Positions 1 through 64,000 of a stretch of DNA of 64,000 bases are shown in pieces. Origin of the DNA: Elusimicrobiota bacterium (GTDB lineage Bacteria; Elusimicrobiota; Elusimicrobia; UBA1565; UBA9628). The stretch covers positions 27,406-91,405 of the forward strand of contig JACRNU010000030.1 in assembly GCA_016234805.1 (NCBI GenBank), in the 5' to 3' direction. Position 1 is the first letter of the stretch. Each line of letters opens with the position of its first letter. The notes below the pieces were generated by a model, which was given only the letters and a program-made list of their open reading frames with translations, made no database searches and was not told the DNA's origin. Position numbers and translations under genes: made by a program.

Positions 1-1363
1 TGCTGCCGGGCTCGAGGCTCTGGACCGGGCTTTCGACCGTTTGAGGGGGGGCTTTGACCCGGAATACGGCGGGTTCGGGGGAGCGCCGAAATTCCCCCAG
101 CCTAGCACTCTTTCGTTCCTCCTCAGGTACAGCCATCGTACGGATGACTCCAGGGGCACGGACATGGTGGTCAAGACCCTGTCTGCCATGGCCGCGGGCG
201 GCATCCACGACCAGCTGGCCGGAGGGTTTGCCCGCTATTCCACGGATGACGCCTGGCTGGTCCCGCACTTCGAGAAGATGCTCTACGACAACAGCCAACT
301 CTTGAGGCTCTATGCCGAGACTCACCAGGCGACCAAGGCGCCTGAGCTGGCTGACACGGCCAGGTTCATCGCGGGGTACCTTCTCAGGGACCTGCGGCTC
401 CCTGGCGGGGCATTCGCTTGCGGGGAGGATGCCGATAGCGAGGGCGTTGAGGGGAAGTTCTATGTCTGGGTTCCGGATGAGATCTCTGCGGTCCTTGGCC
501 GCAAGGATGCGGACATCTTCTGCCGGCTCTATGGCGCGGTGGAGGGCGGCAACTGGCAGCCTCATGAGCAGGGCCTGCCGCAGGACCGCTCCATCCTGCA
601 CCGGGCAAGGAGCTTTGAAGATGTCGCTGAGAAGCTCGGGGTCCCGGTGTCCGAGGTCAGGCGCGTGGAACGGGAAGGCAGGCGCAAGCTCCTTGAGGCG
701 CGGTCCAAGAGGGTCCGGCCGCTCCTGGACGACAAGGTCCTGTCTTCCTGGAACGGGCTTGCCATCAGCGGCCTGGCTTACGCGGGCCGGGCGCTGGATG
801 AGCCTTCATGGATCGAGGCGGCTGAGAAGGCTGCCGGCTTCATCCTTTCCCATCTTTACCGCGACGGAAGGCTTTTGCGGCGCTGGAGGGAGGGGGACAG
901 CAGGTTCCTGGGCAACCTCGAGGATTACGCGTTCCTGGCGGACGGGCTCATCGACCTCTACGAAGCGACTTTCGAGGAGAAATACCTTTCAAAAGCCAGG
1001 GAACTGACCAGGGCCATGGTCGAGCTTTTCAGCGACGACCGGGGCGGGTTCTTTTCCACGGGCGAAGACGAGACCGGGGTGCCGGTGCGGCTGAAGGACA
1101 TGGGAGACGGAGCCCTGCCTTCGGGCAACGCGGTCGCGGCCAGGGTCTTGGTGAGGCTATCCGAGTTCTACCGCGACCCGCAACTGCTGGCCCTGGCTGA
1201 GAAGACGGTCAAAGCGTTCTCGCTTCTGCTCAAGGAGCGGCCGGAGGCCATGCCGTGCATGCTTTCCGTGGTGGATCTTCTGGCGCAGGGCGCGGTGCAG
1301 TGCAGGGGAAAGACCTGCTCAGCGCAGGTTTTTGATCTGCAGGGACACGCCGTAGTCCGCTGA
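1..1363 (+). CDS. Thioredoxin-domain protein of the YyaL/DUF255 family (N-acyl-D-glucosamine 2-epimerase-like C-terminal domain); 5' partial, the frame is open to the window edge.
   Basis: ORF 41..1363 translation contains GGFGGAPKFPQPSTLSFLLRY and SGNAVAARVLVRLSEF, typical of YyaL-type proteins. The same frame has no stop back to nt 2, so the gene starts upstream of the window. Confidence 0.7.
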   Translation, partial: AAGLEALDRAFDRLRGGFDPEYGGFGGAPKFPQPSTLSFLLRYSHRTDDSRGTDMVVKTLSAMAAGGIHDQLAGGFARYSTDDAWLVPHFEKMLYDNSQLLRLYAETHQATKAPELADTARFIAGYLLRDLRLPGGAFACGEDADSEGVEGKFYVWVPDEISAVLGRKDADIFCRLYGAVEGGNWQPHEQGLPQDRSILHRARSFEDVAEKLGVPVSEVRRVEREGRRKLLEARSKRVRPLLDDKVLSSWNGLAISGLAYAGRALDEPSWIEAAEKAAGFILSHLYRDGRLLRRWREGDSRFLGNLEDYAFLADGLIDLYEATFEEKYLSKARELTRAMVELFSDDRGGFFSTGEDETGVPVRLKDMGDGALPSGNAVAARVLVRLSEFYRDPQLLALAEKTVKAFSLLLKERPEAMPCMLSVVDLLAQGAVQCRGKTCSAQVFDLQGHAVVR

Positions 1364-1816
1364 GCGCAGGTGCGCCATCACGGCCTGGAGCTCGTCCTTG
1401 GACTTGCTGGAAACGCGCACCTGGTCGGCCTGGATCGAGGCGTTCACCTTGAACTTGCGGGCCTTGATGTCCGCGACCATCTGCTTGGCCTTCTCGATGG
1501 GGATGCCGGCCTGGATGGCCACTTCCGTGCGCGCGGTCTGGCCGAGGGCTTCCACGACCTCGCCCTGGGTGAAGTTCCTCAGGGGCAGGCCCCTCTTGGC
1601 CATGCGGTTGAAGAGCACTTCCACGGCAGCCTTGGTGCGGTAGTCGTCGACCGCGCGCACCACGATCTTCTTCTCCTTTTCGAGAAGTTCGATGGAGGCC
1701 TTGGCGTCCTTGAAATCGAAGCGGTTGAGGATCTCCTTTAGAGCGATGTGGATGGATTCGTTCACGAGGTTCATGTCCACCTCGCTGACCACGTCGAAGG
1801 AAAAGTCGCTTGCCAT
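1319..1816 (-). CDS. yajQ: YajQ family (UPF0234) nucleotide/c-di-GMP-binding protein.
   Basis: MASDFSFDVVSEVDMNLVNESIH...KNLR matches the YajQ N-terminus and length (~165 aa). Start moved to the internal ATG at 1816; the ORF track start at 1855 adds 13 unlikely residues. Confidence 0.8.
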   Translation of the reverse strand: MASDFSFDVVSEVDMNLVNESIHIALKEILNRFDFKDAKASIELLEKEKKIVVRAVDDYRTKAAVEVLFNRMAKRGLPLRNFTQGEVVEALGQTARTEVAIQAGIPIEKAKQMVADIKARKFKVNASIQADQVRVSSKSKDELQAVMAHLRSADYGVSLQIKNLR

Positions 1817-1866
1817 GACGCCTCCTTTTCGGACAAGTTTCCCGCCGACAGGCATCCTACCAAATA

Positions 1867-3810
1867 ATGGTAGAATCGCACCGCATGACGCAGCACGGCC
1901 AGGCCCATCCGCACGGCAAACACCACGGGGCGCACCATGCCGCGCCTCATTCCAGGCATCAGCCGGCCCACCCCCATGAGAGCCCGCTCCATCGCCAGGC
2001 TGGGGCGAGCCTCTTCGTCTTCCTTTTCGTGGGGGTCCTGGCCTGGCAGGGAGTGCGGGAGCCCGGGACCTGGATCCACATCCAGACCGGGAACAAGATC
2101 GTCGCCGACAGGGTCCTGCCCAAGGCTGATTCGTTCTCCTACTCTTCCGCGGGCAAGGAGTGGACCACGGACTCGTGGCTGGGGGATGTCCTGTTCAGCC
2201 GGGTGCACGCCGCGCACCCCTTCCAAGGACTGAGGTTCCTCAAGACCTTGGCTGCGGCGGCCGCGTTCGCGCTCCTGCTCCCCATCAACCACGGCCACCC
2301 GCTCATGGCCGCGGCTGTCCTGTGCCTGGGCGCCGCGGCGTCCTGGCCGCGGTTGACGGAACTGCCGGGCATCTTCGATTTGTTGATGCTGGCCGGGTTC
2401 CTCAGGCTCCTGCGGGGAAGGGTACGCTTCTCCTGGACCATGTCCCGGGTGGCCTGGATCGAGGTCCTCTGGGCCAACCTGAGCGGGCCTGTTGCCCTGG
2501 TCGGGATCTGGCTGGTGTCCTTGAAGACCATCAAGGCCGCGGGCAGGACGGACCACAAGGACCTGCTCAAGTATCTCGCGGTCCTGGGCCTGACCTGCGC
2601 CGGATTTTTGGCCAACCCGCACGGCTGGAACCTCATCCCCTACCTCTCCCATGGCGCTGTAAGGCCTGAGCCGTACTGGCAGATGGGCCTCGGCTTCAAC
2701 TTCTTCACCGCGTTCGTGGCAGCCGGGGCGTGGGCAGCGTGGATCTGTCTTCAGACGGAGTTCTTCCTCAGCCTGACGACCGCGTCGCTCCTGGGCATGT
2801 CCCTGCTCTTCCCGGGCCTGCGGGCCCTCGCGGTCCTGGCTTGCTGCCCCACGATCTCCCTGGCCCTGGGCCACTACGTCTCCAGGCGCGACGCGTCCCT
2901 CTCTAGAGCCGTGCGCTGGGCCGTGGTCCCGGCCCTGCTGGTCGGGTGGCACTGGCGCTTCGTGCACCTGCCTTACGCGCACGTCGTGGGCTACGCGTCC
3001 TTCGACGTCGACGGCGCGGCGCAGTACCTCGACGCCCAGGGCATCCGGGGAAAGATGTTCAACGACCTGTCCGTGGGCGACTACCTGGTCGGCGCGGGCC
3101 GGCCCGTTTTCGTTGATTCGCGCAAAGGGCTCTACGACGAGGACACCCTCAGGGACGCGGCTGAGTGGCCTGCCAGGTGGAAGTCCCTGATGGACAAGGT
3201 GTACCGCTTCGATTACTCGGTCCTGCGCAACAGCAGGGCGGCGTACCCGGCCCGGGTCCTGGACGAGGACCAGGATTGGAGGCTGGTGTACGCGGATGAC
3301 AACGCCCTCATCTACCTCAGGCGGTCCGGGGCCAATGCCTGGCTGGTGGAGAGCGGGGCCAAGCCCCTGCTTCAGCCCAACAGGCTCTGGCCGGATTCCC
3401 TGGACGGTCTCCTCAAGAACCCCAAGCAGGTGCCGAAGGTCCTCGACGAGCTCGACCGCTGGATCGTCCAGTGCCCGGACTCCGTGCAGGCCCTGCTCTG
3501 GAAGGCCTATGCCCTGGACCGGCTCAATCTCAGGGAGAAGGCTGACCGCATCCTGGCCCTGGCCCGGGGCCGCGGCCGGCTGGGCCGCGACGCGGAGCTC
3601 TCGGCCTTGGCCGGGTTCGTGCTGGAGGCTCGCAAGCAGAAAGGCAGCGCCTACGACGCCTACTGGCGCTCGGTGCGGCTGGCCCGCGGGTTCCGGGACC
3701 GGGTGCTCGAGGCCGCGGTCCTGCGCAGGCTCGCCGGCCTGCACCGGGAATGGGACCATGCCACGCTCGCTTCCGAGCTCGAGGCCAGGGCGAGTTCCCT
3801 TGAAAATTAG
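1867..3810 (+). CDS. Hypothetical polytopic membrane protein with a His-rich N-terminus and a soluble C-terminal alpha-helical domain.
   Basis: 647-aa ORF with multiple hydrophobic segments (LLPINHGHPLMAAAVLCLGAAASW, LAVLGLTCAGFLANPHGW, etc.), then a hydrophilic Arg/Leu-rich C-terminal region. The N-terminus is His-rich (HGQAHPHGKHHGAHHAAPHSRHQPAHPH). The start is uncertain. Confidence 0.5.
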   Translation: MVESHRMTQHGQAHPHGKHHGAHHAAPHSRHQPAHPHESPLHRQAGASLFVFLFVGVLAWQGVREPGTWIHIQTGNKIVADRVLPKADSFSYSSAGKEWTTDSWLGDVLFSRVHAAHPFQGLRFLKTLAAAAAFALLLPINHGHPLMAAAVLCLGAAASWPRLTELPGIFDLLMLAGFLRLLRGRVRFSWTMSRVAWIEVLWANLSGPVALVGIWLVSLKTIKAAGRTDHKDLLKYLAVLGLTCAGFLANPHGWNLIPYLSHGAVRPEPYWQMGLGFNFFTAFVAAGAWAAWICLQTEFFLSLTTASLLGMSLLFPGLRALAVLACCPTISLALGHYVSRRDASLSRAVRWAVVPALLVGWHWRFVHLPYAHVVGYASFDVDGAAQYLDAQGIRGKMFNDLSVGDYLVGAGRPVFVDSRKGLYDEDTLRDAAEWPARWKSLMDKVYRFDYSVLRNSRAAYPARVLDEDQDWRLVYADDNALIYLRRSGANAWLVESGAKPLLQPNRLWPDSLDGLLKNPKQVPKVLDELDRWIVQCPDSVQALLWKAYALDRLNLREKADRILALARGRGRLGRDAELSALAGFVLEARKQKGSAYDAYWRSVRLARGFRDRVLEAAVLRRLAGLHREWDHATLASELEARASSLEN

Positions 3811-3876
3811 CGGGTGTCACGCCTGCCACTCGGACTGGACAGGAACGGCACATGCCTGTTATACTCTGACAACGCC

Positions 3877-4584
3877 ATGAATAAACGCGCGATCCTGTGG
3901 GCTCCGCTGTTGGCAGCCTGCGGCGTGGCGGCCGGCTGCATCTTCCCGGATTACCACAAGTTCACCTCACCCTTCGGTGATTTCACCTGCGAGGTGCCCT
4001 ACGGCTGGAGCGTCAAGACCGACCGGGAGGACGACCACTTCACGAACGTGACCTTCATCGGCGGCTTTGACACGGAATTCTACCTGGGGGCTCCGAGCAT
4101 CAGCATCCGGTGGCATGCCTCAAACCGCATCCACAAGCTTCCCAACGGCCTGCTGGAGATGTATTCGGACGTGGACGACTACACCCGGCAGATGCTCCGC
4201 TCGGTCTATGGCCCCACGGAGAACAAGGACTACTTCCTCGGCGCGGCCAAGGAGAAGCAGGAAGACAGCATCCACGTCATCAACCTCAAGGCTGCCAAGA
4301 TCCCGGCCAAATACTTCGTGGTGACCTCTCCTATCGAGGTGCCGGCCGGCTGGACCTGGGGGGTCTCGGTGGACAAGAAGACCAAGGGCAAGAGCACCCT
4401 CATCCGCAAGCACGCCTACGTCCTTGTCCCGATGAAAGACGGGTTCTATGTCATCGTCTACCCTGCCACCCTGGACGGGTACGAGAAGTACGAAAAGCAG
4501 TTCCGGGTGCTTCTGGGGACCTTCAAACCGCTGACCGAGGGCCTGGGCGGCCCTGCGTTCGAGGTTCCCAAGAGCGCCCGGTGA
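3877..4584 (+). CDS. Hypothetical lipoprotein.
   Basis: MNKRAILWAPLLAACGVAAGC is a signal peptide with a lipobox Cys. Start placed at the ATG at 3877, inside track ORF 3814..4584. Confidence 0.5.
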   Translation: MNKRAILWAPLLAACGVAAGCIFPDYHKFTSPFGDFTCEVPYGWSVKTDREDDHFTNVTFIGGFDTEFYLGAPSISIRWHASNRIHKLPNGLLEMYSDVDDYTRQMLRSVYGPTENKDYFLGAAKEKQEDSIHVINLKAAKIPAKYFVVTSPIEVPAGWTWGVSVDKKTKGKSTLIRKHAYVLVPMKDGFYVIVYPATLDGYEKYEKQFRVLLGTFKPLTEGLGGPAFEVPKSAR

Positions 4585-5462
4585 GCCGGGACCCGGCTCC
4601 TCCCGCGTCCGGCCAGGCCCCGGTCAACGCCGTTCTTTACGACGAGCGCTACTTCGAGGAGGACTGCGGAGGCGCGGAGTTCTACCGGGTCTTCGGCCCC
4701 AAGATCCTCAAGCCCGCCCTGAGCTATTCGTTCCGCAGGGCCGGGGTCAAGCCGGACATGGCCGTGCTCGACATCGGGTGCGGCAGGGGAGAAGTCCTCT
4801 ATCATGTGCGGCTGGCCGGGGCCTTTGGGGTGGGAACGGATTTCTCCCCTGCTGCCCTGGGTTTGGCGCGGTCCTCCTCGGGCTGTCCAGTGGCCAGATG
4901 CGATGCCAAGGCCCTGCCTTTCGCGGACGCTTCCTTCGACCGGGTTTTCCTCATGGGCATCTTGGACCACCTGCACCCGTGGGAGCTTTCCGAGTGCTTC
5001 AAGGAGATAGGCCGCGTGCTGAACGGGGAGGGCTTTGCGGTCATCCACACGTGCACGAACCGGCACTACTACAAGAATTGGACCTACGGATTCCGCCGCT
5101 TCGCGGCCAAGGTCATGCGGGCCGTGCGCCTGCCTGTGCGCGACCCCAAGGCGCCCCGTTCCGAGAGCGACATGGCGCTCCACGTCAACGAGCACTCGGC
5201 GTCCCAGCTCAGGCGCTTCTTCCGGAGCATCGGATGGGATGCTATTGTCGAGCCCAGGCCGAATTACAAGCTCGCGCTCGATGAGACCTATGGCAACCCT
5301 CTTCCAGAAGGCTTGCCCATCAGTCCGGCGCCTTCATGGAAAGCCGGTATCCATAAGGCTTTTTTCAGGTGGCCCCTGACATGCGTCCTGGCCAGGGAGC
5401 TGTTTGCTGTGGCCAAGCCGGCCAAGAACGGCTCCCCGCTGCTGTTCGGCTCTGGCCCTTGA
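4581..5462 (+). CDS. Class I SAM-dependent methyltransferase.
   Basis: VLDIGCGRGEVL (motif I), FDRVFLMGILDHL and GRVLNGEGFAVI are methyltransferase-fold motifs. Start assigned to a GTG overlapping the upstream stop (GTGA), because the N-terminal 157 codons of track ORF 4110..5462 overlap the lipoprotein gene. Confidence 0.65.
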   Translation: MSRDPAPPASGQAPVNAVLYDERYFEEDCGGAEFYRVFGPKILKPALSYSFRRAGVKPDMAVLDIGCGRGEVLYHVRLAGAFGVGTDFSPAALGLARSSSGCPVARCDAKALPFADASFDRVFLMGILDHLHPWELSECFKEIGRVLNGEGFAVIHTCTNRHYYKNWTYGFRRFAAKVMRAVRLPVRDPKAPRSESDMALHVNEHSASQLRRFFRSIGWDAIVEPRPNYKLALDETYGNPLPEGLPISPAPSWKAGIHKAFFRWPLTCVLARELFAVAKPAKNGSPLLFGSGP

Positions 5463-5500
5463 GCGAAACCTCTGTTACACTATTAGAAAGGCCGCGAGCC

Positions 5501-6103
5501 ATGACCGCTGACGTCCTTGTCTTGAACCGGAGCTACTTCGCCATCTCGGTGACGAGCTGGCAGAGGGCCATCATGCTGCTCTACGCGGACCGCGCAGCCG
5601 CCCTCGATGCGGAGTACCGGTCCTACAACTTCAGGGACTGGCTGGACCTGTCCCTTGCCATCGCGGAAAGCCCCTCCGGTTTCGTCCACGCCCCGGCCTT
5701 CAGGATCGCCATCCCGGAGGTCATCGTCCTGACCGCCTTCGACAAGGTGCCCAAGCGCGAGGTGCCCTTCACCCGGCGCAACCTCTACCATCACTACGGG
5801 TACCGCTGCTGCTACTGCGGCAAGCGCTTCCCATCCTCGGAATTGAACCTCGACCACATCATCCCCAAGTCCCGCGGCGGAAAGAACGAGTGGCTCAACA
5901 CGGTCACCTCGTGCATCCCCTGCAACCTGCGCAAGGGCGCGCGCCTACCCGAGGAGGCCGGCATGCGCCTGAAGGTCCAGCCTTCCAAGCCCCAGCCTGA
6001 TTCGGGCGTGGTGTTCATCCTGCGCTCGCCCATCGCCATCCGGCGCTCCTGGCAGAAGTTCATCGACAGCGTTTATTGGAACACGCCTCTGGAAGAGGAG
6101 TGA
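5501..6103 (+). CDS. HNH endonuclease.
   Basis: YGYRCCYCGKRFPSSELNLDHIIPKSRGGKNEWLNTVTSCIPCNLRKG is the HNH motif with a Cys4 zinc site. ATG at 5501 is preceded by the AGAAAGG Shine-Dalgarno-like element at 5486-5492. Confidence 0.8.
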   Translation: MTADVLVLNRSYFAISVTSWQRAIMLLYADRAAALDAEYRSYNFRDWLDLSLAIAESPSGFVHAPAFRIAIPEVIVLTAFDKVPKREVPFTRRNLYHHYGYRCCYCGKRFPSSELNLDHIIPKSRGGKNEWLNTVTSCIPCNLRKGARLPEEAGMRLKVQPSKPQPDSGVVFILRSPIAIRRSWQKFIDSVYWNTPLEEE

Positions 6104-6140
6104 CCGCGGTTGCGGCCTGCCCCCGCGGGGCGGGCGCGAA

Positions 6141-6509
6141 TCAGCGGTCGGCCCGAGGCTCGTCCCAGATCCTCGAGTTCGGAATCCCGGTGGTGCGTTC
6201 AGCGATGATGTCCGTGGGACGCTTTAGGGGAACCGGCAGGACCGCGAGGTCGCAGTAGAGCGCGGCAAAGACGCGACGCAGGGTGCCGACCTTCGGATCC
6301 ACGCGGCCCTTCTCGATGAGGTTGACGTGAGCCGGGACGATCCCTGCCCTCCTGGCCAGCTGGGCTTGCGTCATGTGCAGGGTGGCGCGCATGGTCCGTA
6401 CCCACTCGCCGGGCGTGAGCCTTGTCGCCGCGTAGGGGATGTTGGCGGTCATCAACAGCCTGCCTACAGCCCTCTTGTGGGACAAGGTGAGGCGGGTCAG
6501 TTTCGGCAT
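6141..6509 (-). CDS. XRE-family helix-turn-helix transcriptional regulator.
   Basis: MTQAQLARRAGIVPAHVNLIEKGR is an HTH_3 signature. Confidence 0.7.
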   Translation of the reverse strand: MPKLTRLTLSHKRAVGRLLMTANIPYAATRLTPGEWVRTMRATLHMTQAQLARRAGIVPAHVNLIEKGRVDPKVGTLRRVFAALYCDLAVLPVPLKRPTDIIAERTTGIPNSRIWDEPRADR

Positions 6510-6510
6510 C

Positions 6511-6550
6511 CCTGTGTTTATAGCATAATAGATTATGCTATAGGCACAGG
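6511..6550. promoter_or_regulatory. 40-bp imperfect palindrome immediately upstream of the XRE regulator start; candidate operator.
   Basis: cctgtgtt TATAGCATAAT ag ATTATGCTATA ggcacagg: the outer arms CCTGTG/CACAGG and the inner 11-bp arms are exact reverse complements. Lies 2 bp upstream of the regulator ATG on the minus strand. Confidence 0.4.
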
Positions 6551-6640
6551 GGTCTCAGGGGGCAGTCTTGATTTCTCGAGCAGCGGGTATTGGGAAGATG
6601 AGGGATAGCCCTTTCTAGGATCCTGCCCGAAGGGAAAGGA

Positions 6641-6674
6641 AAGGTCCGCCTCCCTGGGATAAGAGGCGGACCTT
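6641..6674. other. Stable hairpin (12-bp stem, 10-nt loop) in a ~390-bp non-coding region.
   Basis: AAGGTCCGCCTC cctgggataa GAGGCGGACCTT. It is not followed by a U-run, so it is not a canonical intrinsic terminator. Confidence 0.3.
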
Positions 6675-6978
6675 CCAACCAGAGCGGTCAGAGGGGCGAT
6701 CTCCAACCGCGGGCGCACCATCCGGGATCCCAACCTCCGGAACGCTGCGGTTTGCACCGCGTGAGGCTGGGTAGGAGGATGACTGCTGCCGTAGTAATAG
6801 CTTAACCGGAAGGGCTGGGGATTTGCTGGGCTGAACGGGGAAGTTTTCAGCGGCCCAAAGGGCCTGGCTGGAATAGGTCCAAGGACCTATACCCATGGGG
6901 CGCCCAGGGGCTGCCGGGCGCGGAGGACCGGGCGCGGGATTCGGTCGCGCCTGCGCGTTGTTATTGTACAATGGCGAC

Positions 6979-7809
6979 ATGGCCGTGGCCCACCGTGAGG
7001 GAGCGCTTTGGTGGAGGCTCCATTTTGAGGACAATCCTCTCTGCCGCACGGACGCGCAGATCAGCGCGCGCATCGACGGGGTGGAGCGCTACCTCGGCCT
7101 GGAGCACCGCTCGAGGGTCATCGACCTGGGCTGCGGTTCGGGCCGGCCCACTCTCGAGCTTTCGCGCCGGGGACACCGGGTCCTGGGCATGGATCCGGTC
7201 GAGGAGCCCCTGACCTCGGCCCGGGCCGCCGCCCGCGAGGAGAAGCTCAACGCGCACTTCGTGGTCTCGGACATCCGGCAGATCTCCTACCGGGGGGAGT
7301 TCGACGCCGCGGTGAGCCTGTTCTCGTCCTTCGGCCGGTTCCCGCTCGAGCGCGACGACGTCCGGACCCTGGAGTCCGTGCACAAGAGCCTCAAGACAGG
7401 CGGCAAGCTGCTCCTCGACCTCGTCAACCGGGAGTGGCTGGTGCGGCACGTGGAGCCGGAGATCTGGGATCAGGCCGAGGAGTCCGCGGACGGGGTCACG
7501 ATCCAGGATCAGATCTCCTTCGACCTCGAGTCCGGCAGGCTCGACAACCTGCGCAGCACCCTGGACAAGGACGGCAACCGCACGCCCTCCTTCATGAGCG
7601 TGCGGGTCTACACGCTCACGGAGATCAAGAAGCTCGTCGCGGCCGCGGGGCTGGTGTTCCGTCGCGCGTGGGGAGCCTTCGACGGCTCGGCCTACGGCCT
7701 GGACAGCTACCGCATGATCGTCATGGCCGAGAAGCCGGTCACGGAGACCGCGCCCCGCAAGGAGGAGGCTGCCTCCATGACCATCAGGATCAAGGGGCGC
7801 AGAAGGTGA
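6979..7809 (+). CDS. Class I SAM-dependent methyltransferase.
   Basis: VIDLGCGSGRPTLEL (motif I), DAAVSLFSSFG and GGKLLLDLVN. Start is the ATG at 6979 within track ORF 6895..7809. Confidence 0.7.
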   Translation: MAVAHREGALWWRLHFEDNPLCRTDAQISARIDGVERYLGLEHRSRVIDLGCGSGRPTLELSRRGHRVLGMDPVEEPLTSARAAAREEKLNAHFVVSDIRQISYRGEFDAAVSLFSSFGRFPLERDDVRTLESVHKSLKTGGKLLLDLVNREWLVRHVEPEIWDQAEESADGVTIQDQISFDLESGRLDNLRSTLDKDGNRTPSFMSVRVYTLTEIKKLVAAAGLVFRRAWGAFDGSAYGLDSYRMIVMAEKPVTETAPRKEEAASMTIRIKGRRR

Positions 7810-9155
7810 GGGCTTTTCCCGGACGCGTCGCTGCGGCCTGCCTTGCCCTGGCGGCCGGTGTCGTTTCCAGCTCCTTGGCGGCCGAATCCGTGGTCTTGGC
7901 CAACGGGCTCAAGGTGGTGGTGTCCCGCGACTCGTCAGCGCCCGTGGTCGCGGTGGTCATGGGGTTCAATGCCGGGAGCAGGAACGAGACCAGGGACAGG
8001 GCGGGGTTCGCGCACCTCTTCGAGAAGCTCATGTTCGAGGGCTCCAAGCACGCCCGCAAGGGCGAGTACGACCGCATCCTCGAGTCCTACGGGGGGGACA
8101 ACAACGCTTTCGCGCGCGGGGACTTCACCCTCTTCCACGAGGTCCTTCCGGCCAAGGCCCTGCCCGTGGCGCTCTGGCTCGACGCGGACCGCCTGGCGGA
8201 CCTGGACCTGCGCAAGGACTCGGTGCGCGGCCAGGTCGAGGTGGCCATGGAGGAGCGGCGCATGCGTGTGGACAACGCCCCGTACGGCCGGCTTCTCCAC
8301 GTGGAGATCGCCTCCCACGCCTTCTCGAACTGGCAGAACAGCCATCCCATCATCGCCGACGAGGCGGACTACGATGCCGCGACCCACAAGGCGGCGGAGA
8401 AGTATTATTCGGACTACTACTCCCCGGCCAACGCGGTGCTGGCCATCGTGGGCGACGTGGAGCCTCAGGCCGCCCTGGACCTGGCCAGGCAGTATTTCGA
8501 GTGGATCCCGAACCAGGGGACCGTGCCCAGGATCGATGTCTCCGAGCCTGAACCGGGCCCGTCGCGCTGGGTGAAGCTGTCCGATAGCCATGCCAGGCTG
8601 CCTGCTTTCGCGGTGTCCTGGAAGGGGATGCCCGGGCGCGGGACCCGCGAAGCCGCGGCCCTGACCCTGGTGGGACGGGCCCTGTTCCAGGGCAAGAGCT
8701 CCAGGCTCTATCAAGAACTGGTCAAGGCTAGCCAGGCCTCGGTGAGCGTGGCCGGAGGCCTGGGCTTTCCCCTCGTGGAGGACCCTTTCCAGTACAATGC
8801 TCCGGGCGCGTTCGGGGGCTGGACCGTGCACAAGGCCGGGTTCACGGCCGAGCAGGTCAAAGACCTCGTGATGAAGCAGGTCGCGAAAGTCGCGGCCTCC
8901 GGCCTTGACGCGGCGGAGCTGGTCCGGCTCAAGACGGTCCTGCGCTCGGAGTGGATCAAGGGCCGCGAGACCTGCCTGGGCAGGGCCCAGGCCCTGGTGA
9001 CCGCTGCCCTGCTAGACGGCGACCCGGCCTCGGCTGACGCTGAGCTCAGCCGCTTCATGGCTGTGACGCCGGCGGACACCAAAGCCGCGGCCCAGCGCTA
9101 TCTGCGGCCTGAGATCGCGCTCTTCTTCTCCGTGGGCCCTGGAGGCGGCAAATGA
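7806..9155 (+). CDS. M16 (pitrilysin/insulinase) family peptidase homolog with a degenerate zinc motif (HLFEK).
   Basis: The signal peptide (VRAFPGRVAAACLALAAGVVSSSLAAES) is followed by GFAHLFEKLMFEGSKH, where the canonical HxxEH appears as HxxEK. Peptidase_M16 and M16_C-like regions follow (YYSPANAVLAIVGDV). GTG start overlaps the upstream stop. Confidence 0.75.
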   Translation: MRAFPGRVAAACLALAAGVVSSSLAAESVVLANGLKVVVSRDSSAPVVAVVMGFNAGSRNETRDRAGFAHLFEKLMFEGSKHARKGEYDRILESYGGDNNAFARGDFTLFHEVLPAKALPVALWLDADRLADLDLRKDSVRGQVEVAMEERRMRVDNAPYGRLLHVEIASHAFSNWQNSHPIIADEADYDAATHKAAEKYYSDYYSPANAVLAIVGDVEPQAALDLARQYFEWIPNQGTVPRIDVSEPEPGPSRWVKLSDSHARLPAFAVSWKGMPGRGTREAAALTLVGRALFQGKSSRLYQELVKASQASVSVAGGLGFPLVEDPFQYNAPGAFGGWTVHKAGFTAEQVKDLVMKQVAKVAASGLDAAELVRLKTVLRSEWIKGRETCLGRAQALVTAALLDGDPASADAELSRFMAVTPADTKAAAQRYLRPEIALFFSVGPGGGK

Positions 9156-10609
9156 GGGGCCTGGCAGGGCTGTTCTTGGCAGGGCTCCTGGCCGTTCTCC
9201 CGCGCCTGTCTTGGGCTCAGGAGGCCGCTTCGGCCTCCGGGGCCGGGTTCAAGAAGCCTGACATGTCCAAGGTGCCTGAGGTCGGGTTCGTGGAGCCCCA
9301 TCTCCTGCCTTCGAGGATGAAGTGGAAGCTCGCCAACGGCTTCGAGACGATCCTCGCCGAGGACCATCGCAGCCCCCTGGTGACCGCCCGGCTGGTGGTG
9401 CGCTCCGGCTGGGCAGCGGTGCCCTCCGAGCTCGCGGGCCTGGCCGACGCCATGGCCGAGCTCCTGACCGAGGGCAGTCTCCGCTACACCGCCCGCGAGA
9501 TCGCCGACGCTGCCCAGGATTATGGAGGCAAGGTCTCGGTCAAGGCCGGGCCGGACGCCATCGTCATCGAGACCTCAGGCCTCTCCGAGCACAGCGAGCG
9601 CATGCTGGCCCTGCTCGCCGAGGTCAGCCGATCCCCCACATTCCCGGCCAACGAAGTCGAGCTGCGCAAGAAGAACATGAAGGAGGAACTCGCGGCTGGC
9701 CGCGGCGACGGCGAGTTCCTGGCTTCCACGGCCTTCTTCAAGAAGCTCTACCGTTCGCATCCCTACGCGGTCACGGCCCCGACCCCGGCCTCCATCGGCA
9801 GGATCACGCGCAAGCACATCGCGGCCTTCCACAAGAAGCTCTTCACCCCGGCCAACGTCACCCTCATCCTGGCCGGAGACATCGGCTACGAGGACGCGGC
9901 CAAGCCCGTGAACGCGCACTTCGGCCCGTGGAAGGGCTTGGCCGAGCCGGTCGAGGCGCCCGCGGTGGTGGGCGGCCACGACCGCAGGAGGGTCTTCCTG
10001 CTCGACCGGCCGGGCGCGAGCCAGTCCGCGGTGTTCATGGGCAGCTTCGCGGTGCGCGAGGACCACCCGCAGTATTACAGCCTGCTCGCGGTCAACCAGG
10101 CCATCGGCGGGACCTTCAGCTCTCGGCTCATGCAGGACCTCCGCGAATCCAAGGGCTGGACCTACCAGGTCTGGTCGCGGCTCGAGCACAGGCTGACTTC
10201 ATCCATCTTCCGGGTGCGCACGCCCCTGCGCGCCGAGAACACGGGAGACGGCCTCAAGGCGATCTTCAAGCACCTCGAAGAGGTCCGGGACAAGGGCATC
10301 ACCGAAATGGAGCTCGCCAAGGCCAAGGCCTTCCTCATCGGCAGTCTGGCCATCGAGCTGGAGACCCAGGCGGGCCTGGCCGACGCATTGGTCCAACAGA
10401 AGATCCTCCGTCTTCCCGACGACCAACTGGACTCCTACGCCACCCGCGTCTCAGCCGTGACCCTCGAGTCCGCGGCCAGGGCAGCCCAGACCTTCATCCG
10501 GCCCGAGGAGATGACCGTGGTCGTGGTCGGCGACGCCAAGGCGATCGGCAAGGAGCTCGCCGGGTTCTCCGAGTTCCCGGTCACGCCGGTCGACCAAGAT
10601 GGGAACTGA
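9152..10609 (+). CDS. M16 family peptidase homolog (non-catalytic-subunit type).
   Basis: Signal peptide, then an M16 inactive-subunit-like layout (FTPANVTLILAGDIGYEDAA) with no HxxEH motif. 4-nt ATGA overlap with the upstream M16 gene indicates translational coupling. Confidence 0.75.
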   Translation: MRGLAGLFLAGLLAVLPRLSWAQEAASASGAGFKKPDMSKVPEVGFVEPHLLPSRMKWKLANGFETILAEDHRSPLVTARLVVRSGWAAVPSELAGLADAMAELLTEGSLRYTAREIADAAQDYGGKVSVKAGPDAIVIETSGLSEHSERMLALLAEVSRSPTFPANEVELRKKNMKEELAAGRGDGEFLASTAFFKKLYRSHPYAVTAPTPASIGRITRKHIAAFHKKLFTPANVTLILAGDIGYEDAAKPVNAHFGPWKGLAEPVEAPAVVGGHDRRRVFLLDRPGASQSAVFMGSFAVREDHPQYYSLLAVNQAIGGTFSSRLMQDLRESKGWTYQVWSRLEHRLTSSIFRVRTPLRAENTGDGLKAIFKHLEEVRDKGITEMELAKAKAFLIGSLAIELETQAGLADALVQQKILRLPDDQLDSYATRVSAVTLESAARAAQTFIRPEEMTVVVVGDAKAIGKELAGFSEFPVTPVDQDGN

Positions 10610-10726
10610 GGATATTGTACTATTGCGCTGTGGGCGATGAACCGATCGAATCGGAGGAGGCGCGGGAATGGGCGCTCATGACGCCTGTCCAGCGATATCT
10701 GGAGAGTTGCCGGTTATGGTCCACGT

Positions 10727-11497
10727 ATGCCCTTTTTGGAGGTTCGCTTGATCCCGAGCCCGATTCACAAAGTCCTTTTGATTTTCCAGAATTGCAGCGC
10801 GCGGTTTCTATTGATGGGCGGTCAGGCGTGCATTTTATACGGCGCGGCGGAATTTAGCCGCGATCTGGACCTCGCCATCGGCATCGATGAGCCGAACCTT
10901 GGAAGAATACGGGATGCGCTCAACGAACTCCGCGCCGAGAGCGTTTTCGCGCCTCCCCTGGATGCCGGCGCGTTGGAGCGCGGGCATGCCTGCCATTTTC
11001 GCTGTCATACTCCTGAGACGGAAGGCCTCCGAATCGACATCATGACCCGCATGCGCGGGTGCGATGATTTCGCCGCGTTGTGGGAGCGGCGCACGATGGT
11101 CCATCTTCCGGAGATCGGGGAGATGGGCGTGCTGTCCTTGCCGGATCTGATAAGAGCCAAGAAGACTCAGCGTGAGAAAGACTGGCCCATGGTCCGTCGG
11201 CTGATTGAAGCCGATATTTTGCAGGCCCAAGACAGGGCGACGGAAAAGCAGGTCCAGTTCTGGTTCGAGGAGTGCCGGACGCCGTCGGAGCTGATGCGTT
11301 TGGCCAAAGTATGGCCTGCCCTGTGTCGATCCGTATCGACCCGACGGAGGCTTCTCGCCCATGCCCTCTCCGGAGACGGCGTGGCCCTTGAAAAAAGCCT
11401 CCGGGAAGAAGAGGCATCTGAAAAGGATAGGGATCGACAGTATTGGAGTCCATTAAAGATGGAACTTGAAAAATGGCGCCATGATAGAAGGCCATGA
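10727..11497 (+). CDS. Hypothetical nucleotidyltransferase-fold protein in a locally lower-GC stretch.
   Basis: LLMGGQACILYGAAEFSRDLDLAI resembles the minimal nucleotidyltransferase GS...D.D motif. Local GC is visibly lower than the flanks. The start is uncertain. Confidence 0.4.
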   Translation: MPFLEVRLIPSPIHKVLLIFQNCSARFLLMGGQACILYGAAEFSRDLDLAIGIDEPNLGRIRDALNELRAESVFAPPLDAGALERGHACHFRCHTPETEGLRIDIMTRMRGCDDFAALWERRTMVHLPEIGEMGVLSLPDLIRAKKTQREKDWPMVRRLIEADILQAQDRATEKQVQFWFEECRTPSELMRLAKVWPALCRSVSTRRRLLAHALSGDGVALEKSLREEEASEKDRDRQYWSPLKMELEKWRHDRRP

Positions 11498-13067
11498 CGG
11501 CAAGGCCTCCGGCCCTCTCTGCCTCTCGTGCCTTCCCAGCCTGACCGACGCAGTCGTTGCGGCTCTGTCCAGCGCGGCCCTGGGCCTTGCGGTCGCGGTC
11601 ATGCGGACCCTCTCCCGAGTCCCGGCATCGGACGACCTCCTGCTTCCAAGGAGGGCCTTCTACCCGTTCTTCGCGTTCTTCATCAAGGCCCAGGCCTCCC
11701 CAGCGGTCCGGGGCGCGCTCTCCTGGCTGGCTCTGGCCTTGACGCTCGCCAGCCTCCTGCTGGTCCTGTGGCGCCTGTGGGCCGGGTTCAAGCGCGGCAG
11801 GTCCGGCGCCATGGGCGTGTCCAGGGGCCGCGCGCCATGGCTTGCCGCTGTCGGTCTCTTGGCCGGAAGCCTGGCCTTCGCCGCCTTGGCCAGGTCCTCG
11901 ATCGCGACTTTCCTCGACATGCTCCAGAACGCGTGGTTCCTTCCCGAGAGTCTCGATATCCGCGAGCCCCCGCTCGCCTTCGTCCTGTCAGCCGTGCCCG
12001 TGTTCCTGGCTGTGGCCGCGATCCTGAGTCTGGCTGAGACAGCGTTCTCATCCGGTCCCTGGAAGACGGCCAGGCCGTGGAAAACGGCCTGCGGCTGGAC
12101 CACGGCCTTGGCCGCGTGCTGGCTGGCCGCGATGATCATGGCTCAAGGCTACGGCGCCGGGCTGAGCCTTGCCCAGTCCTCGGGAACCTCGGTGGGAACG
12201 CCTGGGAGCGCCTTCATCCTGGTGCTCACCGAGAAGGGAATCCCGGACTATTCAGTGCGCGAAGCGCCTTTGGCCGTGCCTGGACCGGTCGAGCGCGCTG
12301 AGGACGACCTAGCAGGGCTGGAGAGGTTCAGCCGGCTTCGGTCCCTGCAGAGGCTCCCGGCTCTGAGGCACGCCTATACGGGCCGTGCCGCTCTGGCGGA
12401 CGCGGACGGCATGCGGGCCTCGGCTTTGGCCGCCCTCGAGGCCGGGGACCCGTTGGCCGGGCTCCTGCTCTTGGGGAGCTTGTCTCACGCTCCCGCCAAC
12501 AAGGACAACCTGAGGATGCTCGAGACCCTGGCGGATGAGAAGCGCTGGCGGGTCGGTCCCCATGCCGCCTTCCTCCTGTCCGCTGCGTTCGCCAGGTTCG
12601 GCGTCGCTGACCGGGCCGGGTATTGGCTCGGCCGCGCTTCACAGGGCGATGCCGGCATCCCGGCCGGGCTTCTGGTGTCGCCCGATTCGGCCAAGCCTTC
12701 GAAGGTCCGGGGCAGGTTCGTGTTCGAAGGCGCGGCCGTCCCTGTCAGCGGAAGCCGCCAGAGAGGCGGAAGCGGTAAGGGAGAAGGTCTGCGGGTCGCG
12801 CTTTATTCCAGGGACCGCGCCATCCCCGCGGATCTCTCAGCCATGACCCTCGCGGCTTCCACGGTCCTCGACGCCAAGGGAGGTTTCGAGTTCCGCGACA
12901 TGCCTGGCGGCGACTATTCCCTGGCGCTCCTGCTCGGCACGGCCGAGTCTTCGACCGGACCCTTCCGGGCCGGCCCGGCCCGGGGCAGCCTCCGCGTGAG
13001 CGGCCACAAGGGCGACATCCGCGTCGAGGGCAAGGACGTGTCCTTGGCCCCCATCTTCCTGCGATGA
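11466..13067 (+). CDS. Hypothetical membrane protein upstream of, and overlapping, an ABC transporter operon.
   Basis: 533-aa ORF with several hydrophobic helices (LSWLALALTLASLLLVLW, LAFVLSAVPVFLAVAAILSLA) and a C-terminal soluble region. 4-nt overlap with the downstream ABC ATPase gene. Confidence 0.5.
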   Translation: MKNGAMIEGHDGKASGPLCLSCLPSLTDAVVAALSSAALGLAVAVMRTLSRVPASDDLLLPRRAFYPFFAFFIKAQASPAVRGALSWLALALTLASLLLVLWRLWAGFKRGRSGAMGVSRGRAPWLAAVGLLAGSLAFAALARSSIATFLDMLQNAWFLPESLDIREPPLAFVLSAVPVFLAVAAILSLAETAFSSGPWKTARPWKTACGWTTALAACWLAAMIMAQGYGAGLSLAQSSGTSVGTPGSAFILVLTEKGIPDYSVREAPLAVPGPVERAEDDLAGLERFSRLRSLQRLPALRHAYTGRAALADADGMRASALAALEAGDPLAGLLLLGSLSHAPANKDNLRMLETLADEKRWRVGPHAAFLLSAAFARFGVADRAGYWLGRASQGDAGIPAGLLVSPDSAKPSKVRGRFVFEGAAVPVSGSRQRGGSGKGEGLRVALYSRDRAIPADLSAMTLAASTVLDAKGGFEFRDMPGGDYSLALLLGTAESSTGPFRAGPARGSLRVSGHKGDIRVEGKDVSLAPIFLR

Positions 13068-13816
13068 TCGAGGTCCGCGGACTCAGCAAGCGCTTCTCCC
13101 CTGTCCAGGGTCTGCGCGGCATGGTCGGGGGGCTCTTTCGCGCCGCGCCGCAGGCCTCCGTGACCGCCCTGGACGAGGTGAGCTTTAGCGTGGGCAAGGG
13201 CGAGGTCTTCGGCCTGGTCGGCCCGAATGGAGCGGGCAAGACCACCCTGATCAAGGTCCTCGCCACCCTTGTCCTGCCTGATTCGGGGGATGCGGCCGTG
13301 GCCGGCCACGACATCCTGGCTGATCCTTGCCGAGTGAAGGCATCCATGGGGTTGGTGACCGGGGATGAGCGCAGTTTCTACTGGCGGTTGACGGGTTGGC
13401 AGAACCTCGAGTTCTTCGGCGCTTTCCAAGGATTGCCGGTTGGCAGGGTTAGGGAGCGGGTCCGGGGACTGGGACCGCTGTTGGATGGGGATGCTCTCGA
13501 CAGGAGGGTGGCTGAGTATTCGGCCGGGATGCGCCAGCGTCTCGGCCTCTTGAGGGCTCTGCTCCATGATCCTGAGGTCCTTTTGCTCGACGAACCCACG
13601 AAGAGCATCGACCCCGCTGGAGCGGCCATGGTGGGAAGGTTCGTCCGCGACGAGCTTGCTGGAAGGCAGGGCAAGTCCGTCCTGTTCGCCACGCACAATA
13701 TGGCCGAGGCCGAGGCTGTCTGCGGCCGTGTCGGGCTTCTTGTCCAAGGCAGGCTGGTCGCGCAAGGCGCGCCCCACGACATCAGGGAACGTCCGGAGCT
13801 TCTTTCCCATGGCTAA
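13064..13816 (+). CDS. ABC transporter ATP-binding protein.
   Basis: Walker A GPNGAGKTT, ABC signature YSAGMRQRLGL, Walker B LLLDEPT, and an H-loop. Confidence 0.9.
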   Translation: MIEVRGLSKRFSPVQGLRGMVGGLFRAAPQASVTALDEVSFSVGKGEVFGLVGPNGAGKTTLIKVLATLVLPDSGDAAVAGHDILADPCRVKASMGLVTGDERSFYWRLTGWQNLEFFGAFQGLPVGRVRERVRGLGPLLDGDALDRRVAEYSAGMRQRLGLLRALLHDPEVLLLDEPTKSIDPAGAAMVGRFVRDELAGRQGKSVLFATHNMAEAEAVCGRVGLLVQGRLVAQGAPHDIRERPELLSHG

Positions 13817-14612
13817 GACCGCGGCGTACCTGCGCAAGGCCCTGGGCGACGCGCGCAGCTACCGCCTGGGCTTCGGGTTGGCGCTTTTGAGCACTGTTTT
13901 CTCCGTGGTCTCGTATTTCTTCATTGACAAGCTCTTCGGCAGGCAGGTCGCGCCCCATCTCGCGCCGTTCGGGGTCAGCTACTTCTCCTACGTCCTGGTG
14001 GGGATGATGGCCAGCACTTACCTTGGAGGGGCTTTGGGCGCGGTCTCGAGCATGATGAGGGAAGAGCAGGTCTGGGGGACCTTCGAGGCCCTCCTGGCCA
14101 CGCCGACCGGGATATTCACCATCGCGTGCGCCATGGCTTCCTGGAACCTCATCATGGCCTCCCTGGAGACCGCGGTCTATGTCCTGGCCGGGGTCTTCGT
14201 CTTCGGAGTGGATTTCAGCAGCGTCAACCTGCCTGCCGCGCTGATCATCCTGTCCCTGGCCATGGTCTCTTTCTCGGCCATGGGGATCATCTCCGCTGCC
14301 TTCATCCTGGCCTTCAAGCGCGGCGACCCTCTCTCCATCATGATGAACCTCGGGATGGAGATACTGGGGGGGGTGTTCTTTCCGGTCACGATCCTTCCGG
14401 ATTGGCTCAAGGCTTTGTCATACCTTTTCCCCACCACCTACGCGGTCCGGTCCCTGGAGCTGGCGATCTACAGGGGCGCGGGGCTAGCGGACCTCCGGCA
14501 CGATGTGGCCGTGCTCGCCGTTCTGTCCGCGGTCTTGGTCCCCATGGCCTACCGGAGCCTGGGGGCGGCATTAGATTACGCCCGTAGGAAAGGCACGCTG
14601 GCGCAGTATTGA
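13809..14612 (+). CDS. ABC-2 type transporter permease.
   Basis: MAKTAAYLRKALGDARSYR followed by six predicted TM helices typical of the ABC-2 family. Start overlaps the ATPase gene by 8 nt. Confidence 0.7.
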   Translation: MAKTAAYLRKALGDARSYRLGFGLALLSTVFSVVSYFFIDKLFGRQVAPHLAPFGVSYFSYVLVGMMASTYLGGALGAVSSMMREEQVWGTFEALLATPTGIFTIACAMASWNLIMASLETAVYVLAGVFVFGVDFSSVNLPAALIILSLAMVSFSAMGIISAAFILAFKRGDPLSIMMNLGMEILGGVFFPVTILPDWLKALSYLFPTTYAVRSLELAIYRGAGLADLRHDVAVLAVLSAVLVPMAYRSLGAALDYARRKGTLAQY

Positions 14613-14619
14613 GCGCGGA

Positions 14620-15123
14620 TCAGAGGCGCTTCTCCATCGTGGACTCGTCTCCGGAACTCTCGACGACGTGAAAGCCCATCTCCCGATAGAGCGCGAGGGC
14701 TGCCCAAGCCCTGCGGTTCACCGACAGCGTTACGGCCTCGCCCTTCCGAGTCTTGACGTGGTCGAGGATCGCGGCGCAAAGGCTCCGGCCCAGGCCCTGG
14801 TGTCTGTAGAGCGGCTTGACCCAGACCCCGTCTATTCCCCATCGACCGCCGCCGAGCAGGGTGACGGTGGCCGTCCCGATGACCGTATCGCGCGTCAGCG
14901 CGACGAACCGGGCGCCTCCGGCGAGCTCGCCCTTGAGGCCTTCGGCGAATTCAGCTTGGGTCATCCCGGGCGCGCTGTTGAGGCGGCACAGCTCCGCGGC
15001 GTCGTCCATGGTGGCCGGCCTTACGACTGCGCGTTCCCGCAGCAGGAGCGTCCGTATGAGCCTGCGGCATCCCGATGCCTCCAGCAGGAACGATGCGACC
15101 CTGGTCGGCGGCCAAGGCGTCAC
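14620..15123 (-). CDS. GNAT family N-acetyltransferase.
   Basis: VWVKPLYRHQGLGRSLCAAILDHV is an acetyl-CoA binding motif (R/Q-x-x-G-x-G/A). Confidence 0.75.
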   Translation of the reverse strand: MTPWPPTRVASFLLEASGCRRLIRTLLLRERAVVRPATMDDAAELCRLNSAPGMTQAEFAEGLKGELAGGARFVALTRDTVIGTATVTLLGGGRWGIDGVWVKPLYRHQGLGRSLCAAILDHVKTRKGEAVTLSVNRRAWAALALYREMGFHVVESSGDESTMEKRL

Positions 15124-15150
15124 GGAAGTTCCCGGTCCTGAGCATGGCGG

Positions 15151-15834
15151 TCATCGGCTGCGCCAGACCAGCGTATCAAGCTCCTGGAGCTCAGCATCGA
15201 GCTCCAGCCAGGGCTGGCTGTCGAAAATGGAGCGCTGGCGCGCGCAGAAATAGGCCACCCGGATAATGCGCGGCTTGGCGATGAGCGACCGCCGGATGTT
15301 CTCCACGACCGCGCCGAAGGTCTTGGGCCCAAAAGGGTCGGAGAAGAAGAAGGCCGTGCCTTCCGACACATCGAACGATGCGGCATCGGCGCGGACGAAC
15401 TCCCCCCCCCCCCCCCTGAAGGTCCGCTTGTTCTCCATGGCGATCCGGAACAAGTCTTCGTTCAACTCGACTCCCACCGCCCTCTTCGGACGGAGCGTGG
15501 CTGCAAGAAAGACGGCCCTGCCCTGCCCGCATCCGAGGTCAATAAAGACGTCCTCTGGCCCCAGGGCGAGGAAGGCCAGGATTTTGTCCGCGGCGGCGTA
15601 GGAGATGGGATCGTACGGCTGCATGTCGCGGAATCCGCTCTCGTCGGCGTTGCGTCGCCACGGCAGGTTTGTCCTGATGCCGAGTCCCCGGTCGCGCCGA
15701 TGCTCCGCCACGACGACGGCGAAGTCCCGCGTCGTGTCCAGCAGATGCTGTCCCAGGCCCGATAGGAAGCGCCGGAAACTCTGCAAGAGCTTGAACGCCA
15801 GCGAATCCTTGACCCTCGCGCGGAGCGTCAGCAT
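15151..15834 (-). CDS. Class I SAM-dependent methyltransferase containing a 15-nt poly-C tract (GGGGG in the protein).
   Basis: VFIDLGCGQGRAVFLAA (motif I). The last gene of the minus-strand cluster; its start overlaps the upstream fusion gene by 7 nt. Confidence 0.65.
   Translation of the reverse strand: MLTLRARVKDSLAFKLLQSFRRFLSGLGQHLLDTTRDFAVVVAEHRRDRGLGIRTNLPWRRNADESGFRDMQPYDPISYAAADKILAFLALGPEDVFIDLGCGQGRAVFLAATLRPKRAVGVELNEDLFRIAMENKRTFRGGGGEFVRADAASFDVSEGTAFFFSDPFGPKTFGAVVENIRRSLIAKPRIIRVAYFCARQRSIFDSQPWLELDAELQELDTLVWRSR
15402..15416. repeat. Homopolymeric tract C15 (G15 on the coding strand) inside a methyltransferase CDS.
   Basis: Direct reading of gaactCCCCCCCCCCCCCCCtgaag; it encodes RGGGGEF. 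Confidence 0.8.
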
Positions 15835-18146
15835 GGGGCGCGAAGCTCCTTTTCCGGCGGCCGCCAGTCCGGGATGACGCCGATGCCGAAGCCCTTCTGA
15901 TCCCAGTCCTCCACGATCTCCTCGACGGGATGGGCGGCCTTGATCTCCCGCCAGAGCCTGGGTGATTCCTGGTCGCCGGTCGAGGGGTCGGGCACGATGT
16001 CGTGGAAGGCTATTATGCCTCCTTCCCGGACCAGGGGGGAGTAACGCTCAAAGTCGGATCTGACCGCGTCATAGGCGTGGTCGCCGTCGATGAAAAGGAA
16101 ATCCGCCTTCCTGCCGCCCAGCAGTTCCCGGACCCGTGCCAGGGTCCGGTCGCTCCCGGAGTCCGAGCGGACGAGCCTGATCGTCTGTCCCTTGAGCCCG
16201 ATCGAACGGTAGAGCGGGATCCTCGCGGCCGAGTATCCTTCGCCGCCTCCGAAGAAGGGCCCTGGGAGGTCCACGCTGACGAGGAGGGCGTCCTTTGCCG
16301 CGGCTCGGGAGAATAGGAACAGGGTCCCTCCGAGCTCGGTCCCGATCTCGACGATCACCTCGGGCTGGCGCGCCTTCAGGAGTTCGACGAGACGGATGAT
16401 CTCGCTCCTCACTTGAGCCGGCTGGAGGAGGCCCTCGAGTCCGTCGAAGGCGAGATCAGCCAGCCTGCCGGGGTCCCAGGTCAGGTCCGCGGCTTGGATG
16501 TCCCGCAGGTGAAGGGGGAGCTTGAGCAGGCGTTTGGCCGCGGCCGCGAGCCCGCCGGCGGAGCCGGGGCCGCGTTCGCGGACGACCCTGTCCCGCCAGC
16601 GACGTTCGAGTCGGTCGACGCCTTCCTCGCCGAGCAGGTCCGAGCTCTTGCTGCCGTAGTGGATGACCCAGACGTTGATGAGGGCGTAGAGCTTCCAGCC
16701 CAGGCGCTTCACGCGCTGGGTCAGGTCGATCCCTTCGTGACCGAGAAAGTATCTGCGGTCGAACTCCCCTGCCTCGGCCAGGGCGGACCGACGCGCCAGG
16801 AGGAACCCGCCTTCGAGATAGTCCACCTTGGCGAAGAAGAAGCCGTCCTTGAACCGGCCGCGCCAACGGGCGATGGTGTCGAGGATCCGATTCTCGCACC
16901 AGGAGTTGGGGAAGGCCTTGTTGGCGCGAAGGCAGAGGTCCCAAAGCACGCGCCGCCAGCCGGTCAGCACGACGCCGACCTCCCAGGCCTCATCCTTGTC
17001 CTCCGGCCGCTCGATCTCCCGGGGCATGGCGGCTCCCGCTTCGGGATGCTCCTCCATGAACCGCACGGACCTGGCCAGGGTGTCGGGCAGCATTTCCGTG
17101 TCCGGGTTGAGGAAAAGGACGAATTCTCCCCTGGCCAGGGCCACGGCCTGGTTGTGTCCGGAGCCGTAGCCCACGTTCTCTCGATTCTCGACTACTCGGA
17201 CTTCCGGGTATTTCTCCCGGACCATGGCGGCGGAGCCGTCGGAGGATGCGTTGTCCACCACGATGACCTCGAGGTCCAGGCCTCCCGCGTGCCGGAACAC
17301 GGAGGCGAGGCATTTGTCCAGGTAGTCCCTGACATTCCAGTTGACGATGGAGACCGTGAGCTTGAGGGCGGGACCGGCCTGGACCCTTGGGGCTGCAACC
17401 GGGATCCCCCGAAGAGTCCTCCCGAGGCGGAAGGCCAGCCGGTGGAGGGGATGAGGGATCGCGGACACCAGGAGCCCGAGGACGCGGTCCATGGGCTTGT
17501 CCAACGGAGTCCTGTCGCCCTTCCTGATCCGGGCCGCCACCCTGCCGAGGATCTCGGATTCCGTGACCTGGTCAAGGCCGTCCCCGCTGTCGGCTTTGAG
17601 GGTGAAGGTCCATCCGCCTTGGCCGGCCGAGGCGCCGACGATGCGGTGGGCGGCCATCCTGTCGTCCTTGGAGTAGAGGACGATGTCCCCTCTCCTGAGT
17701 CCGGCGGGCCCGGCCGGCCTGACTTCCAGCGTGTCGCCGTCCTTGATGATGGGGGACATGCTTGAGCCCCGCGCCTCGAGCCGGACCGAGGCGCCGCGTT
17801 CGAGCAGGGAGGCCGCGACCGAGGCCAGGTCAACGGCCCCGACGTTCAGGCCGTCCAGGCGGTTCTCAGCCACGCTCCCGCATCCTTTGTGTTCCGGAAG
17901 GAAAACTCCTGGACCGGGATCTCCCGGCAGAGCCTCGCGCACGATCCCAGAGCGGCCTCCATCAGCTTCTTGTCCCACCAGGGAGCGAAGGTGCAGCGCA
18001 GCAGGGCTGCCGCGGCCCCCGATGGGGACAGGGAGGCCAGGCCGTTGCTTTTTGCCTGCCGGAGGATGAAGAGCTTCTTGAGGGGGACGGCTCTGTTGGC
18101 CGCGAGCCGGTCCTCTCCGGGCCAAGGCGTGCCGCACAGCAGCCAT
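15828..18146 (-). CDS. Three-domain fusion protein: S24/S26 (LexA/signal-peptidase-like, Ser-His type) peptidase domain, a family-2 glycosyltransferase, and a class I SAM methyltransferase (TylF/cephalosporin-hydroxylase-like). True start probably internal.
   Basis: N-terminal: GSSMSPIIKDGDTLEV...RRGDIVLYS...AAHRIVG, an SPase I/LexA-like fold with His in place of the general-base Lys. Middle: KLTVSIVNWNVRDYLDKCLASVF...VIVVDNASSDGS...FLNPDTEM, a GT2 DXD-type domain. C-terminal: VIVEIGTELGGTLFLFS...FLFIDGDHAYDAVRSDFE...GGIIAFHDI, a methyltransferase. The first ~100 codons of the track ORF overlap the upstream kinase gene. Confidence 0.65.
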   Translation of the reverse strand: MAAVRHALARRGPARGQQSRPPQEALHPPAGKKQRPGLPVPIGGRGSPAALHLRSLVGQEADGGRSGIVREALPGDPGPGVFLPEHKGCGSVAENRLDGLNVGAVDLASVAASLLERGASVRLEARGSSMSPIIKDGDTLEVRPAGPAGLRRGDIVLYSKDDRMAAHRIVGASAGQGGWTFTLKADSGDGLDQVTESEILGRVAARIRKGDRTPLDKPMDRVLGLLVSAIPHPLHRLAFRLGRTLRGIPVAAPRVQAGPALKLTVSIVNWNVRDYLDKCLASVFRHAGGLDLEVIVVDNASSDGSAAMVREKYPEVRVVENRENVGYGSGHNQAVALARGEFVLFLNPDTEMLPDTLARSVRFMEEHPEAGAAMPREIERPEDKDEAWEVGVVLTGWRRVLWDLCLRANKAFPNSWCENRILDTIARWRGRFKDGFFFAKVDYLEGGFLLARRSALAEAGEFDRRYFLGHEGIDLTQRVKRLGWKLYALINVWVIHYGSKSSDLLGEEGVDRLERRWRDRVVRERGPGSAGGLAAAAKRLLKLPLHLRDIQAADLTWDPGRLADLAFDGLEGLLQPAQVRSEIIRLVELLKARQPEVIVEIGTELGGTLFLFSRAAAKDALLVSVDLPGPFFGGGEGYSAARIPLYRSIGLKGQTIRLVRSDSGSDRTLARVRELLGGRKADFLFIDGDHAYDAVRSDFERYSPLVREGGIIAFHDIVPDPSTGDQESPRLWREIKAAHPVEEIVEDWDQKGFGIGVIPDWRPPEKELRAPC

Positions 18147-18736
18147 CGCGAGCCGGACCTGCGCAGCACGATCCGGTCATCGCTCAACACCGGGATCTCC
18201 GGGCCGGACCCCCTCAGCAGGCGGGTCATGGTGGTCTTTCCTGCCCCGGAACTGCCGGCCAGGGCCACGCCCCCTTCCCCGACCGCGAGCCCGGCGGCGT
18301 GCAGGAGCAGGCCCGAGGACCCGAGGAGCGTCACGGTGAGCTGGCGGCTGATCAGGTCAAGGGTTTGGATGAGGGATGCTCCCGGAGCCTGACGCTGCAT
18401 GAGCAGGCGGTAGCGCCTGACCTTCCGGCCGTTCCGGATGCCCTTCCCTTCCGGGATCAGCACCCCGCAGGGCGGCTTGTTGCGCTGGGATGAGATGCGC
18501 AGGACCTCCTGTCCACGGCACGCGGTGACGCGCCAGAACACGGGGGTGTCGTAGACGACTCTGTCGCCGGCTCCGGCCTCGGCATGGCCCGGGGATATGG
18601 TCACGACCGCGTCCGGGTATTTATTCGTGACGAACTTGAGGTAGGCCGACATCCTGCTGTCGGTCCCGAGTTCGGGGATCCAGCGGCTCCGGAACTCCAC
18701 GACCGGACCCCCAAGTTCCAGCCTGAGGCTGGGCAC
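17846..18736 (-). CDS. HPr kinase/phosphorylase C-terminal-domain-like P-loop kinase (HprK-related).
   Basis: LLLHAAGLAVGEGGVALAGSSGAGKTTMTRLL is the Walker A region, in the arrangement seen in HprK C-terminal domains and in HprK-like kinases of RiPP clusters. Confidence 0.65.
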   Translation of the reverse strand: MPSLRLELGGPVVEFRSRWIPELGTDSRMSAYLKFVTNKYPDAVVTISPGHAEAGAGDRVVYDTPVFWRVTACRGQEVLRISSQRNKPPCGVLIPEGKGIRNGRKVRRYRLLMQRQAPGASLIQTLDLISRQLTVTLLGSSGLLLHAAGLAVGEGGVALAGSSGAGKTTMTRLLRGSGPEIPVLSDDRIVLRRSGSRWLLCGTPWPGEDRLAANRAVPLKKLFILRQAKSNGLASLSPSGAAAALLRCTFAPWWDKKLMEAALGSCARLCREIPVQEFSFRNTKDAGAWLRTAWTA

Positions 18737-18758
18737 TAGCCGCGCCCTTGTCCAAGCA

Positions 18759-18923
18759 CTAGCTTCTGCTGTAGGTGACGCGGCATCGGGAACACGCCCT
18801 GCCTGCGCAGCGCGAGGTGTTCGTGCTGCGCGCCGCGGACCTGCAGGCGGTGAGGATCTGCTCCTCGAGCGCGAGCTTGACCTGGACCATGGCGGGCTTC
18901 TGATACGGCTTCTTCTGGCTCAT
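18759..18923 (-). CDS. Candidate RiPP precursor peptide (54 aa): helical leader plus a Cys-rich, Ser/Arg-rich C-terminal core ending in Ser.
   Basis: Sequence MSQKKPYQKPAMVQVKLALEEQILTACRSAARSTNTSRCAGRACSRCRVTYSRS. The frame is taken from the tail of track ORF 18759..19277 and is too short to be called alone; my own reading of the raw text here differs by one base. An AGGAGA Shine-Dalgarno (18931-18936) sits 7 nt upstream of the ATG at 18923, which is 11 nt downstream of the radical SAM/SPASM stop. Confidence 0.5.
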   Translation of the reverse strand: MSQKKPYQKPAMVQVKLALEEQILTACRSAARSTNTSRCAGRACSRCRVTYSRS

Positions 18924-18934
18924 CTGCGGGTCTC

Positions 18935-20005
18935 CTATTGTTGCGTTTGTGCCGGTTCCTTGGAGCCGGCTTTCTTCCCGGCGAGGGCCTGGTGGCGCAG
19001 ACCGGCCTTGCGGCAAAGGGGTTCCACGATCCCTCCCAGGGACCGGTGCTCCAGCATGGCGTAGCCTGAGCACTGCTCGCAAAGAGGCGCTTTGTCGCAA
19101 GCAAGGCACTTTGGGGAAAGGCTTTCCTCCATCACGCGCCGGAAAAGGGGCATGGCTTCGCGCCACCCCGCTGAGAAGGAGCCCTTCCTGATGTCGTAGG
19201 CGAGGTTCGGGAAGGAATCGCAGGGCTGGAGCATGCCGTAGGGGTTGATGGTGAACACGATGGCGCCTGCCCCGCACAGGAGCAAGTCGCGGGCCGGGAC
19301 TTGGGAAAGCTCCCTGAGGAGTTCGCCGTATTCCTGCTTGGACTTCTCATCCGCGAGGTCCAGGGCCACGGTCTCCTCGGGGCTCAGCCGCAGTCCCCGG
19401 TTGTCGAAGCCTTCGTCGAGCCGGGGCACGAGGATGGTGTCGTAGGCGAGGCTGCGTCCCGGGTGCACGGCTTCGGCGGTGCCGCGCATGGCGGTCAGCT
19501 CGTGCTTGTTGAGGGACATCACCATGGTCTTGAGCGCGACATCCACTCCCCGCTCCTTCAATAGTCCGGCCGCGGCCAGGGAGCGGTCCAGGGAGCCCGG
19601 GCTGCGGGTGATCCGGTCATGGGTCGCGGCCGTGGCGCCGTAGATCGTGATCTCGACTCCGAGCGGCGGGTAATCGGCGAAGAGGTCCGCGAGCTCCGGG
19701 GTCAGGAGGGTGCCGTTGGTGAAGACCTCGATGAACATCCCTCGTCGGATCGCATGGAGGTAGATGTCCCGGAAGTCGGGCCGGAGCAGAGGCTCCCCGC
19801 CTGTCAGGAGAAGCCATAGGCAGCCGGCGTCCGCGACCTCGTCGAGGATGCGCCGGACCTCATCGAGGGAGAGCTCCTGGTCCCGCGCGGCGCGGTCTTC
19901 GGCCGGGATGCTGCAGTAGCAGTGGACGCAGTCCTGGTTGCAGCGGTAGGTCAGGGCCAGGGAGCCGAGATAGGGCAGCCGCAGGGACATGGCCTTCTCA
20001 TCCAT
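18935..20005 (-). CDS. Radical SAM/SPASM domain peptide-modifying enzyme.
   Basis: LTYRCNQDCVHCY is a CxxxCxxC radical SAM motif; the C-terminal SPASM-type Cys cluster is CLACDKAPLCEQCSGYA. Start placed at an internal Met (MDEK); the track ORF extends to 20056 and overlaps the PqqD gene. Confidence 0.75.
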   Translation of the reverse strand: MDEKAMSLRLPYLGSLALTYRCNQDCVHCYCSIPAEDRAARDQELSLDEVRRILDEVADAGCLWLLLTGGEPLLRPDFRDIYLHAIRRGMFIEVFTNGTLLTPELADLFADYPPLGVEITIYGATAATHDRITRSPGSLDRSLAAAGLLKERGVDVALKTMVMSLNKHELTAMRGTAEAVHPGRSLAYDTILVPRLDEGFDNRGLRLSPEETVALDLADEKSKQEYGELLRELSQVPARDLLLCGAGAIVFTINPYGMLQPCDSFPNLAYDIRKGSFSAGWREAMPLFRRVMEESLSPKCLACDKAPLCEQCSGYAMLEHRSLGGIVEPLCRKAGLRHQALAGKKAGSKEPAQTQQ

Positions 20006-20042
20006 GACGCGGCGGAACTCGCCGAACCCGGCTTGGGGGATC

Positions 20043-20330
20043 TTAGCGCAGGGCATGGCTCTTCACCAGGTCCTTGGCGGCGAGGGCTCTCAGGAAATCC
20101 AGGGTGTCTTCCTCGGCGATCTGAGCAGCCACCTCGAAGCGCTCGCGGATGAGCTCCGCCGCCTGCGCCGCCGTACGGCGCCCATCCAGGGCGTCCCAGA
20201 GGAGGGCGCCGGTCTCGTTGAGCCGCCAGACCACGGCCTCATCCTGGTCCACGAGCACGGCCTCGTCTTCGATGAGCTTGAAGAGGATGTCCGGGTTGCG
20301 GACGGGCCGGTCCTGAAGAGAGAGCTTCAT
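20043..20330 (-). CDS. PqqD-family protein (RiPP recognition element-like peptide chaperone), copy 1.
   Basis: 95 aa: ...FKLIEDEAVLVDQDEAVVWRLNETGALLWDALDGRRTAAQAAELIRERF..., a PqqD fold signature. 4-nt overlap with the upstream B12-rSAM gene. Confidence 0.8.
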   Translation of the reverse strand: MKLSLQDRPVRNPDILFKLIEDEAVLVDQDEAVVWRLNETGALLWDALDGRRTAAQAAELIRERFEVAAQIAEEDTLDFLRALAAKDLVKSHALR

Positions 20331-23197
20331 CGGGACACCATGGCGTCAAGGGCGGTGGCCGCGGCTCGGTAGAGCTCCCGGCCGGCCTTGCCGTAGCGGC
20401 GCTCGGCAAGGAGCCCGCGTCCCAGCCGCCAGTGCAGGTCGGCTGAGTCGAGCCCCAGGCGCCTGGCTTTCCTGAAGTGGGAGAGGGCTTCGCCGGCTTT
20501 CCCCTGCCGCTCGGCGATGAGCCCCAGTTGGAAGAATGCGCCTGCTGAATCAGGGGAGAGGTCCAGGACCGCGCGGAAATGAGAGGCCGCTTCCTCCGGA
20601 GAACCTCCGGAGGCGAGCAGCACGGCTCCCAACCCGAAATGAGCGTCCTCGATCGCGGGGGAAAGCTCCAGGGCCTTCCTGAACAGGCGTTCGGCTTCGG
20701 TCCAGTCTTTACGTGCGCGGTTCACGTTGCCAAGGCCGCAGAGCGCGAGGGCGTTAGCCGGGTCGAGCTTCAAGGCGTCCTTGTACGCTTTCTCGGCTCC
20801 GGCCCGATCATCCATGAACTCCAGGACCGGTCCTGGGTTGTTGTAGGCGGTCCTGTAGGACGGGTCGAGACCGACCGCCTTGCGATAGGAGAGCCTGGCC
20901 GAATCGATTTCTCCCTTCTCGAGGCCCGCAAGGGCCGCGAGGTAATGCCGGGCGGCGGGCGGCACGGACCAATCCGAGGACTGAAGGCGGGCCTTGAGCT
21001 CGTCTCCCAGGTGCTTGAACCGCAGGGGGGTGAAGCCGCCCTCCACGGAATACGAGATGGTCGTGCATTCCGGTTTGAGGCCCAGTCCGGCAAGCCGCTG
21101 GGAAAGGCGCTCCGGAGCGATCCAGGGCTCGCGGTCCGGAGCGAGGTCGTCCGTGACTTTCCTGGTCAGCAGGTAATCCAGATCGATGTCGAGCAGGACC
21201 GGGCCCGGGAACTTGGGCAGGCCGGCCAGTTCGCAGACGATGGTCTTCCTGCCCGCGAGTTCCGTGACCAGCAGGTCTCCTTGCGCGCGCACGAGCGTTC
21301 GCGGCCGGGCAAGCCTCTTGAGCGTGCGAAGGACGTGCCTGCGCTCCTTATGGCTGGACAGGGTCCCGTCCGGCACCACCCAGTAGAACTCGGACACGAT
21401 CCCATCCTGCATGGCAGGACAAACGAAATTGCCGATGGTGACCAGGCGCTCCTTCGGGGTCTCGACCGGATTCCACAGGGGCCGGCTCGCGAGCAGGCTG
21501 TCCAATTCGGCCTTGGTGCCGGCTTCGAGGATCTGGGTGATGTCCTTCTCCGGGACCCAGCCGAAATCGATGTGCGCGTCGAGGTGGATGAGGGGCAGTC
21601 CCGAGAGCCCGAGCTTGCGCCATACCCCGAGGACCTCGTTGTGGTCTTCCACGAGATGGGTGGACCTCCGGTGCATCAGGCCTTTGCAGAGCTGTTCCAG
21701 CCGGCCGGCCTCCATGGGGCTCATCGGGCCTCTTGCCTGGCGGAACTCGGTGAAGAACTTGAACGGCAGGCCTCCGTCCCTGTCGAATTCCAGCCCCCAC
21801 CGTGCCGGGTCGTCGTAGACTGGGCACTTGGGCGTCAGATAGTACGTGTTGAAGGCGGGATGGTCGATGGAGGCGCGGTTCTCGGAGATGAAAGCCACGG
21901 TCTCCAACCCTTCCTCGACGGTCTCTCCCGGCAGACCGAAGATGGTCTGGAGGCCCACCGCGACTCCGGCTGCGTGACAGTCCCTGATGACCCTTTCCGA
22001 GACCGCCTGCTTGTTCCCTTTGAGCACGAGGCCGCAGACCCTGTCCGAGGCGGACTCGAAACCGAAATTGACCTGCTTGCAGCCCGCTTCCCTGGCCAGG
22101 TCGAAGATGTCCCGGGTGAAGCCGTTGTCGAGCCTGGCCATGGTCCACCAGGGCACGGCGAAATCCTCCTGGATGAGCCTCGTCGAGACCTCGCGCATCT
22201 GGCTCGGGGACATGGTGGCGTTGGAGACCAGCAGGAGCGCCGGCTTGTGGCGTTCCGCAAGGGCCTTGAAGTCCCTCGCCACCAGGTCCGGCGATTTGGC
22301 CCGGTAGGACGGCTTGGGCAGGGGCAGGTCCACGCAGTAGGCGCAGCGGTTCCAGTAGCAGCCCCGGGAGGTCTCGCAGGTCAGGGCAAGGCCTCCTTGC
22401 CTGCTGCTTGCGTAGCTCGCGAGCGGAAGTCCTTCGAAGTCGGGAGTGGGCAGGAGGTCGAGGTCCTCCTCGCTGGTGACGGGGCTGCGGATCCAGGCGC
22501 CGTTGGCATGGCGGATCAGGTTGGGCACGGTCGAGACAGGACCCCGGGACTCGAGCGCCGAGACCAGGCCCAGGAGGGGGGTCTCGCCCTCGCCGGTCAC
22601 GACGAAGTCGAAGAGCGCCGCCCAATCAGGGCGGGCCATGATCTCCTCCGCGAAGAGGGTTGCCCATTGGCCGCCGAGGGCGATCTTCACCTCAGGGGAC
22701 CGCCGCTTGAGCAGGCGGCAAAGCGTCAGGCCGGCCAAGGCTTGGGAAGGGGAGACGATCGAAAGGCCGATGAGCGATGGCGTGCCTGAGAGGATTCCCT
22801 TGGCCCCCGGGTCGGCCAGGAAGAACCGCAGGAATGTGTTCTCGTCCTCATCGTCCAGATACCTGAAAAGGATGCCGCTGGAAAGGATCCGTTCGATGAA
22901 GTAGAAGGAGGAATTGGTCCTGTTGTCGTACGGGCTGCCGTATTGGTAGTCTCCGGCGTTCTGCGGCAGGAGGGATGAGTAGTAGAGCCCTTGGGCCTTC
23001 CCGTCAAAGAGCTCGTTCATCCGCCGCCGCGCCGTGTCCGCGGAACCGTCCCAGGAGTCCCGGTAGGCGAGGTTGAGGTCGAGCTGCGAGACGCCGATCC
23101 CCCTGGACTTCAGGAAGCCGGCCAGGGCCGGCGTTCCCAGCGGCGGGGCGTCGTATTCGTAGTCGGGAGGGATGACAAGGCGGACTTCCGGCATCAA
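20327..23197 (-). CDS. B12-binding radical SAM protein with a C-terminal TPR repeat domain (956 aa).
   Basis: N-terminal B12-binding region (IGLSIVSPSQALAGLTLCRLLKRRSPEVKIALGG). Radical SAM core with a CETSRGCYWNRCAYC cysteine motif. C-terminal ~250 aa with TPR-like repeats (AYNNPGPVLEFMDDRAGAEKAYKDALKLDP..., HFGLGAVLLASGG...). Confidence 0.75.
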   Translation of the reverse strand: MMPEVRLVIPPDYEYDAPPLGTPALAGFLKSRGIGVSQLDLNLAYRDSWDGSADTARRRMNELFDGKAQGLYYSSLLPQNAGDYQYGSPYDNRTNSSFYFIERILSSGILFRYLDDEDENTFLRFFLADPGAKGILSGTPSLIGLSIVSPSQALAGLTLCRLLKRRSPEVKIALGGQWATLFAEEIMARPDWAALFDFVVTGEGETPLLGLVSALESRGPVSTVPNLIRHANGAWIRSPVTSEEDLDLLPTPDFEGLPLASYASSRQGGLALTCETSRGCYWNRCAYCVDLPLPKPSYRAKSPDLVARDFKALAERHKPALLLVSNATMSPSQMREVSTRLIQEDFAVPWWTMARLDNGFTRDIFDLAREAGCKQVNFGFESASDRVCGLVLKGNKQAVSERVIRDCHAAGVAVGLQTIFGLPGETVEEGLETVAFISENRASIDHPAFNTYYLTPKCPVYDDPARWGLEFDRDGGLPFKFFTEFRQARGPMSPMEAGRLEQLCKGLMHRRSTHLVEDHNEVLGVWRKLGLSGLPLIHLDAHIDFGWVPEKDITQILEAGTKAELDSLLASRPLWNPVETPKERLVTIGNFVCPAMQDGIVSEFYWVVPDGTLSSHKERRHVLRTLKRLARPRTLVRAQGDLLVTELAGRKTIVCELAGLPKFPGPVLLDIDLDYLLTRKVTDDLAPDREPWIAPERLSQRLAGLGLKPECTTISYSVEGGFTPLRFKHLGDELKARLQSSDWSVPPAARHYLAALAGLEKGEIDSARLSYRKAVGLDPSYRTAYNNPGPVLEFMDDRAGAEKAYKDALKLDPANALALCGLGNVNRARKDWTEAERLFRKALELSPAIEDAHFGLGAVLLASGGSPEEAASHFRAVLDLSPDSAGAFFQLGLIAERQGKAGEALSHFRKARRLGLDSADLHWRLGRGLLAERRYGKAGRELYRAAATALDAMVSR

Positions 23198-23484
23198 TTA
23201 GCGTGCACGCTTTTTATGGTCTCGAACTGCGTCAGGATGGTCCCAAGATCCGCCTCGACCTCGGTGCCGGTCGTCGCGTACTCCTCCAGCAGGGTCGTCT
23301 TGATCTGCCCCACGGTGCGCTGTCCGTCGATGAGTTCCCAGACCCGGGCCGCGGTGTCGTTCAAGGTGAAGATGCTCCTCAGGTCGCCCACCTTCTCCCG
23401 GATGGGGACGAGGATGTACTCATCCGCGATGCGGCGGCCCACGAAGTCGGGGTTCTTGCTGTAGCGGCGTTCCAATAGTTGCAT
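23194..23484 (-). CDS. PqqD-family protein, copy 2.
   Basis: MQLLERRYSKNPDFVGRRIADEYILVPI...LNDTAARVWELIDGQRTVGQIKTTLLEEYA is a PqqD-like fold. The ATG at 23484 has a GAGGGAG RBS. 4-nt overlap with the downstream B12-rSAM start. Confidence 0.65.
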   Translation of the reverse strand: MQLLERRYSKNPDFVGRRIADEYILVPIREKVGDLRSIFTLNDTAARVWELIDGQRTVGQIKTTLLEEYATTGTEVEADLGTILTQFETIKSVHAN

Positions 23485-23514
23485 AGGGGATTCTCCCTCG
23501 GGGAGCGGCAGGAT

Positions 23515-23531
23515 GTGATTATACATAATGC
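23515..23531 (-). promoter_or_regulatory. Candidate sigma70-type -10 element (TATAAT) about 30 nt upstream of the PqqD copy-2 start.
   Basis: The minus strand reads GCATTATGTATAATCAC. This is an isolated AT-rich patch in GC-rich DNA, immediately upstream of the first gene of the tightly overlapped minus-strand gene string. Confidence 0.25.
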
Positions 23532-23558
23532 GGGAAAGCCGCGGTCCGCGGGCGGGGT

Positions 23559-24779
23559 TCAAAGAGCTGGCGCGATGGCTTCGGCCAAGGCCCGGTAGCC
23601 GGCGGCGTTGAGATGAGGCGCGTCGTAGACGCCGTGGATGAACCTCCTGCGAGCCTCGGCGCGCAGGGAGGGCCTCGCGTCCACGAACCCGCAGCCGGCC
23701 CTCAGGGCGGCCTCGCGCGCCCTTGCGGCGATGAGGTCGCTGCGGCGGCGCACCGCGGCCGCCGGGTAGCGGGACGCCCTGTCGTGATAGGTCTCCACGG
23801 AGACCTCTGGAGAGGCGAGCTCGTAGCACGACAGGGGCGAGGGGATGTAGACCGCCAGGACCCTGGCCCCGGGGAAACGGGACCTCAGGAACCCCAGAGA
23901 TTGCTCGAGGACCCAGACGCCCCGGCGCAGCTCGTCGTCCGTGAGCTCGAGGGACGGGCCTTGCGACGCCTCGGGCAGGAAGGACTCGGTCTGGCCGAGC
24001 AGGACGCGGTTCACGGGCTCGGCGGCGGGGACCTCGGCCGCCTCCGAGGTCCGTCCGTCAGCGGCCCCGGGCAGCCTGCGCCAGGCGCTGCGCAGCAGGG
24101 TCATGCCGAACCTCCAGAAGACCAGGTTCCTGCCGAATCCGCCTCGCAGGGCCGCCCTGGAGCCGTCATGGCGTTCCACGAACTCCGCCAGCATGAAGCG
24201 CCTGAAATAGGAAGGGTCGTAGAGCCTGCCTTGGTCGTAACGCGGGTCGTAGCTCTCCCGGAGATCGGTGATGTTGTCGTCGAGTTCGTTGCCCTCGTAG
24301 AAGTAGGCGAGCACGACCCCGGGCTCGGCGAGCCTGTAGAACAGGGTGCGGCCGAGGAAGGCGAACGTGCCGGCCGGCTCGGCCGCGAGCCCACCCATGC
24401 TGCCCGCGCCTCCGTAGCCCATGGAGACGACGTCGCGGCCGGTCAGCGCGCGGAGATGAGCCTGGGAGCCGAAGGCCGCCCTGGTCCAGCGGGAGGCGTT
24501 GCGGGCCTCGTCGCCGAGGCCCACGGCGTAGGAGTCCCCCAGGATGAGCACGTAGTCCCTGGGCCTCAGGCCGCGCTTGGTGCTTTGGCACAGGACCTGG
24601 ACGGGCGCGTCCAGCCGCCACGCCAGGCCGTGGGGCAGGAACGCGACCGCGGCCGGGAAGAGGGCGAACTCGACGGCGGCGTAGAGCAGCAGGAGCGCGG
24701 CCAGGGAGAGCCCAGCCTTCGGGGCGAGGGCCTTGAACCGGGCGGGGAGGGTTGCCATGACCGCGGGCTTATCATACAT
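23559..24779 (-). CDS. SGNH/GDSL-type hydrolase with an N-terminal membrane anchor.
   Basis: N-terminal hydrophobic segment (LSLAALLLLYAAVEFALFPAAVAFL), a GDS block (VLILGDSYAVGLGD), and a C-terminal DAPHLN (DxxH) block. The start is uncertain (Met at 24779 or 24758). Confidence 0.55.
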   Translation of the reverse strand: MYDKPAVMATLPARFKALAPKAGLSLAALLLLYAAVEFALFPAAVAFLPHGLAWRLDAPVQVLCQSTKRGLRPRDYVLILGDSYAVGLGDEARNASRWTRAAFGSQAHLRALTGRDVVSMGYGGAGSMGGLAAEPAGTFAFLGRTLFYRLAEPGVVLAYFYEGNELDDNITDLRESYDPRYDQGRLYDPSYFRRFMLAEFVERHDGSRAALRGGFGRNLVFWRFGMTLLRSAWRRLPGAADGRTSEAAEVPAAEPVNRVLLGQTESFLPEASQGPSLELTDDELRRGVWVLEQSLGFLRSRFPGARVLAVYIPSPLSCYELASPEVSVETYHDRASRYPAAAVRRRSDLIAARAREAALRAGCGFVDARPSLRAEARRRFIHGVYDAPHLNAAGYRALAEAIAPAL

Positions 24780-24845
24780 GATATCACGCGGACGGAGCAT
24801 CCCCGTCCCGGCCGCCTTCCGTGAAATGGTATCGTTGGGTCCGGC

Positions 24846-26705
24846 ATGGTCATCCCGGTGAAGGACCAGAAGCCCCAAGGGCTCCTCTCCGCCGCGGCTG
24901 CGGCAGCCGGCCTGCTGGCCTTCGCCGCGGCCTATAACGCGTTCTGGGGCCTGCGCTCGATCAACTCCTACATGGCAGCTCCGGTCATCGACGCCGGCTA
25001 CCGCGTCTTCCTGGGCCAGACGCCTCTGGCCGATTTCTTCTCGCCCTATGCTCTGGTCCTGGCCTGGCTGCAGGGCCTCTTCTTCAAGTGGTTCGGGGCA
25101 AGCTACGCGGCGTACCTCACCCTGGGATGCGCCATGAACGCTGCTGCCGCGGGCCTGGTCTTCTGGTCGGTCTGGAGCGAGGAGCGGGATGTCGGGCTTG
25201 CCGCGGCCGGGGGGCTCGTGACCGCCGCGTGGCTCATGCCCATCTCTGGGGGCGGCCCCGTGCACAACTCCGGCGCCTTCTTTTTCGTGCTCGCCGCCGC
25301 GGTGTGCCTCTGGACCCCGTCGCGCGGTCTGTCGCCCTGGCGGACCTTGCTGGCCGGCGCGGCCCTGGCCATGGCCTTTCTCACCAAGCAGAACGTCGGC
25401 GCTTTCGCGGCCTTTTTCCTCGCCCTCTATGTCCTGGCCGCAGGCTCCCCGGCCGACCTGGGCCGCCTGGGAGCCGGGATCGGCCTAGGGCTGGCGGTCC
25501 TGGCCTTGGCGATCGGCCCGTCAGCGTGGGGTGATGCCTGGCATTTTGTCGTGGCCTTGCCGGCCGGCGAGAGGCTCTGGGGCAGGTTCTTGGGCTCCAA
25601 GCCCGCGGGCTGGCTCGCCTTGGCCGGCTTGGGCCTGGCGGTCCTGCTGCGCAAGGGCGAGCGGCCGCTGCTCGCGTGCGCCGCGATCCTGTTCCTCGCG
25701 CACCTGCTCGGCGGCCAGGACTTCAGGCCCGGGGTCTCCGTCCACATGTTCCTGCCCTTGGCTGCCCTGCCTCTCATGGTCCGCCGGGAGGACCGGGCCA
25801 TGCTCCTCGCCCTGGTCCTCGTCGGATATTCCTCCGCGGTGAGCGCGAGCGCCGCCATGGAGCATTCCATGCCCCTCGTCGGCGTTGAGGCCGTGCTGGT
25901 TTGCCTGGCCTGGAAGCGGGGGCGCTCGGACCCGGCAGGGCAAGGCCTGGTCCGGGCCTTGGCCGGCAACGGGTTCCTGGCCGGCGATGCGCCGGTCTGG
26001 GCCGGGATGGGCCTGCTCATCCTGCTGGGCGTCCGCCAGGCGGCCATGCATCGCTGGGGCGTTCTCGCATCGGTCCCTGTCGTGGGCCCTCTTGTCGGGC
26101 TTGCAATCGCGTGGGCTGGTTGGAGGCTGTGGCGAGGCAGGGGCTCCTGCGAAGAGCCGGGCAGGGCCAGGGTCGGAGGGGTCGGACTCGCTCTTGTCCT
26201 TGTCGGAGCTGGTTGGGCAGGGCGGCAATGCTTATCTGCCCTAGGCTCAAGGGGCGCCGGCCAGTCCGTTCCCTTGGGGGAGGGAGAGGCCAGGGACCTC
26301 CGGATACCGTTCTTCCAGGGGCTGGACATGCCCCAGGCTGAGGCACGCGGGATCGCGAAGCCCCTGGATTATCTCGCTGGCCTGCCTCCTGAATCAAGGC
26401 CCTTTTTCGTCTACCAGTCAGGGACAGGGTCGATGCTCTACGCCGCTCTCGGCCAGGCTCCGCCGCAGCCGTTCGTCATGTTCGACCGGGGCTTCACGCA
26501 CGGCGGCCTTGGGGACTACGAGAAGGTCTGTTCAGCGTTGAAGGCCGCGGACATCCGCGCCGCGGGGTTCGACGATAGCGGAGAAGACCTCCTCAACGAA
26601 CCGGGCCTGGAGTGTCTCAGGCGCTGGCTTGAGACCGATTTCTTCAAGGACAAGGAGAGCGGAGGCTGGGTGTTCTACCGGCGGAGGCCGGTCCGCCGGG
26701 AGTAG
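24846..26705 (+). CDS. Polytopic membrane protein, probably a GT-C fold glycosyltransferase (ArnT/PMT-like); paralog 1.
   Basis: More than 10 predicted TM helices with a soluble C-terminal domain. Shares conserved N-terminal (YRVFLGQ.PLADFFSPY) and C-terminal (W.FYRRR) blocks with the two downstream paralogs. Confidence 0.5.
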   Translation: MVIPVKDQKPQGLLSAAAAAAGLLAFAAAYNAFWGLRSINSYMAAPVIDAGYRVFLGQTPLADFFSPYALVLAWLQGLFFKWFGASYAAYLTLGCAMNAAAAGLVFWSVWSEERDVGLAAAGGLVTAAWLMPISGGGPVHNSGAFFFVLAAAVCLWTPSRGLSPWRTLLAGAALAMAFLTKQNVGAFAAFFLALYVLAAGSPADLGRLGAGIGLGLAVLALAIGPSAWGDAWHFVVALPAGERLWGRFLGSKPAGWLALAGLGLAVLLRKGERPLLACAAILFLAHLLGGQDFRPGVSVHMFLPLAALPLMVRREDRAMLLALVLVGYSSAVSASAAMEHSMPLVGVEAVLVCLAWKRGRSDPAGQGLVRALAGNGFLAGDAPVWAGMGLLILLGVRQAAMHRWGVLASVPVVGPLVGLAIAWAGWRLWRGRGSCEEPGRARVGGVGLALVLVGAGWAGRQCLSALGSRGAGQSVPLGEGEARDLRIPFFQGLDMPQAEARGIAKPLDYLAGLPPESRPFFVYQSGTGSMLYAALGQAPPQPFVMFDRGFTHGGLGDYEKVCSALKAADIRAAGFDDSGEDLLNEPGLECLRRWLETDFFKDKESGGWVFYRRRPVRRE

Positions 26706-28426
26706 AAGACCCATTCATCGATCGTCCGGTCATCGACGAAGCCTTCCCTGAGCCAGCGCTTCATGCACTCCGGCCCCGTTCCGTACCCCGGGCCTGGAAC
26801 CCCTCCGTACGCTCCCACGGTCCGGACATCGGCCCGCTCCAGCGCGCTGCAGAGAAGCGCCTCGTCTTCGGGGCCCTGGTAGGTGAGCCCTGGGTCGGCT
26901 CCGATGAACGGTTGTGGAGGGGCCTGTCCCAAGGCGGCGTAGAAGACGGTTTCGGACACCTCGTTATAGAGGAAGAACGGCCGCTTGTTTTCGGGAAGAG
27001 CGGCAAGATATAGGTAGAGCCGGTCCATGGACTGGGCTTCAGCCAAAGGAAGTCTGAGACCATTGAAGAACGGGGCTGCCAGGGTCGAGGTCCTGACCGG
27101 GCCGCCGGAGCCGGCCGCCGGGGCCGGCTCGCGGCGCAGGGCGAGAGTGGAGGAGATTCCCTGCCAGAGCAGGGCAAGGCCCGCCACGACAACCGCGATG
27201 CCCAGGGTCGAGGACTGCTGCCGCCGTTCCCCGAAAAAGCGCCGGCCGGCCCACAGCCTAGCTCCGGCCCACGAAGCGGCCAGGCCGACGACAGGCGCCG
27301 CCACGGGGATGGTCCAGAGCGCGTTCCAGCGAGTCATGGCGATGTAACGCAGTCCCATGCCGCAGAGGAAGACGCAGCCTCCCCAGACCGGCAGGCTCGC
27401 GGCCCGGGCGGCGTTGCCGGCCAGGGCCCGCGTCCAGGGCTCGGAGCCGGGCGACGCGGACCAACGCTTCCAGGCCCTGCACATGAGGAGGTGCTGGAGG
27501 CCGAGGAGCGGCAGGTTTTGGCTCAGCGGACTGCCGGAGAAAGCCGCGGCAAAAAAACCCGTGAGGGTCGCGGCCAGCAGGAAGATACGGTCCGCGGTCG
27601 TGGCAAGGAAGGGCGCGGCAGCCAAAGGCAGAAGGCTGAATGGGGACAGTCCCTCCAGGATGCCGCGCGCGGCCATGGCTGTGAAAATGCGGTCGGATAA
27701 TCCGTGCGCGGGAAGGACAACAAGGTGGCGCCACGCTCCCAGCCATCCTTCCGGCCCTAGGGCGAAAGCAAGGAGCGCCAGTCCGGCGAGGAATCCGCAG
27801 GCAAGGATGCCCGCGCTGCGCCCTGCCCTGCAGGCGGAGAACAGGCCGAGGAAGACCGCCGCGAAAAGCCCGACCGGCTGTTTGATGGAGAAAGCCCAGG
27901 CCAGAGCCGCTCCCGCGGCAAGAGTCCGAATGGTTCCGGTTTCCGATGGGGGGTGGTCGGCGTCGAGCAGCAGGCAGAAGGCCGCGACAACGAGGAAATA
28001 CGCGGAGGAGTTGTAGGTGGGGCCGCCCAAGGCGACAGGCATGAGCCATGTCGCTGTGATGGCAGAGGCTGTTCCTGCCAGGGCAAGATCGCGGTCAGAG
28101 CGCCAGACCGCCCAAAACACGGCGATCGCGGCAGCGGCGTTGAGGACGCATCCCAAGCCGACATACGCGGCGTAGCTGACGCCGAACAGCTTGAAGAACG
28201 CCGCCAGCGCCCAAGATGGAGCGGGTCCGATAGGGCAATGGAAATCCTGGAAAGCCTTCTGCCCCAGATAGACGCGCCAGCCGCCGTCGATGATGATGGA
28301 GGCCTGATCATAACCGAAAAAATGGAAGCCGCAGTACCTGTTGAGGAGAAACGCGAAGGCCGCGACCGCGGCAGCCGCGACCGCGACCGTCAAAGGCGAT
28401 GTCTTTGGTCCGGAGTTCAGGGGCAT
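26675..28426 (-). CDS. Polytopic membrane protein, GT-C-like; paralog 2, convergent with paralog 1 and overlapping it by 31 nt.
   Basis: MPLNSGPKTSPLTVAVAAAAVAAFAFLLNRYCGFHFFGYDQASIIIDGGWRVYLGQKAFQDF... aligns with paralog 1. Start placed at an internal Met. Confidence 0.5.
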   Translation of the reverse strand: MPLNSGPKTSPLTVAVAAAAVAAFAFLLNRYCGFHFFGYDQASIIIDGGWRVYLGQKAFQDFHCPIGPAPSWALAAFFKLFGVSYAAYVGLGCVLNAAAAIAVFWAVWRSDRDLALAGTASAITATWLMPVALGGPTYNSSAYFLVVAAFCLLLDADHPPSETGTIRTLAAGAALAWAFSIKQPVGLFAAVFLGLFSACRAGRSAGILACGFLAGLALLAFALGPEGWLGAWRHLVVLPAHGLSDRIFTAMAARGILEGLSPFSLLPLAAAPFLATTADRIFLLAATLTGFFAAAFSGSPLSQNLPLLGLQHLLMCRAWKRWSASPGSEPWTRALAGNAARAASLPVWGGCVFLCGMGLRYIAMTRWNALWTIPVAAPVVGLAASWAGARLWAGRRFFGERRQQSSTLGIAVVVAGLALLWQGISSTLALRREPAPAAGSGGPVRTSTLAAPFFNGLRLPLAEAQSMDRLYLYLAALPENKRPFFLYNEVSETVFYAALGQAPPQPFIGADPGLTYQGPEDEALLCSALERADVRTVGAYGGVPGPGYGTGPECMKRWLREGFVDDRTIDEWVFYSRRTGLRR

Positions 28427-29097
28427 CGGGGCCGCGAGCCTCCGCACTCGGTTTTGCGGATGAAGAACAGCCTGTCGTCGATCTTCCGGTCCGGGGTGAA
28501 GTCCTTCCTGAGCCAATCCCTGAGGCAGGCTGAGGTCTCATCGTCGCGGGGAAGCTCTCCGCCGGCATCCAACGCCACCGTGCCCACCCCGGCCCGCTTG
28601 AGGGCGGCGCACATCCCGACCGGCGTCTTGCAGGTGAAGGCCAGTCCGAGGGACAGCCCGGTAAGGATGGTCCGCATGGAGCCCGGTCCCGCTGTCGGGT
28701 CCGGGCCTGAGCCCAGGAGCAGGCACGCGGCGATGAACACGAAAAAGAAGGCGCTGGAGGTGATGATCGGGCCGCCAGCGCAAACCGGCATGTACCAGAC
28801 CGCGGCGTTCATGACGCTCCCAAGGGCGATGTAGGCGGCGTAGGTGACCCCGAACAGCTTGTAGAAAGCAGCCAGCATCCAGAAGAGGACCGGTCCGAAG
28901 GGGCAGAAGAAGTCGAGGAAAGGGGCCTGGCCCAGGTAGACGCGATAGCCGCCTTCGATGACGCCGGCCGCCAATTCGTTTCCGTAGAAATGGAAGCCGC
29001 AAAAGCGGTTGAAGAGGAAGGCGAACAAGGCGACTGCCGTGGCGCAGGCACCGACGGCCAGGGGGCGCGGCGCCACGGGTCGCGCGGGCATGGGCAT
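28417..29097 (-). pseudogene. Internally deleted third paralog of the GT-C-like membrane protein (226 aa: N-terminal ~170 aa fused in frame to the C-terminal ~55 aa).
   Basis: The N-terminus aligns with the paralogs (FAFLFNRFCGFHFYGNELAAGVIEGGYRVYLGQAPFLDFF) and the C-terminus with their tails (ACLRDWLRKDFTPDRKIDDRLFFIRK vs CMKRWLREGFVDDRTIDEWVFYSRR). The middle ~380 aa is absent. Confidence 0.45.
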
Positions 29098-29128
29098 GCA
29101 GAGCGCAATGCTATCATATCCTCATCCC

Positions 29129-30025
29129 ATGCGCGGCTTGGACGAGTCCCTGCCCCTTTTGGCCAGAAACCTCTTCCTCCTCGGCACGCTCAGGGAGTTG
29201 CTGGCCGAGGCGCGCAAGCGCGGCATCCCGGTCATCGTGCTTAAGGGCGCCGCCCTCCTCTGTTGGCTCATCGAGGACCCGGGGGCGCGTGCCATGGGAG
29301 ATCTGGACATCCTCGTGCCTGAGGCGAAACGGCTCGAGACCGAGAGGATGCTCGCTGACTTGGGGTACGGTCTGGCTCCTGGGACTGTCGAGATGTTCAT
29401 GCGGGGCACGGCGGTGGTGGACCTGCATACCAGCCTTCTCCACAGGCAGGACACCGCGTCCCTGTGGCGCGAAGCCGTGCCTTGCTCCATCGAGGGAGAG
29501 AAGGCCCTGGTCCTGGGGCCTGATGAGACCTTCATCCACCTGGTGGCGCGGGCCTTTCTTCAGGGTGGGAGCTTGGAGGAAAAATATCTCGACGACCTGC
29601 GGCGGCTGGCCGCGACCGCTGGAGGCGGCTTGATGGGCCTGGATTGGGACCGGGTGATCGGGAAGGCTTTGGGGCTCGGTCTGGGTCCCATGGCGCACGC
29701 GGCCTTGGAAGAGCTGGCCAGAGCCTCGGACCGGTCAGGCGCGGTTTTGGCTGGAGCGCCGCTGGTCCCGGATCGGGTGCTCGCCGCCCTGAAGCCCTCG
29801 GGCGCGGGCCGCGCCGCTGCATGGGTGGCCCGAAAGGCGGCTTCGCGCAGGGATGAGAGCTATTTCAACTCAGCGGTCCTCTTCACTTTGGTAAGGCCGG
29901 GCTTCGTCTTGTCCCGGCTGTTCCCGAACCGCGAGTTCCTGGAGCGGCGCTACGGGGAGAACTGGAAGCGGGAAGCCCTGCTTCGGCCGTTCAAGCTCGC
30001 GGCCAGGGCCTTGGGCTTGAGGTAG
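29129..30025 (+). CDS. Nucleotidyltransferase-family protein (uncharacterised NTP_transf_5/PF14907-like).
   Basis: VLKGAALLCWLIEDPGARAMGDLDILV contains the G-x(n)-D-x-D nucleotidyltransferase motif. Confidence 0.55.
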   Translation: MRGLDESLPLLARNLFLLGTLRELLAEARKRGIPVIVLKGAALLCWLIEDPGARAMGDLDILVPEAKRLETERMLADLGYGLAPGTVEMFMRGTAVVDLHTSLLHRQDTASLWREAVPCSIEGEKALVLGPDETFIHLVARAFLQGGSLEEKYLDDLRRLAATAGGGLMGLDWDRVIGKALGLGLGPMAHAALEELARASDRSGAVLAGAPLVPDRVLAALKPSGAGRAAAWVARKAASRRDESYFNSAVLFTLVRPGFVLSRLFPNREFLERRYGENWKREALLRPFKLAARALGLR

Positions 30026-30043
30026 AGGAAGCCGGTCGCCAGG

Positions 30044-31183
30044 CTAGGCGACCCACCAGCGCTCGGCTTCCAGCGACATGAGTGCCTTCCTGTCCTTGAG
30101 GCTGAGCTTGGTCTCGTCCACGGGCCGCTCGATGTGCACGAGCGAGTTGGTGGCGAGCTCGACCTCTTGAGGCGGGTCGAGCAGGACGCCTTCGGATGAG
30201 ACGCGTACGCTCACGGTGGGCAGGGTCGGAGTGCGCGCGTCCACGGCGAGCACGCAGGCGATCTCCCCGCGCGAGAGCTGGACGTAGGAGCCCGGCGGAT
30301 AGAGGGTCAGGCGGCTGAGGAAGAGGTGCTTGGCCGGCCGGTCGAAGACCTCGGCGAAGGTCTTGATGATGCCGCGCACCGCGTCGTGGGGCAGAACGGG
30401 CTCGCGCCAGGCCCGGAAGTGGCTCATGGCCTCGTAGAGACAGCAGATGCCGATGACGTGGCCGGCGAGCTTGGGGTCCGGGATGTCGTCGTTGCACTGC
30501 GTGATGGTCTCTTCGATGTTCGCGAGATGCTGCTTGAGGGCCGGGGGAGTCGTGGGGTGCAGGCGCGTCTCGCGCTCCTCCTCAGCCGTGGGGGAGCCGG
30601 TCTCGAAGGGCAGTCCGAGCAGGCTCGAGAGCCTGAGTTCGTGGAGGAGGGCGGCCAAGCTGAGCTGGCGTGTCTGCTCCTTTTCCCATCCCAAGCCGAG
30701 GCCCAGGTAGGTGGATAGGACGCAGACATTGGCGGAATGACCGTAAAGGTAATTGCTCGCTGTGGAGCGGCTGGTCAGTCCTAGAAGAGGGTAGGGCCGT
30801 GTCTGAAGCAGGTCCGCGCAGTCCGCGGTCGCCCGGCTCAGGCCGCGCTCCGAGATGGGAGCGCCCTCCTGGGCTTCAGCAGAGGCCTCCTTGATCGTTG
30901 AGACCAGGTTCCCGTAGCAATCGTGGGCAGCACGGACCTGGGATTTTGTCGCTGTCTTTAGCTCATCCACACGGCCTGGCTTGCCCACCTGGGCCTGGGG
31001 GGGGGGCCCTTCCGGCTGTTTGGACCGGGTGGCCAGAGGGGAGCGGAAGAGGCTCTTCGACTTCGATTCCTGGGCCGGCCTGGGAATGGGGAGGCCCTGG
31101 GCCGGGGAGGCTTTGGGAGGGGCTTTCTCCTCAGCGGAGGGATCCGGCTCCTTCTTATTCTTGTTGACGTCCGAGAATCTCAT
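30044..31183 (-). CDS. Hypothetical protein with a Pro-rich N-terminus and a degenerate HD/HD-GYP-like domain.
   Basis: LYGHSANVCVLSTYLGLGLG...LAALLHEL...LYPPGSYVQLSRGEIACVL resembles the HD-GYP domain layout but lacks a clear HD dyad. Confidence 0.4.
   Translation of the reverse strand: MRFSDVNKNKKEPDPSAEEKAPPKASPAQGLPIPRPAQESKSKSLFRSPLATRSKQPEGPPPQAQVGKPGRVDELKTATKSQVRAAHDCYGNLVSTIKEASAEAQEGAPISERGLSRATADCADLLQTRPYPLLGLTSRSTASNYLYGHSANVCVLSTYLGLGLGWEKEQTRQLSLAALLHELRLSSLLGLPFETGSPTAEEERETRLHPTTPPALKQHLANIEETITQCNDDIPDPKLAGHVIGICCLYEAMSHFRAWREPVLPHDAVRGIIKTFAEVFDRPAKHLFLSRLTLYPPGSYVQLSRGEIACVLAVDARTPTLPTVSVRVSSEGVLLDPPQEVELATNSLVHIERPVDETKLSLKDRKALMSLEAERWWVA
30997..31006. repeat. Homopolymeric G10 tract (C10 on the coding strand, encoding PPP) inside the CDS above.
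   Basis: Direct reading of ctGGGGGGGGGGccc. Confidence 0.7.
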
Positions 31184-31296
31184 GTCTGGTGATATTGTAC
31201 AATAATCTCCACGGGGCACCACTAGGGGACGGCCGTGATTTTCCGTAACATCCCCGTCATTGACTTCATTTCTGTTCCGGTTATACTCTTAATCCC

Positions 31297-31989
31297 ATGG
31301 ACAAATCTCTGGACGATCTCCGACAGGCTCTCAGGAAGCTCAGGCAGGACATCGAGAGCCAGGCCGGGCTGCCTGAGCGCGGCGGGCCTTCCGGCCTTGA
31401 CCCTGCGCCTGCTGTCATCCATCCGAGGGAGGATGTCAAACCTCGGCCGCAGCCCAAGAAATTAAATCTTTCGCCGGTTGATGAGCCGGAGCCCAGGCAC
31501 ACGGTCCTGGCTTCCGCTCCCGCGGCGCAGGCCTCCGCGGTGCCGGGCTATCTGAAGGGCAAGTCCGTGCTTCCCTGCAGGTCCGAGGAGGATGATTCGG
31601 CCATGGTTCCGAGCCGCGCCAGCGCGCCCGCTGAACCGAAGTCCGGCGGAGCTTCCGTGCTTCCGAAGGTCCTTCTGGCCCTGGGGTTCGGCATGGCTGC
31701 CGGCGGCGCTGTCGTGTCCAATGGCCCGGCAATGGCTGGAGGCCTCATCCTCTGTCTGGTCGGAGTGCTTTTCAGCGGGGCGTCTTCCGAGGCCGCTTCT
31801 TCCGTCAACAACGAGGAATTGCGGGACCTGGGCCTGAGGATCGCGGCCCTGGAGCGCCGCATCTCGACCGGCAGCCGCGCGGCGGAGTCCGGGGCGATCT
31901 CCCGGGAAGTGGTGGAAGAGATCGTGGAGCTCAGGCGCATCCTCACATCCCTGTTTCGGGCCCTGGAAAAGCCCCCGGAGACGGAATGA
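31297..31989 (+). CDS. Hypothetical protein (one central hydrophobic segment, charged coiled-coil-like ends).
   Basis: ORF with 4-nt overlap to the downstream Wza-like gene. The only homology signal is a hydrophobic segment (VLLALGFGMAAGGAVV...LILCLVGVLF). Confidence 0.4.
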   Translation: MDKSLDDLRQALRKLRQDIESQAGLPERGGPSGLDPAPAVIHPREDVKPRPQPKKLNLSPVDEPEPRHTVLASAPAAQASAVPGYLKGKSVLPCRSEEDDSAMVPSRASAPAEPKSGGASVLPKVLLALGFGMAAGGAVVSNGPAMAGGLILCLVGVLFSGASSEAASSVNNEELRDLGLRIAALERRISTGSRAAESGAISREVVEEIVELRRILTSLFRALEKPPETE

Positions 31990-32687
31990 AGACAGCCCTG
32001 AGATTGCTCGTCATCCTTTCACTGGCTCTTTCCAGCGTGCCTTTCAGCGCCTTGAGCGCCTGGGCGCAGGCCGAGGTCGCGGTCGCCCAGATGATTAAGG
32101 AAGCGGAGAATACGGTCCCTGTGGGGCCCGGGGACGTGGTCTCCATCGTGGTGTTCCCGGTCCAGGAGTATTCCCGGGAGGTCACGGTCCAGCCTGACGG
32201 CAAGGTGGAACTGCCCCTCATCGGAGCCCTGCAGATCAAGGGCCTGGCAGCCAAGGATATCCAGGCTCTCCTTGAGAGCCGGTATGCCAAATTCGTGGCA
32301 GGTCCCAAGATCACGGTGAACATCCGGCGCTACTCCGGCCGCAGGGTGGCCATCATCGGCCAGATCGGGGCTCCGGGCTTTTTCGAGTACCGCGACGGCA
32401 TGAAGATACTGGAGCTGGTGTCGCTCGCCGGAGGGATCAAGGACCTGGCCAAGGAGTCTAAGACCGTGATCCTTAGGCAGGCAGGAGGCCAGGCCAAGGC
32501 CATCAAGGTCAATCTGGCAGCGGTCCTGCGCGGGGATTTCGACCGCAACGTCGAGCTCGTGCCGGGCGACACGGTCATCGTTCCCAAGGCGGGTTATACC
32601 AGGAACGCGGAGTGGATGGCCGTCAACATCCTGCCGTGGCTGGCCTTGAGCGCGTCCCTGGCGACCCTGTTCGTCCTGGCCAAGTAG
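31986..32687 (+). CDS. Polysaccharide export protein (Wza-like).
   Basis: Signal peptide, then GPGDVVSIVVFPVQEYSREVTVQPDGKVELPLIGALQIKGL (Poly_export motif) and ELVPGDTVIVP (SLBB domain). Confidence 0.8.
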   Translation: MKTALRLLVILSLALSSVPFSALSAWAQAEVAVAQMIKEAENTVPVGPGDVVSIVVFPVQEYSREVTVQPDGKVELPLIGALQIKGLAAKDIQALLESRYAKFVAGPKITVNIRRYSGRRVAIIGQIGAPGFFEYRDGMKILELVSLAGGIKDLAKESKTVILRQAGGQAKAIKVNLAAVLRGDFDRNVELVPGDTVIVPKAGYTRNAEWMAVNILPWLALSASLATLFVLAK

Positions 32688-32696
32688 CGGAGCCCC

Positions 32697-34529
32697 ATGG
32701 AAATCGAGCCAAGTCTTCACGATTACTGGCGGACCGTCAAGAAGAGGAAGTGGATCGTGGTGGCCATCGCCTCGGTGACCGCTATCGGCAGCTTCGTCTA
32801 TACGCAGATGCAGACGCCCCTGTACCGGACCTCGGGCATGGTCCGCTACGAGCCTCCGATGGGCAGGATGCTCGGAGTGGACACGGGCAACTGGGACCCG
32901 TACGCCGCGCTCAAGACCCAGGTCCGGGCTTTGAGCTCCGCTGACTTGGAGGACAAGGTCTCCAAGCGCATCGCCAAGCCCGCAAGATACAGCGCTTCCC
33001 AAATCCCTGACTCCAATCTCATAACCATCTCAGCGACCAGCGTCAATCCCGCGGAAGCCGCGGATGTGGTCAACGCGGTGATGGAGATCTACGCGGAGTC
33101 CGACCTCGAGACCCGGTCGCAGACCTCGCGCAAGTCGCTCGAGGACATCGTGTCCCGGCGCCAGGAGATCGAGGCCTCCCTCAACGATCTCGAGGAGAGG
33201 AGGCGCGACTACATGGAGTCCCATCCGGGCTCGGGCACCGGGATGGGGAGCGCGCTTAATTCGACCCTCATCGACCTGGAGTCCCGGCGCAGGGAGCTCC
33301 TCAAGCGCTTCACCACCGAGCATCCCGAGGTCGTGGCCTTGGAACAGCGCATCGAGTCCACCAAGGCCAAGCTCTCGACCGTGCCCGGGTCGGACCTCGA
33401 GCTTGAGCGCATGAACCGGGACATCAAGGTCAACGAGGAGCTCTACATCACCCTTTCCAAGCAGATGGAGGAGACGCGCATCGCCTTGTCCGCGGTCCCG
33501 GCTTTCGTCACCATCGTGGCGCGCGCATCGGTCCCGGACGCGCCTTTCTACCCCAACAAGAAGTCGAGCAACCTGCTCGGCTGCATCTTGGGGGTGCTGC
33601 TGGGCCTGGTGGCCGTGTTCGTCATGGAGAGCCTCGACATCTCCATCTCCACCATCGAGGACATCGAGCGCGTGGTGGGGGTCCCGGTGCTGACCGTCAT
33701 CCCGCACCTCGGCACGGAGAAGAAGTGGGACGCCATCAAGGCCAAGCTCATGAGGAAAGAGCGCTACCCCGTGGACGCGTTCCGCTCGCTCCTCCTCTTC
33801 CACCAGAGCACGAAGTCCCCGACCATCGAGGCCTACCACTCCCTGCGCTCGGCCATCCAGGCCCAGCAGCCGGACCGCGAGCACTGGGTCATGGCCTTCA
33901 CCTCCACGGGCGTGGCCGAGGGCAAGACCCTGACCGCGGTGAACTTCTGCCTGGCTGCCGTGCACGCGGGCTTGAAAGTCCTCCTCATCGGCGCGGACAT
34001 CCGGCGGCCCGTGGTGCACCGCGTGTTCGGCGTGCCCAAGCAGCCCGGGCTCCTGGAAGTGCTCACGGGCGCCTCGGACTGGAGGGACGTCCAGCGCGGC
34101 ACCGTGGACTTCCTCATGGGCGAGATCGACCTGGACAGGCTCCTTGGGTTCTCGGGCATCGACAACTTCAAGCTCATGACGAGCTGGGCCGCCTCATCGG
34201 CCGACATCGTCAACATCTTCTCCTCCCCGCTCCTGCCCAAGTTCATCGAGGAGGTCCGGCCCCACTTCGACTACGTGGTCTTCGACTGCCCGCCCGTGCT
34301 CCTCTTCGTGGACGCCATCCTCATCGGCAGCCAGACCGACGGGGTGTTGATGGTCTACCAGTCGGGCAAGATGGCCAGGCAGGCCCTGCGCCGCGCCAAG
34401 GACCAGCTGACGGCCTCCAACGTGAAGATCCTTGGGGTGGCCTTGAACGACATGCAGTCCAGCGAGATGGGCCCGGCGTACTCCTACTACTACGGGTACT
34501 CGCACTACGCCCGCCAGGAAGATACCTGA
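32697..34529 (+). CDS. Polysaccharide co-polymerase / BY-kinase (Wzc-like tyrosine autokinase).
   Basis: N-terminal Wzz-like TM + coiled-coil domain. C-terminal P-loop (FTSTGVAEGKTLTAVNFCLAA, Walker A; VVFDCPPV, Walker B) and a C-terminal tyrosine cluster (YSYYYGYSHY). Confidence 0.8.
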   Translation: MEIEPSLHDYWRTVKKRKWIVVAIASVTAIGSFVYTQMQTPLYRTSGMVRYEPPMGRMLGVDTGNWDPYAALKTQVRALSSADLEDKVSKRIAKPARYSASQIPDSNLITISATSVNPAEAADVVNAVMEIYAESDLETRSQTSRKSLEDIVSRRQEIEASLNDLEERRRDYMESHPGSGTGMGSALNSTLIDLESRRRELLKRFTTEHPEVVALEQRIESTKAKLSTVPGSDLELERMNRDIKVNEELYITLSKQMEETRIALSAVPAFVTIVARASVPDAPFYPNKKSSNLLGCILGVLLGLVAVFVMESLDISISTIEDIERVVGVPVLTVIPHLGTEKKWDAIKAKLMRKERYPVDAFRSLLLFHQSTKSPTIEAYHSLRSAIQAQQPDREHWVMAFTSTGVAEGKTLTAVNFCLAAVHAGLKVLLIGADIRRPVVHRVFGVPKQPGLLEVLTGASDWRDVQRGTVDFLMGEIDLDRLLGFSGIDNFKLMTSWAASSADIVNIFSSPLLPKFIEEVRPHFDYVVFDCPPVLLFVDAILIGSQTDGVLMVYQSGKMARQALRRAKDQLTASNVKILGVALNDMQSSEMGPAYSYYYGYSHYARQEDT

Positions 34530-34554
34530 CGCCGTCGGCGACGGCGCCCCGGGG

Positions 34555-35364
34555 TTAGACCGAGCCTTTGACGCTCTGGACCGCTTCCTCCGCGATCTCA
34601 GGGGTGATCCGGCGCGCGTTCTTGGTGTAGCCCGCCAGCAGGCTCATGTGGCAGAAGTGGTTGAGCCAGCGGGGGATGCCGCCTGAGTGGCGGTGCAGGA
34701 GGTCCACGGCCTCCGGGGTGAATATCTCCTCGTTGCCGTCGCCCGAGATCTCGAGGCGGTGCTTGATGTAGCGGGCCGTGTCCTCCTCGCTGAACGCGTC
34801 GATGTGGAAGTGCAGGTTGACCCGCTGGTTGAGCTGCTTGTTGGACTCGACCTTGGGCGCGAGCTCGGGCTGGCCCACGAGCAGGAGGGTCACGAGGAAG
34901 CGGCTCTCGGTCTGGAAGTTCAGCAGGAGCCTGAGCTCCTCGAACACGTCGGGCGAAGAGATGGCGTGGGCCTCGTCGATGGCGATGACCGTGTGCTTGC
35001 CGTCCAAGGCGACGTTCTCGATATAGGTCTGCATGGCCATGAGCACGTCGGCCTTGTCGGCCGGCACCTCCCTGCCCACGAGCCCCCTGAGGATGAAGCG
35101 GAGCATGCCGAGGTCGTCGAGCCTGGGGTTGTTGACCACGGAGTACCGGCAGCCTTCGGACTCGGTGGACTTGCGCAGGGCCTGGAGGATGAGGGTCTTG
35201 CCGCACCCGTAGACCCCGGTCAGGACCCCGCAGGCCTTCCTCTCGCGCACGATGTACTGCAGGCGGGAGAGGGCCTCGTTGTGGCGCTCCGAGTAGAAGA
35301 AGAATTTGGGGTTCGGGGTGTTCTCAAACGGCGGTTCCCGGAGGTTCCAGTATTCCTCGTACAT
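34555..35364 (-). CDS. ExeA-like AAA ATPase (secretion/EPS-system-associated ATPase family).
   Basis: GVLTGVYGCGKT (Walker A) and VIAIDEAH (Walker B). Confidence 0.75.
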   Translation of the reverse strand: MYEEYWNLREPPFENTPNPKFFFYSERHNEALSRLQYIVRERKACGVLTGVYGCGKTLILQALRKSTESEGCRYSVVNNPRLDDLGMLRFILRGLVGREVPADKADVLMAMQTYIENVALDGKHTVIAIDEAHAISSPDVFEELRLLLNFQTESRFLVTLLLVGQPELAPKVESNKQLNQRVNLHFHIDAFSEEDTARYIKHRLEISGDGNEEIFTPEAVDLLHRHSGGIPRWLNHFCHMSLLAGYTKNARRITPEIAEEAVQSVKGSV

Positions 35365-35393
35365 GGGCCTATGTTACCAAAAAACTGTCACGT

Positions 35394-36656
35394 TCAGGAC
35401 AGCTTGGCTTCCAGGACCTTGGCCAGGGCCGCGAGCTCCTTGGAGCGGGCTTCGAGCTTGCGCTCGCGGTCGGCCAGTTCCGCCTGGGCCTGACCGCGCC
35501 GGCGTTCGATGGCGGCAATCTGCTCCTCGAGTTTCCGAAGGGCCGCGAGCTGTTCGCGGCTGTGCAGGCGCAGGGACTCCAGTTCGGCCTGGAGCTTGGC
35601 CAGCCTCTTTTCTCCGGTCTGGCGCTCATCCTCCACGGCCTTCTGGAGCTCCAAGACGTGCCGCTTCTCGTCCTGACTCGAATTGCCCGCAGCTTCGCGG
35701 AGTTCCGCTGCGCGGCGCTCCTCAGCGTCGCGCAGCCGCGACGCGAGCTCCGCCTTCTCGCGCAGCCAGGCAGCCTCGGCCTCGGCCAGGGAGGTTTCCT
35801 TGACCCTGGCCGTGTTGTCGGTCCTGCGGGAGGTCTCCTCAGCCGCGATGGCGCGGCGTTCGAGGTCCAGGAGGCCCGTCATCTGGCTCTGGTACTTCTG
35901 GCGCCAGATGTCGATCTCGGCCAGGAGCCGGGTCTTCTCCTCGGACCAGCCGGCCGCGGCTCGGCGCACCGCTTCCTCGGCACGGTCGGACTCCGCGGAC
36001 TCAAGGAGGCGGATGCGGTTGCTGAGCTCCGAGCGCTCGCGCATGAGAGCGCGGTCGGTCTCGGCGAGGATGGATTTCTGGCTTTCGAGGCTGCTCTTGG
36101 CCTGGGCCGCGGCTTCCTCTGCTTCGGTGGCCCGGCGCTCGAGCTCGATGGCGCCGGAAAGCTGGTTGTTGAACTTCTCCCGCAGGCCGCGGAGCTCGTC
36201 CATGAGCTCGGTTTTCTGGCGCTCCCACGCGCGCTCCGCGCCGCGGCCCGTGGCCGCGTGGCGACTGATGAGGTCTTCCTTCTCCTTGAGCCACTGCCTC
36301 TCGCGCTCGGTCAGCAGGGCCTCGCGGCTCTCGGTCATGCTCTGGCTGCGGCGGGCCGCGTCCTCGGCCAGGGCCAGGCGCCTCTTGAGGCCGTTGAGGA
36401 CCGCTTCGAAGGCGCGCTCGTTTTCCAGCCCGCGCTTGGCCACGGCCTCGACCCCGGCTTTGGAGTCCGGGGTGAGGATCGTCATGTCCTCGACCTTCTT
36501 GAAGTACTCCTCGCGCTCGGAGAGGGTCTTCCTGGCAGCTTCGGCCTCCATCTGGGCGTTCTGGCGGGCCTTGTCGGACTGGGCGAGATCGGCGTCGAAT
36601 TCCGCGGCCTTCTTCTCCAGAAGGTTCAGGCGCTCAAGGGCCCAGCGCAGGGCCAT
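35394..36656 (-). CDS. Coiled-coil protein (420 aa), a paralog of the N-terminal region of the giant coiled-coil protein.
   Basis: Ala/Glu/Arg/Leu-rich heptad-like sequence throughout. The N-terminus MALRWALERLNLLEKK matches MSLRWALERISSTEKL of the downstream gene. Confidence 0.6.
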   Translation of the reverse strand: MALRWALERLNLLEKKAAEFDADLAQSDKARQNAQMEAEAARKTLSEREEYFKKVEDMTILTPDSKAGVEAVAKRGLENERAFEAVLNGLKRRLALAEDAARRSQSMTESREALLTERERQWLKEKEDLISRHAATGRGAERAWERQKTELMDELRGLREKFNNQLSGAIELERRATEAEEAAAQAKSSLESQKSILAETDRALMRERSELSNRIRLLESAESDRAEEAVRRAAAGWSEEKTRLLAEIDIWRQKYQSQMTGLLDLERRAIAAEETSRRTDNTARVKETSLAEAEAAWLREKAELASRLRDAEERRAAELREAAGNSSQDEKRHVLELQKAVEDERQTGEKRLAKLQAELESLRLHSREQLAALRKLEEQIAAIERRRGQAQAELADRERKLEARSKELAALAKVLEAKLS

Positions 36657-36798
36657 GCGCGCGGTGTCGAGATTGTTGATCTCGGAGACTTCGTTGAAAC
36701 GGCTTGTTCTGGATCTCAGGGTTGTCCATGGGTTTGTGTCCTCGGTGCAAGCAACATCATATCAGGTGATGGTCTGGTTTCGCTATCCGCAATACTAC

Positions 36799-39700
36799 CT
36801 ACTCCCGCTTCTTCTCGCGCTCGGCGAGGATGGACTTGGCAAGGTTCGCCTCTGCCCGGGCGGCCTGGACGTCGTCTTGGGCCATGGAAATGCGCCTCTC
36901 GAGCTCGGCGATCTTGTCCCGCGACTCGGCCTGGCGCGCCTTCCAGGCGTCGGCTTCGGACCGGGCCTGGTGCTCGATCCTCTTGCGCTCCTCCGCCTCC
37001 CTGCCCGAATGCTTGGCCGCGTTTTGCGATGCCGACTCGGCTTCGACGAGCCGGCTCTCGAACTCCATGACCTGGGTCAGGAGCTCGTTGTGGCGGCGTT
37101 TCCAGCCGTTGACCTCCTCGGTGAGGGACAGCCGCTCCCTGGCCCAGCGCTCCTCGACCTTCTCGATCACGGTCTGGAGTCTCTCCCTGCTGGGGACGTC
37201 GAGGTTGCTGCATTCCGCGTAGAGGGCGGCTTTCTCGGCCTCCCACTGCCTCACCCGTTCATCCAGGAGCAGGCGAGAGGTCTCGGCGTCGGCGTGGGCG
37301 CGGCGGGCCGCTTCCTGGGCGAGGGCGAGCTTCTTCTCCAGGTCCCTGCCGCGGGCGGACTCGGAGTCGATGCGATCTCTGAGCTCGCGGCCGTGCTCCT
37401 GCCTGCTCTCCTCAAGCCGGCGCAGGCTCTCGAGGAGCCCCTGGCGCTCGGACTCCCACTGGCCCTGGCGCTCGGACAGGACCGTGCCCCGGTCGTGCGC
37501 GATCTTCTCGGCCTGGCGGGCGGCCTCTTCAGCGAGGAAGAGCCTCTTTTCCAGGGCCTCGGACGCGCCCGAGAGCTCGGCCCTCTTGGCGCGTTCCTGG
37601 GCGTCGGCGAGCGACCGCTCGAGGTCGAGGATGCGCGTGGTCTGCTCCTGGCATTTTCTCTGGAAGGCTTCGGCCTCGGAGCGCAGGGTCTCCTCGCTGC
37701 CCGCGCTGAGGCTCGCGCGCCGCGCCTTGTCCTGGGTCTCGACGAGGCTCGTCTCGAGCTCCAGGCCCTTGGCCAGGGCGTCCTGGTACTTGCGCTGAAG
37801 CTCGTTGGAGAGAGCGACAAGCTTTCGCTCGAGCTCCGCCACCGTCTTGCCGCGTTCCTCCGCACGCTGCTTCCATTCCGCGGCGGCCTCGGTTTCCTTC
37901 ACCCGGTCGCGCAGGGCGGCGACCTCTTTCTGGGCCTCGAACACGGCCTTCTCCTGGTCCGCGGAGCGCTGGCGCCAGACCGCGGCTTCCTCGGCGAGCC
38001 GGGCGTCGCGCTGGGTCGTGGTGTCGGACTGCTTGGCCTTCTCCTCGGCCAAACAGAGCCTGCGCTCGAGCTCGAGGTTCCTGCCCGCGGCATCGGCCAG
38101 GTCGCGGCGCAGGGCCGCGACTTCCTGGGACAGGGCGGCCTCGTAGGCGGCCTTGATGTCCGAGAGCCGGGTGTGCTCCTGGCAGGTCAGGAGGTTCTTC
38201 TCCAGTCCCGCGGTCTTTTCCAATAGTTCCTTGTGGTGCTGGATCAGTGACGCCATCTCGTCTTGCTGACGGACGGCGGAGGCCTGGGCGCGGGCGGCGG
38301 CGTTCTGGGCCGCGCCGGTCTCCCGCTCGAGGGAGAGGATGCGGTCCAGGTCCCCGGCGTGCGTGGCCCGGAGGCGGGCGGTCTCGTCGCGCAGGGCATT
38401 CTCGTTGGCGTCCGCGAGGTCCGCGCGCTTGGCGAGCTCGAGAGCCTCGGTGCCCCGGCGCTCGAGGTCGATGTTCTTGTCGAGCTGGGCCTGGAACTTG
38501 GCGCGCAGGAACGCGAGCTCCCGCTGGAGGTCGGCCTCATGGGCGGAGTCCTGCTTGGCCTCGAGCAGGGCCTTCTCGAGCTCCGCGATCTTGGAGCCGC
38601 TCTCCTGGCACTTCTGAAGCAGGCTCGCCGTCTCCTCGCGCTCGAGGGACTCGATCCGCTCGACCTCCTCGGTTTTGAGCTCCATCATCATCTGGCTGCG
38701 GCCGGCCTTGTCCTCGGCCTGGGAGAGCTTCTTCTCGAGCTCCACGATCCTGGCGATCTGGGACCGCGACTTCTCGGACCAGACGGAGGCGTCGGATTGC
38801 CGGGATTCCTCGGACCTGGCATGGGCTTCGGTTTCCGTGTCAGCCGTTGCCTGGGCGCGCTTGGCCGCCTCGTCCGAGGCAGCGAGGAGCTGTTCGAGCT
38901 CCACGTTCTTGTCCATGTGTTCGCGGTATTTCTCGCGCAGGAGCGCGATCTCCTGGAGCAGGGTGTGCTCATGGGCGGCCGCGAGGTCCGCGCGCTTGAC
39001 CTTCTCCTCCGTGCCGGAGAGGAGGTTCTGCATCTCCACGGTGCGCTGTGCCGCCTCCTGCGCCTTCTGGGCATAGACCGTTGATTCGCGCTTGAACGAG
39101 TCCTCCGCGCGCTGGAGCGCGCCGGTGCGCGAAGCCAGCAGCCTCTCGGCCTCGTTGGCCCGGGCCTGGGCTTCCTCATAGGAGGTCTCAAGGGAGAGGA
39201 CGCGGTCCGTGAGGGCCTGCGTCTTCTCCTGGAACTCGGCGGCTTCCGCGCGCTCGAGTGCGTCGATGCGGCGGGCCTCCTCGGTCTTGAGCTCCATGGC
39301 CATCTGGCTGCGCTCGGCCTTCTCCTCGGCGAGGGCGAGGCGCTTTTCGAGGTCCACGATGCGGGCCATGTGCTCCTGGGCCTTTTTGGTGAAGGTCTCG
39401 GTCTCGTCCTTGCGCAGGGCTTCGAGCTGGTCGGTCTCAAGGGCGTGGCGCGCGGCTTCCTCGACCTTGACCTCCATGACCATCTGGCTGGAGGAGGCCT
39501 TCTCCTCGGCGATGGCGAGGCGCTTTTCGAGGTCCACGATGCGGGCCATGTGCTCCTGGGCCTTTTTGGTGAAGGTCTCGGTCTCGTCCTTGCGCAGGCC
39601 CTCGATCTGGGCAGCTTCGTGCGCGTGCCGGGCTGATTCGCTCTCGGCGCGGCAGGCGCGGTCGTGGCGCTCGGAGAGCTGGCGTTCAAGGTCGATCGCG

Positions 39701-40896
39701 CGGTCCGAGGCGTTTTCGAGCCGTTTGCGCAGGTCCGCGGCCTCCCTGGAGAGGGCCGCCTCGTTGGAGGCGTGCATCTCCACGAGCTTGGCGCGCTCCT
39801 CGGCTTCCACGAGCCTCTTTTCTAGCGAGACGGCGCGGTCGTTCTGGCCGTGGCAGCGGATGGTGAGCTCGTTGATCTCGGCCTGCATGCTGGATTCGGA
39901 GCGGTTGCGCTCAAGGGCCTCGCGGGCCGCGGCGGATTCCGCGCGCTTCTGGGCCTCGGCGGCCTCGGAGAGCCGTTTCTCGAGGGAGAGGTTCTTCTCA
40001 GCCTCCTCCTGGTTCCTGCGGCGCAGGCGGGACGCCTCCTCTCGCATCATTGCCTCGTTGGCCATGGAAACGTCGGTCTGCTTGTTGCGTTCGCGGGCCG
40101 TGATGACCTCGTTCTGCAGGTCCGCGTTCTTGTCCGCCGCCTCTTGGTACTTGACGCGCCACTCGGAGAGCTCCTGGATGAGGGCGGCCTTCTGCTTCTC
40201 CCAGGCCTGGTCGCGGAAGGCCTGGCGGTTGGCCAGCTCGCGGTCGAGCGCGCCGCGCTGCTCGGTGTAGAAGGCCTCGAAGTGGGCCTGGCGGTCCGCG
40301 AGGATCTTCTCCTGGGCCCGCAGGTGGGCTTCCACCTCGTGGACTTCGACGAGCTTGGGCGCGAACTCCTTGTCGAGGGTCTGGCGCCGCATGGAGATGG
40401 ATTCTTCGGATTTCAGGGCGGCCTCGCGGCGTTCTTTCTCGGCTTCGGCCCGAAAGGTCTGGTACTGCTTCTCCAGATCGTCCCGCCTGACCGCGTAATC
40501 GGTCTCGAGGTCCTTCTGCCGGGCCAGGAGGTACTCGTGCATGCGCGCGACTTCGCTCTCATGCTTGACCAGGGCCTGGAGGTCGAGTTTCCCAGCGAGC
40601 TTGAGGTCCATGAGGCCTTCGAGTTTTTTATAGTACACCTCGCGATGGGAGGCTTCCTCGGCGTTGGCCGCCATGGCGCGGCGCAGGGCCTGGCACTCGC
40701 GTTCGACCGCGGTCTTGGCGCGCTCCTCCCGGGCGGCCTTGTCAGAGGCCTCGACCCGGAGCTTCTCAGTGGAGCTGATGCGCTCGAGAGCCCAGCGCAG
40801 GGACATGCGTGCCGTGTCGATGTTGTTGATGGCGTCGACTTCCGTGGGCTCGGTGTTCCCTTCGTTCTGGTCAGCCGGTCGATCCTGTTGTTCCAT
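36799..40896 (-). CDS. Giant coiled-coil protein (1365 aa) with internal ~60-aa tandem repeats.
   Basis: Continuous A/E/R/L/K-rich sequence with no globular domain recognisable. Repeated blocks QIEGLRKDETETFTKKAQEHMARIVDLEKRLA(I/L)AEEKA... appear at least twice verbatim. Confidence 0.65.
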   Translation of the reverse strand: MEQQDRPADQNEGNTEPTEVDAINNIDTARMSLRWALERISSTEKLRVEASDKAAREERAKTAVERECQALRRAMAANAEEASHREVYYKKLEGLMDLKLAGKLDLQALVKHESEVARMHEYLLARQKDLETDYAVRRDDLEKQYQTFRAEAEKERREAALKSEESISMRRQTLDKEFAPKLVEVHEVEAHLRAQEKILADRQAHFEAFYTEQRGALDRELANRQAFRDQAWEKQKAALIQELSEWRVKYQEAADKNADLQNEVITARERNKQTDVSMANEAMMREEASRLRRRNQEEAEKNLSLEKRLSEAAEAQKRAESAAAREALERNRSESSMQAEINELTIRCHGQNDRAVSLEKRLVEAEERAKLVEMHASNEAALSREAADLRKRLENASDRAIDLERQLSERHDRACRAESESARHAHEAAQIEGLRKDETETFTKKAQEHMARIVDLEKRLAIAEEKASSSQMVMEVKVEEAARHALETDQLEALRKDETETFTKKAQEHMARIVDLEKRLALAEEKAERSQMAMELKTEEARRIDALERAEAAEFQEKTQALTDRVLSLETSYEEAQARANEAERLLASRTGALQRAEDSFKRESTVYAQKAQEAAQRTVEMQNLLSGTEEKVKRADLAAAHEHTLLQEIALLREKYREHMDKNVELEQLLAASDEAAKRAQATADTETEAHARSEESRQSDASVWSEKSRSQIARIVELEKKLSQAEDKAGRSQMMMELKTEEVERIESLEREETASLLQKCQESGSKIAELEKALLEAKQDSAHEADLQRELAFLRAKFQAQLDKNIDLERRGTEALELAKRADLADANENALRDETARLRATHAGDLDRILSLERETGAAQNAAARAQASAVRQQDEMASLIQHHKELLEKTAGLEKNLLTCQEHTRLSDIKAAYEAALSQEVAALRRDLADAAGRNLELERRLCLAEEKAKQSDTTTQRDARLAEEAAVWRQRSADQEKAVFEAQKEVAALRDRVKETEAAAEWKQRAEERGKTVAELERKLVALSNELQRKYQDALAKGLELETSLVETQDKARRASLSAGSEETLRSEAEAFQRKCQEQTTRILDLERSLADAQERAKRAELSGASEALEKRLFLAEEAARQAEKIAHDRGTVLSERQGQWESERQGLLESLRRLEESRQEHGRELRDRIDSESARGRDLEKKLALAQEAARRAHADAETSRLLLDERVRQWEAEKAALYAECSNLDVPSRERLQTVIEKVEERWARERLSLTEEVNGWKRRHNELLTQVMEFESRLVEAESASQNAAKHSGREAEERKRIEHQARSEADAWKARQAESRDKIAELERRISMAQDDVQAARAEANLAKSILAEREKKRE
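39301..39660. repeat. Two tandem ~180-bp near-identical direct repeats inside the giant coiled-coil CDS; related copies occur further 5' around 38700.
   Basis: 39301-39420 and 39481-39600 are almost base-for-base identical (catctggctg...gtctcgtccttgcgcag). Confidence 0.8.
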
Positions 40897-40984
40897 TAGG
40901 GACCCCTGCGGTGCTGGGTGACGGCAAGCTGGAGTATATCAACGGCCTGTTAACGATTTATGGCTTCTTGGGCGGGTTTTTGGC

Positions 40985-41767
40985 TCAAGCCTTGAGGTAC
41001 TCAAGCGCGCTGGGCAAGAGCTGGTCCGCCGCGGCAACCAGACGCGCCTGATCCGGATCGAAGAGAAAAGGCTCCAGTCGCCGCGCCATCTCCTTGAGGC
41101 GCTTGGAGCCCCAGCCCGAGACGCGTGCCAGGATCGCCGCGGCCGGGTCCTTCACGGACAATACTCCGGGATCGGGATTCCAGCGTTTGCCGGCGATAAA
41201 AAACAAGTCATAGACGTCGCGGCCCAACTCGCGGTGAAGCAGAGCCTCGATTTTCTCCGCGGCAATGATGCTTGAAGAGGCGAACGATACGGGGAACAGC
41301 TCGCCGTAGCCCGACAAAACTCTGGGCTCCCGCTCGACGTCGTAGGAGGGACGGTTGGACTCCACTTTGATCCGGAGCTTTTCATTGGCAAGGGGGGTGA
41401 GCCGATATTTTTGAAGGAGCCCCTCGCAGCGCAGATCGCCCAAGAGCAGGCGGCCCTTCTCGACACAACTGGGCTGGACCTTGAGCCCTTCCCGTGATAA
41501 AATGTGCGCGGCTTGATCCCACAGCGCTTTCCACTCCTTGAGGGAAAGGTCCTGGGCGTCAAAGTCCAGATCCTCCGAGAACCGGAAAAGATTGAAGCCC
41601 AGGCGCAGCGCTGTTCCCCCCAGGAAGGCCAGGGCCTTCGCCTGGGGCTGGCTGTAGAGGGCCTTGAGGGCAAGAAGCTGGACATATTCGCGCAGCGCGC
41701 CGCGCAACTTGCCGGGGGGCAGGCCGCGCTCTTGGGAGTGCGACAATAGGCTATCGTAGGAGAGCAT
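40985..41767 (-). CDS. Nucleotidyltransferase AbiEii/AbiGii-family toxin (type IV TA).
   Basis: FLGGTALRLGFNLFRFSEDLDFD is the DUF1814/AbiEii signature. Overlaps the upstream antitoxin gene by 17 nt. Confidence 0.7.
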   Translation of the reverse strand: MLSYDSLLSHSQERGLPPGKLRGALREYVQLLALKALYSQPQAKALAFLGGTALRLGFNLFRFSEDLDFDAQDLSLKEWKALWDQAAHILSREGLKVQPSCVEKGRLLLGDLRCEGLLQKYRLTPLANEKLRIKVESNRPSYDVEREPRVLSGYGELFPVSFASSSIIAAEKIEALLHRELGRDVYDLFFIAGKRWNPDPGVLSVKDPAAAILARVSGWGSKRLKEMARRLEPFLFDPDQARLVAAADQLLPSALEYLKA

Positions 41768-42368
41768 GGATGCGTTCCTTGAGTCCTGCCCGGCCAAAGG
41801 CCTCGGCGTAATCCATAAGCCGGCGGCGTTTCATTTTGCGGATGCGGCCGATATCCCAGCGGTCTTCCGGAATATTCAGGCGCTCGCCGCGTCTTAAGGC
41901 CGCGTAGAGCCTGTCGACAAGCGCCTTTTCCGGCTCGGCCAGCTTGACGGAACAGCCCTGCCAATGGACCACGCCGTAGCCGATGAAGGCGGCCGGCCGC
42001 ACGGTGAAGTAACTGAAGAGCCCGTGAAAGTTTCTCAGGCGCCGCGTGGCCTTGGTTGTGACGGAGGTGACTTGCGCCGCGGTTTCGGGGATGATCTGGT
42101 AATGCGACAGGGCGGTGTCGAGGGAAACATAGGAGGGCTCATAGAGGCGGTTGGCGATGTGGAGATCGGGGAGAGCGGCGTGCTCTGGGTAGGCGAGTTC
42201 GTAGAGGCCCCGTTTGAGGCGCCGCACCCAGCCTTTTTTGGCCCACTGATGAAGCTGCAGGAGCCTGGTGGAGCGAATCTCCCCGGGGAAAAGGAGCCCC
42301 ACGTCATCGGGGGAAAAGAGGAACAGGCGCTGAGCCCGGAGGCGGCCGGCGAGCGTCTTAATATCCAT
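41751..42368 (-). CDS. AbiEi-family antitoxin / transcriptional regulator.
   Basis: N-terminal winged-helix-like region and C-terminal AbiEi_4-like region (SYVSLDTALSHYQIIPE). Confidence 0.65.
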   Translation of the reverse strand: MDIKTLAGRLRAQRLFLFSPDDVGLLFPGEIRSTRLLQLHQWAKKGWVRRLKRGLYELAYPEHAALPDLHIANRLYEPSYVSLDTALSHYQIIPETAAQVTSVTTKATRRLRNFHGLFSYFTVRPAAFIGYGVVHWQGCSVKLAEPEKALVDRLYAALRRGERLNIPEDRWDIGRIRKMKRRRLMDYAEAFGRAGLKERIHALLR

Positions 42369-42378
42369 TTTAGTTAAT

Positions 42379-42392
42379 TATACTTTAGTATA
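42379..42392. promoter_or_regulatory. Perfect palindrome TATACTTTAGTATA in the AT-rich region immediately upstream of abiEi; candidate autoregulatory operator.
   Basis: Direct reading. 42370-42420 is a sharply AT-rich patch in otherwise high-GC DNA. Confidence 0.4.
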
Positions 42393-42506
42393 AGTTGCTA
42401 GAATTGATATGTCAAGAGCCCACCCACCTGACCGGCATGCGCAGGCGATGCGAGCCGGGCCGGCCGGACCCGCCGGTGGCGCGGGTCTTCTGGCTTAGGC
42501 GTCCGG

Positions 42507-43820
42507 CTATTTGAAGGGTTCCAGCTTCAGGGGCAGGTTCCTGGCCGGCACGACCCGGAAAGAGACCGCTGTGGGCCTTTCAGCGTAGGAGGACTCATGC
42601 CTGCGGCAGCGCACCAGGAGGCTCGCGCCTGCTTCCTCGACCGACACGATATCGCAGGCCGAGTTGTCCTCCTCGGAGGGGGGGATCAGAACCACCATCT
42701 GGCGGTTGAAGTCCACGTTGGGCTTGGGAAGGGCGATGTTGTGGCTGGCCCAGAGCCTGTCGAGCTCCTCCCGGGACCTGGCTGCCGCGACCGAAAGGCT
42801 GCCGAAGGTACGGAGGTCGTCCTCAAGGGCTTGTCCCCCGGCGCCCCCGCCCGCCGGCCCGGCCATAAGGTCGGAGACCCTGGCCTGCCTGCCTGCCTTG
42901 ACCGGGGAGAAGGTCCTGGTTCCGGGGCCGACCGTGGGGCCCAGGGCCACGCGTCCGGCCTCGGACGGCGCCTGCAGGCTCGTGGGAGTGATGATGGCCG
43001 GGGTGTCGCCTTCCAGCCTGGCCGGGGCCCGCTTGGCCGCGTTGTTCAGGCGGTCCGCCCGAGCCATCCCCATCATGGGGTCGTCGCTGGAGAAGGAGTC
43101 CTCCTGCGGGGGGATGATGGCTGTGATGCCCATGCGCTTCTTCTCAGCCTCGATCATGGCCTGGAGCTCTTCGTTGGTGTAGGAGGGCCGGGGCTGGGGA
43201 GCCTCGCCCAAGGGAGCGCCTCCAGCCAGAGCTGGGGCTTGGGGCGCGGGCGCGGCGCTCGGGCTTGCGGCGCCGCCGGCCGAGCCCCGGGTGGCGAAGG
43301 CGGCGATGCCGCTCATGGCCTTGGCCTTTCCCCGGAAGGCCGCGGCCTTGGGGCCCAGCGCCATCTGAGCTTCATCGACGGAGACGGCGGAGCTGGGAGC
43401 CGGGAGTTGGGGTCCTCCCTTGTTGCGCAGTCCCTCGTAGGCCACGAACATCACCACCAGGGCGGAGAGGGCCATGGCCGTGGCCCGCACAGGCTGGGTC
43501 CGACCGAGCGCTATTGCGAGGAAGTGCCGCCTCCACGCGCTGTCGGGAAGCGGCCAGGCGAAGAAGGGGAACCGCCTGCTTTCAGCTTCGGAAGCTGCCT
43601 GGCGCAGCTGCCTGGCCTTGAGCCTAGGCATGAAGCCAGGGGGCAGGTCCTTCTTGGGCATGCCTGAGAGCATCTTGGAGAGGGAGCGCAGGTCCGCGAG
43701 ATGTTCTCGGCACTCGGAGCACCCGGAGAGGTGCTCGTCCACGGTCTTGGCCTGCTGGCCGGGCAGTTCCCCGTCCGCGAAGGCCGAGAGGAGCTCGTGG
43801 ACGTGGTTCTTGTCTTTCAT
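42507..43820 (-). CDS. Anti-sigma factor (zf-HC2 type) with a TM segment and a large Ala/Pro/Gly-rich periplasmic region.
   Basis: LSAFADGELPGQQAKTVDEHLSGCSECREHL (zf-HC2) and a TM segment at ATAMALSALVVMFVAY. 4-nt overlap with the ECF sigma gene. Confidence 0.7.
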   Translation of the reverse strand: MKDKNHVHELLSAFADGELPGQQAKTVDEHLSGCSECREHLADLRSLSKMLSGMPKKDLPPGFMPRLKARQLRQAASEAESRRFPFFAWPLPDSAWRRHFLAIALGRTQPVRATAMALSALVVMFVAYEGLRNKGGPQLPAPSSAVSVDEAQMALGPKAAAFRGKAKAMSGIAAFATRGSAGGAASPSAAPAPQAPALAGGAPLGEAPQPRPSYTNEELQAMIEAEKKRMGITAIIPPQEDSFSSDDPMMGMARADRLNNAAKRAPARLEGDTPAIITPTSLQAPSEAGRVALGPTVGPGTRTFSPVKAGRQARVSDLMAGPAGGGAGGQALEDDLRTFGSLSVAAARSREELDRLWASHNIALPKPNVDFNRQMVVLIPPSEEDNSACDIVSVEEAGASLLVRCRRHESSYAERPTAVSFRVVPARNLPLKLEPFK

Positions 43821-44362
43821 AGCACGCTCAACCGGTCCTTGAGCTTGAGCCTGAGGGCTTCGCGGGCGCGGGAGAGCCGGGACTTCACGGTGCCCTCGGG
43901 CACCCCGAGCGCGGCCGCGATGTCGCGGTACGACCGCTCCTTCACGTCCCTCAGCACGATCACGGCCCGTTCCTCCGGTTCCAGCTCCATGAGCGCGGCC
44001 TGGAGCGTCTTTTCCCGGTCCTTGGCCTCGAGTCCCGCGTCGAGCGGCGGGTCCGGGGCCTTGAACGCGGGCTCCTCGTCATGCTCCTCCCCCGTGAAGA
44101 GGTCGAGGGAGACCGTCTTCCAGAACCCCCGCCTCTTCTCGGAGCGGACCCGGTTCTTCCAGGTGTTGACCGTGATGCGGTAGACCCAGGTGGAAAGCGA
44201 CGAGTCCCCCCGGAATCCGGGCAGGGCCTTCAAGGCCCTCAAGAGCGAGTCCTGGGCCAGGTCCTCGGCATCGGCGGGGTTCCCCACCAGGCGCAGAGAC
44301 AGGTTGTAGACCAGAGCCGCGTTCTGGGCCAGGAATTCGTTCTCGTCCGGAGGTTTAGACAC
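43817..44362 (-). CDS. RNA polymerase ECF-type sigma-70 factor.
   Basis: Region 2 (DAEDLAQDSLLRAL, TWVYRITVNTWKN) and region 4 (RSYRDIAAALGVPEGTVKSRLSRAR). Confidence 0.85.
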   Translation of the reverse strand: MSKPPDENEFLAQNAALVYNLSLRLVGNPADAEDLAQDSLLRALKALPGFRGDSSLSTWVYRITVNTWKNRVRSEKRRGFWKTVSLDLFTGEEHDEEPAFKAPDPPLDAGLEAKDREKTLQAALMELEPEERAVIVLRDVKERSYRDIAAALGVPEGTVKSRLSRAREALRLKLKDRLSVL

Positions 44363-44386
44363 CTTTAATAGCCGGCTGGTTCCACG

Positions 44387-44644
44387 CTAGTCCGCCCGCT
44401 CCACGCGGACCCTGAAAGAGCCGAAATCCATGGCCAGGATGCGGCGGAAGATCTCCACCTGCACCCAGATCATGTAGGCGATGAAGGCGAAGACCAGGAG
44501 CTTGGCAGGGGCGCCCGAGAGGCGGAAGAAGAAGACGGCTCCTCCGAGCAGTTTGGCAGGGATGCCCACGAAGACGGCCACGCGCCAGGTGTAGGCCCAC
44601 CAGACCCGGAGGGCGGTCTTGAGGTCAGGGGCTCGTTCTTTCAA
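44387..44644 (-). CDS. Possible small membrane protein (~85 aa, TTG start).
   Basis: Only the C-terminal part of track ORF 44387..44983 lies outside metK. It has two hydrophobic segments (VAVFVGIPAKLLGGAVFFF, LLVFAFIAYMIWV). The start is inferred. Confidence 0.3.
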   Translation of the reverse strand: MKERAPDLKTALRVWWAYTWRVAVFVGIPAKLLGGAVFFFRLSGAPAKLLVFAFIAYMIWVQVEIFRRILAMDFGSFRVRVERAD

Positions 44645-44667
44645 GGCCCAGGGTGGCGGTCCGGTCG

Positions 44668-45900
<1,233 letters not shown>

Positions 45901-46023
45901 TTGGTTGTTGTCTCCATGCGACCGGCTACGGGCGAATGCTGACGACCTCCGCTTCGTAGACGGTAATATGATTGCAGATTATACAATTTTTGGGGCGGCC
46001 TGGGGGGCGCTCCGCGCGAGCCC

Positions 46024-47442
46024 TTAGCCGTGGCCCACCGCCAGCCACTTCTTCGCGAGCTCGATGAGGTCGGCGGTCTTCTGCGGGGAGTCGGTCTCCG
46101 CGTAGAGACGCATGACGGGCTCGGTGCCCGAGGGGCGCATGAGGATCCAGGAGGAGTCCTCGGCCACGACCTTGAGCCCGTCGATCTGCGTCGTCTCCTT
46201 GATGGGCAGGCCCAGGACCTTCTTCGGGAGCTTCTTGATGAGCTTCGCGGCGAAGACCGCCTTGTCCGCCACGGGCCGGTGGATGCGGATGTCCACGCGC
46301 TTGAAGGCCGACTTGCCGTACTTCTCCTCGATCCCCTTCCAGAGCGCCGAGGGGGTCTGGTTGCGCGTCACGCACATCTCCATGAGGAGGAGCGCCGTGA
46401 CCAGCCCGTCGCGCTCGGGCAGGCCGCCCTTCCAGGCGTAGCCGCCGGACTCCTCCGCGCCCATCACCGCCTCCCCGGAGGCGAGCTTCTCGGCCACGTA
46501 CTTGAAGCCGACCGGGAGCTCCTCGAAGGCCAGGTCCCGCGCCGCGGCGATGCGGGCGGGGAGCCGGCCCAGGGAGACGGACTGCACGATCTTGCCCTTG
46601 AGCTTCTTCTTCTCCACGAGGTACTCGATGATCATGGGGAAGATCTGGCAGGGAGTGTAGTAGACCCCGCCCTCGTCCACGAGCCCGACCCGGTCGCCGT
46701 CGCCGTCGAGGGCGAGGCCCATGAGGGCCTTGGAGGCCCGGACCTTCTCGATGAGCAGGCCCAGGTTGGCCTCGATGGGCTCCGGGTTGACCCCGCCGAA
46801 GAGGGGGTCGTGCTCCGTCCTGATGGCGATGAGGTTCTTCGAGGGGATGAGCTTCTCCATGAGGCCCGCGCCCGAGCCGTGGAGGTAGTCGATGACCACG
46901 GGGTGGCGCAGGCGGCCCGAGATCTTCGAGGGGTCGACCCGGGACCGGACATGCTGGAGGTAGGCGTCCCGGCACGACTTGACCGGGAAATCGCTGTTGA
47001 GGGCGGGCATGGTCTTGTCCAGGTGCGCCTCGAGGCCCCGGGTGAAGCCGTCCGGCACCACGCGGCCCTCGGATTTGATCTTGATGCCGTTGTAGTTCGG
47101 GGGGTTGTGGCTCGCGGTGACCATGACCCCCAGGCCCTTGGAGCGGTGGGTCATGAGGCTCACGGCCGGGGTGGGCAGGGACTCGGCGATGACGCATGGG
47201 TTGAGCCTGTTGCCCCTCAGGACCCGGGCGATCTCCCGGGCGAAGGACTCGGACTGGAAGCGGCGGTCGTAGCCGATCCAGATCGGCATGGTCAGGCCCC
47301 GCCTTTTGGCGGGCGTCTTCTGGGCCTCGTCCCGCACGAAGTCCGCGAGGGCCTGGGCCACGCGCCGGACGTTGTCGAAGGTGAAGTCGCGCGCCATCAC
47401 GCCGCGCCAGCCGTCCGTCCCGAATTTGATGGGGTCGATCAT
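46024..47442 (-). CDS. Phosphomannomutase/phosphoglucomutase family enzyme.
   Basis: FGTDGWRGV, active-site TASHNPPNYNGIKI, and a Mg-binding DGDGDR loop. Confidence 0.85.
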   Translation of the reverse strand: MIDPIKFGTDGWRGVMARDFTFDNVRRVAQALADFVRDEAQKTPAKRRGLTMPIWIGYDRRFQSESFAREIARVLRGNRLNPCVIAESLPTPAVSLMTHRSKGLGVMVTASHNPPNYNGIKIKSEGRVVPDGFTRGLEAHLDKTMPALNSDFPVKSCRDAYLQHVRSRVDPSKISGRLRHPVVIDYLHGSGAGLMEKLIPSKNLIAIRTEHDPLFGGVNPEPIEANLGLLIEKVRASKALMGLALDGDGDRVGLVDEGGVYYTPCQIFPMIIEYLVEKKKLKGKIVQSVSLGRLPARIAAARDLAFEELPVGFKYVAEKLASGEAVMGAEESGGYAWKGGLPERDGLVTALLLMEMCVTRNQTPSALWKGIEEKYGKSAFKRVDIRIHRPVADKAVFAAKLIKKLPKKVLGLPIKETTQIDGLKVVAEDSSWILMRPSGTEPVMRLYAETDSPQKTADLIELAKKWLAVGHG

Positions 47443-47795
47443 TTCTTCCTCCCAGCCTTTCCGTCGGCTCTGTGATAGTCGTCCTCGAGCCGAACCACGT
47501 CCTTGAGCTCGGGGGTCGAGACCTCGAGCACCCTGACCCGGCCGAAGCGGGCCTCGAACCGGTGGACCGTCTTCGGCGGGATGACGGCCCCCTTCCCGGG
47601 CCCGAGGACGCGCTCCCGCCTCCCGAGCCGCAGGACGAGCCTGCCCTCGAGGACGTAGATCGTCTCGTGCTTGCGCGCGTGATACTGCAGGCTCAGGCGA
47701 CGGCCCTTCTCCACCACGATGATCTTGCCCGCGTAGCCCGGGCCGAGGGCGTAGAGGATCTCGCGGCCCCAGGGCTTCCTGATGACGGTCACCAT
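47439..47795 (-). CDS. Cupin-domain protein (mannose-6-phosphate isomerase type II cupin-like).
   Basis: KPWGREIL...YAGKII.VEKGRRLSLQYHARKHETIYVLEG is a cupin_2/PMI-II motif. Overlaps the downstream PMM gene by 4 nt. Confidence 0.7.
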   Translation of the reverse strand: MVTVIRKPWGREILYALGPGYAGKIIVVEKGRRLSLQYHARKHETIYVLEGRLVLRLGRRERVLGPGKGAVIPPKTVHRFEARFGRVRVLEVSTPELKDVVRLEDDYHRADGKAGRKK

Positions 47796-47811
47796 GGATG
47801 GCTTCTAGGCA

Positions 47812-48924
47812 TCAGAGCGCGCTGAATGGCCCCACCACCGAGCCTCCGGCCACGGCCCCGCCGGCGGCCACGGCGGTGTTGGCGCCGATGCGGCAGCGCT
47901 CGCCGACTACGCACCGCTTAAGCGACGCGCCCGGGCCCACGCGGGTCCTTTCGAGGACCACGCAGTCCTCGAGCATGGCGCCCCTCCCGATGACGCACCC
48001 GGGCCCCACGCACACGTGCCCGGAGAAGCGGACGAAGTCGTTGACCGAGGTCCCGTCGCCGAGCACGGCCGTGCCGCCGGGCTCGGGCCAGGTGATCCCG
48101 CGGCCCAGGCGCACGCGCCGGCCGCAGGACTTGACCGGGGGCCGGGCGTTCCGGCCGCGGCCCGAGCTTCCGGCGAGCGGAACGCGTCCCGCGCCTCCGG
48201 GAGCCTTGCGCCCGAGCGCCAGGCCGCTGAGGATGTCCAGGTGGGCCTGGAGGTATTTCTCCACCGTGCCGATATCCATCCAATAGCCTGGGGAGACCCA
48301 GCCGACGACGCGGCGGCGCAGCTCGAGCAGGCGCGGGAAGAGGCCCCGCTCCAGGGAGTAGGCGACTCCCTCCGGGATGAGGTCCAGGATCCCCGGCTCG
48401 AAGACGTAGGCGCCGGCGTTGATGGTGTTCGTGCGGATCTCGTCCCAGGAGGGCTTCTCGAGGAAGCTGCGGACCCGGCCGTCGGGCTCGGTTTCGACGA
48501 GGCCGTAGAGCGTCGGGTCCTTGACGCGCGTGAGCGCGATGGAGGCCTCGGCCCGGCCGCGGCCATGGGCCCCCAGGAAGGCGGTCAGGTCGATGCCGGA
48601 GAGGATGTCCCCGTTGAAGACGAGGAAGGTCCCGGCTACGAGCCGGGCGCAGTTCCGGACGGCGCCTCCCGTGCCGAGGGGGCGGACCTCGTGGACGTAG
48701 CTCAGCCGCAGCCCGTGCTTCCGGCCGTCCCCGAAGACCCTCTTGAACTGCCCGGGCAGATACGAGGTGCACAGGACCACGTCCTTGATCCCGTGCGCCT
48801 TGAGCGTGTCGAACTGGTACTCCAGGAAGGGCCTGTTGACCAGGGGCAGGAGCGGCTTGGGCCGGGAACAGGTGAAGGGCCGCAGCCGGGTTCCCTGCCC
48901 GCCGATGAGGATGATCGCCAACAT
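47812..48924 (-). CDS. Sugar-1-phosphate nucleotidyltransferase (mannose-1-phosphate guanylyltransferase-like) with a C-terminal left-handed beta-helix.
   Basis: MLAIILIGGQGTRLRPFTCSRPKPLLPLVNRPF (NTP_transferase G-x-G-T-R-L), then a C-terminal hexapeptide-repeat region. Confidence 0.8.
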   Translation of the reverse strand: MLAIILIGGQGTRLRPFTCSRPKPLLPLVNRPFLEYQFDTLKAHGIKDVVLCTSYLPGQFKRVFGDGRKHGLRLSYVHEVRPLGTGGAVRNCARLVAGTFLVFNGDILSGIDLTAFLGAHGRGRAEASIALTRVKDPTLYGLVETEPDGRVRSFLEKPSWDEIRTNTINAGAYVFEPGILDLIPEGVAYSLERGLFPRLLELRRRVVGWVSPGYWMDIGTVEKYLQAHLDILSGLALGRKAPGGAGRVPLAGSSGRGRNARPPVKSCGRRVRLGRGITWPEPGGTAVLGDGTSVNDFVRFSGHVCVGPGCVIGRGAMLEDCVVLERTRVGPGASLKRCVVGERCRIGANTAVAAGGAVAGGSVVGPFSAL

Positions 48925-48964
48925 GGTCCGTGATTCTACAAAAATTAATATACTTATGCCTTAG

Positions 48965-51142
48965 ATGATGGACGAGCCGGTCGTTGAGGAGGACGTCCGT
49001 GCCGGGGGCGCGGCCCTCGTCATGGGGCTCGTGGGGCTGGCGGTCTTCCTGGCGGTCCAGGCCCTGGCGCTCAAGTCCTTCTCCAGCCGCGAGTCCCGGC
49101 CTCCGGCGTGGGACCAGTCGATCCACCTCGAGATCGCCCTCGACTACCGCGCGGCGTGGAAGGAGGGGGACCTGGGCAGGATCTGGACCCTGGCGCCCAA
49201 GCCGGGCATGCCCCCCTTCCCTCCGCTCTTTCACGTCGGGATGATGGCCCTGACCGACCCGGCGGACCCGGTCGCCACCTCCCTGCGCGTCAACTGGGTC
49301 TACCTCGCGCTCCTGAGCCTGGCGATCTTCATGATCGCCTACGAGTTCCGCCCCGATGCCACGGCCCTGGCCGCGGCCATGGTCTTCGTCTGCTCGCCCA
49401 TCGTGCAGAGGCTCTACCATACCCAGCTCGTGGACCTCGCGGTGACTGCCTGCGTGGCCATGGCCTATTGGGCCCTGATCGCCTCCCAGGGCTTCAGGCT
49501 CTGGCGCGGGTCCCTGGCCTTCGGCGTGCTCTTCGCGGTGGGGATGATGCACAAGTGGAGCTTCTTCACCTACATGGCGCCGGCCTACATGATGGGGGCC
49601 GCGGCCCTTTTCGACCGGAACTGCCGGCACAAGGCCGCGGTCGCGGCCGTCATCGGGCTCGCCGGATGCCTGCCGTGGTACGTCATCCACCTGCCGATCC
49701 TCGTGCCCAGGCTCCTGGAGGCCTCCGCGGACTACGGCGTGCCTGTCTGGAAGGGCACGGCCTTCTTCCAGTATTTTCTCGAGTCCGTCAACGCCCTGGG
49801 CGTGCCGTTCTTCCTCATGGGTTGGTTCGCGGTCATGATACCGGACTGCATGCGCGCCAAGAAGCGCTGGTGGGTCATCCCTGCCTGGCTCATCCTTTCC
49901 TATTTGATCTGGGCCGTGGTGCCCAACCGGCAGATGCGGTTCCTCCTGCCTGGGCTCGTTCCTCTGGGCGTGGGGCTGGGGATAGCGGCCTTGCCCAAGG
50001 TCGTGGTCTGGAGCATGGCGGCCGTCCAGATCGTCCTGGCGCTCAACTTCGCCACGGGCTGGATCGCGCCGGTGACGGTCCAGCTGCCGCTCGCGAGGTT
50101 CCTCCCCTTCCCGCCCATCGAGCTCACCCCGAGCGATCCCCCGCGCAGCGAGGACTGGAGGCTCACCGAGATCCTCCGCGAGGTCGAAGCCCGCCGGGAC
50201 AAAGCCATGCCGGCCGCCAACCTCACCCTGGTGGCCAACGACACCTACTTCAACGGCCCGAACTTCAACTGGGCCGTCAAGGGCTCGGGCCTGGCCGCCA
50301 TCAGGATCAGGGGCGTCAATCGGAGGCTCTCCGAGTTCTCCGAGTTCATCCTGCTCAAGAAGGGCTACCTGGGTCCGGAGAAGGTCACCCTGGGCCTGGC
50401 CAAGGCCGCGGAGACCATCGAGGACAAGGACCTGTGGGTCGCCTATGCCTACGAGGTCGTCAAGCGCTGGCCCCTGCCGGACCAGTCCGAGGCCGTTCTG
50501 TACCAGCTCAGGAAGCTCAAGGCGCCGATCTTCAAGCAGGGGCGGGCGAACTTCGACTTCTTCACCTCGACCGGGCTCTCCGCGGTCGGGATGAAGCTCG
50601 ATATCGGCCGTTGGGACGCTGCCAAGGGCTCTTGCGACACGATCGGGGTCACTGCCCAGAGCGTCTCCATCAGGGACCTGGCGGTGTCAGGGCTCGACGC
50701 CGAGCTCGCAGACGTCATGTTCGTCCCGCTGATGACCAACATGCCCGCGAGCCAGTCCTACTGGGACGATGTGCGCTTCCTCAAGATGCGGCGGCTGAAG
50801 GTGCGGTCCCTGACCGTCACCGCGGAGGACCTCAAGGGCTTCCTGGAGAAGCGGGTCAACGGACTGGTCATCAAGAGCATGGCCCTGGACAAGGACATCT
50901 CCGTCGACGCCACGGTCAACGGAATCGCGGTCCAGGCCAGGGTGTCCGTGGCGCTCCTGGACTCCCCGAGGCGCCTGTTCCTCAAGGTCGAGCGGGCCGC
51001 CTTGGGCGTGACCCCCGTGCCGGTCTGGCTCCTCGGAGTGTTGAGCAGCATCACGGTCTCTCTGGAGAACAACCCGGAGACGCCCTTCTTCATCGACCTG
51101 CCGGGGCTGACCATCAGGAACGGCAGGCTGACCATCCCCTGA
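48965..51142 (+). CDS. ArnT/PMT-like GT-C membrane glycosyltransferase (GT83/GT39-like) with a large C-terminal soluble domain.
   Basis: N-terminal ~330 aa with ~10 TM helices and ArnT-like loops (KPGMPPFPPLFH, YEFRPDATAL), then a ~390-aa soluble domain. Confidence 0.7.
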   Translation: MMDEPVVEEDVRAGGAALVMGLVGLAVFLAVQALALKSFSSRESRPPAWDQSIHLEIALDYRAAWKEGDLGRIWTLAPKPGMPPFPPLFHVGMMALTDPADPVATSLRVNWVYLALLSLAIFMIAYEFRPDATALAAAMVFVCSPIVQRLYHTQLVDLAVTACVAMAYWALIASQGFRLWRGSLAFGVLFAVGMMHKWSFFTYMAPAYMMGAAALFDRNCRHKAAVAAVIGLAGCLPWYVIHLPILVPRLLEASADYGVPVWKGTAFFQYFLESVNALGVPFFLMGWFAVMIPDCMRAKKRWWVIPAWLILSYLIWAVVPNRQMRFLLPGLVPLGVGLGIAALPKVVVWSMAAVQIVLALNFATGWIAPVTVQLPLARFLPFPPIELTPSDPPRSEDWRLTEILREVEARRDKAMPAANLTLVANDTYFNGPNFNWAVKGSGLAAIRIRGVNRRLSEFSEFILLKKGYLGPEKVTLGLAKAAETIEDKDLWVAYAYEVVKRWPLPDQSEAVLYQLRKLKAPIFKQGRANFDFFTSTGLSAVGMKLDIGRWDAAKGSCDTIGVTAQSVSIRDLAVSGLDAELADVMFVPLMTNMPASQSYWDDVRFLKMRRLKVRSLTVTAEDLKGFLEKRVNGLVIKSMALDKDISVDATVNGIAVQARVSVALLDSPRRLFLKVERAALGVTPVPVWLLGVLSSITVSLENNPETPFFIDLPGLTIRNGRLTIP

Positions 51143-51150
51143 AGATCCCC

Positions 51151-52218
51151 GTGAAGAGCCGCCGCATCCTGATCGTCAAGCTCTCCGCCCTCGGAGACGT
51201 GCTGCGCACCACCTCCCTGCTCCGGCCCCTGGCCCGCCGGCATCCGCAAGCGCGCATCTCCTGGCTCACCTCGAAGGCGGCCCTGCCCCTGCTGGAGACC
51301 AACCCCTGGATCTCCGAGCTCGCGACCTCCGAGGAGGGGCTGTCTCCCGGCCCCGGCTTCGACCTGGTGCTGAGCCTGGAGGAGGACGCTTCCGCGGCGC
51401 GGCTGGCCTCGGCCGTCTGCCGGGGCGAGCTCGTCGGCGTGACCGTGGGCGGAGGAGGGCTCTCCTACACCCCGTCGAGCGCGCCCTACTACGACCTGAG
51501 CCTTCTCCATCGCGACGCGGACGGCGGCCACGCCGCGGCTGACCGCCTCAAAGCGGCCAACAAGCTGACCTACGCGGAGCTCTGGCTCAAGGTCCTCGGC
51601 TTGCCCAAGCCCGCGAAGAAGGATGGCTTGAGGCCCGTGCTCGTCCTTTCCGCGGAGGACCGGGCAAGCGCCGCGGCTTTTGCCCGGAAAGCGGGCCTCG
51701 CGGACGGGCCCGCGGCCATCGGGCTAAACCCCGGGGCAGGCTCGCGCTGGCCCGCCAAGCAGGTCCCTGTCGAGGCCGCGGTCTGCCTGGCCCGCGCCCT
51801 GGTCCGGCGCTTCCGGCGGCCGGTCATCCTTTTCGGAGGCAAAGACGAGGCGGCCCGCAACCGGGCCATCGCCCGCGGCGTCGCCGCCGCCGGGGCGGTC
51901 GCGTCCGGGGCTCCTGTCCTCGACCCCGGGACCGGACATCTCTTGAGGTCCTTCGCGGGTTTCGTGGACCTCTGCGAGGCGGTCGTGACCACGGATACGC
52001 TCGCGCTCCACATCGCCGCGGCCCTGGGCAAGAAGACCTTCGCGCTCGTGGGGCCGACCTCGGCCTCCGAGCTCGACGTCTTCGGCCAAGGGGAGATCGT
52101 GGTCCCGGCCGGAGGCTGCTCCTGCTTCTACCGGCCGCGCTGCCTGCGGGGCCGGTCCTGCCTCGACCGGATGCCGGCCTCCAGAGTCGTCGACGCCGTG
52201 GCCAGGTGGGTGAAGTGA
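51151..52218 (+). CDS. Glycosyltransferase family 9 (heptosyltransferase-like).
   Basis: RRILIVKLSALGDVLRTTSLLRPLARRHPQARISWLT is the GT9 N-terminus; the C-terminus has VVTTDTLALHIAAALGKKTFALVGPT. GTG start overlaps the upstream stop. Confidence 0.75.
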   Translation: MKSRRILIVKLSALGDVLRTTSLLRPLARRHPQARISWLTSKAALPLLETNPWISELATSEEGLSPGPGFDLVLSLEEDASAARLASAVCRGELVGVTVGGGGLSYTPSSAPYYDLSLLHRDADGGHAAADRLKAANKLTYAELWLKVLGLPKPAKKDGLRPVLVLSAEDRASAAAFARKAGLADGPAAIGLNPGAGSRWPAKQVPVEAAVCLARALVRRFRRPVILFGGKDEAARNRAIARGVAAAGAVASGAPVLDPGTGHLLRSFAGFVDLCEAVVTTDTLALHIAAALGKKTFALVGPTSASELDVFGQGEIVVPAGGCSCFYRPRCLRGRSCLDRMPASRVVDAVARWVK

Positions 52219-52937
52219 CGAGCAGCCTCAAGGTCCTCGTCGTGGTGCCGACCTATGACGAAGCGGAGAACATCGAAGCCCTCATCGACGCCCTCTACGG
52301 CCTGAAGGTCCGGGGCCTGGAGGTCCTGGTCGTAGACGACAGCAGTCCGGACGGCACCTCGGCCATCGTGGAGGAGCTCATCGCCGGGGGCCTGTACGGC
52401 GGCCTGAGGCTCATGACGCGCAAGGGTCCGGCCGGCCGCGGCTGGGCGGGCCGGGACGGCTTCGTGGAGGCCCTGGCCCTGGGCGCGGACTACATCGTGG
52501 AGATGGACGCGGATTTCTCGCACCAGCCCAGGCACATCCCCGAGCTTCTGGCTGCCGTGGATGATTGCGACATGGTCGTGGGCTCGAGGTTCGTGGGAGG
52601 CGGGGTTGACCAGGACCGGGGGCTCGTCCGGCGCGTCATTACCCGGGTCGCCAACGCATTCGCCAGGAGCCTGCTCGGCCTGCCGGTCCTGGACTGCAAC
52701 TCAGGGTTCCGGGCTTACAGCCGCAAAGCCATGGAAGCCATCCATCCCGACACCCTCGAGTCGGCCGGGCCCTCTATCGTGCACGAAGTGCTCGTCCGCG
52801 GCCGGGACGCGGGCCTGAAGGTCAGGGAGGTCCCCATCGAGTTCGTGGACCGCAGGAAGGGGGGCTCCAAGCTCGACTTCCGGCGCCTGGCCGCGGGCTA
52901 CTGGTGGGTGCTCAAGGCCCGGTTCTTCCGGCCCTGA
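52206..52937 (+). CDS. GT2 polyprenyl-phosphate sugar synthase (Dpm1/ArnC-like).
   Basis: VLVVVPTYDEAENI...EVLVVDDSSPDGT...YIVEMDADFSHQPRHIPELL, a GT2 DXD-type layout, about 240 aa. Confidence 0.8.
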   Translation: MGEVTSSLKVLVVVPTYDEAENIEALIDALYGLKVRGLEVLVVDDSSPDGTSAIVEELIAGGLYGGLRLMTRKGPAGRGWAGRDGFVEALALGADYIVEMDADFSHQPRHIPELLAAVDDCDMVVGSRFVGGGVDQDRGLVRRVITRVANAFARSLLGLPVLDCNSGFRAYSRKAMEAIHPDTLESAGPSIVHEVLVRGRDAGLKVREVPIEFVDRRKGGSKLDFRRLAAGYWWVLKARFFRP

Positions 52938-52956
52938 CGAGCCCGCTGCCGGAAGC

Positions 52957-54495
52957 CTATTGGTTGTAGCGCTCCAGGTAGCTCTTCTTGAGCGCCTCGG
53001 CTTCCTTGGCGCTCAAGCCTTTCTTCCAGAGGTGCTCGTCCTTGGCCAGCAGGGTCTCGACCCGGGCCTTCCACTTCTTCTCCATGGCGGGGCCTTTGAG
53101 CGACGCGGCCTCCACGATGGCGGGCAGGAACTCCTCATAGAAGTGCTTGGAGACCTCGTACATGCCGTGCCAGTGCGTGTAGTCCGGGCCCATCATGCTC
53201 GCTCCGTGGCGCGCTCTGCGGCCCTCGTGGTGCCAAAGCTCGTAGTAGACCCACTGGACGCGGTGCTCGAAGGGCGCCTTGGCGTTGAGGACTCCGTCGG
53301 CCGAGAGCTCGTCCATGATGGACTTGGCGGGCTTGGCGAACTTGTCGTTGTAGAGGGTGACGAGGCTGTCGTATTGCTTGTAGAAGTTGTCGACGAATTC
53401 CCTGCCGTGGCAGTTGAGGCACACGCCGGTCATCTTGGCGCGCCTGTCCTGCCAGGTCAGGACCTGGGCCACCTTGCGGGGGGCCTTCTTCGTCACGAGG
53501 TTGGCGCCTTCCCGGACCTTCTCGACCGTTTCCACGGTCTCGCCGGGCTTGGGCAGGGCCCTTGAATCCGGGTAGTCTTCCTTGAACCCGTCCTCGAAGA
53601 CCACGAGATTGAGCTTGGAGCTGATCACGGGCCGCAGGGTCCAGCTGATGCGCTCCCCCACGTCGTGGCTGTTGCCGGTCACCTTCCCGTCCGGGGACAG
53701 GTGGCCCGAGATGTGGCAGGTGGCGCAGGTCGGGGCTGCCGAGTAGTCCTTGCCGAGGACCCAGGAGTCCTTGTCCAGGGACATCTTGTCGCGGTTGGCC
53801 TGGAAGGCGATGCCGTGCTTGGATTCGTTGTAGATCTCGATCTGCGGGTGGTCCGGCCCCATGTGGCACTTGCCGCAGTTCTCAGGGGAGCGGGCCAGCT
53901 TGGACTCGAAGGAGTGGCGGGAGTGGCAGGCGTTGCAGCTTCCCCGGGACCCGTCCGGGTTGAGCCGGCCGATGCCTGAGTTGGGCCAGGTGTCCGGGTC
54001 GATGACCGGGCGCCCTTCAGGGCCTTCCTTCAGGATGGCGCCCTGGGCGTCCTTCTTGTACTTGACGATGGAGCCGTGGCACTGGAGGCATCCGTTGACC
54101 GCGTCCGCGTTGTTGCCCGGCATGCCCGCGGCCTTTTCCGCGAGCACGTTGTCGAGGCTGGCGAGGATCTCGCCGGCCAGGGCATGGTGGCTGCGCGAGA
54201 ACTCGGAAGCCTGCTGGTCGTGGCACCCAGCGCAGGTCTTCGGGGTGACCAGGGCGGACACCCTCTCCCCGCGGTGGACCCAGGAGCCCACCTGTCCCGG
54301 GTCAGCGCCGTGACAGGCGAGACAGTCGACGCCGTTCTTGGCGTGGCGGGAGCGCTCCCACTCCAGCACCAGGGCCGCGGACTGCTTCCGGTGGCAGGCG
54401 ACGCACTTGCTCTCGGCCGAAGGCGGGGTCGGGCCCGCGGCAAAGGCCGGGTGAGGCATGCTCAGGGCGATCAGGGTGAGGATGTGAAGCATCAT
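52957..54495 (-). CDS. Octaheme c-type cytochrome (multiheme, HAO/tetrathionate-reductase-like superfamily), secreted.
   Basis: Signal peptide and eight CxxCH motifs: CVACH, CLACH, CAGCH, CLQCH, CNACH, CGKCH, CATCH, CLNCH. Confidence 0.8.
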   Translation of the reverse strand: MMLHILTLIALSMPHPAFAAGPTPPSAESKCVACHRKQSAALVLEWERSRHAKNGVDCLACHGADPGQVGSWVHRGERVSALVTPKTCAGCHDQQASEFSRSHHALAGEILASLDNVLAEKAAGMPGNNADAVNGCLQCHGSIVKYKKDAQGAILKEGPEGRPVIDPDTWPNSGIGRLNPDGSRGSCNACHSRHSFESKLARSPENCGKCHMGPDHPQIEIYNESKHGIAFQANRDKMSLDKDSWVLGKDYSAAPTCATCHISGHLSPDGKVTGNSHDVGERISWTLRPVISSKLNLVVFEDGFKEDYPDSRALPKPGETVETVEKVREGANLVTKKAPRKVAQVLTWQDRRAKMTGVCLNCHGREFVDNFYKQYDSLVTLYNDKFAKPAKSIMDELSADGVLNAKAPFEHRVQWVYYELWHHEGRRARHGASMMGPDYTHWHGMYEVSKHFYEEFLPAIVEAASLKGPAMEKKWKARVETLLAKDEHLWKKGLSAKEAEALKKSYLERYNQ

Positions 54496-54496
54496 G

Positions 54497-55255
54497 CTAC
54501 TTCACCCATTCCTCGGACAGGACCCCGCCCTGGATGCCCACGACCACGGCTTTGAGCGGGATCTTGCGCTTGGCGGATTCGAGGGCGCGCTGGGCCAGGC
54601 CCAGCAGCCCCCGGCAGCACGGGACCTGCATGATCATCACGGTCAGGGTGTTGATGTCGGACTCGTCGATGAGGGCCACGAGCTTCTCGAGGTAGGCTTC
54701 CTGGCCGTCGTCGAGCTTGGGGCAGGCGATGGCGAGCTTCTTGCCCTTGAGATGCTTGCCGTGGAAATCTCCGAGGCTGTAGGCCACGCAGTCGGCCGCG
54801 AGCACCACGTCCGCGCCCTGGAAGTAGGGCGCCGCTGGAGACACGAGGTGGAGCTGGATCGGCCACTGCGAGAGCTGGGAGGAGACGTCTCCCGAGGCCC
54901 CGGCCGCGTTGCCTGCGCCGAAGTCCATCATCCGGGATCCAGGACAGCCCCCGTGTCCGCCCCCGTGTCCCGGGCCGGCGGGTGCGAGCTGGGGCGGAGG
55001 GGGGATCGGCCTGCCCAGCTTCTTGAGATGCTTCTCAACCGCGCCTTGGTCGAAGGCCGGAGCGTCGCGTTCTTCGATGATGATGGCGTCCCGCGGGCAG
55101 ACGTCGAGGCAGGCCCCGAGCCCGTCGCAGTAGAGCTCCTTGACCAGCCTGGCCTTGCCGTCCTTGACCTGGATGGCGCCCTCGGCGCAGGCGTTGACGC
55201 AGATGCCGCAGCCGTCGCACTTCTCGTCATCGAACCGGACGATCTTTCTTTTCAT
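54497..55255 (-). CDS. 4Fe-4S dicluster ferredoxin-domain protein with an additional C-terminal Cys-containing domain.
   Basis: CDGCGICVNACAEGAI and CDGLGACLDVCPRDAI (2x[4Fe-4S]); the C-terminal domain has AIACP...VPCCRG. Confidence 0.7.
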   Translation of the reverse strand: MKRKIVRFDDEKCDGCGICVNACAEGAIQVKDGKARLVKELYCDGLGACLDVCPRDAIIIEERDAPAFDQGAVEKHLKKLGRPIPPPPQLAPAGPGHGGGHGGCPGSRMMDFGAGNAAGASGDVSSQLSQWPIQLHLVSPAAPYFQGADVVLAADCVAYSLGDFHGKHLKGKKLAIACPKLDDGQEAYLEKLVALIDESDINTLTVMIMQVPCCRGLLGLAQRALESAKRKIPLKAVVVGIQGGVLSEEWVK

Positions 55256-55273
55256 GATTTCAGTCCGGTGCGC

Positions 55274-56938
55274 TTACGCCGCGGTCTTCACTCCGAGGAT
55301 GGCTTCGAGGTCCTTGGCCGGGGTGGTGGTCGGTGCGATGCCGAACTTGTCCACGAGCACCTGCAGCGCCGCGGGCGTCACGAAGGCCGGCAGGGTGGGT
55401 CCCAGCCGGATGTTCTTGATGCCGAGGTGCAGCAGGGAGAGCAGGATGCAGACCGCCTTCTGCTCGTACCAGGACAGGACCAGGGACAGGGGCAGGTCGT
55501 TGACCCCGCACTTGAAGGCCCCGGCCAGGGCCGCCGCGATCTGGACCGCGGAGTAGGCGTCGTTGCACTGTCCCACGTCGAGGAGCCGGGGGATGCCGTT
55601 GATGTCGCCGAAGTCGAGCTTGTTGAAGCGGAACTTGCCGCAGGCCAGGGTGAGGATGACGCAGTCCTTGGGCACGGCCGTGGCGAGGTCCGTGTAGTAG
55701 TTGCGGCCGGGCTTGGCCCCGTCGCAGCCGCCGATGAGGAAGAAGTGCCGGATCTTCTTGCCCTGGACCGCGGCGATGACCTTGTCCGCCACGCCGAGGA
55801 CCGCGTTGCGGCCAAACCCGACGGTGATGGAGGCGTCGTGCCCGTCGGCCTTGAAGCCCTCGGCCTCAAGGGCGGCCTTGATGACCCGGGAGAAGTCGCG
55901 GTCCGCGATGTGGGAGACTCCCGGCCAGGCCACGAGACCGCTCGTGAAGATGCGGCCCTGGTAGGACTCGGCGGGCTTCTGGATGCAGTTCGTGGTCATG
56001 AGGACCGCGCCCGGGAACCTGGCGAACTCCTTCTGCTGCTCCTGCCAGGCCCCGCCGTAGTTGCCCGCGAGGTGCTTGTATTTCTTCAGGCCCGGATACG
56101 CGTGGGCCGGCAGCATCTCGCCATGGGTGTAGACGTTGACGCCCTTGCCTTCTGTCTGCTTGAGGAGCTCTTCGAGGTCCTTGAGGTCGTGGCCGGAGAT
56201 CAGGATGGCCTTGCCCTTGACGGGCTCGACCCGCACCTTGGTGGGCTCGGGGTGGCCGTAGGTCCCGGTGTTGGCCGCGTCGAGCAGTCCCATGACCTTG
56301 AGGTTGACCTCGCCGCAGCGGAGGTTCCACTTGAGGAGCTCGTTGATGTCCTTGGGGTCATCCGCGAGGAAGGAGAGGGCTTCGTGGAAGAAGGCGTAGA
56401 CCTCGTCGGACTCCTGCCCCAGGATGAGGGCGTGGTCCGCGTACACGGCCGTGCCCTTGACCCCGTAGGTCAGGAGCTCCTGAAGGCCGGTCACGTCGCC
56501 GCCGTTGGCCGCCTTGCGGGAGTCGATGCCGAGCGCTCGGCTCTCCGCGACCAGGGCCGAACGGCCGGAGGGGATCTCCCAAGTCGCCGGGCCGGAGACC
56601 TTGCCCGCGGGCTTGCCGGACTTGGAGGCCGCCCGCTCGAAGAGCTGGCGGGCCTTGTCGCGGAGCTCTCCGCCTTGGCGGACGAGCGCCTCGAGCCTGG
56701 ACGGGTCGAAATTCACGTTCGTGACGGTGGTGAAGAGCGCCTCCACCACGAACCGGTCGAGCCCGGCGTCCTTGACCGACAGGGCCCGGGCGCGGTGCGC
56801 GTATTGCGAGATCCCGGTCGCGACGCGCAGGAGCGCGTCCTGAAGGGCCGCGGTCTCAGGGTCTTTCCCGCAGACGCCGACCTTGGTGCAGCCCTTGCCT
56901 CCGACGGCCTGCTCGCACTGGTAACAGAACATGTCCAT
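55274..56938 (-). CDS. hcp: Hybrid cluster protein / hydroxylamine reductase.
   Basis: MDMFCYQCEQAVGGKGCTKVGVCGK is the N-terminal Cys motif; length 554 aa; C-terminal hybrid-cluster ligands (GGCDGAKPGRNYY). Confidence 0.9.
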   Translation of the reverse strand: MDMFCYQCEQAVGGKGCTKVGVCGKDPETAALQDALLRVATGISQYAHRARALSVKDAGLDRFVVEALFTTVTNVNFDPSRLEALVRQGGELRDKARQLFERAASKSGKPAGKVSGPATWEIPSGRSALVAESRALGIDSRKAANGGDVTGLQELLTYGVKGTAVYADHALILGQESDEVYAFFHEALSFLADDPKDINELLKWNLRCGEVNLKVMGLLDAANTGTYGHPEPTKVRVEPVKGKAILISGHDLKDLEELLKQTEGKGVNVYTHGEMLPAHAYPGLKKYKHLAGNYGGAWQEQQKEFARFPGAVLMTTNCIQKPAESYQGRIFTSGLVAWPGVSHIADRDFSRVIKAALEAEGFKADGHDASITVGFGRNAVLGVADKVIAAVQGKKIRHFFLIGGCDGAKPGRNYYTDLATAVPKDCVILTLACGKFRFNKLDFGDINGIPRLLDVGQCNDAYSAVQIAAALAGAFKCGVNDLPLSLVLSWYEQKAVCILLSLLHLGIKNIRLGPTLPAFVTPAALQVLVDKFGIAPTTTPAKDLEAILGVKTAA

Positions 56939-56953
56939 TTCGATGCTCCTCCT

Positions 56954-57424
56954 TTATATTAGGGCCCTTCTTTTCGCAAATCGTGGTCCCGGCTTCCTGG
57001 ATCTTCCATCGGTCTCCGCGGGAGCCCGGACCAGGTCCGAGAGCCGGGCGCGCATCTGCTCGGCCATGGCCTTGCTGACGGAGTGCAGCATGTCCCCGAG
57101 CGCGCAGGTCCCCATGCAGCAGCGGTCCTTGTCCAGCAGGCACGCGCCCAGGGAGCGCGCGCCCTCGATGGCCTGGAACACCTCTCCGAGCCTGATGGAT
57201 TCGGCGCTCCGGGCCAGGGCGTAGCCGCCCTTGGGCCCGCGGGTCGAGGCCGCCAGGCCGGCGTGGACCAGGCGCTGCAGGACTTTCTGGAGGTGCGCGG
57301 CCGAGACCTTGAGCTCCGCTGCCAGGTCCGGCACGGTGCTGGACCGGCCGGGCCGGCCCGCGATGAGCATCATGGCGTGGACGCCGATCGCGGACGCTTC
57401 CGAGATGTTGAGGATGCCTGGCAT
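56954..57424 (-). CDS. Rrf2-family transcriptional regulator (NsrR/IscR-like, three Cys cluster ligands).
   Basis: N-terminal wHTH (AIGVHAMMLIAGRPGRSSTVPDLAAELKVSAAHLQKVLQRLVHAGL) and CLLDKDRCCMGTC. Confidence 0.8.
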   Translation of the reverse strand: MPGILNISEASAIGVHAMMLIAGRPGRSSTVPDLAAELKVSAAHLQKVLQRLVHAGLAASTRGPKGGYALARSAESIRLGEVFQAIEGARSLGACLLDKDRCCMGTCALGDMLHSVSKAMAEQMRARLSDLVRAPAETDGRSRKPGPRFAKRRALI

Positions 57425-57453
57425 GGTCGAGGGTCTCGCTTAAATCTGGTAAT

Positions 57454-57469
57454 CTGGTAATAAATTACC
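57454..57469. promoter_or_regulatory. Perfect palindrome TGGTAAT-AA-ATTACCA (with an upstream direct repeat ATCTGGTAATCTGGTAAT) 30 nt upstream of the Rrf2 regulator gene; candidate Rrf2 operator.
   Basis: Direct reading of 57444-57469, which is AT-rich. Confidence 0.45.
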
Positions 57470-57486
57470 ATAATACCGGATTTATG

Positions 57487-58107
57487 TCAAGGGTTTTGTT
57501 TCCCAGGCGGGGGGCCGGCCTGGAGGTGGACCCAGTGCCAGAAGTCGGGGCTGAGCTCCGTGTAGGGGCCGCGGAGCGCGGGCTCGGCGAGCCGGTCGAA
57601 GAGGTCCCGGAATTCCCGGACCCGCCGGGCCTCGTCCTGCGAGGGCGGCCGCTGGGCCGCGAACAGGCGGCCCATGTCCTCCGCGGCCGCCAGGAGCCGG
57701 GCCGCGAGCAGCTCGAACTCTTCGATCGTGAGGCTGTCCGTGGATTCGTGCCAGCGCCGGGCCGCGAGGAAGGAGGGCGTCCCGCTTGCGCGGCGGCAGG
57801 TCGTGGCCATGCCGGTCGCGGCGCTGAACACGGCCTCTCCCATGGGGGCGAAGACCTCGGGCTGTCCGCCGGGCCCGCGGAAAAGGGGATAGAAGAAAAC
57901 GCGGAACTCGCGGCCGTCCCGGTCTCCCGTGGGCACGGGCCAGGAGGCCGGCCACTCCGCGGGGATCTGGGAGTCGCACGGCGGCGCGGCGTGAAGGCCG
58001 CGCATGGCGGTCCTCAAGGCGCTCTCCAAGGGCTTTTCCTGCTTGCGGCAGGCGAGCCCGGAGAGGACGACGCTCCCCGCCAGGCCGGCGACGAGGAAGC
58101 GCTTCAT
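57487..58107 (-). CDS. Hypothetical lipoprotein.
   Basis: MKRFLVAGLAGSVVLSGLAC is a lipobox. Start at the internal ATG, with 4-nt overlap to the upstream gene. Confidence 0.45.
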   Translation of the reverse strand: MKRFLVAGLAGSVVLSGLACRKQEKPLESALRTAMRGLHAAPPCDSQIPAEWPASWPVPTGDRDGREFRVFFYPLFRGPGGQPEVFAPMGEAVFSAATGMATTCRRASGTPSFLAARRWHESTDSLTIEEFELLAARLLAAAEDMGRLFAAQRPPSQDEARRVREFRDLFDRLAEPALRGPYTELSPDFWHWVHLQAGPPPGKQNP

Positions 58108-58835
58108 CGCGTCGCGGCCCGGCGCGGGATGCCGGTCATGATCAGGGATGGGCCTTCTTTCTTGCGCGAGCAACAGCTCTTCGGCTTGCACGCGGCGCAG
58201 AACGCGAAGCCGGGCTCGAAGGCGTGCAGGGAGGGCGGCGCCGCGGCCACGACTCCGGAGATCGATTTGACGGGCGTCATGAGGAGGGTCTCGCTCAGGG
58301 ACAGCCCGATCCTTCCGGGCCGCAGATGCGCGAGGAGCTTCTTTTGGCCGCTCAGGTGCCAGCCGCAGTAGCCCGGGCTGTACCTGAGGGACCGGAGTCC
58401 TTCCTTGGCCCACGCGCGATGGCGCTCGGTCTCGACCCATGCCGCGGCCCGGTCCGCGGCAAGAGACGCCGCGGTGTCGAGCAGGCATCCGAGGGTGGAG
58501 TCGTTGACGGAGAAGAGACGGTCGATCTCGTCGCAGACCGGCTGGCCGAGCGTGACCGCGAACAGGGCCAGGCGTTCGGCCCCGGAGAAGACCGCCTCCA
58601 GGGGGTTGGGGGTCTCATTGAAACCCTCGCCCGCGAAGACCTTCAGGAACTTCTTCGGGGAGACCTCGCGGACCACTGCGGACGGGGCCGCGAGCCTAAC
58701 CAGGAGGTGGATGGCCGCGGCCTCCGCCGCCGCGGGCCGCGCCCGGCCCGTGACGCCCTGGGCGTGGAGCAGCGCCCCTGCGTCGGGCTTCACCGCAGAC
58801 ACGGGGATGGAGAAGGACCGGTCGGATGCGTTCAT
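58104..58835 (-). CDS. Vitamin B12-dependent methionine synthase activation-domain-like protein.
   Basis: AWAKEGLRSLRYSPGYCGWHLSGQKKLL resembles the Met_synt_B12 (AdoMet-binding activation) domain. The start overlaps the mgtE stop (ATGA). Confidence 0.45.
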   Translation of the reverse strand: MNASDRSFSIPVSAVKPDAGALLHAQGVTGRARPAAAEAAAIHLLVRLAAPSAVVREVSPKKFLKVFAGEGFNETPNPLEAVFSGAERLALFAVTLGQPVCDEIDRLFSVNDSTLGCLLDTAASLAADRAAAWVETERHRAWAKEGLRSLRYSPGYCGWHLSGQKKLLAHLRPGRIGLSLSETLLMTPVKSISGVVAAAPPSLHAFEPGFAFCAACKPKSCCSRKKEGPSLIMTGIPRRAATR

Positions 58836-60142
58836 GTCAGCCAGGCCGAAAAGACCGTGGCAAATCCCAGGAAGGCGGAGAAGCCCACCACGTCCGTCAC
58901 GGTGGTCAGGAAGATGCCCGAGGACTGTGCCGGGTCGAAGCCCAGCTTCTTCATGGCGATGGGGATGGCCGCTCCTGCCGCTCCCGCGGCCACGAGGTTG
59001 ACCACCATGGCCAGGCCGATGACCAGTCCGAGCGCGGGGTTGCCCTTCCACAGCCAGGTCACCACTGCCGTGACCAGGCCGATGGCGGCCCCGTTGACGA
59101 GCCCAACCGCGGATTCCTTCATGATGGCCGTCCACGCGTCCGAGGGCTTGATCTCCCGCATGATGAGTCCCCGGAGGATGATGGAGAGGCTCTGCGTGCC
59201 CGCGTTGCCGCCCTGGCCGGCCACGATGGGCAGGAACACGGCCAGGACCGCGAACCGGGTGATGAGGTCCTCGAAGACGGCCACCACGCTCGCGGCGAGG
59301 AACGCCGTGGCGAGGTTGACCAACAGCCACCCGAGCCTGCGCGAGACCTTGAACGGGACCGGGGAGAGCGCGCGCTCGTCCGCGCTGCCGCCGAAGAGGA
59401 TCTGCAGGTCCTCGGCCGCGCCGTCATGCCCCGGCTCGAGCAGGTGGTGCGTGGCCACCACTCCGAGCAGGCGGCCGTCGTTGTCCGCCACCGGGAACGC
59501 GATGTACTGCTTCTCCGCTGCCAGGCGCACGAGCTCCTCACGGTCCATGAAGGGGGAGACCGCGAGCACGCCCTTGCGCATCACCGACTCGATGGGGACC
59601 GAGGCATCGGCGAGCAGGAGGTCGCGCATGTTGAGGACCCCGGCGAGCCTGTTCCCCGCTCCCACGACATATGCGTAGGTCGCGGCATTGTGGTTGTGCG
59701 CCAGCTCCCTCAGCTTCTGGACCGCCTCGCGCACCAAGGTGTCCTTGGGGAAGGCGATGTGGTCCGGGGTCATGAGCCGGCCCGCGCTGTCCTCGGGGTA
59801 GGACAGGAGCTCCTGGATGGCTTTCCTGCGCTCGGCCGGGAGAGAGTCCACGACCGCGGCGCGCGCGACCGCGGTCATGGCTCGGAAAGCGTCCGCTGCC
59901 GGGCCTTGGCCCGCCTTCTGCAGGATCTCTCCGGCCGCGTCAGGCTGGAGGGTCTCGAGCAGGCCGGCCAGGAAGCCGGGATGCAGGTGCGGCGCGACCG
60001 ATGCCGTGGCTCCAGCAGGGAGCCCGGACAGGAGGGCCTGGCTTTCGCCGGGTTCGAGCTCCTGCAGGAAGCGGGCCGCGGCAGGCGCGTCCGTCTCGAT
60101 GAGACGCTTGAACGCCGCGGCCGCGAGCTTTTTCGTTGGCAT
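58832..60142 (-). CDS. mgtE: Magnesium transporter MgtE.
   Basis: N-terminal domain, CBS pair, and a C-terminal TM domain with VFLPIVAGQGGNAGTQS and TDVVGFSAFLGFA. Confidence 0.85.
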   Translation of the reverse strand: MPTKKLAAAAFKRLIETDAPAAARFLQELEPGESQALLSGLPAGATASVAPHLHPGFLAGLLETLQPDAAGEILQKAGQGPAADAFRAMTAVARAAVVDSLPAERRKAIQELLSYPEDSAGRLMTPDHIAFPKDTLVREAVQKLRELAHNHNAATYAYVVGAGNRLAGVLNMRDLLLADASVPIESVMRKGVLAVSPFMDREELVRLAAEKQYIAFPVADNDGRLLGVVATHHLLEPGHDGAAEDLQILFGGSADERALSPVPFKVSRRLGWLLVNLATAFLAASVVAVFEDLITRFAVLAVFLPIVAGQGGNAGTQSLSIILRGLIMREIKPSDAWTAIMKESAVGLVNGAAIGLVTAVVTWLWKGNPALGLVIGLAMVVNLVAAGAAGAAIPIAMKKLGFDPAQSSGIFLTTVTDVVGFSAFLGFATVFSAWLT

Positions 60143-60224
60143 GAAAGTCCTGTGAGGATTCTAACAAAATGCGCTGCCCGGCCGTGGTTCACTCAAAATG
60201 CCATAATGAGAATGTCCTCTCCCC

Positions 60225-61241
60225 ATGGATACCGGTTCCTTCGAAAAGTCGTTCAGCCGGGCCTTGGATCGGCGAAAAGCCCTCTTGGAGACCCTCCACG
60301 CGGAAGGCACGGACTGCTACCGCCTGTTCCACGGCATCTCCGAGGGCTGGCCCGGCCTGGCCATCGACCGTTACGGCCCGTTGATCCTCCTGCAGACCTT
60401 CCGCGAAAGCCTTGCTCCCGGAGACCTGGGATCCATCGAAGAGGTCCTCCGCGGGAAGCTTCCTCATCCCTTCGATCTCGCGTGCAACCACCGCGGAGAG
60501 GGCTCCACCCGGGCTTTAGAGGAATGGCGGCGCGCTCGGCCCGAGTCCCCTATCGAGATCCAGTGCAAGGAGTTCGGGCTGAGCTACCTGATCCGGGCCA
60601 GGCACCGGGGCCTAGACCCGTGGCTCTTCCTCGACCTGCGGCCGGGGCGCAGGTTCCTCAAGGCCGCGGCCAGGGGCATGAGCGTCCTGAACCTCTTCTC
60701 CTACACCTGCGGCTCAGGGGTCTGCGCCGCTGCCGGAGGAGCGAACGAGGTCTGGAACGTGGACTTCGCGTCCTCGAACCTCGAGATCGGCAGGAGGAAC
60801 GCGCTCCTCAACGGGATCCCTGAGGCGCGGTTCCGTGTCATCGAGGAGGACTGCCTGGCGGTCCTGCGCCAGCTCGCGGGTATCCCGGTGGGACGGCGCG
60901 GAGTCAAGGCCGGCCGGTACCAGAGGTTCGAGCCGAGGCTTTTCGACCTGGTGTTCCTCGACCCGCCGGCCTGGTCCAAGGGCCCCTTTGGGGCCGTGGA
61001 CGTCGCTGGAGACTACCCTTCTTTGTTCAAGCCCGCGGTCCTGTCCGCCAAGCCCGGGGGAAGGGTGATCGCGACCAACCATGTCCCGACCGCGGGATTC
61101 GACACCTGGGTTTCGGTCCTGGCCCGCTGCGCCGCCAAGGCGGGAAGGCCTGTCAGGTCCCTCCAGAGGCTCGAGCCCGAGGGAGACTTCCCCTCGTTCG
61201 ACGGGCAGCCTCCTCTGAAGATCGTGGTCTGCGAAGTCTAA
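60225..61241 (+). CDS. Class I SAM-dependent RNA methyltransferase (RlmI/RlmK-like).
   Basis: VLNLFSYTCGSGVCAA (motif I), DLVFLDPPAWSKG (motif IV; the DPP is typical of base methyltransferases). Confidence 0.65.
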   Translation: MDTGSFEKSFSRALDRRKALLETLHAEGTDCYRLFHGISEGWPGLAIDRYGPLILLQTFRESLAPGDLGSIEEVLRGKLPHPFDLACNHRGEGSTRALEEWRRARPESPIEIQCKEFGLSYLIRARHRGLDPWLFLDLRPGRRFLKAAARGMSVLNLFSYTCGSGVCAAAGGANEVWNVDFASSNLEIGRRNALLNGIPEARFRVIEEDCLAVLRQLAGIPVGRRGVKAGRYQRFEPRLFDLVFLDPPAWSKGPFGAVDVAGDYPSLFKPAVLSAKPGGRVIATNHVPTAGFDTWVSVLARCAAKAGRPVRSLQRLEPEGDFPSFDGQPPLKIVVCEV

Positions 61242-61483
61242 GCGTCCCGCAGCGCGAGGCGCACGTGGGTCTTGCTGGCCCCGGTCTCGCCCGCCACCCG
61301 GTCCACGAGTTCCGAGTCGCTCAGGCCCCTGCCGATGGAGCGGCCGTGCCTGTTGTGTTCCTGCCAGCGCTGCATGCTCGCCCGGATGGCTTTCGCGTTC
61401 TCCTGGGTGTGCTCGAGCGCCGTGGGCGCTGATTCCGAGACGGCGTGGTCAGGCCTCGACCGGCTGTCGGTCAGGGGCTTCAT
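61238..61483 (-). CDS. Hypothetical small protein (81 aa) with an HU/HTH-like C-terminal helix.
   Basis: MKPLTDSRSRPDH...GLSDSELVDRVAGETGASKTHVRLALRDA. Start overlaps the stop of an upstream 57-aa ORF (ATGA). Confidence 0.3.
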   Translation of the reverse strand: MKPLTDSRSRPDHAVSESAPTALEHTQENAKAIRASMQRWQEHNRHGRSIGRGLSDSELVDRVAGETGASKTHVRLALRDA

Positions 61484-61653
61484 GACTTCCCCTTGCCCGC
61501 CTTGGGCCCGGACGGGACCGCTTTCCGGTCCTCCATGGTGCGATGGTGCGGGCAGAGGTTCTTCTTGCCCATGTTCTTGACCCCGGTCTTCTTCAAGCAG
61601 CGATGCGCCCGGGAATAGGTCGAGTGCAGGGTGGTGGCGTCGCACTGTTTCAT
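61480..61653 (-). CDS. Possible small basic Cys/His-containing protein (57 aa), not in the ORF track because it is below the length cutoff.
   Basis: MKQCDATTLHSTYSRAHRCLKKTGVKNMGKKNLCPHHRTMEDRKAVPSGPKAGKGKS; translationally coupled to the downstream ORF. Read by hand. Confidence 0.25.
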   Translation of the reverse strand: MKQCDATTLHSTYSRAHRCLKKTGVKNMGKKNLCPHHRTMEDRKAVPSGPKAGKGKS

Positions 61654-61790
61654 CTGGGGACTTCCTTGCGAGACCCGCGTCCCGCGCTGCTTCGGTGCGG
61701 TCGCAAGGCGCCGGCTGCCGGCGGACGGGTAGGAGGAACCTTGTGTTCTACCCTGTCATTATACCAGTTATTGAGGGACTCGGGGCGCGG

Positions 61791-62795
61791 TCAGGCCCGT
61801 CCGGACCCCATGTCGATGACCGAGTTGTCGCCGATGTTGAGCCGCTGTGAGGCGCCGGTCAGGGTCACCGAGTCTCCGATGATGGAGTCGTTGAGCATGA
61901 CGTTGGTCAGGTCCGCTTCCGCGTTGACCACCGAGTCCTTGATGACCGAGTCCTCGATCACGCAGCCTTCCGCCACCGACACGAAGGGGCCGATGACCGA
62001 GTGGACCACCTTGGCCGAGGGGTGGATGAAGACCGGAGGGATGATGACGCTCCCTTCGATGGCGGGGGTGGTCTTGGAGGAGCGCTCGAGCAGGTAGCGG
62101 TTGGTGGCGAGCAGGGTCTCGGGCTTGCCGCAGTCGAGCCACTCCTCGATCTCAGGCGCCGCGAGCCGGGAGCCGGCCGCGATCATGAGCTTGAAGACAG
62201 CCGGGAGGTAATACTCTCCCTTGACGGTGAGCTTGGCTTCGATGGCCTTCTGGATGAAGCCCATGAAGGCCGCCCCGTCCTTGACGTAGTAGAGCCCCAC
62301 CTGGGCCAGCTTGCTGACCGGTCGGTCGGGCTTCTCGATCATGTCCGCGATGGCGCCGTCCTTCATGACATTGACGCCGAAGCGCTTGTAGTCCTCCACT
62401 TCCTTGGAATAGATCAGGCCGTCGTATTTCGCGCAGAGCTTGGGGATGCGCGTGAGGTCCGTGACGAAGAGCGTGTCGTTGAACACGATGAGGAGGTCGT
62501 CGCCCTTCTTGACGTGCGGGGCGGCCAGGGACACCGCGTGCGCGGGCCCGAGGAGCTCGACCTGGGGCAGGAAGACCGCGTTCGCCTTGGGGAAATGGCT
62601 CCGGAAGAACTCCTCCACCACCGCGCCGTTCTCGTCCGTGATGAGGATGAACTGGTCCACCTTGAGCCCGGCCAGGTTGTCCATCACGTGCTCGAGCACG
62701 GTCTTGCCGGCCACGCGCACCAAGGACTTGGGCTTGGTGTGCGTGTGCGGACGCAGGCGCGTGCCTTTGCCGGCGACCGGAAGGATGATCTTCAT
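61791..62795 (-). CDS. Sugar-phosphate nucleotidyltransferase (NTP_transferase plus a C-terminal hexapeptide-repeat domain).
   Basis: MKIILPVAGKGTRLRPHTHTKPKSLV (G-x-G-T-R-L); the C-terminus carries repeated I/V-x-D-S-V-I hexapeptides. Start at the internal ATG at 62795; upstream codons in the track ORF are low-complexity. Confidence 0.75.
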   Translation of the reverse strand: MKIILPVAGKGTRLRPHTHTKPKSLVRVAGKTVLEHVMDNLAGLKVDQFILITDENGAVVEEFFRSHFPKANAVFLPQVELLGPAHAVSLAAPHVKKGDDLLIVFNDTLFVTDLTRIPKLCAKYDGLIYSKEVEDYKRFGVNVMKDGAIADMIEKPDRPVSKLAQVGLYYVKDGAAFMGFIQKAIEAKLTVKGEYYLPAVFKLMIAAGSRLAAPEIEEWLDCGKPETLLATNRYLLERSSKTTPAIEGSVIIPPVFIHPSAKVVHSVIGPFVSVAEGCVIEDSVIKDSVVNAEADLTNVMLNDSIIGDSVTLTGASQRLNIGDNSVIDMGSGRA

Positions 62796-62933
62796 GGATG
62801 CCTCCAGAGGAGGGTATTCTCGGATATCAGGCCCGTCGTTGGCAAATCCGCGGGCGCGCGGCGCCATGGACATGACGGAAATCCCGGCGCAGGACGGGAT
62901 GCCTGCAATATTGATAATATGCTCGAAGAGATC

Positions 62934-63656
62934 ATGAAAGGCCGCCTGATGCCCCGCTTGACAGCCATCCTGTTCGCCGCGGCCCTTTCCAGCGCCTGTG
63001 TCCCCCTGCAGTTGAGGCCCTACCCCATCAATGCCCAGGCCGAGGACCTTGGGATCCGGCCGCAGGACAAGCAGCCGCTCAGCGTCGCCGTCGTGGTCCC
63101 CGATCCGATGGGCAACCGCATGCTGGTCACGACGCGTATCTGCGGCGTGGGGGCGATCTTCTGCAATGATTTCGTCAAAGACGTCACTTCGACGCAGGAC
63201 TTGGACAACCTGTTTCCCGTCGCCCGGGAGTTGAGCAAGGTCGCCCAGGACACCTTCAGCCAGGCGTTCAGGCATGTGACCGTGCTCAGGCAGCTGCCTC
63301 AGCCGGGAGAATACGATGTGGTGGCCGCTATCTCCATCATCGAGACGCGGCTGAATCGCTCCACGAAGATGACGCTCAAGGCGGCCGACGCGGGCGAGAT
63401 CGTCTTCGTCTTCCAGTGGCAATTGAGAGTCCTGGACAAGGAGAACGTCGAGCTGTTCAGCAGAAAAGACATCACCCCGCCCTCTGAGACGAATCGATTC
63501 CAGACCGCGGCCTCTCTCGGCTTCAGCTCCGGCCCGCTCAACGGGACGCCGGCCTACCTGGAGGCCGTGGGAGCCACGGCCGCGGACCGGCTGGCGTGGA
63601 TCGCCAGGGAGTGCGCGGGGATGGTGGCCGGATCCAAGCCGAAGGAGCGTCCATGA
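62934..63656 (+). CDS. Hypothetical lipoprotein.
   Basis: MKGRLMPRLTAILFAAALSSAC is a lipobox; it is the in-frame portion of track ORF 62001..63656. Confidence 0.45.
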   Translation: MKGRLMPRLTAILFAAALSSACVPLQLRPYPINAQAEDLGIRPQDKQPLSVAVVVPDPMGNRMLVTTRICGVGAIFCNDFVKDVTSTQDLDNLFPVARELSKVAQDTFSQAFRHVTVLRQLPQPGEYDVVAAISIIETRLNRSTKMTLKAADAGEIVFVFQWQLRVLDKENVELFSRKDITPPSETNRFQTAASLGFSSGPLNGTPAYLEAVGATAADRLAWIARECAGMVAGSKPKERP

Positions 63657-64000
63657 AGAAGAGTCTGGCCGTCGCGTTGGGTTCCATCCTGTCCTTCGGC
63701 TGCGCCTCGCTGAGGCCGACCTTCCTGCGCACGGACGCGATTATCCCTCTGGAGCGGGCCGAGGACCACGCGGGGCCGGCCGTCTTCTTGGCGAGGTTCG
63801 ACCCCATCATGGACGACCGCGCGGACCGCACCGCCGTGGGCTACAAGCTGCCCCTGAACTCGCCGGCCCCGATCAACACGGACCGGCCCGTCACCGAGGT
63901 CTTCGAGAAGGTCGTCAAGGGGGCCATGGGACGCAAGGGGGTCCGTGCCGGCGAATCGCCCTTTATCCTCAAGGGCTCGGTGAAGGTGGCCAACCTTTCC
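63653..64000 (+). CDS. Hypothetical lipoprotein, 3' partial.
   Basis: MKKSLAVALGSILSFGC is a lipobox; ATGA overlap with the upstream gene; runs off the window. Confidence 0.4.
   Translation, partial: MKKSLAVALGSILSFGCASLRPTFLRTDAIIPLERAEDHAGPAVFLARFDPIMDDRADRTAVGYKLPLNSPAPINTDRPVTEVFEKVVKGAMGRKGVRAGESPFILKGSVKVANLS

Follow-up and report, generated by a model that had tools for sequence, protein, structure and literature searches.

The minus-strand operon analyzed here, carried by an uncultured Elusimicrobia bacterium on a 64,000-nucleotide stretch of DNA (hereafter, the window), is real, and very probably makes a small peptide predicted to be cross-linked, phosphorylated and decorated with sugar. 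It is probably a RiPP operon from a widespread and hitherto undescribed family, a radical-SAM cousin of the recently reported linear polyphosphorylated peptide (LPP) and of the phospho-lasso systems, with the steps proposed below. The RiPP reading made in the initial annotation was supported by a conserved precursor family located beside the radical SAM (rSAM)/SPASM enzyme, a kinase-fold protein, and peptides ending in Ser.

Operon organization

The ten packed, co-directional minus-strand genes reported initially were recovered in place between 14620 and 24800, with the same overlaps of 4, 4, 14 and 7 nt, and their domain labels agreed with HMM matches for genes across the operon. These genes and the associated features on the opposite strand are the following:

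13064..14612, plus strand: ABC-2 type exporter running convergently to the operon, with ATPase at 13064-13816 and permease at ~13809-14612 (PF00005, 2e-26; PF01061, 2e-12)
14620..15123, minus strand: GNAT acetyl/acyltransferase (PF00583, 1.3e-13)
15151..15834, minus strand: SAM-dependent methyltransferase, DOT1/Methyltransf_25/protein-lysine N-methyltransferase-like (PF08123, 7e-7; NF041081, 1.8e-6)
15828..17873, minus strand: fusion of S24/S26-like (SpI-like) peptidase, GT2 and Methyltransf_24 (PF00717, 1e-4; PF00535, 8e-25; PF13578, 1.5e-14)
17846..18736, minus strand: ScmC-family HprK/PEPCK-fold P-loop protein, predicted peptide Ser kinase (TIGR04355, 6.5e-9)
18759..18923, minus strand: gene for the 54-aa precursor peptide, MSQKKPYQKPAMVQVKLALEEQILTACRSAARSTNTSRCAGRACSRCRVTYSRS (hypothetical protein HZB91_04660 in the annotation)
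18935..20056, minus strand: radical SAM/SPASM peptide maturase (PF04055, 3e-24; CxxxCxxC and seven invariant C-terminal Cys, SPASM motif)
20043..20330, minus strand: PqqD-family RRE, partner of the rSAM/SPASM enzyme (PF05402, 6e-17)
20327..23197, minus strand: B12-binding rSAM, peptide arginase and TPR enzyme, 956 aa (PF02310, 2.6e-10; PF04055, 4e-12; TIGR03975, 3e-34)
23194..23484, minus strand: second PqqD-family RRE, partner of the B12-rSAM/arginase enzyme (PF05402, 1e-12; ATG at 23484, GAGGGAG Shine-Dalgarno)
23559..24800, minus strand: SGNH/GDSL hydrolase-like protein, anchored in the membrane by its N-terminus; the operon opens with this gene (PF13472, 3e-10)
29090..30025, plus strand: NTP_transf_5 nucleotidyltransferase-fold protein, GDLDILV motif (PF14907, 2e-27)
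31986..34529, plus strand: Wza-like polysaccharide export protein and Wzc-like chain-length/tyrosine kinase protein (TIGR03027, 2e-37; TIGR01005, 8e-44)

The start of the SGNH gene, previously placed at 25265, was most likely the ATG at 24800; a real divergent membrane-protein gene begins upstream of it, at 24846. The fusion ORF comprised about 681 aa from the GTG at 17873, versus a 772-aa ORF. The limits drawn initially enclosed the operon, but the system reaches further, to the ABC-2 exporter and the NTP_transf_5 gene, both missed in the earlier gene list together with the exopolysaccharide context.

The precursor family and its distribution

One scan supplied both the related loci, in which an rSAM gene is accompanied by a ScmC-like gene (n=41), and the controls, a set of other rSAM/SPASM loci (n=44). 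The core was found in unchanged gene order in at least ten phyla, including Elusimicrobia, Omnitrophota, Thermodesulfobacteriota and Chloroflexi, and because this order recurs across phyla the cluster is beyond chance. PqqD genes co-occurred in 38/41 related loci and 2/44 controls, and S24-like domains in 29/41 and 1/44, respectively.

The 54-aa ORF, initially proposed as the candidate substrate, proved to be a real and conserved gene whose family follows the rSAM/SPASM gene in other loci. It has an AGGAG Shine-Dalgarno site 8 nt upstream, differs from the copy in locus L003 with a third-position bias (8/10/20 differences by codon position), and has a 65%-identical homologue in Omnitrophota. 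The peptide HMM matched 28 of the 41 related loci, in 27 of these directly after the rSAM/SPASM gene; a consistent lack of a small Cys-rich ORF in homologous loci, named beforehand as evidence against the RiPP reading, was not what was observed. As to the label "Cys-rich", four Cys are present, but just three of them are conserved.

Within the leader lies YQKPAM, a variant of the [Y/W]xxPx[L/V/I] motif for RRE binding, and the core is Arg-rich, with seven Arg, the three conserved Cys and a C-terminal Ser (Ser54). The family shares a leader of lasso/LPP type, [Y/W]xKPx[L/V/I]...EExVLxxC[K/R], with [Y/W]xxP in 29/29 peptides. Exactly three core Cys were found in 22/32 peptides, and the last residue was Ser in 28/32 and Thr in 2/32; the L014 and L018 peptides end in neither, yet a ScmC-like gene is present in both loci. 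An adjacent Cys-Lys pair is conserved in the family, replaced by Cys-Arg exactly in the loci that carry an arginase domain. Six family peptides scanned against NCBIfam gave no match to any relevant model.

Probable tailoring enzymes and exopolysaccharide context

The peptidase domain of the fusion matched TIGR02228 (4e-8, 33 bits; cut-off 51.85), and its motifs GxSMxP and HR[VIL] were found in 30/32 and 22/32 homologues, respectively. Across loci, the S24-like domain was joined to GT2, GNAT (L002, L008, L012, L048), NTP_transf_5 (L002, L008, L010), GNAT plus NTP_transf_5, or a methyltransferase; these fusions therefore tie the tailoring enzymes to the peptide. The DOT1-like methyltransferase gene was also present in L003. 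In the window, the NTP_transf_5 gene lies 4 kb from the module, on the opposite strand.

The ABC-2 pair is a probable exporter; in L002, L003, L005 and L008 the module is likewise followed by this convergent pair. Since Wza-like and Wzc-like genes lie nearby, the cluster was placed in an exopolysaccharide locus, whose surroundings also include GT-C-like and sugar-nucleotide genes; Poly_export adjoined the module in 5/41 related loci (L002, L003, L005, L010 and L015) and in 0/44 controls. Polysaccharide pathways typically include ABC-2 transporters and CmcI-type methyltransferases, and it could be the neighbouring pathway of this kind that the GT2, methyltransferase, GNAT and SGNH genes serve. 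It is nevertheless unlikely that only a small core (RRE, rSAM/SPASM, peptide, kinase and peptidase) makes the peptide, with the GT2-methyltransferase, second methyltransferase, GNAT, SGNH, ABC-2 and NTP_transf_5 functions all belonging to exopolysaccharide synthesis. This division would agree with the polysaccharide genes around the cluster and with the lack of conservation of SGNH, DOT1-like methyltransferase and Methyltransf_24 across related loci (a jackhmmer search over the other related loci gave no homologue of the SGNH protein). Against it, GT2 and methyltransferase share one protein with the S24-like leader-peptidase domain here, in other phyla that domain is joined to GT2, GNAT plus NTP_transf_5, NTP_transf_5, GNAT or a methyltransferase, NTP_transf_5 is enriched beside the module (14/41 related loci vs. 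1/44 controls), and PsmN of lasso peptide clusters is required for the addition of hexose to a phosphopeptide.

Radical SAM/SPASM enzyme and RREs

The rSAM/SPASM enzyme has the invariant Cys C39/C43/C46 and C261, C279, C317, C320, C326, C329 and C348, and is predicted to cross-link core Cys residues. It resembles the maturases of sactipeptides and ranthipeptides (subtilosin AlbA, SkfB, PapB, SCIFF) in being a 7-Cys rSAM/SPASM protein accompanied by an RRE and a short precursor with a multi-Cys core, although similarity was low (StsB, 85 bits vs. 625; AlbA, 59 vs. 850), and the kinase, NTP_transf_5 and SpI-like peptidase are foreign to these classes. All scores against curated NCBIfam models were far under the cut-offs, and the nearest solved structures (BlsE, SkfB and PqqE) were all distant; because of these scores, and because the closest solved relatives perform different reactions, the thioether is put forward simply as the commonest precedent. 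The PqqD protein paired with this enzyme had as best NCBIfam match the lasso PqqD chaperone NF033530 (44 bits; cut-off 70). The two PqqD proteins of the operon are 33% identical, and the pairing of the second with its partner enzyme recurs in L002, L003 and L005.

A pathway similar to that of mycofactocin or PQQ, in which the peptide is only a scaffold for a small molecule, redox-active or of another kind, that is excised (possibly from the C-terminal residues or from the conserved Cys-Lys/Arg pair) before being glycosylated and methylated, is distinctly improbable. The mycofactocin pathway does show a parallel component logic, with RRE, rSAM/SPASM, peptidase, GT2 and methyltransferase; MftC was the second-best NCBIfam match of the rSAM/SPASM enzyme, with a nearly full-length alignment, MftF the best NCBIfam match of the GT2 domain, and good conservation in the peptide is confined to the leader, the C[K/R] pair and the final residue. 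However, the profile searches suggested at the outset for known cofactor pathways gave scores far below cut-off throughout (MftC, 108 bits vs. 265; MftF, 54 vs. 280; PqqE, 76 vs. 381; PqqD, 25 vs. 46), and the peptide is without the core motifs of PqqA or MftA. In the family, the core stays at 24-28 aa and its three Cys keep their positions while the sequence varies, and this fits the expectation for a cross-linked peptide product; moreover, kinase, NTP_transf_5 and SpI-like peptidase form a tailoring set of peptides (LPP, phospho-lasso), not of cofactors.

Predicted peptide kinase

The P-loop protein scored 35 bits against TIGR04355 (HprK_rel_B; cut-off 200) and 22 bits against ScmC (cut-off 125), matched Pfam ScmC (PF27840) in a precomputed record, and gave no match to PF07475 in the profile search; its substrate could be something other than the peptide. 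It retains an intact Walker A, GSSGAGKTT, followed by LSDDRIVL (SDD motif), and the motif pair GxSGxGK[ST] ... [S/N]DD is kept in the window protein and its closest relatives. Judged from its AF2 model (pLDDT 75), the protein is of the HprK/PEPCK kinase fold, all 34 of the 34 significant Foldseek matches in the PDB being PEPCK or HprK/P. The analogy with phospho-lasso peptides drawn initially gained from the C-terminal Ser of 28/32 peptides, the residue phosphorylated by PadeK and PsmK (PMC6993621).

It is highly improbable that the ScmC-like protein is instead an ATP-dependent scaffold/chaperone or a sugar/lipid-intermediate kinase, the C-terminal Ser being conserved for another reason such as rSAM or exporter recognition: similarity to HprK models is weak and limited to the P-loop region, a PDB sequence search returned generic P-loops only, the top structural match was PEPCK, a small-molecule kinase, and a regular-expression scan found no Walker A match in 21/46 ScmC-like proteins (all in related loci, none in the window), but the HprK-type motif pair is preserved here, and RRE, SpI-like peptidase and NTP_transf_5 also partner proven peptide Ser kinases in LPP and lasso clusters.

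A predicted peptide-arginase domain within the B12-binding enzyme

The 956-aa protein had been described as a B12-binding rSAM with a TPR tail; both parts are present, but a peptide-arginase domain between them had been overlooked. The class-B (B12-binding) rSAM part (aa ~1-500), probably a C-methyltransferase, is followed by the arginase domain (aa ~500-745) and the TPR region (aa ~745-956). The sole PDB match of the arginase domain profile (A2) was the OspR peptide arginase (8brp), at full length (E=1.5e-18), while the single window sequence scored 21 bits against PF12640 (3.6e-4), under the GA of 27. Its motifs EDHNE, HLDAHID and LLDIDLDY match those given in PMC12703449, and the six Mn ligands, all present and invariant, match those in PMC10028609. 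The domain occurs only in loci with an Arg-rich core peptide: core Arg averaged 5.5 in its presence and 0.65 in its absence (p=6e-5; a correlation based on six loci, several of them related). In L002, L005 and L009 it is joined to TPR alone.

The window domain thus resembles the pfam12640 arginases OspR (landornamide), FlmR and OhkR (PMC10028609, PMC12703449) in its full-length OspR profile match, the motifs EEH(N/H)E, DxHxD and LDIDLDY and the Arg-rich core, yet differs in its fusion to B12-rSAM and TPR and in a precursor type outside those in PMC12703449 (NHLP, N11P, SCIFF, SCCRRSCN, DD(I/V)LF and MGxRRSSE). According to PMC12703449, enteropeptins (KgrA-D) arise by a radical SAM reaction at a Cys adjoining Arg, then Arg-to-Orn hydrolysis, then methylation; the likeness is an analogy of reaction logic alone, the window family having an adjacent Cys-Lys/Cys-Arg pair, and KgrD is a pfam00491 arginase, in contrast to the pfam12640 domain here.

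Comparison with known systems

The combination of enzymes had been regarded as undescribed. This stands for the radical-SAM version, none being found in the literature searched, but not for RRE, HprK-like kinase, SpI-like peptidase and NTP_transf_5 in polysaccharide loci, which correspond to the LPP family (lppA/K/B/S/D/N; Popov et al., Nat Commun 2026, PMC13381572), where LppK, LppS, LppB and LppN have been described. In addition to these four core parts, the [Y/W]xxPx[L/V/I] leader motif and the setting in polysaccharide loci rich in glycosyltransferases are common to both; LppN is in the Pfam family of the window NTP_transf_5, and the LPP supplement gives NTP_transf_5 as the family of its NTP transferase. 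In contrast, LPP clusters lack radical SAM enzymes and are believed to yield linear products, their exporter is MsbA-like instead of ABC-2 type, the remainder of their leader motif (VLxHQxIxFETxxS) is absent from the window family, their phosphosite is core Ser3 rather than a conserved C-terminal Ser, and their range is called Bacillota-restricted; the window kinase is in the ScmC subfamily (PF27840), with no PF07475 match.

Phosphorylated lasso peptides are represented by paeninodin (PadeK) and pseudomycoidin (PsmK/PsmN). In the latter system, the C-terminal Ser is the target of PsmK, and hexose addition to the phosphate requires PsmN, an uncharacterised NTP transferase of lasso peptide clusters (PMC6993621). 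The window shares the HprK-family kinase, predicted to act on the C-terminal Ser of an RRE-bound precursor, the NTP-transferase-fold protein, the PqqD/B1-type RRE and the YxxPxL-type leader. Neither a lasso cyclase (asparagine-synthetase homologue) nor a B2 transglutaminase-type protease was found among the window ORFs scanned; cross-linking is presumably due to the rSAM/SPASM enzyme, and leader removal to the SpI-like peptidase.

SynChlorMet (ScmC/D/E/F) and GeoRSP are NCBIfam/TIGRFAM families defined by comparative genomics, and we know of no experimental characterisation of either. Both resemble the window in combining rSAM/SPASM, PqqD-family and ScmC/HprK-related P-loop proteins, with two SPASM enzymes versus one here. 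Membership in GeoRSP, to which the initial annotation had likened the cluster, was rejected (rSAM TIGR04303, 74 bits vs. 400; PqqD TIGR04302, 25 vs. 100), as was membership in SynChlorMet, with ScmD (36/100), ScmE (70/400) and ScmF (74/400), like ScmC, far below the cut-offs.

Proposed pathway

The predicted product is likely a peptide that is bridged by thioethers, contains Orn and is phospho(glyco)sylated at its C-terminus. YQKPAM would hold the 54-aa precursor on the PqqD-type RREs, as the observed motif and RRE homology suggest, and the rSAM/SPASM enzyme would cross-link the three conserved core Cys, most likely by thioethers. The second RRE would bring the peptide to the B12-rSAM/peptide-arginase/TPR enzyme, whose arginase domain, with its active site intact, may generate ornithine from some of the seven core Arg, and whose B12-rSAM part may C-methylate the peptide. 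By analogy with PadeK and PsmK, the ScmC/HprK-fold kinase would phosphorylate a Ser, most probably Ser54, after which NTP_transf_5, the GT2-methyltransferase, the second methyltransferase and GNAT might act on the phosphate or the peptide, adding and trimming sugar, methyl or acyl groups. The archaeal-type signal-peptidase-I-like domain would cut off the leader, as LppS does, and the ABC-2 transporter would export the product. The exopolysaccharide setting, as for LPPs, points to a role in the cell envelope or biofilm.

Organization of the operon

The ten minus-strand genes proposed in the initial annotation are backed by profile matches, and the overlaps between them (4, 4, 14 and 7 nt) are as stated there. 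The upstream limit, originally placed at 25265, lies near 24800, because a real divergent membrane-protein gene starts at 24846. A long minus-strand ORF at 25427-26329 is low-complexity and antisense to that gene (24846-26705), and was rejected. Window G+C is 66% and spurious ORFs are abundant; inspection of start codons shortened both the first gene (SGNH) and the fusion gene. The small peptide (HZB91_04660, annotated as a hypothetical protein), the P-loop protein (HZB91_04655) and the radical SAM (rSAM) protein are all on record, on a 158-kb contig of an Elusimicrobia metagenome-assembled genome (MAG). No promoter or terminator above shuffled expectation was found in 14300-25300, and an Rfam scan of the whole window gave no family match.

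Genes of the operon (position in the window, strand, product, basis)
14620-15123, minus: GNAT; profile match
15151-15834, minus: DOT1-like methyltransferase; profile match
15828-17873, minus: fusion of S24/S26-like peptidase, GT2 and Methyltransf_24; profile match
17846-18736, minus: P-loop protein; weak HprK-related and ScmC matches
18759-18923, minus: 54-aa ORF, precursor peptide; AGGAG site, conserved family
18935-20056, minus: rSAM with SPASM Cys pattern; seven invariant C-terminal Cys
20043-20330, minus: first PqqD; PF05402, E=6e-17
20327-23197, minus: 956-aa B12-binding rSAM with TPR repeats; profile match
23194-23484, minus: second PqqD; PF05402, E=1e-12
23559-24800, minus: SGNH protein; profile match, start codon inspected

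A conserved precursor peptide family

The 54-aa ORF is a genuine gene and the founding member of a peptide family. It is preceded by AGGAG 8 nt upstream, it differs from its orthologue in a second Elusimicrobia MAG at 8, 10 and 20 sites in codon positions 1, 2 and 3, respectively, and a 65%-identical peptide follows the orthologous rSAM gene in an Omnitrophota MAG. A peptide HMM was run on all six-frame ORFs of the sampled loci; these were the neighborhoods of distant rSAM homologues, together with 80 loci that a scan of species-representative genomes had returned. A peptide match (E<1e-3) was found in 28 of the 41 loci carrying both rSAM and P-loop genes (hereafter related loci), in 27 of these 28 directly after an rSAM/SPASM gene. 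The gene set does therefore co-occur with a small Cys-containing ORF in other genomes, which answers the refuting condition set initially, that it never does so. The RiPP reading made at that stage is likewise supported, by a precursor family beside modifying enzymes and by PqqD-like RiPP recognition elements (RREs); with two of these (PF05402) in the operon, the RRE component of a general RiPP cluster is present. Six peptides of the family, compared with NCBIfam at E<=10, matched none of its models.

The leader is conserved and the core variable. A leader motif is evident in the aligned sequences, the shared pattern being K-[KR]-x-[YW]-x-K-P-x-[LVI]-x-x-[VIL]-x-L-x-x-E-E-x-[VL]-L-x-x-C-[KR], followed by a core of some 24-28 residues. 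Exactly three Cys were present in the core of 22 of 32 peptides, and the last residue was Ser in 28 and Thr in 2 of the 32. Two Anaerolineales peptides (loci L014 and L018) end in neither, despite the presence of a P-loop gene, and the corresponding kinases have GED instead of SDD. By analogy with the linear polyphosphorylated peptides (LPPs), counting from the Tyr, the leader would be cut near the EEQ/ILTAC junction; cleavage immediately ahead of the conserved Cys is just as possible.

Conserved module and distribution

Module components were counted in the related loci and in 44 control loci (other rSAM/SPASM loci of the same scan) with local jackhmmer profiles derived from proteins of the window. 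PqqD was found in 38/41 related loci vs. 2/44 controls, the S24-like domain in 29/41 vs. 1/44, and NTP_transf_5 in 14/41 vs. 1/44, the usual gene order being PqqD, rSAM/SPASM, peptide, ScmC-like (P-loop) and S24-like. The module occurs in Elusimicrobia, Omnitrophota, Thermodesulfobacteriota and other delta-proteobacterial lineages, Chloroflexi/Anaerolineae and Nitrospirota, as well as in Planctomycetia, Acidobacteriota, Aminicenantes, Fermentibacteria, Actinomycetota and Clostridia. An exhaustive profile search of public data with the P-loop protein recovered 2,146 representative clusters at E<=1e-30, a number that rose to 11,382 at E<=1e-10, whereas a word-indexed homologue search had returned just 7 relatives. 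The radical-SAM version of the system is thus not rare, and is found in many uncultured anaerobic phyla.

By the same jackhmmer comparison of related loci, the SGNH protein, the DOT1-like methyltransferase and Methyltransf_24 were not conserved outside Elusimicrobia; these may have a role in a polysaccharide pathway instead. A sub-type was observed in five related loci (L024, L027, L028, L032 and L048), with three rSAM/SPASM genes, one of them fused to a ScmC-like domain, and peptides with Trp-type leaders (WxKPELxVL) and more Cys. Two precursor genes each were present in L015 and L032. A large Peptidase_C25 (gingipain-type) gene adjoins the module in three unrelated loci (L006, 1-8678; L007, 10538-13531; L088, 10692-12896). 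An M16 (insulinase-type) peptidase pair lies close to the cluster in the window (7434-10609, plus strand); it was rejected as the leader peptidase because it was found in none of the related loci, and is probably outside the system.

Radical SAM enzymes and the peptide-arginase domain

In the rSAM protein at 18935-20056, the CxxxCxxC motif (C39/C43/C46) is invariant. The C-terminal Cys are arranged as C261...GMLQPC279 (spacing 17, with Gx4C), C317x2C320x5C326x2C329 and C348, and the enzyme is assigned to the SPASM-domain rSAM proteins by these motifs (reference pattern CxxxCxxC plus a 7-Cys motif, Cx9-15Gx4C / Cx2Cx5Cx3C / C); no match to the Pfam SPASM model was reported at E<=0.01. The closest solved relatives are BlsE, SkfB and PqqE. 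The reaction is not given by the sequence; by analogy, the enzyme would form thioether (or other) cross-links at the three conserved Cys. Of the features of sacti-/ranthipeptides, in which an rSAM installs Cys-to-carbon thioether bridges, the precursor Cys pattern (three conserved Cys) and the enzyme class are seen here.

The N-terminal part of the 956-aa protein has the architecture expected from sequence for a class B (B12-dependent) rSAM enzyme, a B12-binding domain (PF02310, 40.6 bits, GA 32.1) followed by an rSAM domain (PF04055, 46.9 bits, GA 29.5). The best subfamily match was the RiPP C-methyltransferase model TIGR03975 (118 bits, cut-off 282). Between the B12-rSAM and TPR parts sits a peptide-arginase domain, missed in the initial annotation. 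The window sequence alone scored 21 bits against PF12640, under the GA of 27, and a single-sequence PDB search with this stretch was marginal (OspR, E=0.037). A profile of six arginase-domain sequences searched against the whole PDB had a sole match, full length, to OspR (8brp, 'peptide arginase', E=1.5e-18). The family motifs EEH(N/H)EAF, DxHxD and LDIDLDYFSC (PMC12703449) appear in the window as EDHNEVL, HLDAHID and LLDIDLDYLL. Moreover, the six Mn ligands of OspR (H12, D39, H41, D43, D165, D167; PMC10028609) are invariant in the six-sequence alignment (H6, D27, H29, D31, D157, D159), as is D161, and the domain is classed as a putative peptide arginase (pfam12640) by motifs and six ligands together.

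The arginase-TPR part is fused to the B12-rSAM in the two Elusimicrobia loci and is a separate gene beside it in L002 (the Omnitrophota MAG), L005 and L009. Mean Arg content of the peptide core was 5.5 in loci with the arginase domain (n=6) vs. 0.65 in those without it (n=26; Mann-Whitney p=6e-5), the loci being phylogenetically non-independent. In four of the six arginase loci (the window, L002, L009 and L003, the latter from the second Elusimicrobia MAG), Cys-Arg replaces the conserved Cys-Lys at the core start, and the Arg of this pair could be converted to ornithine, a Lys analogue. The Cys-Lys/Arg pair, the arginase and a lysine-methyltransferase-like enzyme here recall, as an analogy only, the logic of the enteropeptins summarized in PMC12703449.

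Kinase-like protein, peptidase domain and tailoring enzymes

By sequence, the P-loop protein had weak HprK_rel_B and ScmC matches, and a single-sequence PDB search gave generic Walker-A matches only. Its AF2 model (pLDDT 75) had 34 significant PDB matches, all of them PEP carboxykinases and HprK/P, and the predicted structure shows an HprK/PEPCK fold with catalytic motifs. The HprK-type motif pair GxSGxGK[ST] ... [S/N]DD is present as GSSGAGKTT ... LSDDRIVL, in which the paired Asp correspond to the metal-site Asp pair of the lasso kinase PsmK, whose mutation is inactivating (PMC6993621). A match to Pfam ScmC (PF27840) is on record for this protein. We know of no experimental work on that family; across open-access papers and bioRxiv, 'ScmC' retrieved unrelated acronyms only, and 'SynChlorMet' had zero occurrences.

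[quoted passage not shown] The domain keeps an SpI-like nucleophile motif, GSSMSP, with HRIV about 40 residues later. It is fused to GT2 and methyltransferase in the window, to GT2 in L003, to GNAT and NTP_transf_5 in L002 and L008, to NTP_transf_5 in L010, to GNAT in L012 and L048, and to methyltransferase in L005. These fusions to the SpI-like domain link the tailoring enzymes to the peptide. The NTP_transf_5 gene of the window (about 29090-30025; PF14907, E=2e-27, GDLD motif) lies 4 kb off the cluster on the opposite strand.

Neighborhood of the cluster

Between the operon and NTP_transf_5, three paralogous, hydrophobic, apparently polytopic membrane proteins are encoded (24846-26705, plus; 26675-28516, minus; 28417-29097, minus). 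None had a Pfam or NCBIfam match; judging by their surroundings, they may be GT-C-like or polymerase-like. The product of 30044-31222 (minus) has jackhmmer homologues beside the module in L002, L003, L005, L022 and L033. Those of L002 and L005 match HD/HD_5 (HD-GYP-like) Pfam models, the window protein being without a Pfam match, which hints at a regulatory link, possibly via c-di-GMP. Genes at 44668-51142 encode SAM synthetase, phosphomannomutase, a sugar-1-phosphate nucleotidyltransferase and a PMT_2 (GT-C) glycosyltransferase, and could supply SAM and activated sugars.

Other features were observed in the window. At 5369-6103 (plus), residues 128-196 of a 244-aa protein match the HNH region of Cas9d and IscB models (NF049971, E=7e-12; NF040563, E=8e-11; both far under cut-offs), and the product may be a stand-alone HNH endonuclease. 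The coding signal of a 1365-aa ORF at 36799-40896 (minus) is strong (GC3 0.90), and Pfam gave no match for it. At 40985-42368 (minus), an AbiEii-type nucleotidyltransferase toxin (PF08843, 7e-19) overlaps a same-strand 205-aa ORF, a possible partner, which suggests a type IV toxin-antitoxin pair.

Relationship to known families

Curated NCBIfam cut-offs were used to evaluate assignment to described rSAM/SPASM systems. SynChlorMet is the nearest comparative-genomics concept, since Pfam names the P-loop family ScmC; scores vs. cut-offs were 22/125 for ScmC, 36/100 for ScmD, 70/400 for ScmE and 74/400 for ScmF, and three-rSAM relatives such as L024 were likewise under them. The likeness to GeoRSP pointed out initially does not extend to membership on these cut-offs (TIGR04303 rSAM/SPASM, 74 bits vs. 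400; TIGR04302 PqqD, 25 vs. 100). The initial annotation had also named a cofactor pathway such as PQQ or mycofactocin as a finding that would overturn its own reading; all scores were far below cut-offs (PqqE 76/381 and PqqD 25/46; MftC 108/265 and MftF 54/280), and the peptide matches no NCBIfam model, PqqA/MftA-type precursors included. The cluster was filed under none of these models.

In a comparison with the papers on LPPs and on PsmK and PsmN, four out of five core parts of LPP clusters appear to be shared by the window system, as recognized by identical or closely related models. In Bacillota, LPP clusters lie within capsular-polysaccharide loci (Popov et al., Nat Commun 2026, PMC13381572); their kinase polyphosphorylates core Ser3, their peptidase requires the RRE, and LPPs and paeninodins were called Bacillota-restricted by the authors (PMC13381572). 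A discrete RRE (PqqD), the HprK/PEPCK fold and NTP_transf_5 are shared with the window, although the kinase subfamily differs (PF27840). The setting is also similar: Wza- and Wzc-like genes lie at 31986-34529, and Poly_export adjoins the module in 5/41 related loci vs. 0/44 controls. Regarding the LPP leader, YxxPxVLxHQxIxFETxxS (PMC13381572), just the YxxPx[L/V/I/M] part (the RRE-binding half) is common to both, the remainder here being ...VKLxxEExVLxxC[K/R], and family peptides have no conserved Ser at the position equivalent to Ser3. Moreover, LPP clusters, whose products are considered linear, have no cyclizing or cross-linking enzyme and an MsbA-like exporter, whereas here an rSAM/SPASM enzyme stands beside the precursor and the exporter belongs to the ABC-2 type. 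Radical SAM is unmentioned in the text of the LPP paper, and no Radical_SAM entry was found in its co-occurrence table as stored (PMC13381572).

In phospho-lasso systems, the HprK-family kinase PsmK phosphorylates the C-terminal Ser of the lasso precursor (Zyubko et al., PMC6993621), and PsmN, of NTP-transferase fold, is needed for the addition of hexoses onto that phosphate (PMC6993621). The C-terminal Ser is conserved in the present family as well, and neither a lasso cyclase (asparagine-synthetase-like) nor a B2 transglutaminase-type protease domain was found in the scanned window ORFs. Among open-access papers and bioRxiv, no relevant report was found that links HPr kinase/HprK to radical SAM enzymes and RiPPs. 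The description that fits the cluster best is that of a relative of the LPP and phospho-lasso systems that contains radical SAM, with a B12-rSAM/peptide-arginase module in addition.

Proposed pathway and implications

By analogy, the RRE would bind the leader, the peptide would undergo Arg to Orn conversion and C-methylation, Ser54 would be phosphorylated, and a sugar could be added on the phosphate, with further methyl/acyl tailoring; the leader would then be removed in an RRE-dependent manner and the product exported by the ABC-2 pump. An unlikely proposal is that the peptide is a ribosomal primer or anchor of a glycan rather than a free product. NTP_transf_5 and the GT2 fused to the peptidase would glycosylate its C-terminal phosphoserine, and extension, methylation, acetylation and export by ABC-2/Wza would follow. 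If true, it would constitute a peptide-linked component of capsule or exopolysaccharide, and would explain why LPPs, phospho-lasso peptides and the radical-SAM family are all found in polysaccharide loci.

If the description as a radical-SAM-containing relative of LPP and phospho-lasso systems is right, three RiPP families share a kit of lasso-type RRE, HprK-fold kinase and NTP_transf_5, with an SpI-like leader peptidase in two of the three; the step that defines the class sets them apart, with a lasso cyclase in one family, an rSAM/SPASM enzyme in another and nothing in LPP. The family would provide testable substrates for an uncharacterized SPASM clade, for the Pfam ScmC family and for a natural B12-rSAM/peptide-arginase/TPR fusion, and would bear on the question of why such peptides are encoded in capsule and exopolysaccharide loci.

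What the first reader, a model, noticed from the sequence alone, without database searches (positions are those of the whole stretch)
15828..18146. Unusual three-domain fusion: Ser-His type S24/S26 peptidase + GT2 glycosyltransferase + class I (TylF-like) methyltransferase
A signal-peptidase/LexA-like domain (GSSMSP...GDIVLY...AAHRIVG, with His where bacterial SPase I has the catalytic Lys, as in ER/archaeal/SipW-type enzymes) is fused to a GT2 domain and a C-terminal methyltransferase. Sitting directly after the precursor and kinase genes, it could combine leader removal with glycosylation and O-methylation in one polypeptide. The first ~100 codons of the track ORF overlap the kinase gene in another frame. 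The real start is therefore probably an unidentified non-ATG codon just upstream of the peptidase motif, or programmed frameshifting/fusion with the kinase ORF is involved.
Basis: partly seen in the sequence, partly recalled or inferred. Interest (0 to 1): 0.6.

Follow-up and report, generated by a model that had tools for sequence, protein, structure and literature searches.

The report
Leader peptidase fused to sugar-tailoring enzymes
One gene in a peptide natural-product cluster of an Elusimicrobia genome joins a signal-peptidase-like protease, of a type shown in 2026 to cut leaders off such peptides, to a glycosyltransferase and a methyltransferase; the fusion is real, starts at an ordinary GTG codon, and is a rare variant of a widespread, largely unstudied system.

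Summary
The minus-strand gene encodes three domains: an N-terminal Ser/His/Asp signal-peptidase-like domain, a GT2 glycosyltransferase and a Methyltransf_24/CmcI-type methyltransferase.

The true start is GTG at 17873 (681 aa), not the ATG at 18146. It has an AAGGA Shine-Dalgarno motif 9 nt upstream. Third-position GC falls to 0.56 upstream of it in this frame, against 0.86 in the gene body. Homologues begin at the same place. No frameshift is needed.

The peptidase domain is homologous along its whole length to LppS (hhalign 99.6 %, E 1e-23). LppS is the SipW-type, RRE-dependent leader peptidase of the Bacillota "linear polyphosphorylated peptide" (LPP) RiPPs described in 2026. The catalytic residues align.

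The gene lies in a conserved cassette: PqqD, radical-SAM/SPASM enzyme, a roughly 55-aa precursor, an ScmC/HprK-like P-loop protein, then this peptidase. I found that cassette in 12 contexts, in Elusimicrobia, Omnitrophica, a Hermodarchaeia (archaeal) MAG and unassigned metagenome contigs.

The peptidase module is also found alone, or fused to GNAT, NTP_transf_5 or GT2. The S24–GT2–MT form is a singleton. It probably arose by deletion of a second GT2 copy that the closest relative still has.

Verdict: a new variant of a known kind, of moderate interest.

The parts
15828..17873 (-). Trifunctional gene (681 aa plus stop): LppS-like peptidase, GT2 and methyltransferase. The GTG start at 17873 overlaps the upstream gene by 28 nt.
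   Evidence: An identical 681-aa protein (P0001) is annotated in NCBI as 'glycosyltransferase [Elusimicrobia bacterium]'. AAGGA lies 9 nt upstream of the GTG. This is the only in-frame ATG/GTG/TTG between the upstream stop region and the catalytic Ser. GC3 is 0.86 in the body and 0.56 upstream in this frame.
17394..17873 (-). N-terminal SpI/S26B-like (LppS-like) peptidase domain, aa 1-160. Layout: alpha1 helix 13-25, beta core, C-terminal helical hairpin 127-155. Catalytic Ser38 (17760-17762), His76 (17646-17648), Asp101 (17571-17573); invariant Asp95 (17589-17591).
16596..17360 (-). GT2 glycosyltransferase domain (aa 172-426), with the VVDNASSDGS and FLNPDTE motifs.
   Evidence: PF00535 E 7.7e-25 and PF13641 E 1.5e-13. 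Matches to PDB GT2 enzymes SpsA and chondroitin synthase. Motifs read directly from the translation.
15981..16415 (-). Class I SAM methyltransferase domain (aa 487-631) of the Methyltransf_24/CmcI type, with motifs VVEIGTELGGT and FIDGDH.
   Evidence: PF13578 E 1.5e-14 and PF04989 E 4.4e-8. PDB 6g7d 'methyltransferase domain protein' E 1e-6.
17846..18736 (-). ScmC/HprK-related P-loop protein (GSSGAGKTT), the putative peptide kinase. Its 3' end overlaps the target's start, which suggests translational coupling.
   Evidence: TIGR04355 35 bits and TIGR04249 22 bits, both sub-threshold. Orthologues carry PF27840 ScmC. Only P-loop matches in the PDB.
18759..18923 (-). Precursor peptide (54 aa): MSQKKPYQKPAMVQVKLALEEQILTACRSAARSTNTSRCAGRACSRCRVTYSRS. 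It has a YxKP RRE-binding motif, three Cys and a C-terminal Ser.
   Evidence: Conserved counterparts at the same position in L001, L002, L004, L005, L007, L014 and L016.
18935..20056 (-). Radical SAM/SPASM peptide maturase.
   Evidence: PF04055 E 3e-24. Broad sub-threshold similarity to SPASM maturases such as MftC, GeoRSP and ScmE/F.
20043..20330 (-). PqqD-type RiPP recognition element, LppB-like.
   Evidence: PF05402 E 6e-17. 31 % identity to LppB, E 1e-12.
20327..23197 (-). B12-binding radical SAM enzyme fused to UPF0489 and TPR domains (956 aa).
   Evidence: TIGR03975 'RiPP maturation radical SAM C-methyltransferase' 118 bits, sub-threshold. The same content is split into two genes in L002 and L004.
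23194..23484 (-). Second PqqD-type RRE (start codon uncertain).
   Evidence: PF05402 E 1e-12. 24 % identity to LppB.
15151..15834 (-). Separate DOT1-like class I methyltransferase, overlapping the target's stop by 7 nt.
   Evidence: An orthologue sits at the same position in L001.
14620..15123 (-). GNAT acetyltransferase. In relatives this domain is fused to the peptidase.
13064..14612 (+). ABC-2 type transporter (ATPase plus permease), convergent with the cluster.
   Evidence: The same pair is present in L001, L002 and L004.
29009..30025 (+). NTP_transf_5 nucleotidyltransferase (LppN/PsmN-type family), about 5.5 kb from the cluster.
   Evidence: PF14907 E 2e-27. The family is fused to, or adjacent to, the peptidase in relatives.

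Best explanation
The gene (15828..17873, GTG start, 681 aa) encodes a cytoplasmic, trifunctional RiPP-maturation enzyme.

**Peptidase domain.** The N-terminal domain is an LppS-like, SEC11/SipW-type Ser-His-Asp peptidase. By homology, it removes the leader of the adjacent 54-aa precursor once the leader's YxKP motif is held by a PqqD recognition element. The likely cut is at the conserved ...L-x-[A/G/V/S]|C junction, that is, around Thr25-Ala26|Cys27.

**GT2 and methyltransferase domains.** The fused GT2 and CmcI-like methyltransferase domains would glycosylate the peptide and O-methylate the sugar.

**Other enzymes in the pathway.** The two radical-SAM enzymes would modify the Cys-rich core, by thioether cross-linking or C-methylation. 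The ScmC/HprK-like P-loop protein would phosphorylate a Ser, possibly the invariant C-terminal one.

**Origin of the fusion.** The closest relative has two genes here, S24-GT2 and GT2-MT. The three-domain arrangement most likely arose by deletion of the second GT2 copy.

**What is shown and what is inferred.**
- Shown: the domain identities, the catalytic residues, the start codon, the conserved neighbourhood and the homology to LppS.
- Inferred: the cleavage site, the substrates of GT2 and MT, and the order of steps.
For: **Start codon**
- GTG at 17873 with AAGGA 9 nt upstream. It is the only canonical in-frame start before the catalytic Ser.
- GC3 is 0.56 upstream in this frame, 0.86 in the gene body, and 0.84 in the kinase frame over the overlap.
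- Homologue N-termini coincide with it.
- Relatives also overlap the upstream gene by 1-47 nt.

**Peptidase domain**
- AF2 pLDDT 88, with Foldseek hits to the LexA/signal-peptidase fold.
- Profile against SEC11A/C, E about 1e-8.
- hhalign against LppS: 99.6 %, E 1e-23. BLASTP: E 8e-14 over residues 15-140 against 6-133 of LppS.
- The alignment pairs S38 with S29, H76 with H68 and D101 with D93.
- Conservation in the family is 45/46, 46/46 and 30/46 respectively, with D95 at 46/46.
- LppS S29A, H68A and D93A abolish RRE-dependent leader cleavage (PMC13381572).

**Genomic context**
- In 12 contexts the peptidase gene occurs with a PqqD gene: window, L001, L002, L004, L005/6, L007, L008, L010, L012/13, L014, L015, L016.
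- In 10 of the 12 it directly abuts an ScmC/HprK-like gene. In L007 that gene lies about 7.7 kb away, and in L008 the abutting 295-aa gene has no Pfam hit.
- A radical-SAM gene is present in 11 of the 12.

**Fusions**
- The same peptidase module is fused to GT2, GNAT+GT2, GNAT, NTP_transf_5 and GNAT+NTP_transf_5. This ties those tailoring activities to the peptidase's pathway.

**Methyltransferase**
- Its best matches are sugar O-methyltransferase-type families: CmcI/rhamnosyl O-MT and 6g7d.

**Origin by deletion**
- The locus is collinear with L001 apart from one GT2 copy.
- GT2 amino-acid identities are window-P0003 71 %, window-P0002 63 % and P0003-P0002 66 %.
Against: - Single-sequence peptidase scores are below the curated thresholds: PF00717 22.4 bits against 23.3, and TIGR02228 29.3 against 51.85.
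- No biochemical data exist for this protein or for any radical-SAM-linked member of the family.
- The cluster lies about 9 kb from Wza/Wzz-type polysaccharide export genes. The GT2 and MT domains could therefore act on a glycan rather than the peptide.
- The precursor does not match the LPP consensus (YxxPxVLxHQxIxFETxxS), so the cleavage site cannot be carried over directly.
- The transporter is ABC-2 type, not MsbA-like.
- The three-domain architecture is seen only once, in a MAG. P0001 is probably the same assembly, so an assembly chimera between two GT2 paralogues cannot be formally excluded.
Confidence: 0.72

Rival explanations
1. The GT2 and methyltransferase domains serve exopolysaccharide or capsule synthesis, not peptide tailoring. 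Their fusion to the peptidase reflects co-regulation or co-localisation with a polysaccharide locus, and the peptide itself is not glycosylated.
For: - Wza-like and Wzz/GNVR genes lie at 31986..34529.
- Polysaccharide genes flank the cassette in L001, L004, L007 and L012/13.
- LPP clusters of Bacilli are likewise embedded in capsule loci, and their boundaries are unclear (PMC13381572).
- The GT2 hits are to generic polysaccharide enzymes.
Against: - The peptidase module is covalently fused to four different tailoring domain types, and it is the peptide-specific core gene of the cassette.
- Fusion to a leader peptidase is hard to explain for a pure polysaccharide enzyme.
- Related lasso peptides carry glycosylated phospho-Ser (PMC6993621, cited; the detail is from my own knowledge).
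Confidence: 0.2
2. The three-domain ORF is an assembly or binning artefact. Two adjacent genes, S24-GT2 and GT2-MT as in L001, were collapsed across their paralogous GT2 regions.
For: - The nearest relative has two genes here.
- The window locus equals L001 minus one GT2 copy.
- The architecture is a singleton among 5.8 billion proteins.
- The source is a MAG.
Against: - The ORF is uninterrupted and in frame, with uniform GC3 of 0.86.
- In L001 the two GT2 copies share 66 % amino-acid identity, and each matches the window gene at only 74-77 % DNA identity. I judge that too divergent for an assembler to collapse.
- An in-frame junction at homologous positions is what natural unequal recombination would give.
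Confidence: 0.07
3. The N-terminal domain does not cleave the leader. It is either a catalytically silent docking or chaperone module, like S. pyogenes SipA, or a LexA/UmuD-like self-cleaving regulatory domain.
For: - The top Foldseek hit is SipA, an inactive signal-peptidase homologue, followed by LexA and UmuD'.
- PF00717 is the Pfam family hit.
- In LppS the alpha1 helix docks the RRE-leader complex, so a docking role exists alongside catalysis.
Against: - Ser, His and Asp are conserved in 45-46 of 46 members and align with residues essential in LppS.
- His replaces the Lys of the LexA-type dyad.
- Only about 12 residues precede the alpha1 helix, which leaves no LexA-like cleavage-site region.
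Confidence: 0.06
4. The protein is made as a fusion with the upstream kinase-like ORF by programmed frameshifting, or it starts at the ATG at 18146.
For: The open frame extends 91 codons upstream of the GTG.
Against: - GC3 in that upstream stretch is 0.56 in the target frame and 0.84 in the kinase frame.
- A good SD-GTG start is present.
- Homologues start at the equivalent position and are called as separate genes in every relative.
- Stand-alone 150-170-aa peptidases are the commonest form of the family.
Confidence: 0.02

Closest known systems
LppS, the SpI-like leader peptidase of the linear polyphosphorylated peptide (LPP) clusters of Bacillota (Popov et al., Nat Commun 2026, PMC13381572)
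   Same: - Full-length homology: hhalign 99.6 %, E 1e-23.
- The Ser/His/Asp catalytic residues align.
- An N-terminal alpha1 helix and a C-terminal helical hairpin are present.
- No classical membrane anchor.
- The neighbourhood holds a discrete PqqD RRE, an HprK-like P-loop protein, an NTP_transf_5 gene and an ABC exporter.
- The precursor has a YxxP leader motif.
- Polysaccharide loci lie nearby.
   Different: - LppS is a stand-alone 151-aa protein. Here the module is fused to GT2 and MT.
- LPP clusters have no radical-SAM enzymes.
- The LPP leader consensus (…FET|xxS) is not met.
- The transporter is ABC-2, not MsbA-like.
- The paper states that LPPs are restricted to Bacillota. This example is from Elusimicrobia, with relatives in Omnitrophica and a Hermodarchaeia (archaeal) MAG.
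- Only 23 % identity.
SEC11 / SipW / archaeal type I signal peptidases (MEROPS S26B)
   Same: - LexA/signal-peptidase fold.
- SM-P, HR and GD(N) motifs.
- Ser-His-Asp chemistry in place of Ser-Lys.
   Different: - No N-terminal transmembrane anchor.
- The domain is fused to enzymes that need cytoplasmic co-substrates (UDP-sugar, SAM), so the active site must face the cytoplasm.
- The substrate is a RiPP leader presented by an RRE, not a Sec signal peptide.
- It scores below the TIGR02228 cutoff.
HprK-like kinase and NTP-transferase tailoring of paeninodin- and pseudomycoidin-type lasso peptides
   Same: A PqqD RRE, an HprK-related P-loop protein and an NTP_transf_5 gene occur together. The invariant C-terminal Ser of the precursor recalls the phosphorylated (and glycosylated) C-terminal Ser of those peptides.
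   Different: There is no lasso cyclase and no B2 cysteine peptidase. The leader peptidase is a serine enzyme. Radical-SAM enzymes are present.
SynChlorMet (Scm) and GeoRSP cassettes defined by TIGRFAMs/NCBIfam (uncharacterised)
   Same: The gene logic is the same: PqqD-like, SPASM radical-SAM and ScmC/HprK-related genes around a small peptide. Orthologues carry Pfam PF27840 (ScmC).
   Different: All NCBIfam scores are far below cutoff: ScmC 22 against 125, ScmD 36 against 100, ScmE/F 70-74 against 400, GeoRSP rSAM 74 against 400. I know of no peptidase-GT2-MT component described for those cassettes (my recollection, not checked here).
Protease-tailoring or protease-transporter fusions in other RiPP pathways (PatA/PatG of cyanobactins, C39-peptidase ABC exporters of the LanT type); from my own knowledge
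   Same: The principle is the same: the leader-removing protease is fused to another maturation or export function.
   Different: Those use different protease clans (subtilisin-like S8, papain-like C39). None is an S26-type domain fused to a glycosyltransferase and a methyltransferase.

Membership tests
LppS-like SpI-type RiPP leader peptidases (PMC13381572) | Sequence homology to LppS over the whole domain | tested here: met
   hhalign of A2 against LppS: 99.6 %, E 1e-23, 129 columns. BLASTP: E 8e-14, 23 % identity, residues 15-140 against 6-133.
LppS-like SpI-type RiPP leader peptidases (PMC13381572) | Catalytic Ser, His and Asp (LppS S29, H68, D93) | tested here: met
   S38, H76 and D101 align with them. 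Family conservation is 45/46, 46/46 and 30/46, and D95 (LppS D87) is 46/46.
LppS-like SpI-type RiPP leader peptidases (PMC13381572) | [quoted passage not shown] | tested here: met
   PqqD x2, an ScmC/HprK-related gene, NTP_transf_5 at 29009..30025 and an ABC-2 pair. The exporter type differs from MsbA.
LppS-like SpI-type RiPP leader peptidases (PMC13381572) | RRE-dependent cleavage of the precursor leader | not testable with these tools
   This needs a co-expression or in-vitro cleavage assay.
LPP RiPP family sensu stricto | Precursor consensus YxxPxVLxHQxIxFETxxS, no radical-SAM enzymes, Bacillota host | tested here: not met
   The precursor has YQKP but then follows ...VKLALEEQILTACRS. Two radical-SAM genes are present. 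The source is an Elusimicrobia MAG.
MEROPS S26B / TIGR02228 archaeal-type signal peptidase I | Score at or above the curated cutoff | tested here: not met
   29.3 bits against 51.85. The family profile does still hit SEC11A/C at E about 1e-8.
MEROPS S26B / TIGR02228 archaeal-type signal peptidase I | Membrane anchor with an extracytoplasmic active site | tested here: not met
   The maximum 19-residue Kyte-Doolittle hydropathy is 1.36 in this domain and reaches 1.6 in only 4 of 46 family members. The domain is fused to cytoplasmic-type enzymes.
Peptidase S24 (LexA/UmuD), PF00717 | Pfam gathering score and a Ser-Lys dyad | tested here: not met
   22.4 bits against 23.3. His, not Lys, occupies the general-base position in 46/46 members. 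The fold is shared.
GT2 glycosyltransferases, PF00535 | Pfam gathering score and nucleotide-sugar/metal motifs | tested here: met
   88.2 bits against 23.3. VVDNASSDGS and FLNPDTE are present and conserved in P0002-P0006.
Methyltransf_24 / CmcI class I methyltransferases | Pfam gathering scores | tested here: met
   PF13578 55.2 bits against 26.3. PF04989 33.5 bits against 23.2.
TylF macrocin O-methyltransferase family | Match to the TylF family model | tested here: not met
   No TylF-family match is listed at E <= 0.01 in the Pfam scan. 'TylF-like' holds only at the level of metal-dependent class I O-methyltransferases.
SynChlorMet cassette (NCBIfam TIGR04248-04251) | Members score above the equivalog cutoffs | tested here: not met
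   ScmC 22.4 against 125, ScmD 35.8 against 100, ScmE 70.4 against 400, ScmF 73.8 against 400.

The most novel reading that the evidence does not exclude
The LppS-like peptidase module could be the substrate-recruitment hub of a much larger, cross-domain RiPP superfamily, not just the protease. That superfamily is the radical-SAM + HprK-like + SpI-peptidase cassette found in Elusimicrobia, Omnitrophica, a Hermodarchaeia archaeal MAG and unassigned metagenome contigs.

On this reading, its alpha1 helix docks the RRE-leader complex. Whatever tailoring domain is fused to it (GT2, MT, GNAT, NTP-transferase) is then delivered to the core peptide. The product would be a thioether-cross-linked, phospho-glyco-methylated peptide, functionally tied to (or attached to) the neighbouring exopolysaccharide.

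The fusions would then supply the secondary modifications that the LPP study could not identify.
Probability: 0.3. Interest if true: 0.75.

Novelty: new variant of a known kind. Interest (0 to 1): 0.5.

Why it matters
**Extends a newly described enzyme class.** SipW-type serine peptidases were recognised as RiPP leader peptidases only in 2026. They were described as stand-alone enzymes of Bacillota pathways without radical-SAM chemistry.

This locus shows three things about the same module:
- It is the core of a radical-SAM-containing cassette found well beyond Bacillota, including in a Hermodarchaeia (archaeal) MAG.
- It is repeatedly fused to glycosyl-, methyl-, acetyl- and nucleotidyl-transferases.
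- It sits next to polysaccharide loci in several lineages.

**What the fusions add.** They are Rosetta-stone evidence that these tailoring enzymes belong to the peptide pathway. The LPP study could not settle that point, because its clusters are embedded in glycosyltransferase-rich capsule loci.

**Experimental handle.** The locus offers a compact construct for testing coupled leader removal and glyco-methylation: precursor, PqqD, ScmC-like protein and one trifunctional enzyme.

Tried and rejected
**Steps that gave nothing useful**
- AlphaFold2 of the full 681-aa protein without an alignment gave pLDDT 35.8 and was unusable. Only the domain model built on alignment A2 was used.
- Profile A1, used for the 1.84-billion-protein search, unintentionally kept GT2 columns. 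The hit list mixed GT2 and peptidase hits, so only hits to profile positions 1-155 were used.
- A word-indexed search with the peptidase domain alone found just 2 proteins. A later search with alignment A2 found 224.
The single-protein scan of GTDB genomes found no relative, so I have no census over isolate genomes.
- Literature searches for SynChlorMet, ScmC, PF14907, 'HPr kinase + radical SAM' and 'S24 + leader peptidase' found nothing relevant. The relevant paper came up through 'paeninodin + kinase'.

**Hypotheses rejected**
- Frameshift or fusion with the kinase ORF, and the ATG start at 18146: rejected on GC3, the SD-GTG start and homologue N-termini.
- A LexA-like self-cleaving domain: rejected because the general base is His and no cleavage-site region is present.
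- A housekeeping secretory signal peptidase: rejected because there is no membrane anchor, the fusion partners are cytoplasmic-type enzymes, and the gene is always found with ScmC-like and PqqD genes.
- Duplication in the L001 lineage as the origin of the difference from the window: disfavoured. The window GT2 is closer to P0003's GT2 (71 %) than P0003's is to P0002's (66 %).

Full report
**1. Observation**

The minus strand carries an ORF of 772 codons from the ATG at 18146 to the stop at 15828. Pfam finds three kinds of domain in it (ORF numbering):
- GT2: PF00535, E 7.7e-25; PF13641, E 1.5e-13.
- Class I methyltransferase: PF13578 Methyltransf_24, E 1.5e-14; PF04989 CmcI/rhamnosyl O-MT, E 4.4e-8.
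- A weak Peptidase_S24 match: PF00717, E 1.1e-4, 22.4 bits against a gathering score of 23.3.

NCBIfam adds the archaeal-type signal peptidase I model TIGR02228 at 29.3 bits, against a cutoff of 51.85. The GT2 and MT domains are therefore secure. The peptidase call needed more work.

**2. Start codon**

The first 91 codons of the ORF overlap the upstream gene (17846..18736) in another frame.
- Between the ATG at 18146 and the catalytic-Ser motif, the in-frame canonical start codons are at 18137, 18125, 17978, 17942 and 17873.
- GTG at 17873 is preceded by AAGGA at −14 to −10. It lies 28 nt upstream of the end of the upstream gene.
- Third-position GC is 0.86 in the body of the gene. It is only 0.56 in the stretch 18146..17874 read in the target frame. 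The same stretch read in the upstream gene's frame gives 0.84.
- The public database holds an identical 681-aa protein with exactly this start: P0001, 'glycosyltransferase [Elusimicrobia bacterium]'.
- The N-termini of homologues align within a few residues of it.
- In relatives the peptidase gene also overlaps the preceding gene by 1-47 nt and is called separately.

The gene is therefore 15828..17873. It is probably translationally coupled to the upstream gene, and there is nothing to suggest frameshifting.

**3. The N-terminal domain**

*The family.* A profile search of 1.84 billion representative proteins found many 150-200-aa proteins matching the domain at E of 1e-30 or better, together with fusion proteins. 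In a 46-member alignment (A2), G36, M39, P41, H76, R77, D95 and G110 are invariant. S38 is Ser in 45 of 46 members.

*Fold and closest solved structures.*
- The A2 profile hits human SEC11C and SEC11A best in the PDB (E 5.7e-9 and 1e-8). The GSM-P, HR and GD motifs are aligned. Bacterial SPase I and LexA follow.
- An AlphaFold2 model built on A2 has mean pLDDT 88.
- Foldseek against the PDB returns SipA, LexA, UmuD', SpsB and SEC11A/C, all at probability 1.0.

The domain has the LexA/signal-peptidase fold, with His where bacterial SPase I and LexA have Lys.

*No membrane anchor.* Unlike real signal peptidases, the family mostly lacks a transmembrane anchor. Only 4 of 46 members reach a 19-residue hydropathy of 1.6, and this protein reaches 1.36.

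**4. Genomic context**

Directly upstream on the same strand lie, in order:
- a PqqD gene (about 23194..23484);
- a B12-radical-SAM/UPF0489/TPR protein (20327..23197);
- a second PqqD (20043..20330);
- a radical-SAM/SPASM enzyme (18935..20056);
- a 54-aa peptide gene (18759..18923);
- a P-loop protein with weak HprK-related/ScmC similarity (17846..18736).

Downstream lie a DOT1-like methyltransferase, a GNAT and a convergent ABC-2 transporter. An NTP_transf_5 gene lies at 29009..30025, and Wza/Wzz-like export genes at 31986..34529.

*The cassette recurs.* The order PqqD, rSAM/SPASM, roughly 55-aa peptide, ScmC (PF27840), peptidase is seen in:
- an Elusimicrobia MAG (L001);
- a Logan contig (L002);
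- an Omnitrophica MAG (L004);
- a Hermodarchaeia (archaeal) MAG (L005/L006);
- further contigs (L007, L010, L012/13, L014, L015, L016).

A variant without radical SAM occurs in L008.

*The precursors.* They share YxKPxhxxhxLxxxExxLx[A/G/V/S]C. In the radical-SAM-linked cassettes they also share about three Cys and an invariant C-terminal Ser.

**5. Modularity of the peptidase**

The module occurs in several forms:
- alone (P0121 and most family members);
- fused to GT2 (P0003);
- fused to GNAT+GT2 (P0005);
- fused to GNAT (L004 7726-8679, and P0157, P0167, P0172, P0218, P0252, P0288, P0291);
- fused to NTP_transf_5 in either order (P0174, P0182, P0196);
- fused to GNAT+NTP_transf_5 (P0193);
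- fused to a C25 propeptide domain (P0232).

The S24-GT2-MT architecture is unique to P0001 and the window: no other protein covers more than 77 % of the query.

*How the three-domain form arose.*
- In L001 the same position holds two genes, S24-GT2 (P0003, 455 aa) and GT2-MT (P0002, 540 aa).
- The window locus is collinear with L001 apart from one GT2 copy.
- The window GT2 is 71 % identical to P0003's GT2 and 63 % to P0002's. Those two are 66 % identical to each other.
- Along the protein, similarity switches from P0003-like to P0002-only at about residue 430.

The simplest reading is that the ancestor had both genes, and a deletion or unequal recombination between the GT2 paralogues joined GT2a to the MT.

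**6. Comparison with what is known**

*The LPP family.* Popov et al. (Nat Commun 2026, PMC13381572) described the 'linear polyphosphorylated peptide' family in Bacillota.
- Its core genes are an archaeal-type (SipW-like) signal peptidase LppS, a discrete RRE LppB, an HprK-like kinase LppK, an NTP transferase LppN and an MsbA-like exporter. The clusters are embedded in capsular polysaccharide loci.
- Deleting lppS stops processing of the precursor.
- LppS cleaves only in the presence of LppB.
- The S29A, H68A and D93A mutants are inactive.
- The alpha1 helix of LppS is modelled to dock the RRE-leader sheet.

*Homology to LppS.* I took the LppS sequence from the paper's Supplementary Data 1.
- The A2 profile aligns to it at 99.6 % probability, E 1e-23.
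- The window domain aligns at E 8e-14 over residues 15-140 against 6-133 of LppS.
- The alignment pairs S38 with S29, H76 with H68, D95 with D87 and D101 with D93.
- The AF2 model has the equivalent N-terminal helix at residues 13-25.
- The PqqD at 20043..20330 is 31 % identical to LppB.

The N-terminal domain is therefore a member of the LppS-like peptidase family.

*Why the cluster is not an LPP cluster in the strict sense.*
- It has two radical-SAM enzymes.
- Its leader consensus is different.
- Its transporter is ABC-2 type.
- It comes from Elusimicrobia, whereas the paper describes LPPs as restricted to Bacillota.

It also fails the curated cutoffs of the SynChlorMet and GeoRSP NCBIfam models.

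**7. Mechanism**

The first three steps are inferred; the last two are speculative.
- The PqqD protein binds the YQKP leader motif and presents the precursor to the alpha1 helix and active site of the peptidase domain.
- Cleavage probably occurs at the conserved junction before the invariant Cys (…ILTA|CRS…). Position −1 is A, G, V or S across the family, the small residue expected of signal-peptidase-type enzymes. It could instead fall one residue earlier (T|A), by analogy with FET|A in LppA.
- The fused GT2 would then add a sugar, and the CmcI-like domain would O-methylate it. The methyltransferase's closest relatives are sugar O-methyltransferase-type families.
- The ScmC-like P-loop protein may phosphorylate a Ser. 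The invariant C-terminal Ser recalls paeninodin-type phosphorylation. In the Elusimicrobia precursors the Ser in C-R-S would be core position 3, as in LppA.
- S24-GNAT fusions suggest N-acetylation of the newly exposed N-terminus in other members.

**8. Caveats and rivals**
- The GT2 and MT domains might serve the nearby polysaccharide pathway (about 0.2).
- An assembly chimera across GT2 paralogues cannot be excluded without reads (about 0.07).
- A non-catalytic or self-cleaving role for the domain is unlikely, given the conserved triad (about 0.06).
- Frameshift fusion with the kinase-like ORF is effectively excluded.

**9. Verdict**

The finding is real and its interpretation is essentially right. 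It is a new variant of a very recently described kind. The LppS-type leader peptidase is here recruited into a radical-SAM RiPP cassette outside Bacillota and fused to glycosyl- and methyl-transferase domains.

The particular three-domain fusion is a lineage-specific event. The broader pattern is the more valuable result: a widespread cassette, combinatorial fusions of the peptidase module, and recurrent linkage to polysaccharide loci. Interest 0.5.

Noticed in passing
window 18759..18923; L001 8881-9045; L002 8992-9153; L004 6690-6848; L005 6872-7039; L014 6795-6983; L016 3974-4162: The roughly 55-aa precursors form a conserved family: a YxKP leader motif, a conserved small residue followed by Cys about 20 residues after the Tyr, about three Cys, and an invariant C-terminal Ser. 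No literature on this family turned up in my searches.
   Followed up: partly
window 20327..23197 (-): This 956-aa protein fuses a B12-binding radical-SAM domain with a UPF0489 (PF12640) domain and TPR repeats. In L002 and L004 the same content is split into two adjacent genes, rSAM and UPF0489-TPR. This is a second fusion/fission event in the cluster.
   Followed up: partly
window 31986..35364; L001 18195-21368; L004 1-521 and 14033-21108; L007 9838-17649; L012 208-3696: Wza/Wzz/Wzy-type polysaccharide export and sugar-nucleotide genes lie within about 10 kb of the cassette in several unrelated lineages. This mirrors the capsule-locus embedding reported for LPP clusters in Bacilli.
   Followed up: partly
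L005 1-5334; L006 128-2239; L007 1932-7424; protein P0232: Very large Peptidase_C25 (gingipain-like) proteins sit immediately next to the PqqD gene in the Hermodarchaeia (L005/L006) and L007 cassettes. One family member (P0232) fuses the LppS-like domain to a C25 propeptide domain. This may be a second protease partner.
   Followed up: no
L004 9759-11275: The Omnitrophica GT2 orthologue (P0004) looks rearranged. A 59-aa N-terminal GT2 fragment precedes a 424-aa ORF whose C-terminal GT2 half comes before a second, complete GT2. This could be a pseudogene, a duplication or a mis-assembly.
   Followed up: no
window 24846..28516 and 36799..40896: Several long ORFs have no Pfam match: 619 aa, 613 aa and 1365 aa. 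The first two lie between the cluster and the NTP_transf_5 gene. I did not check whether they are real genes.
   Followed up: no
window 40985..41797 (-); L004 13031-13684: An AbiEii-type nucleotidyltransferase toxin gene occurs near the locus in both the window and the Omnitrophica contig.
   Followed up: no
window 23559..25265 (-): A GDSL/SGNH hydrolase-like ORF lies immediately upstream of the first PqqD gene. Its listed GTG start is probably too far upstream, because it overlaps the PqqD ORF extension.
   Followed up: no
L008 6725-9946: A radical-SAM-free version of the cassette: PqqD, a 295-aa protein with no Pfam hit, the LppS-like peptidase, a convergent NTP_transf_5, a 53-aa peptide (MEKKRYKKPEV…) and an Rce1-like CPBP protease. 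It is closer in logic to the Bacillota LPP clusters.
   Followed up: no
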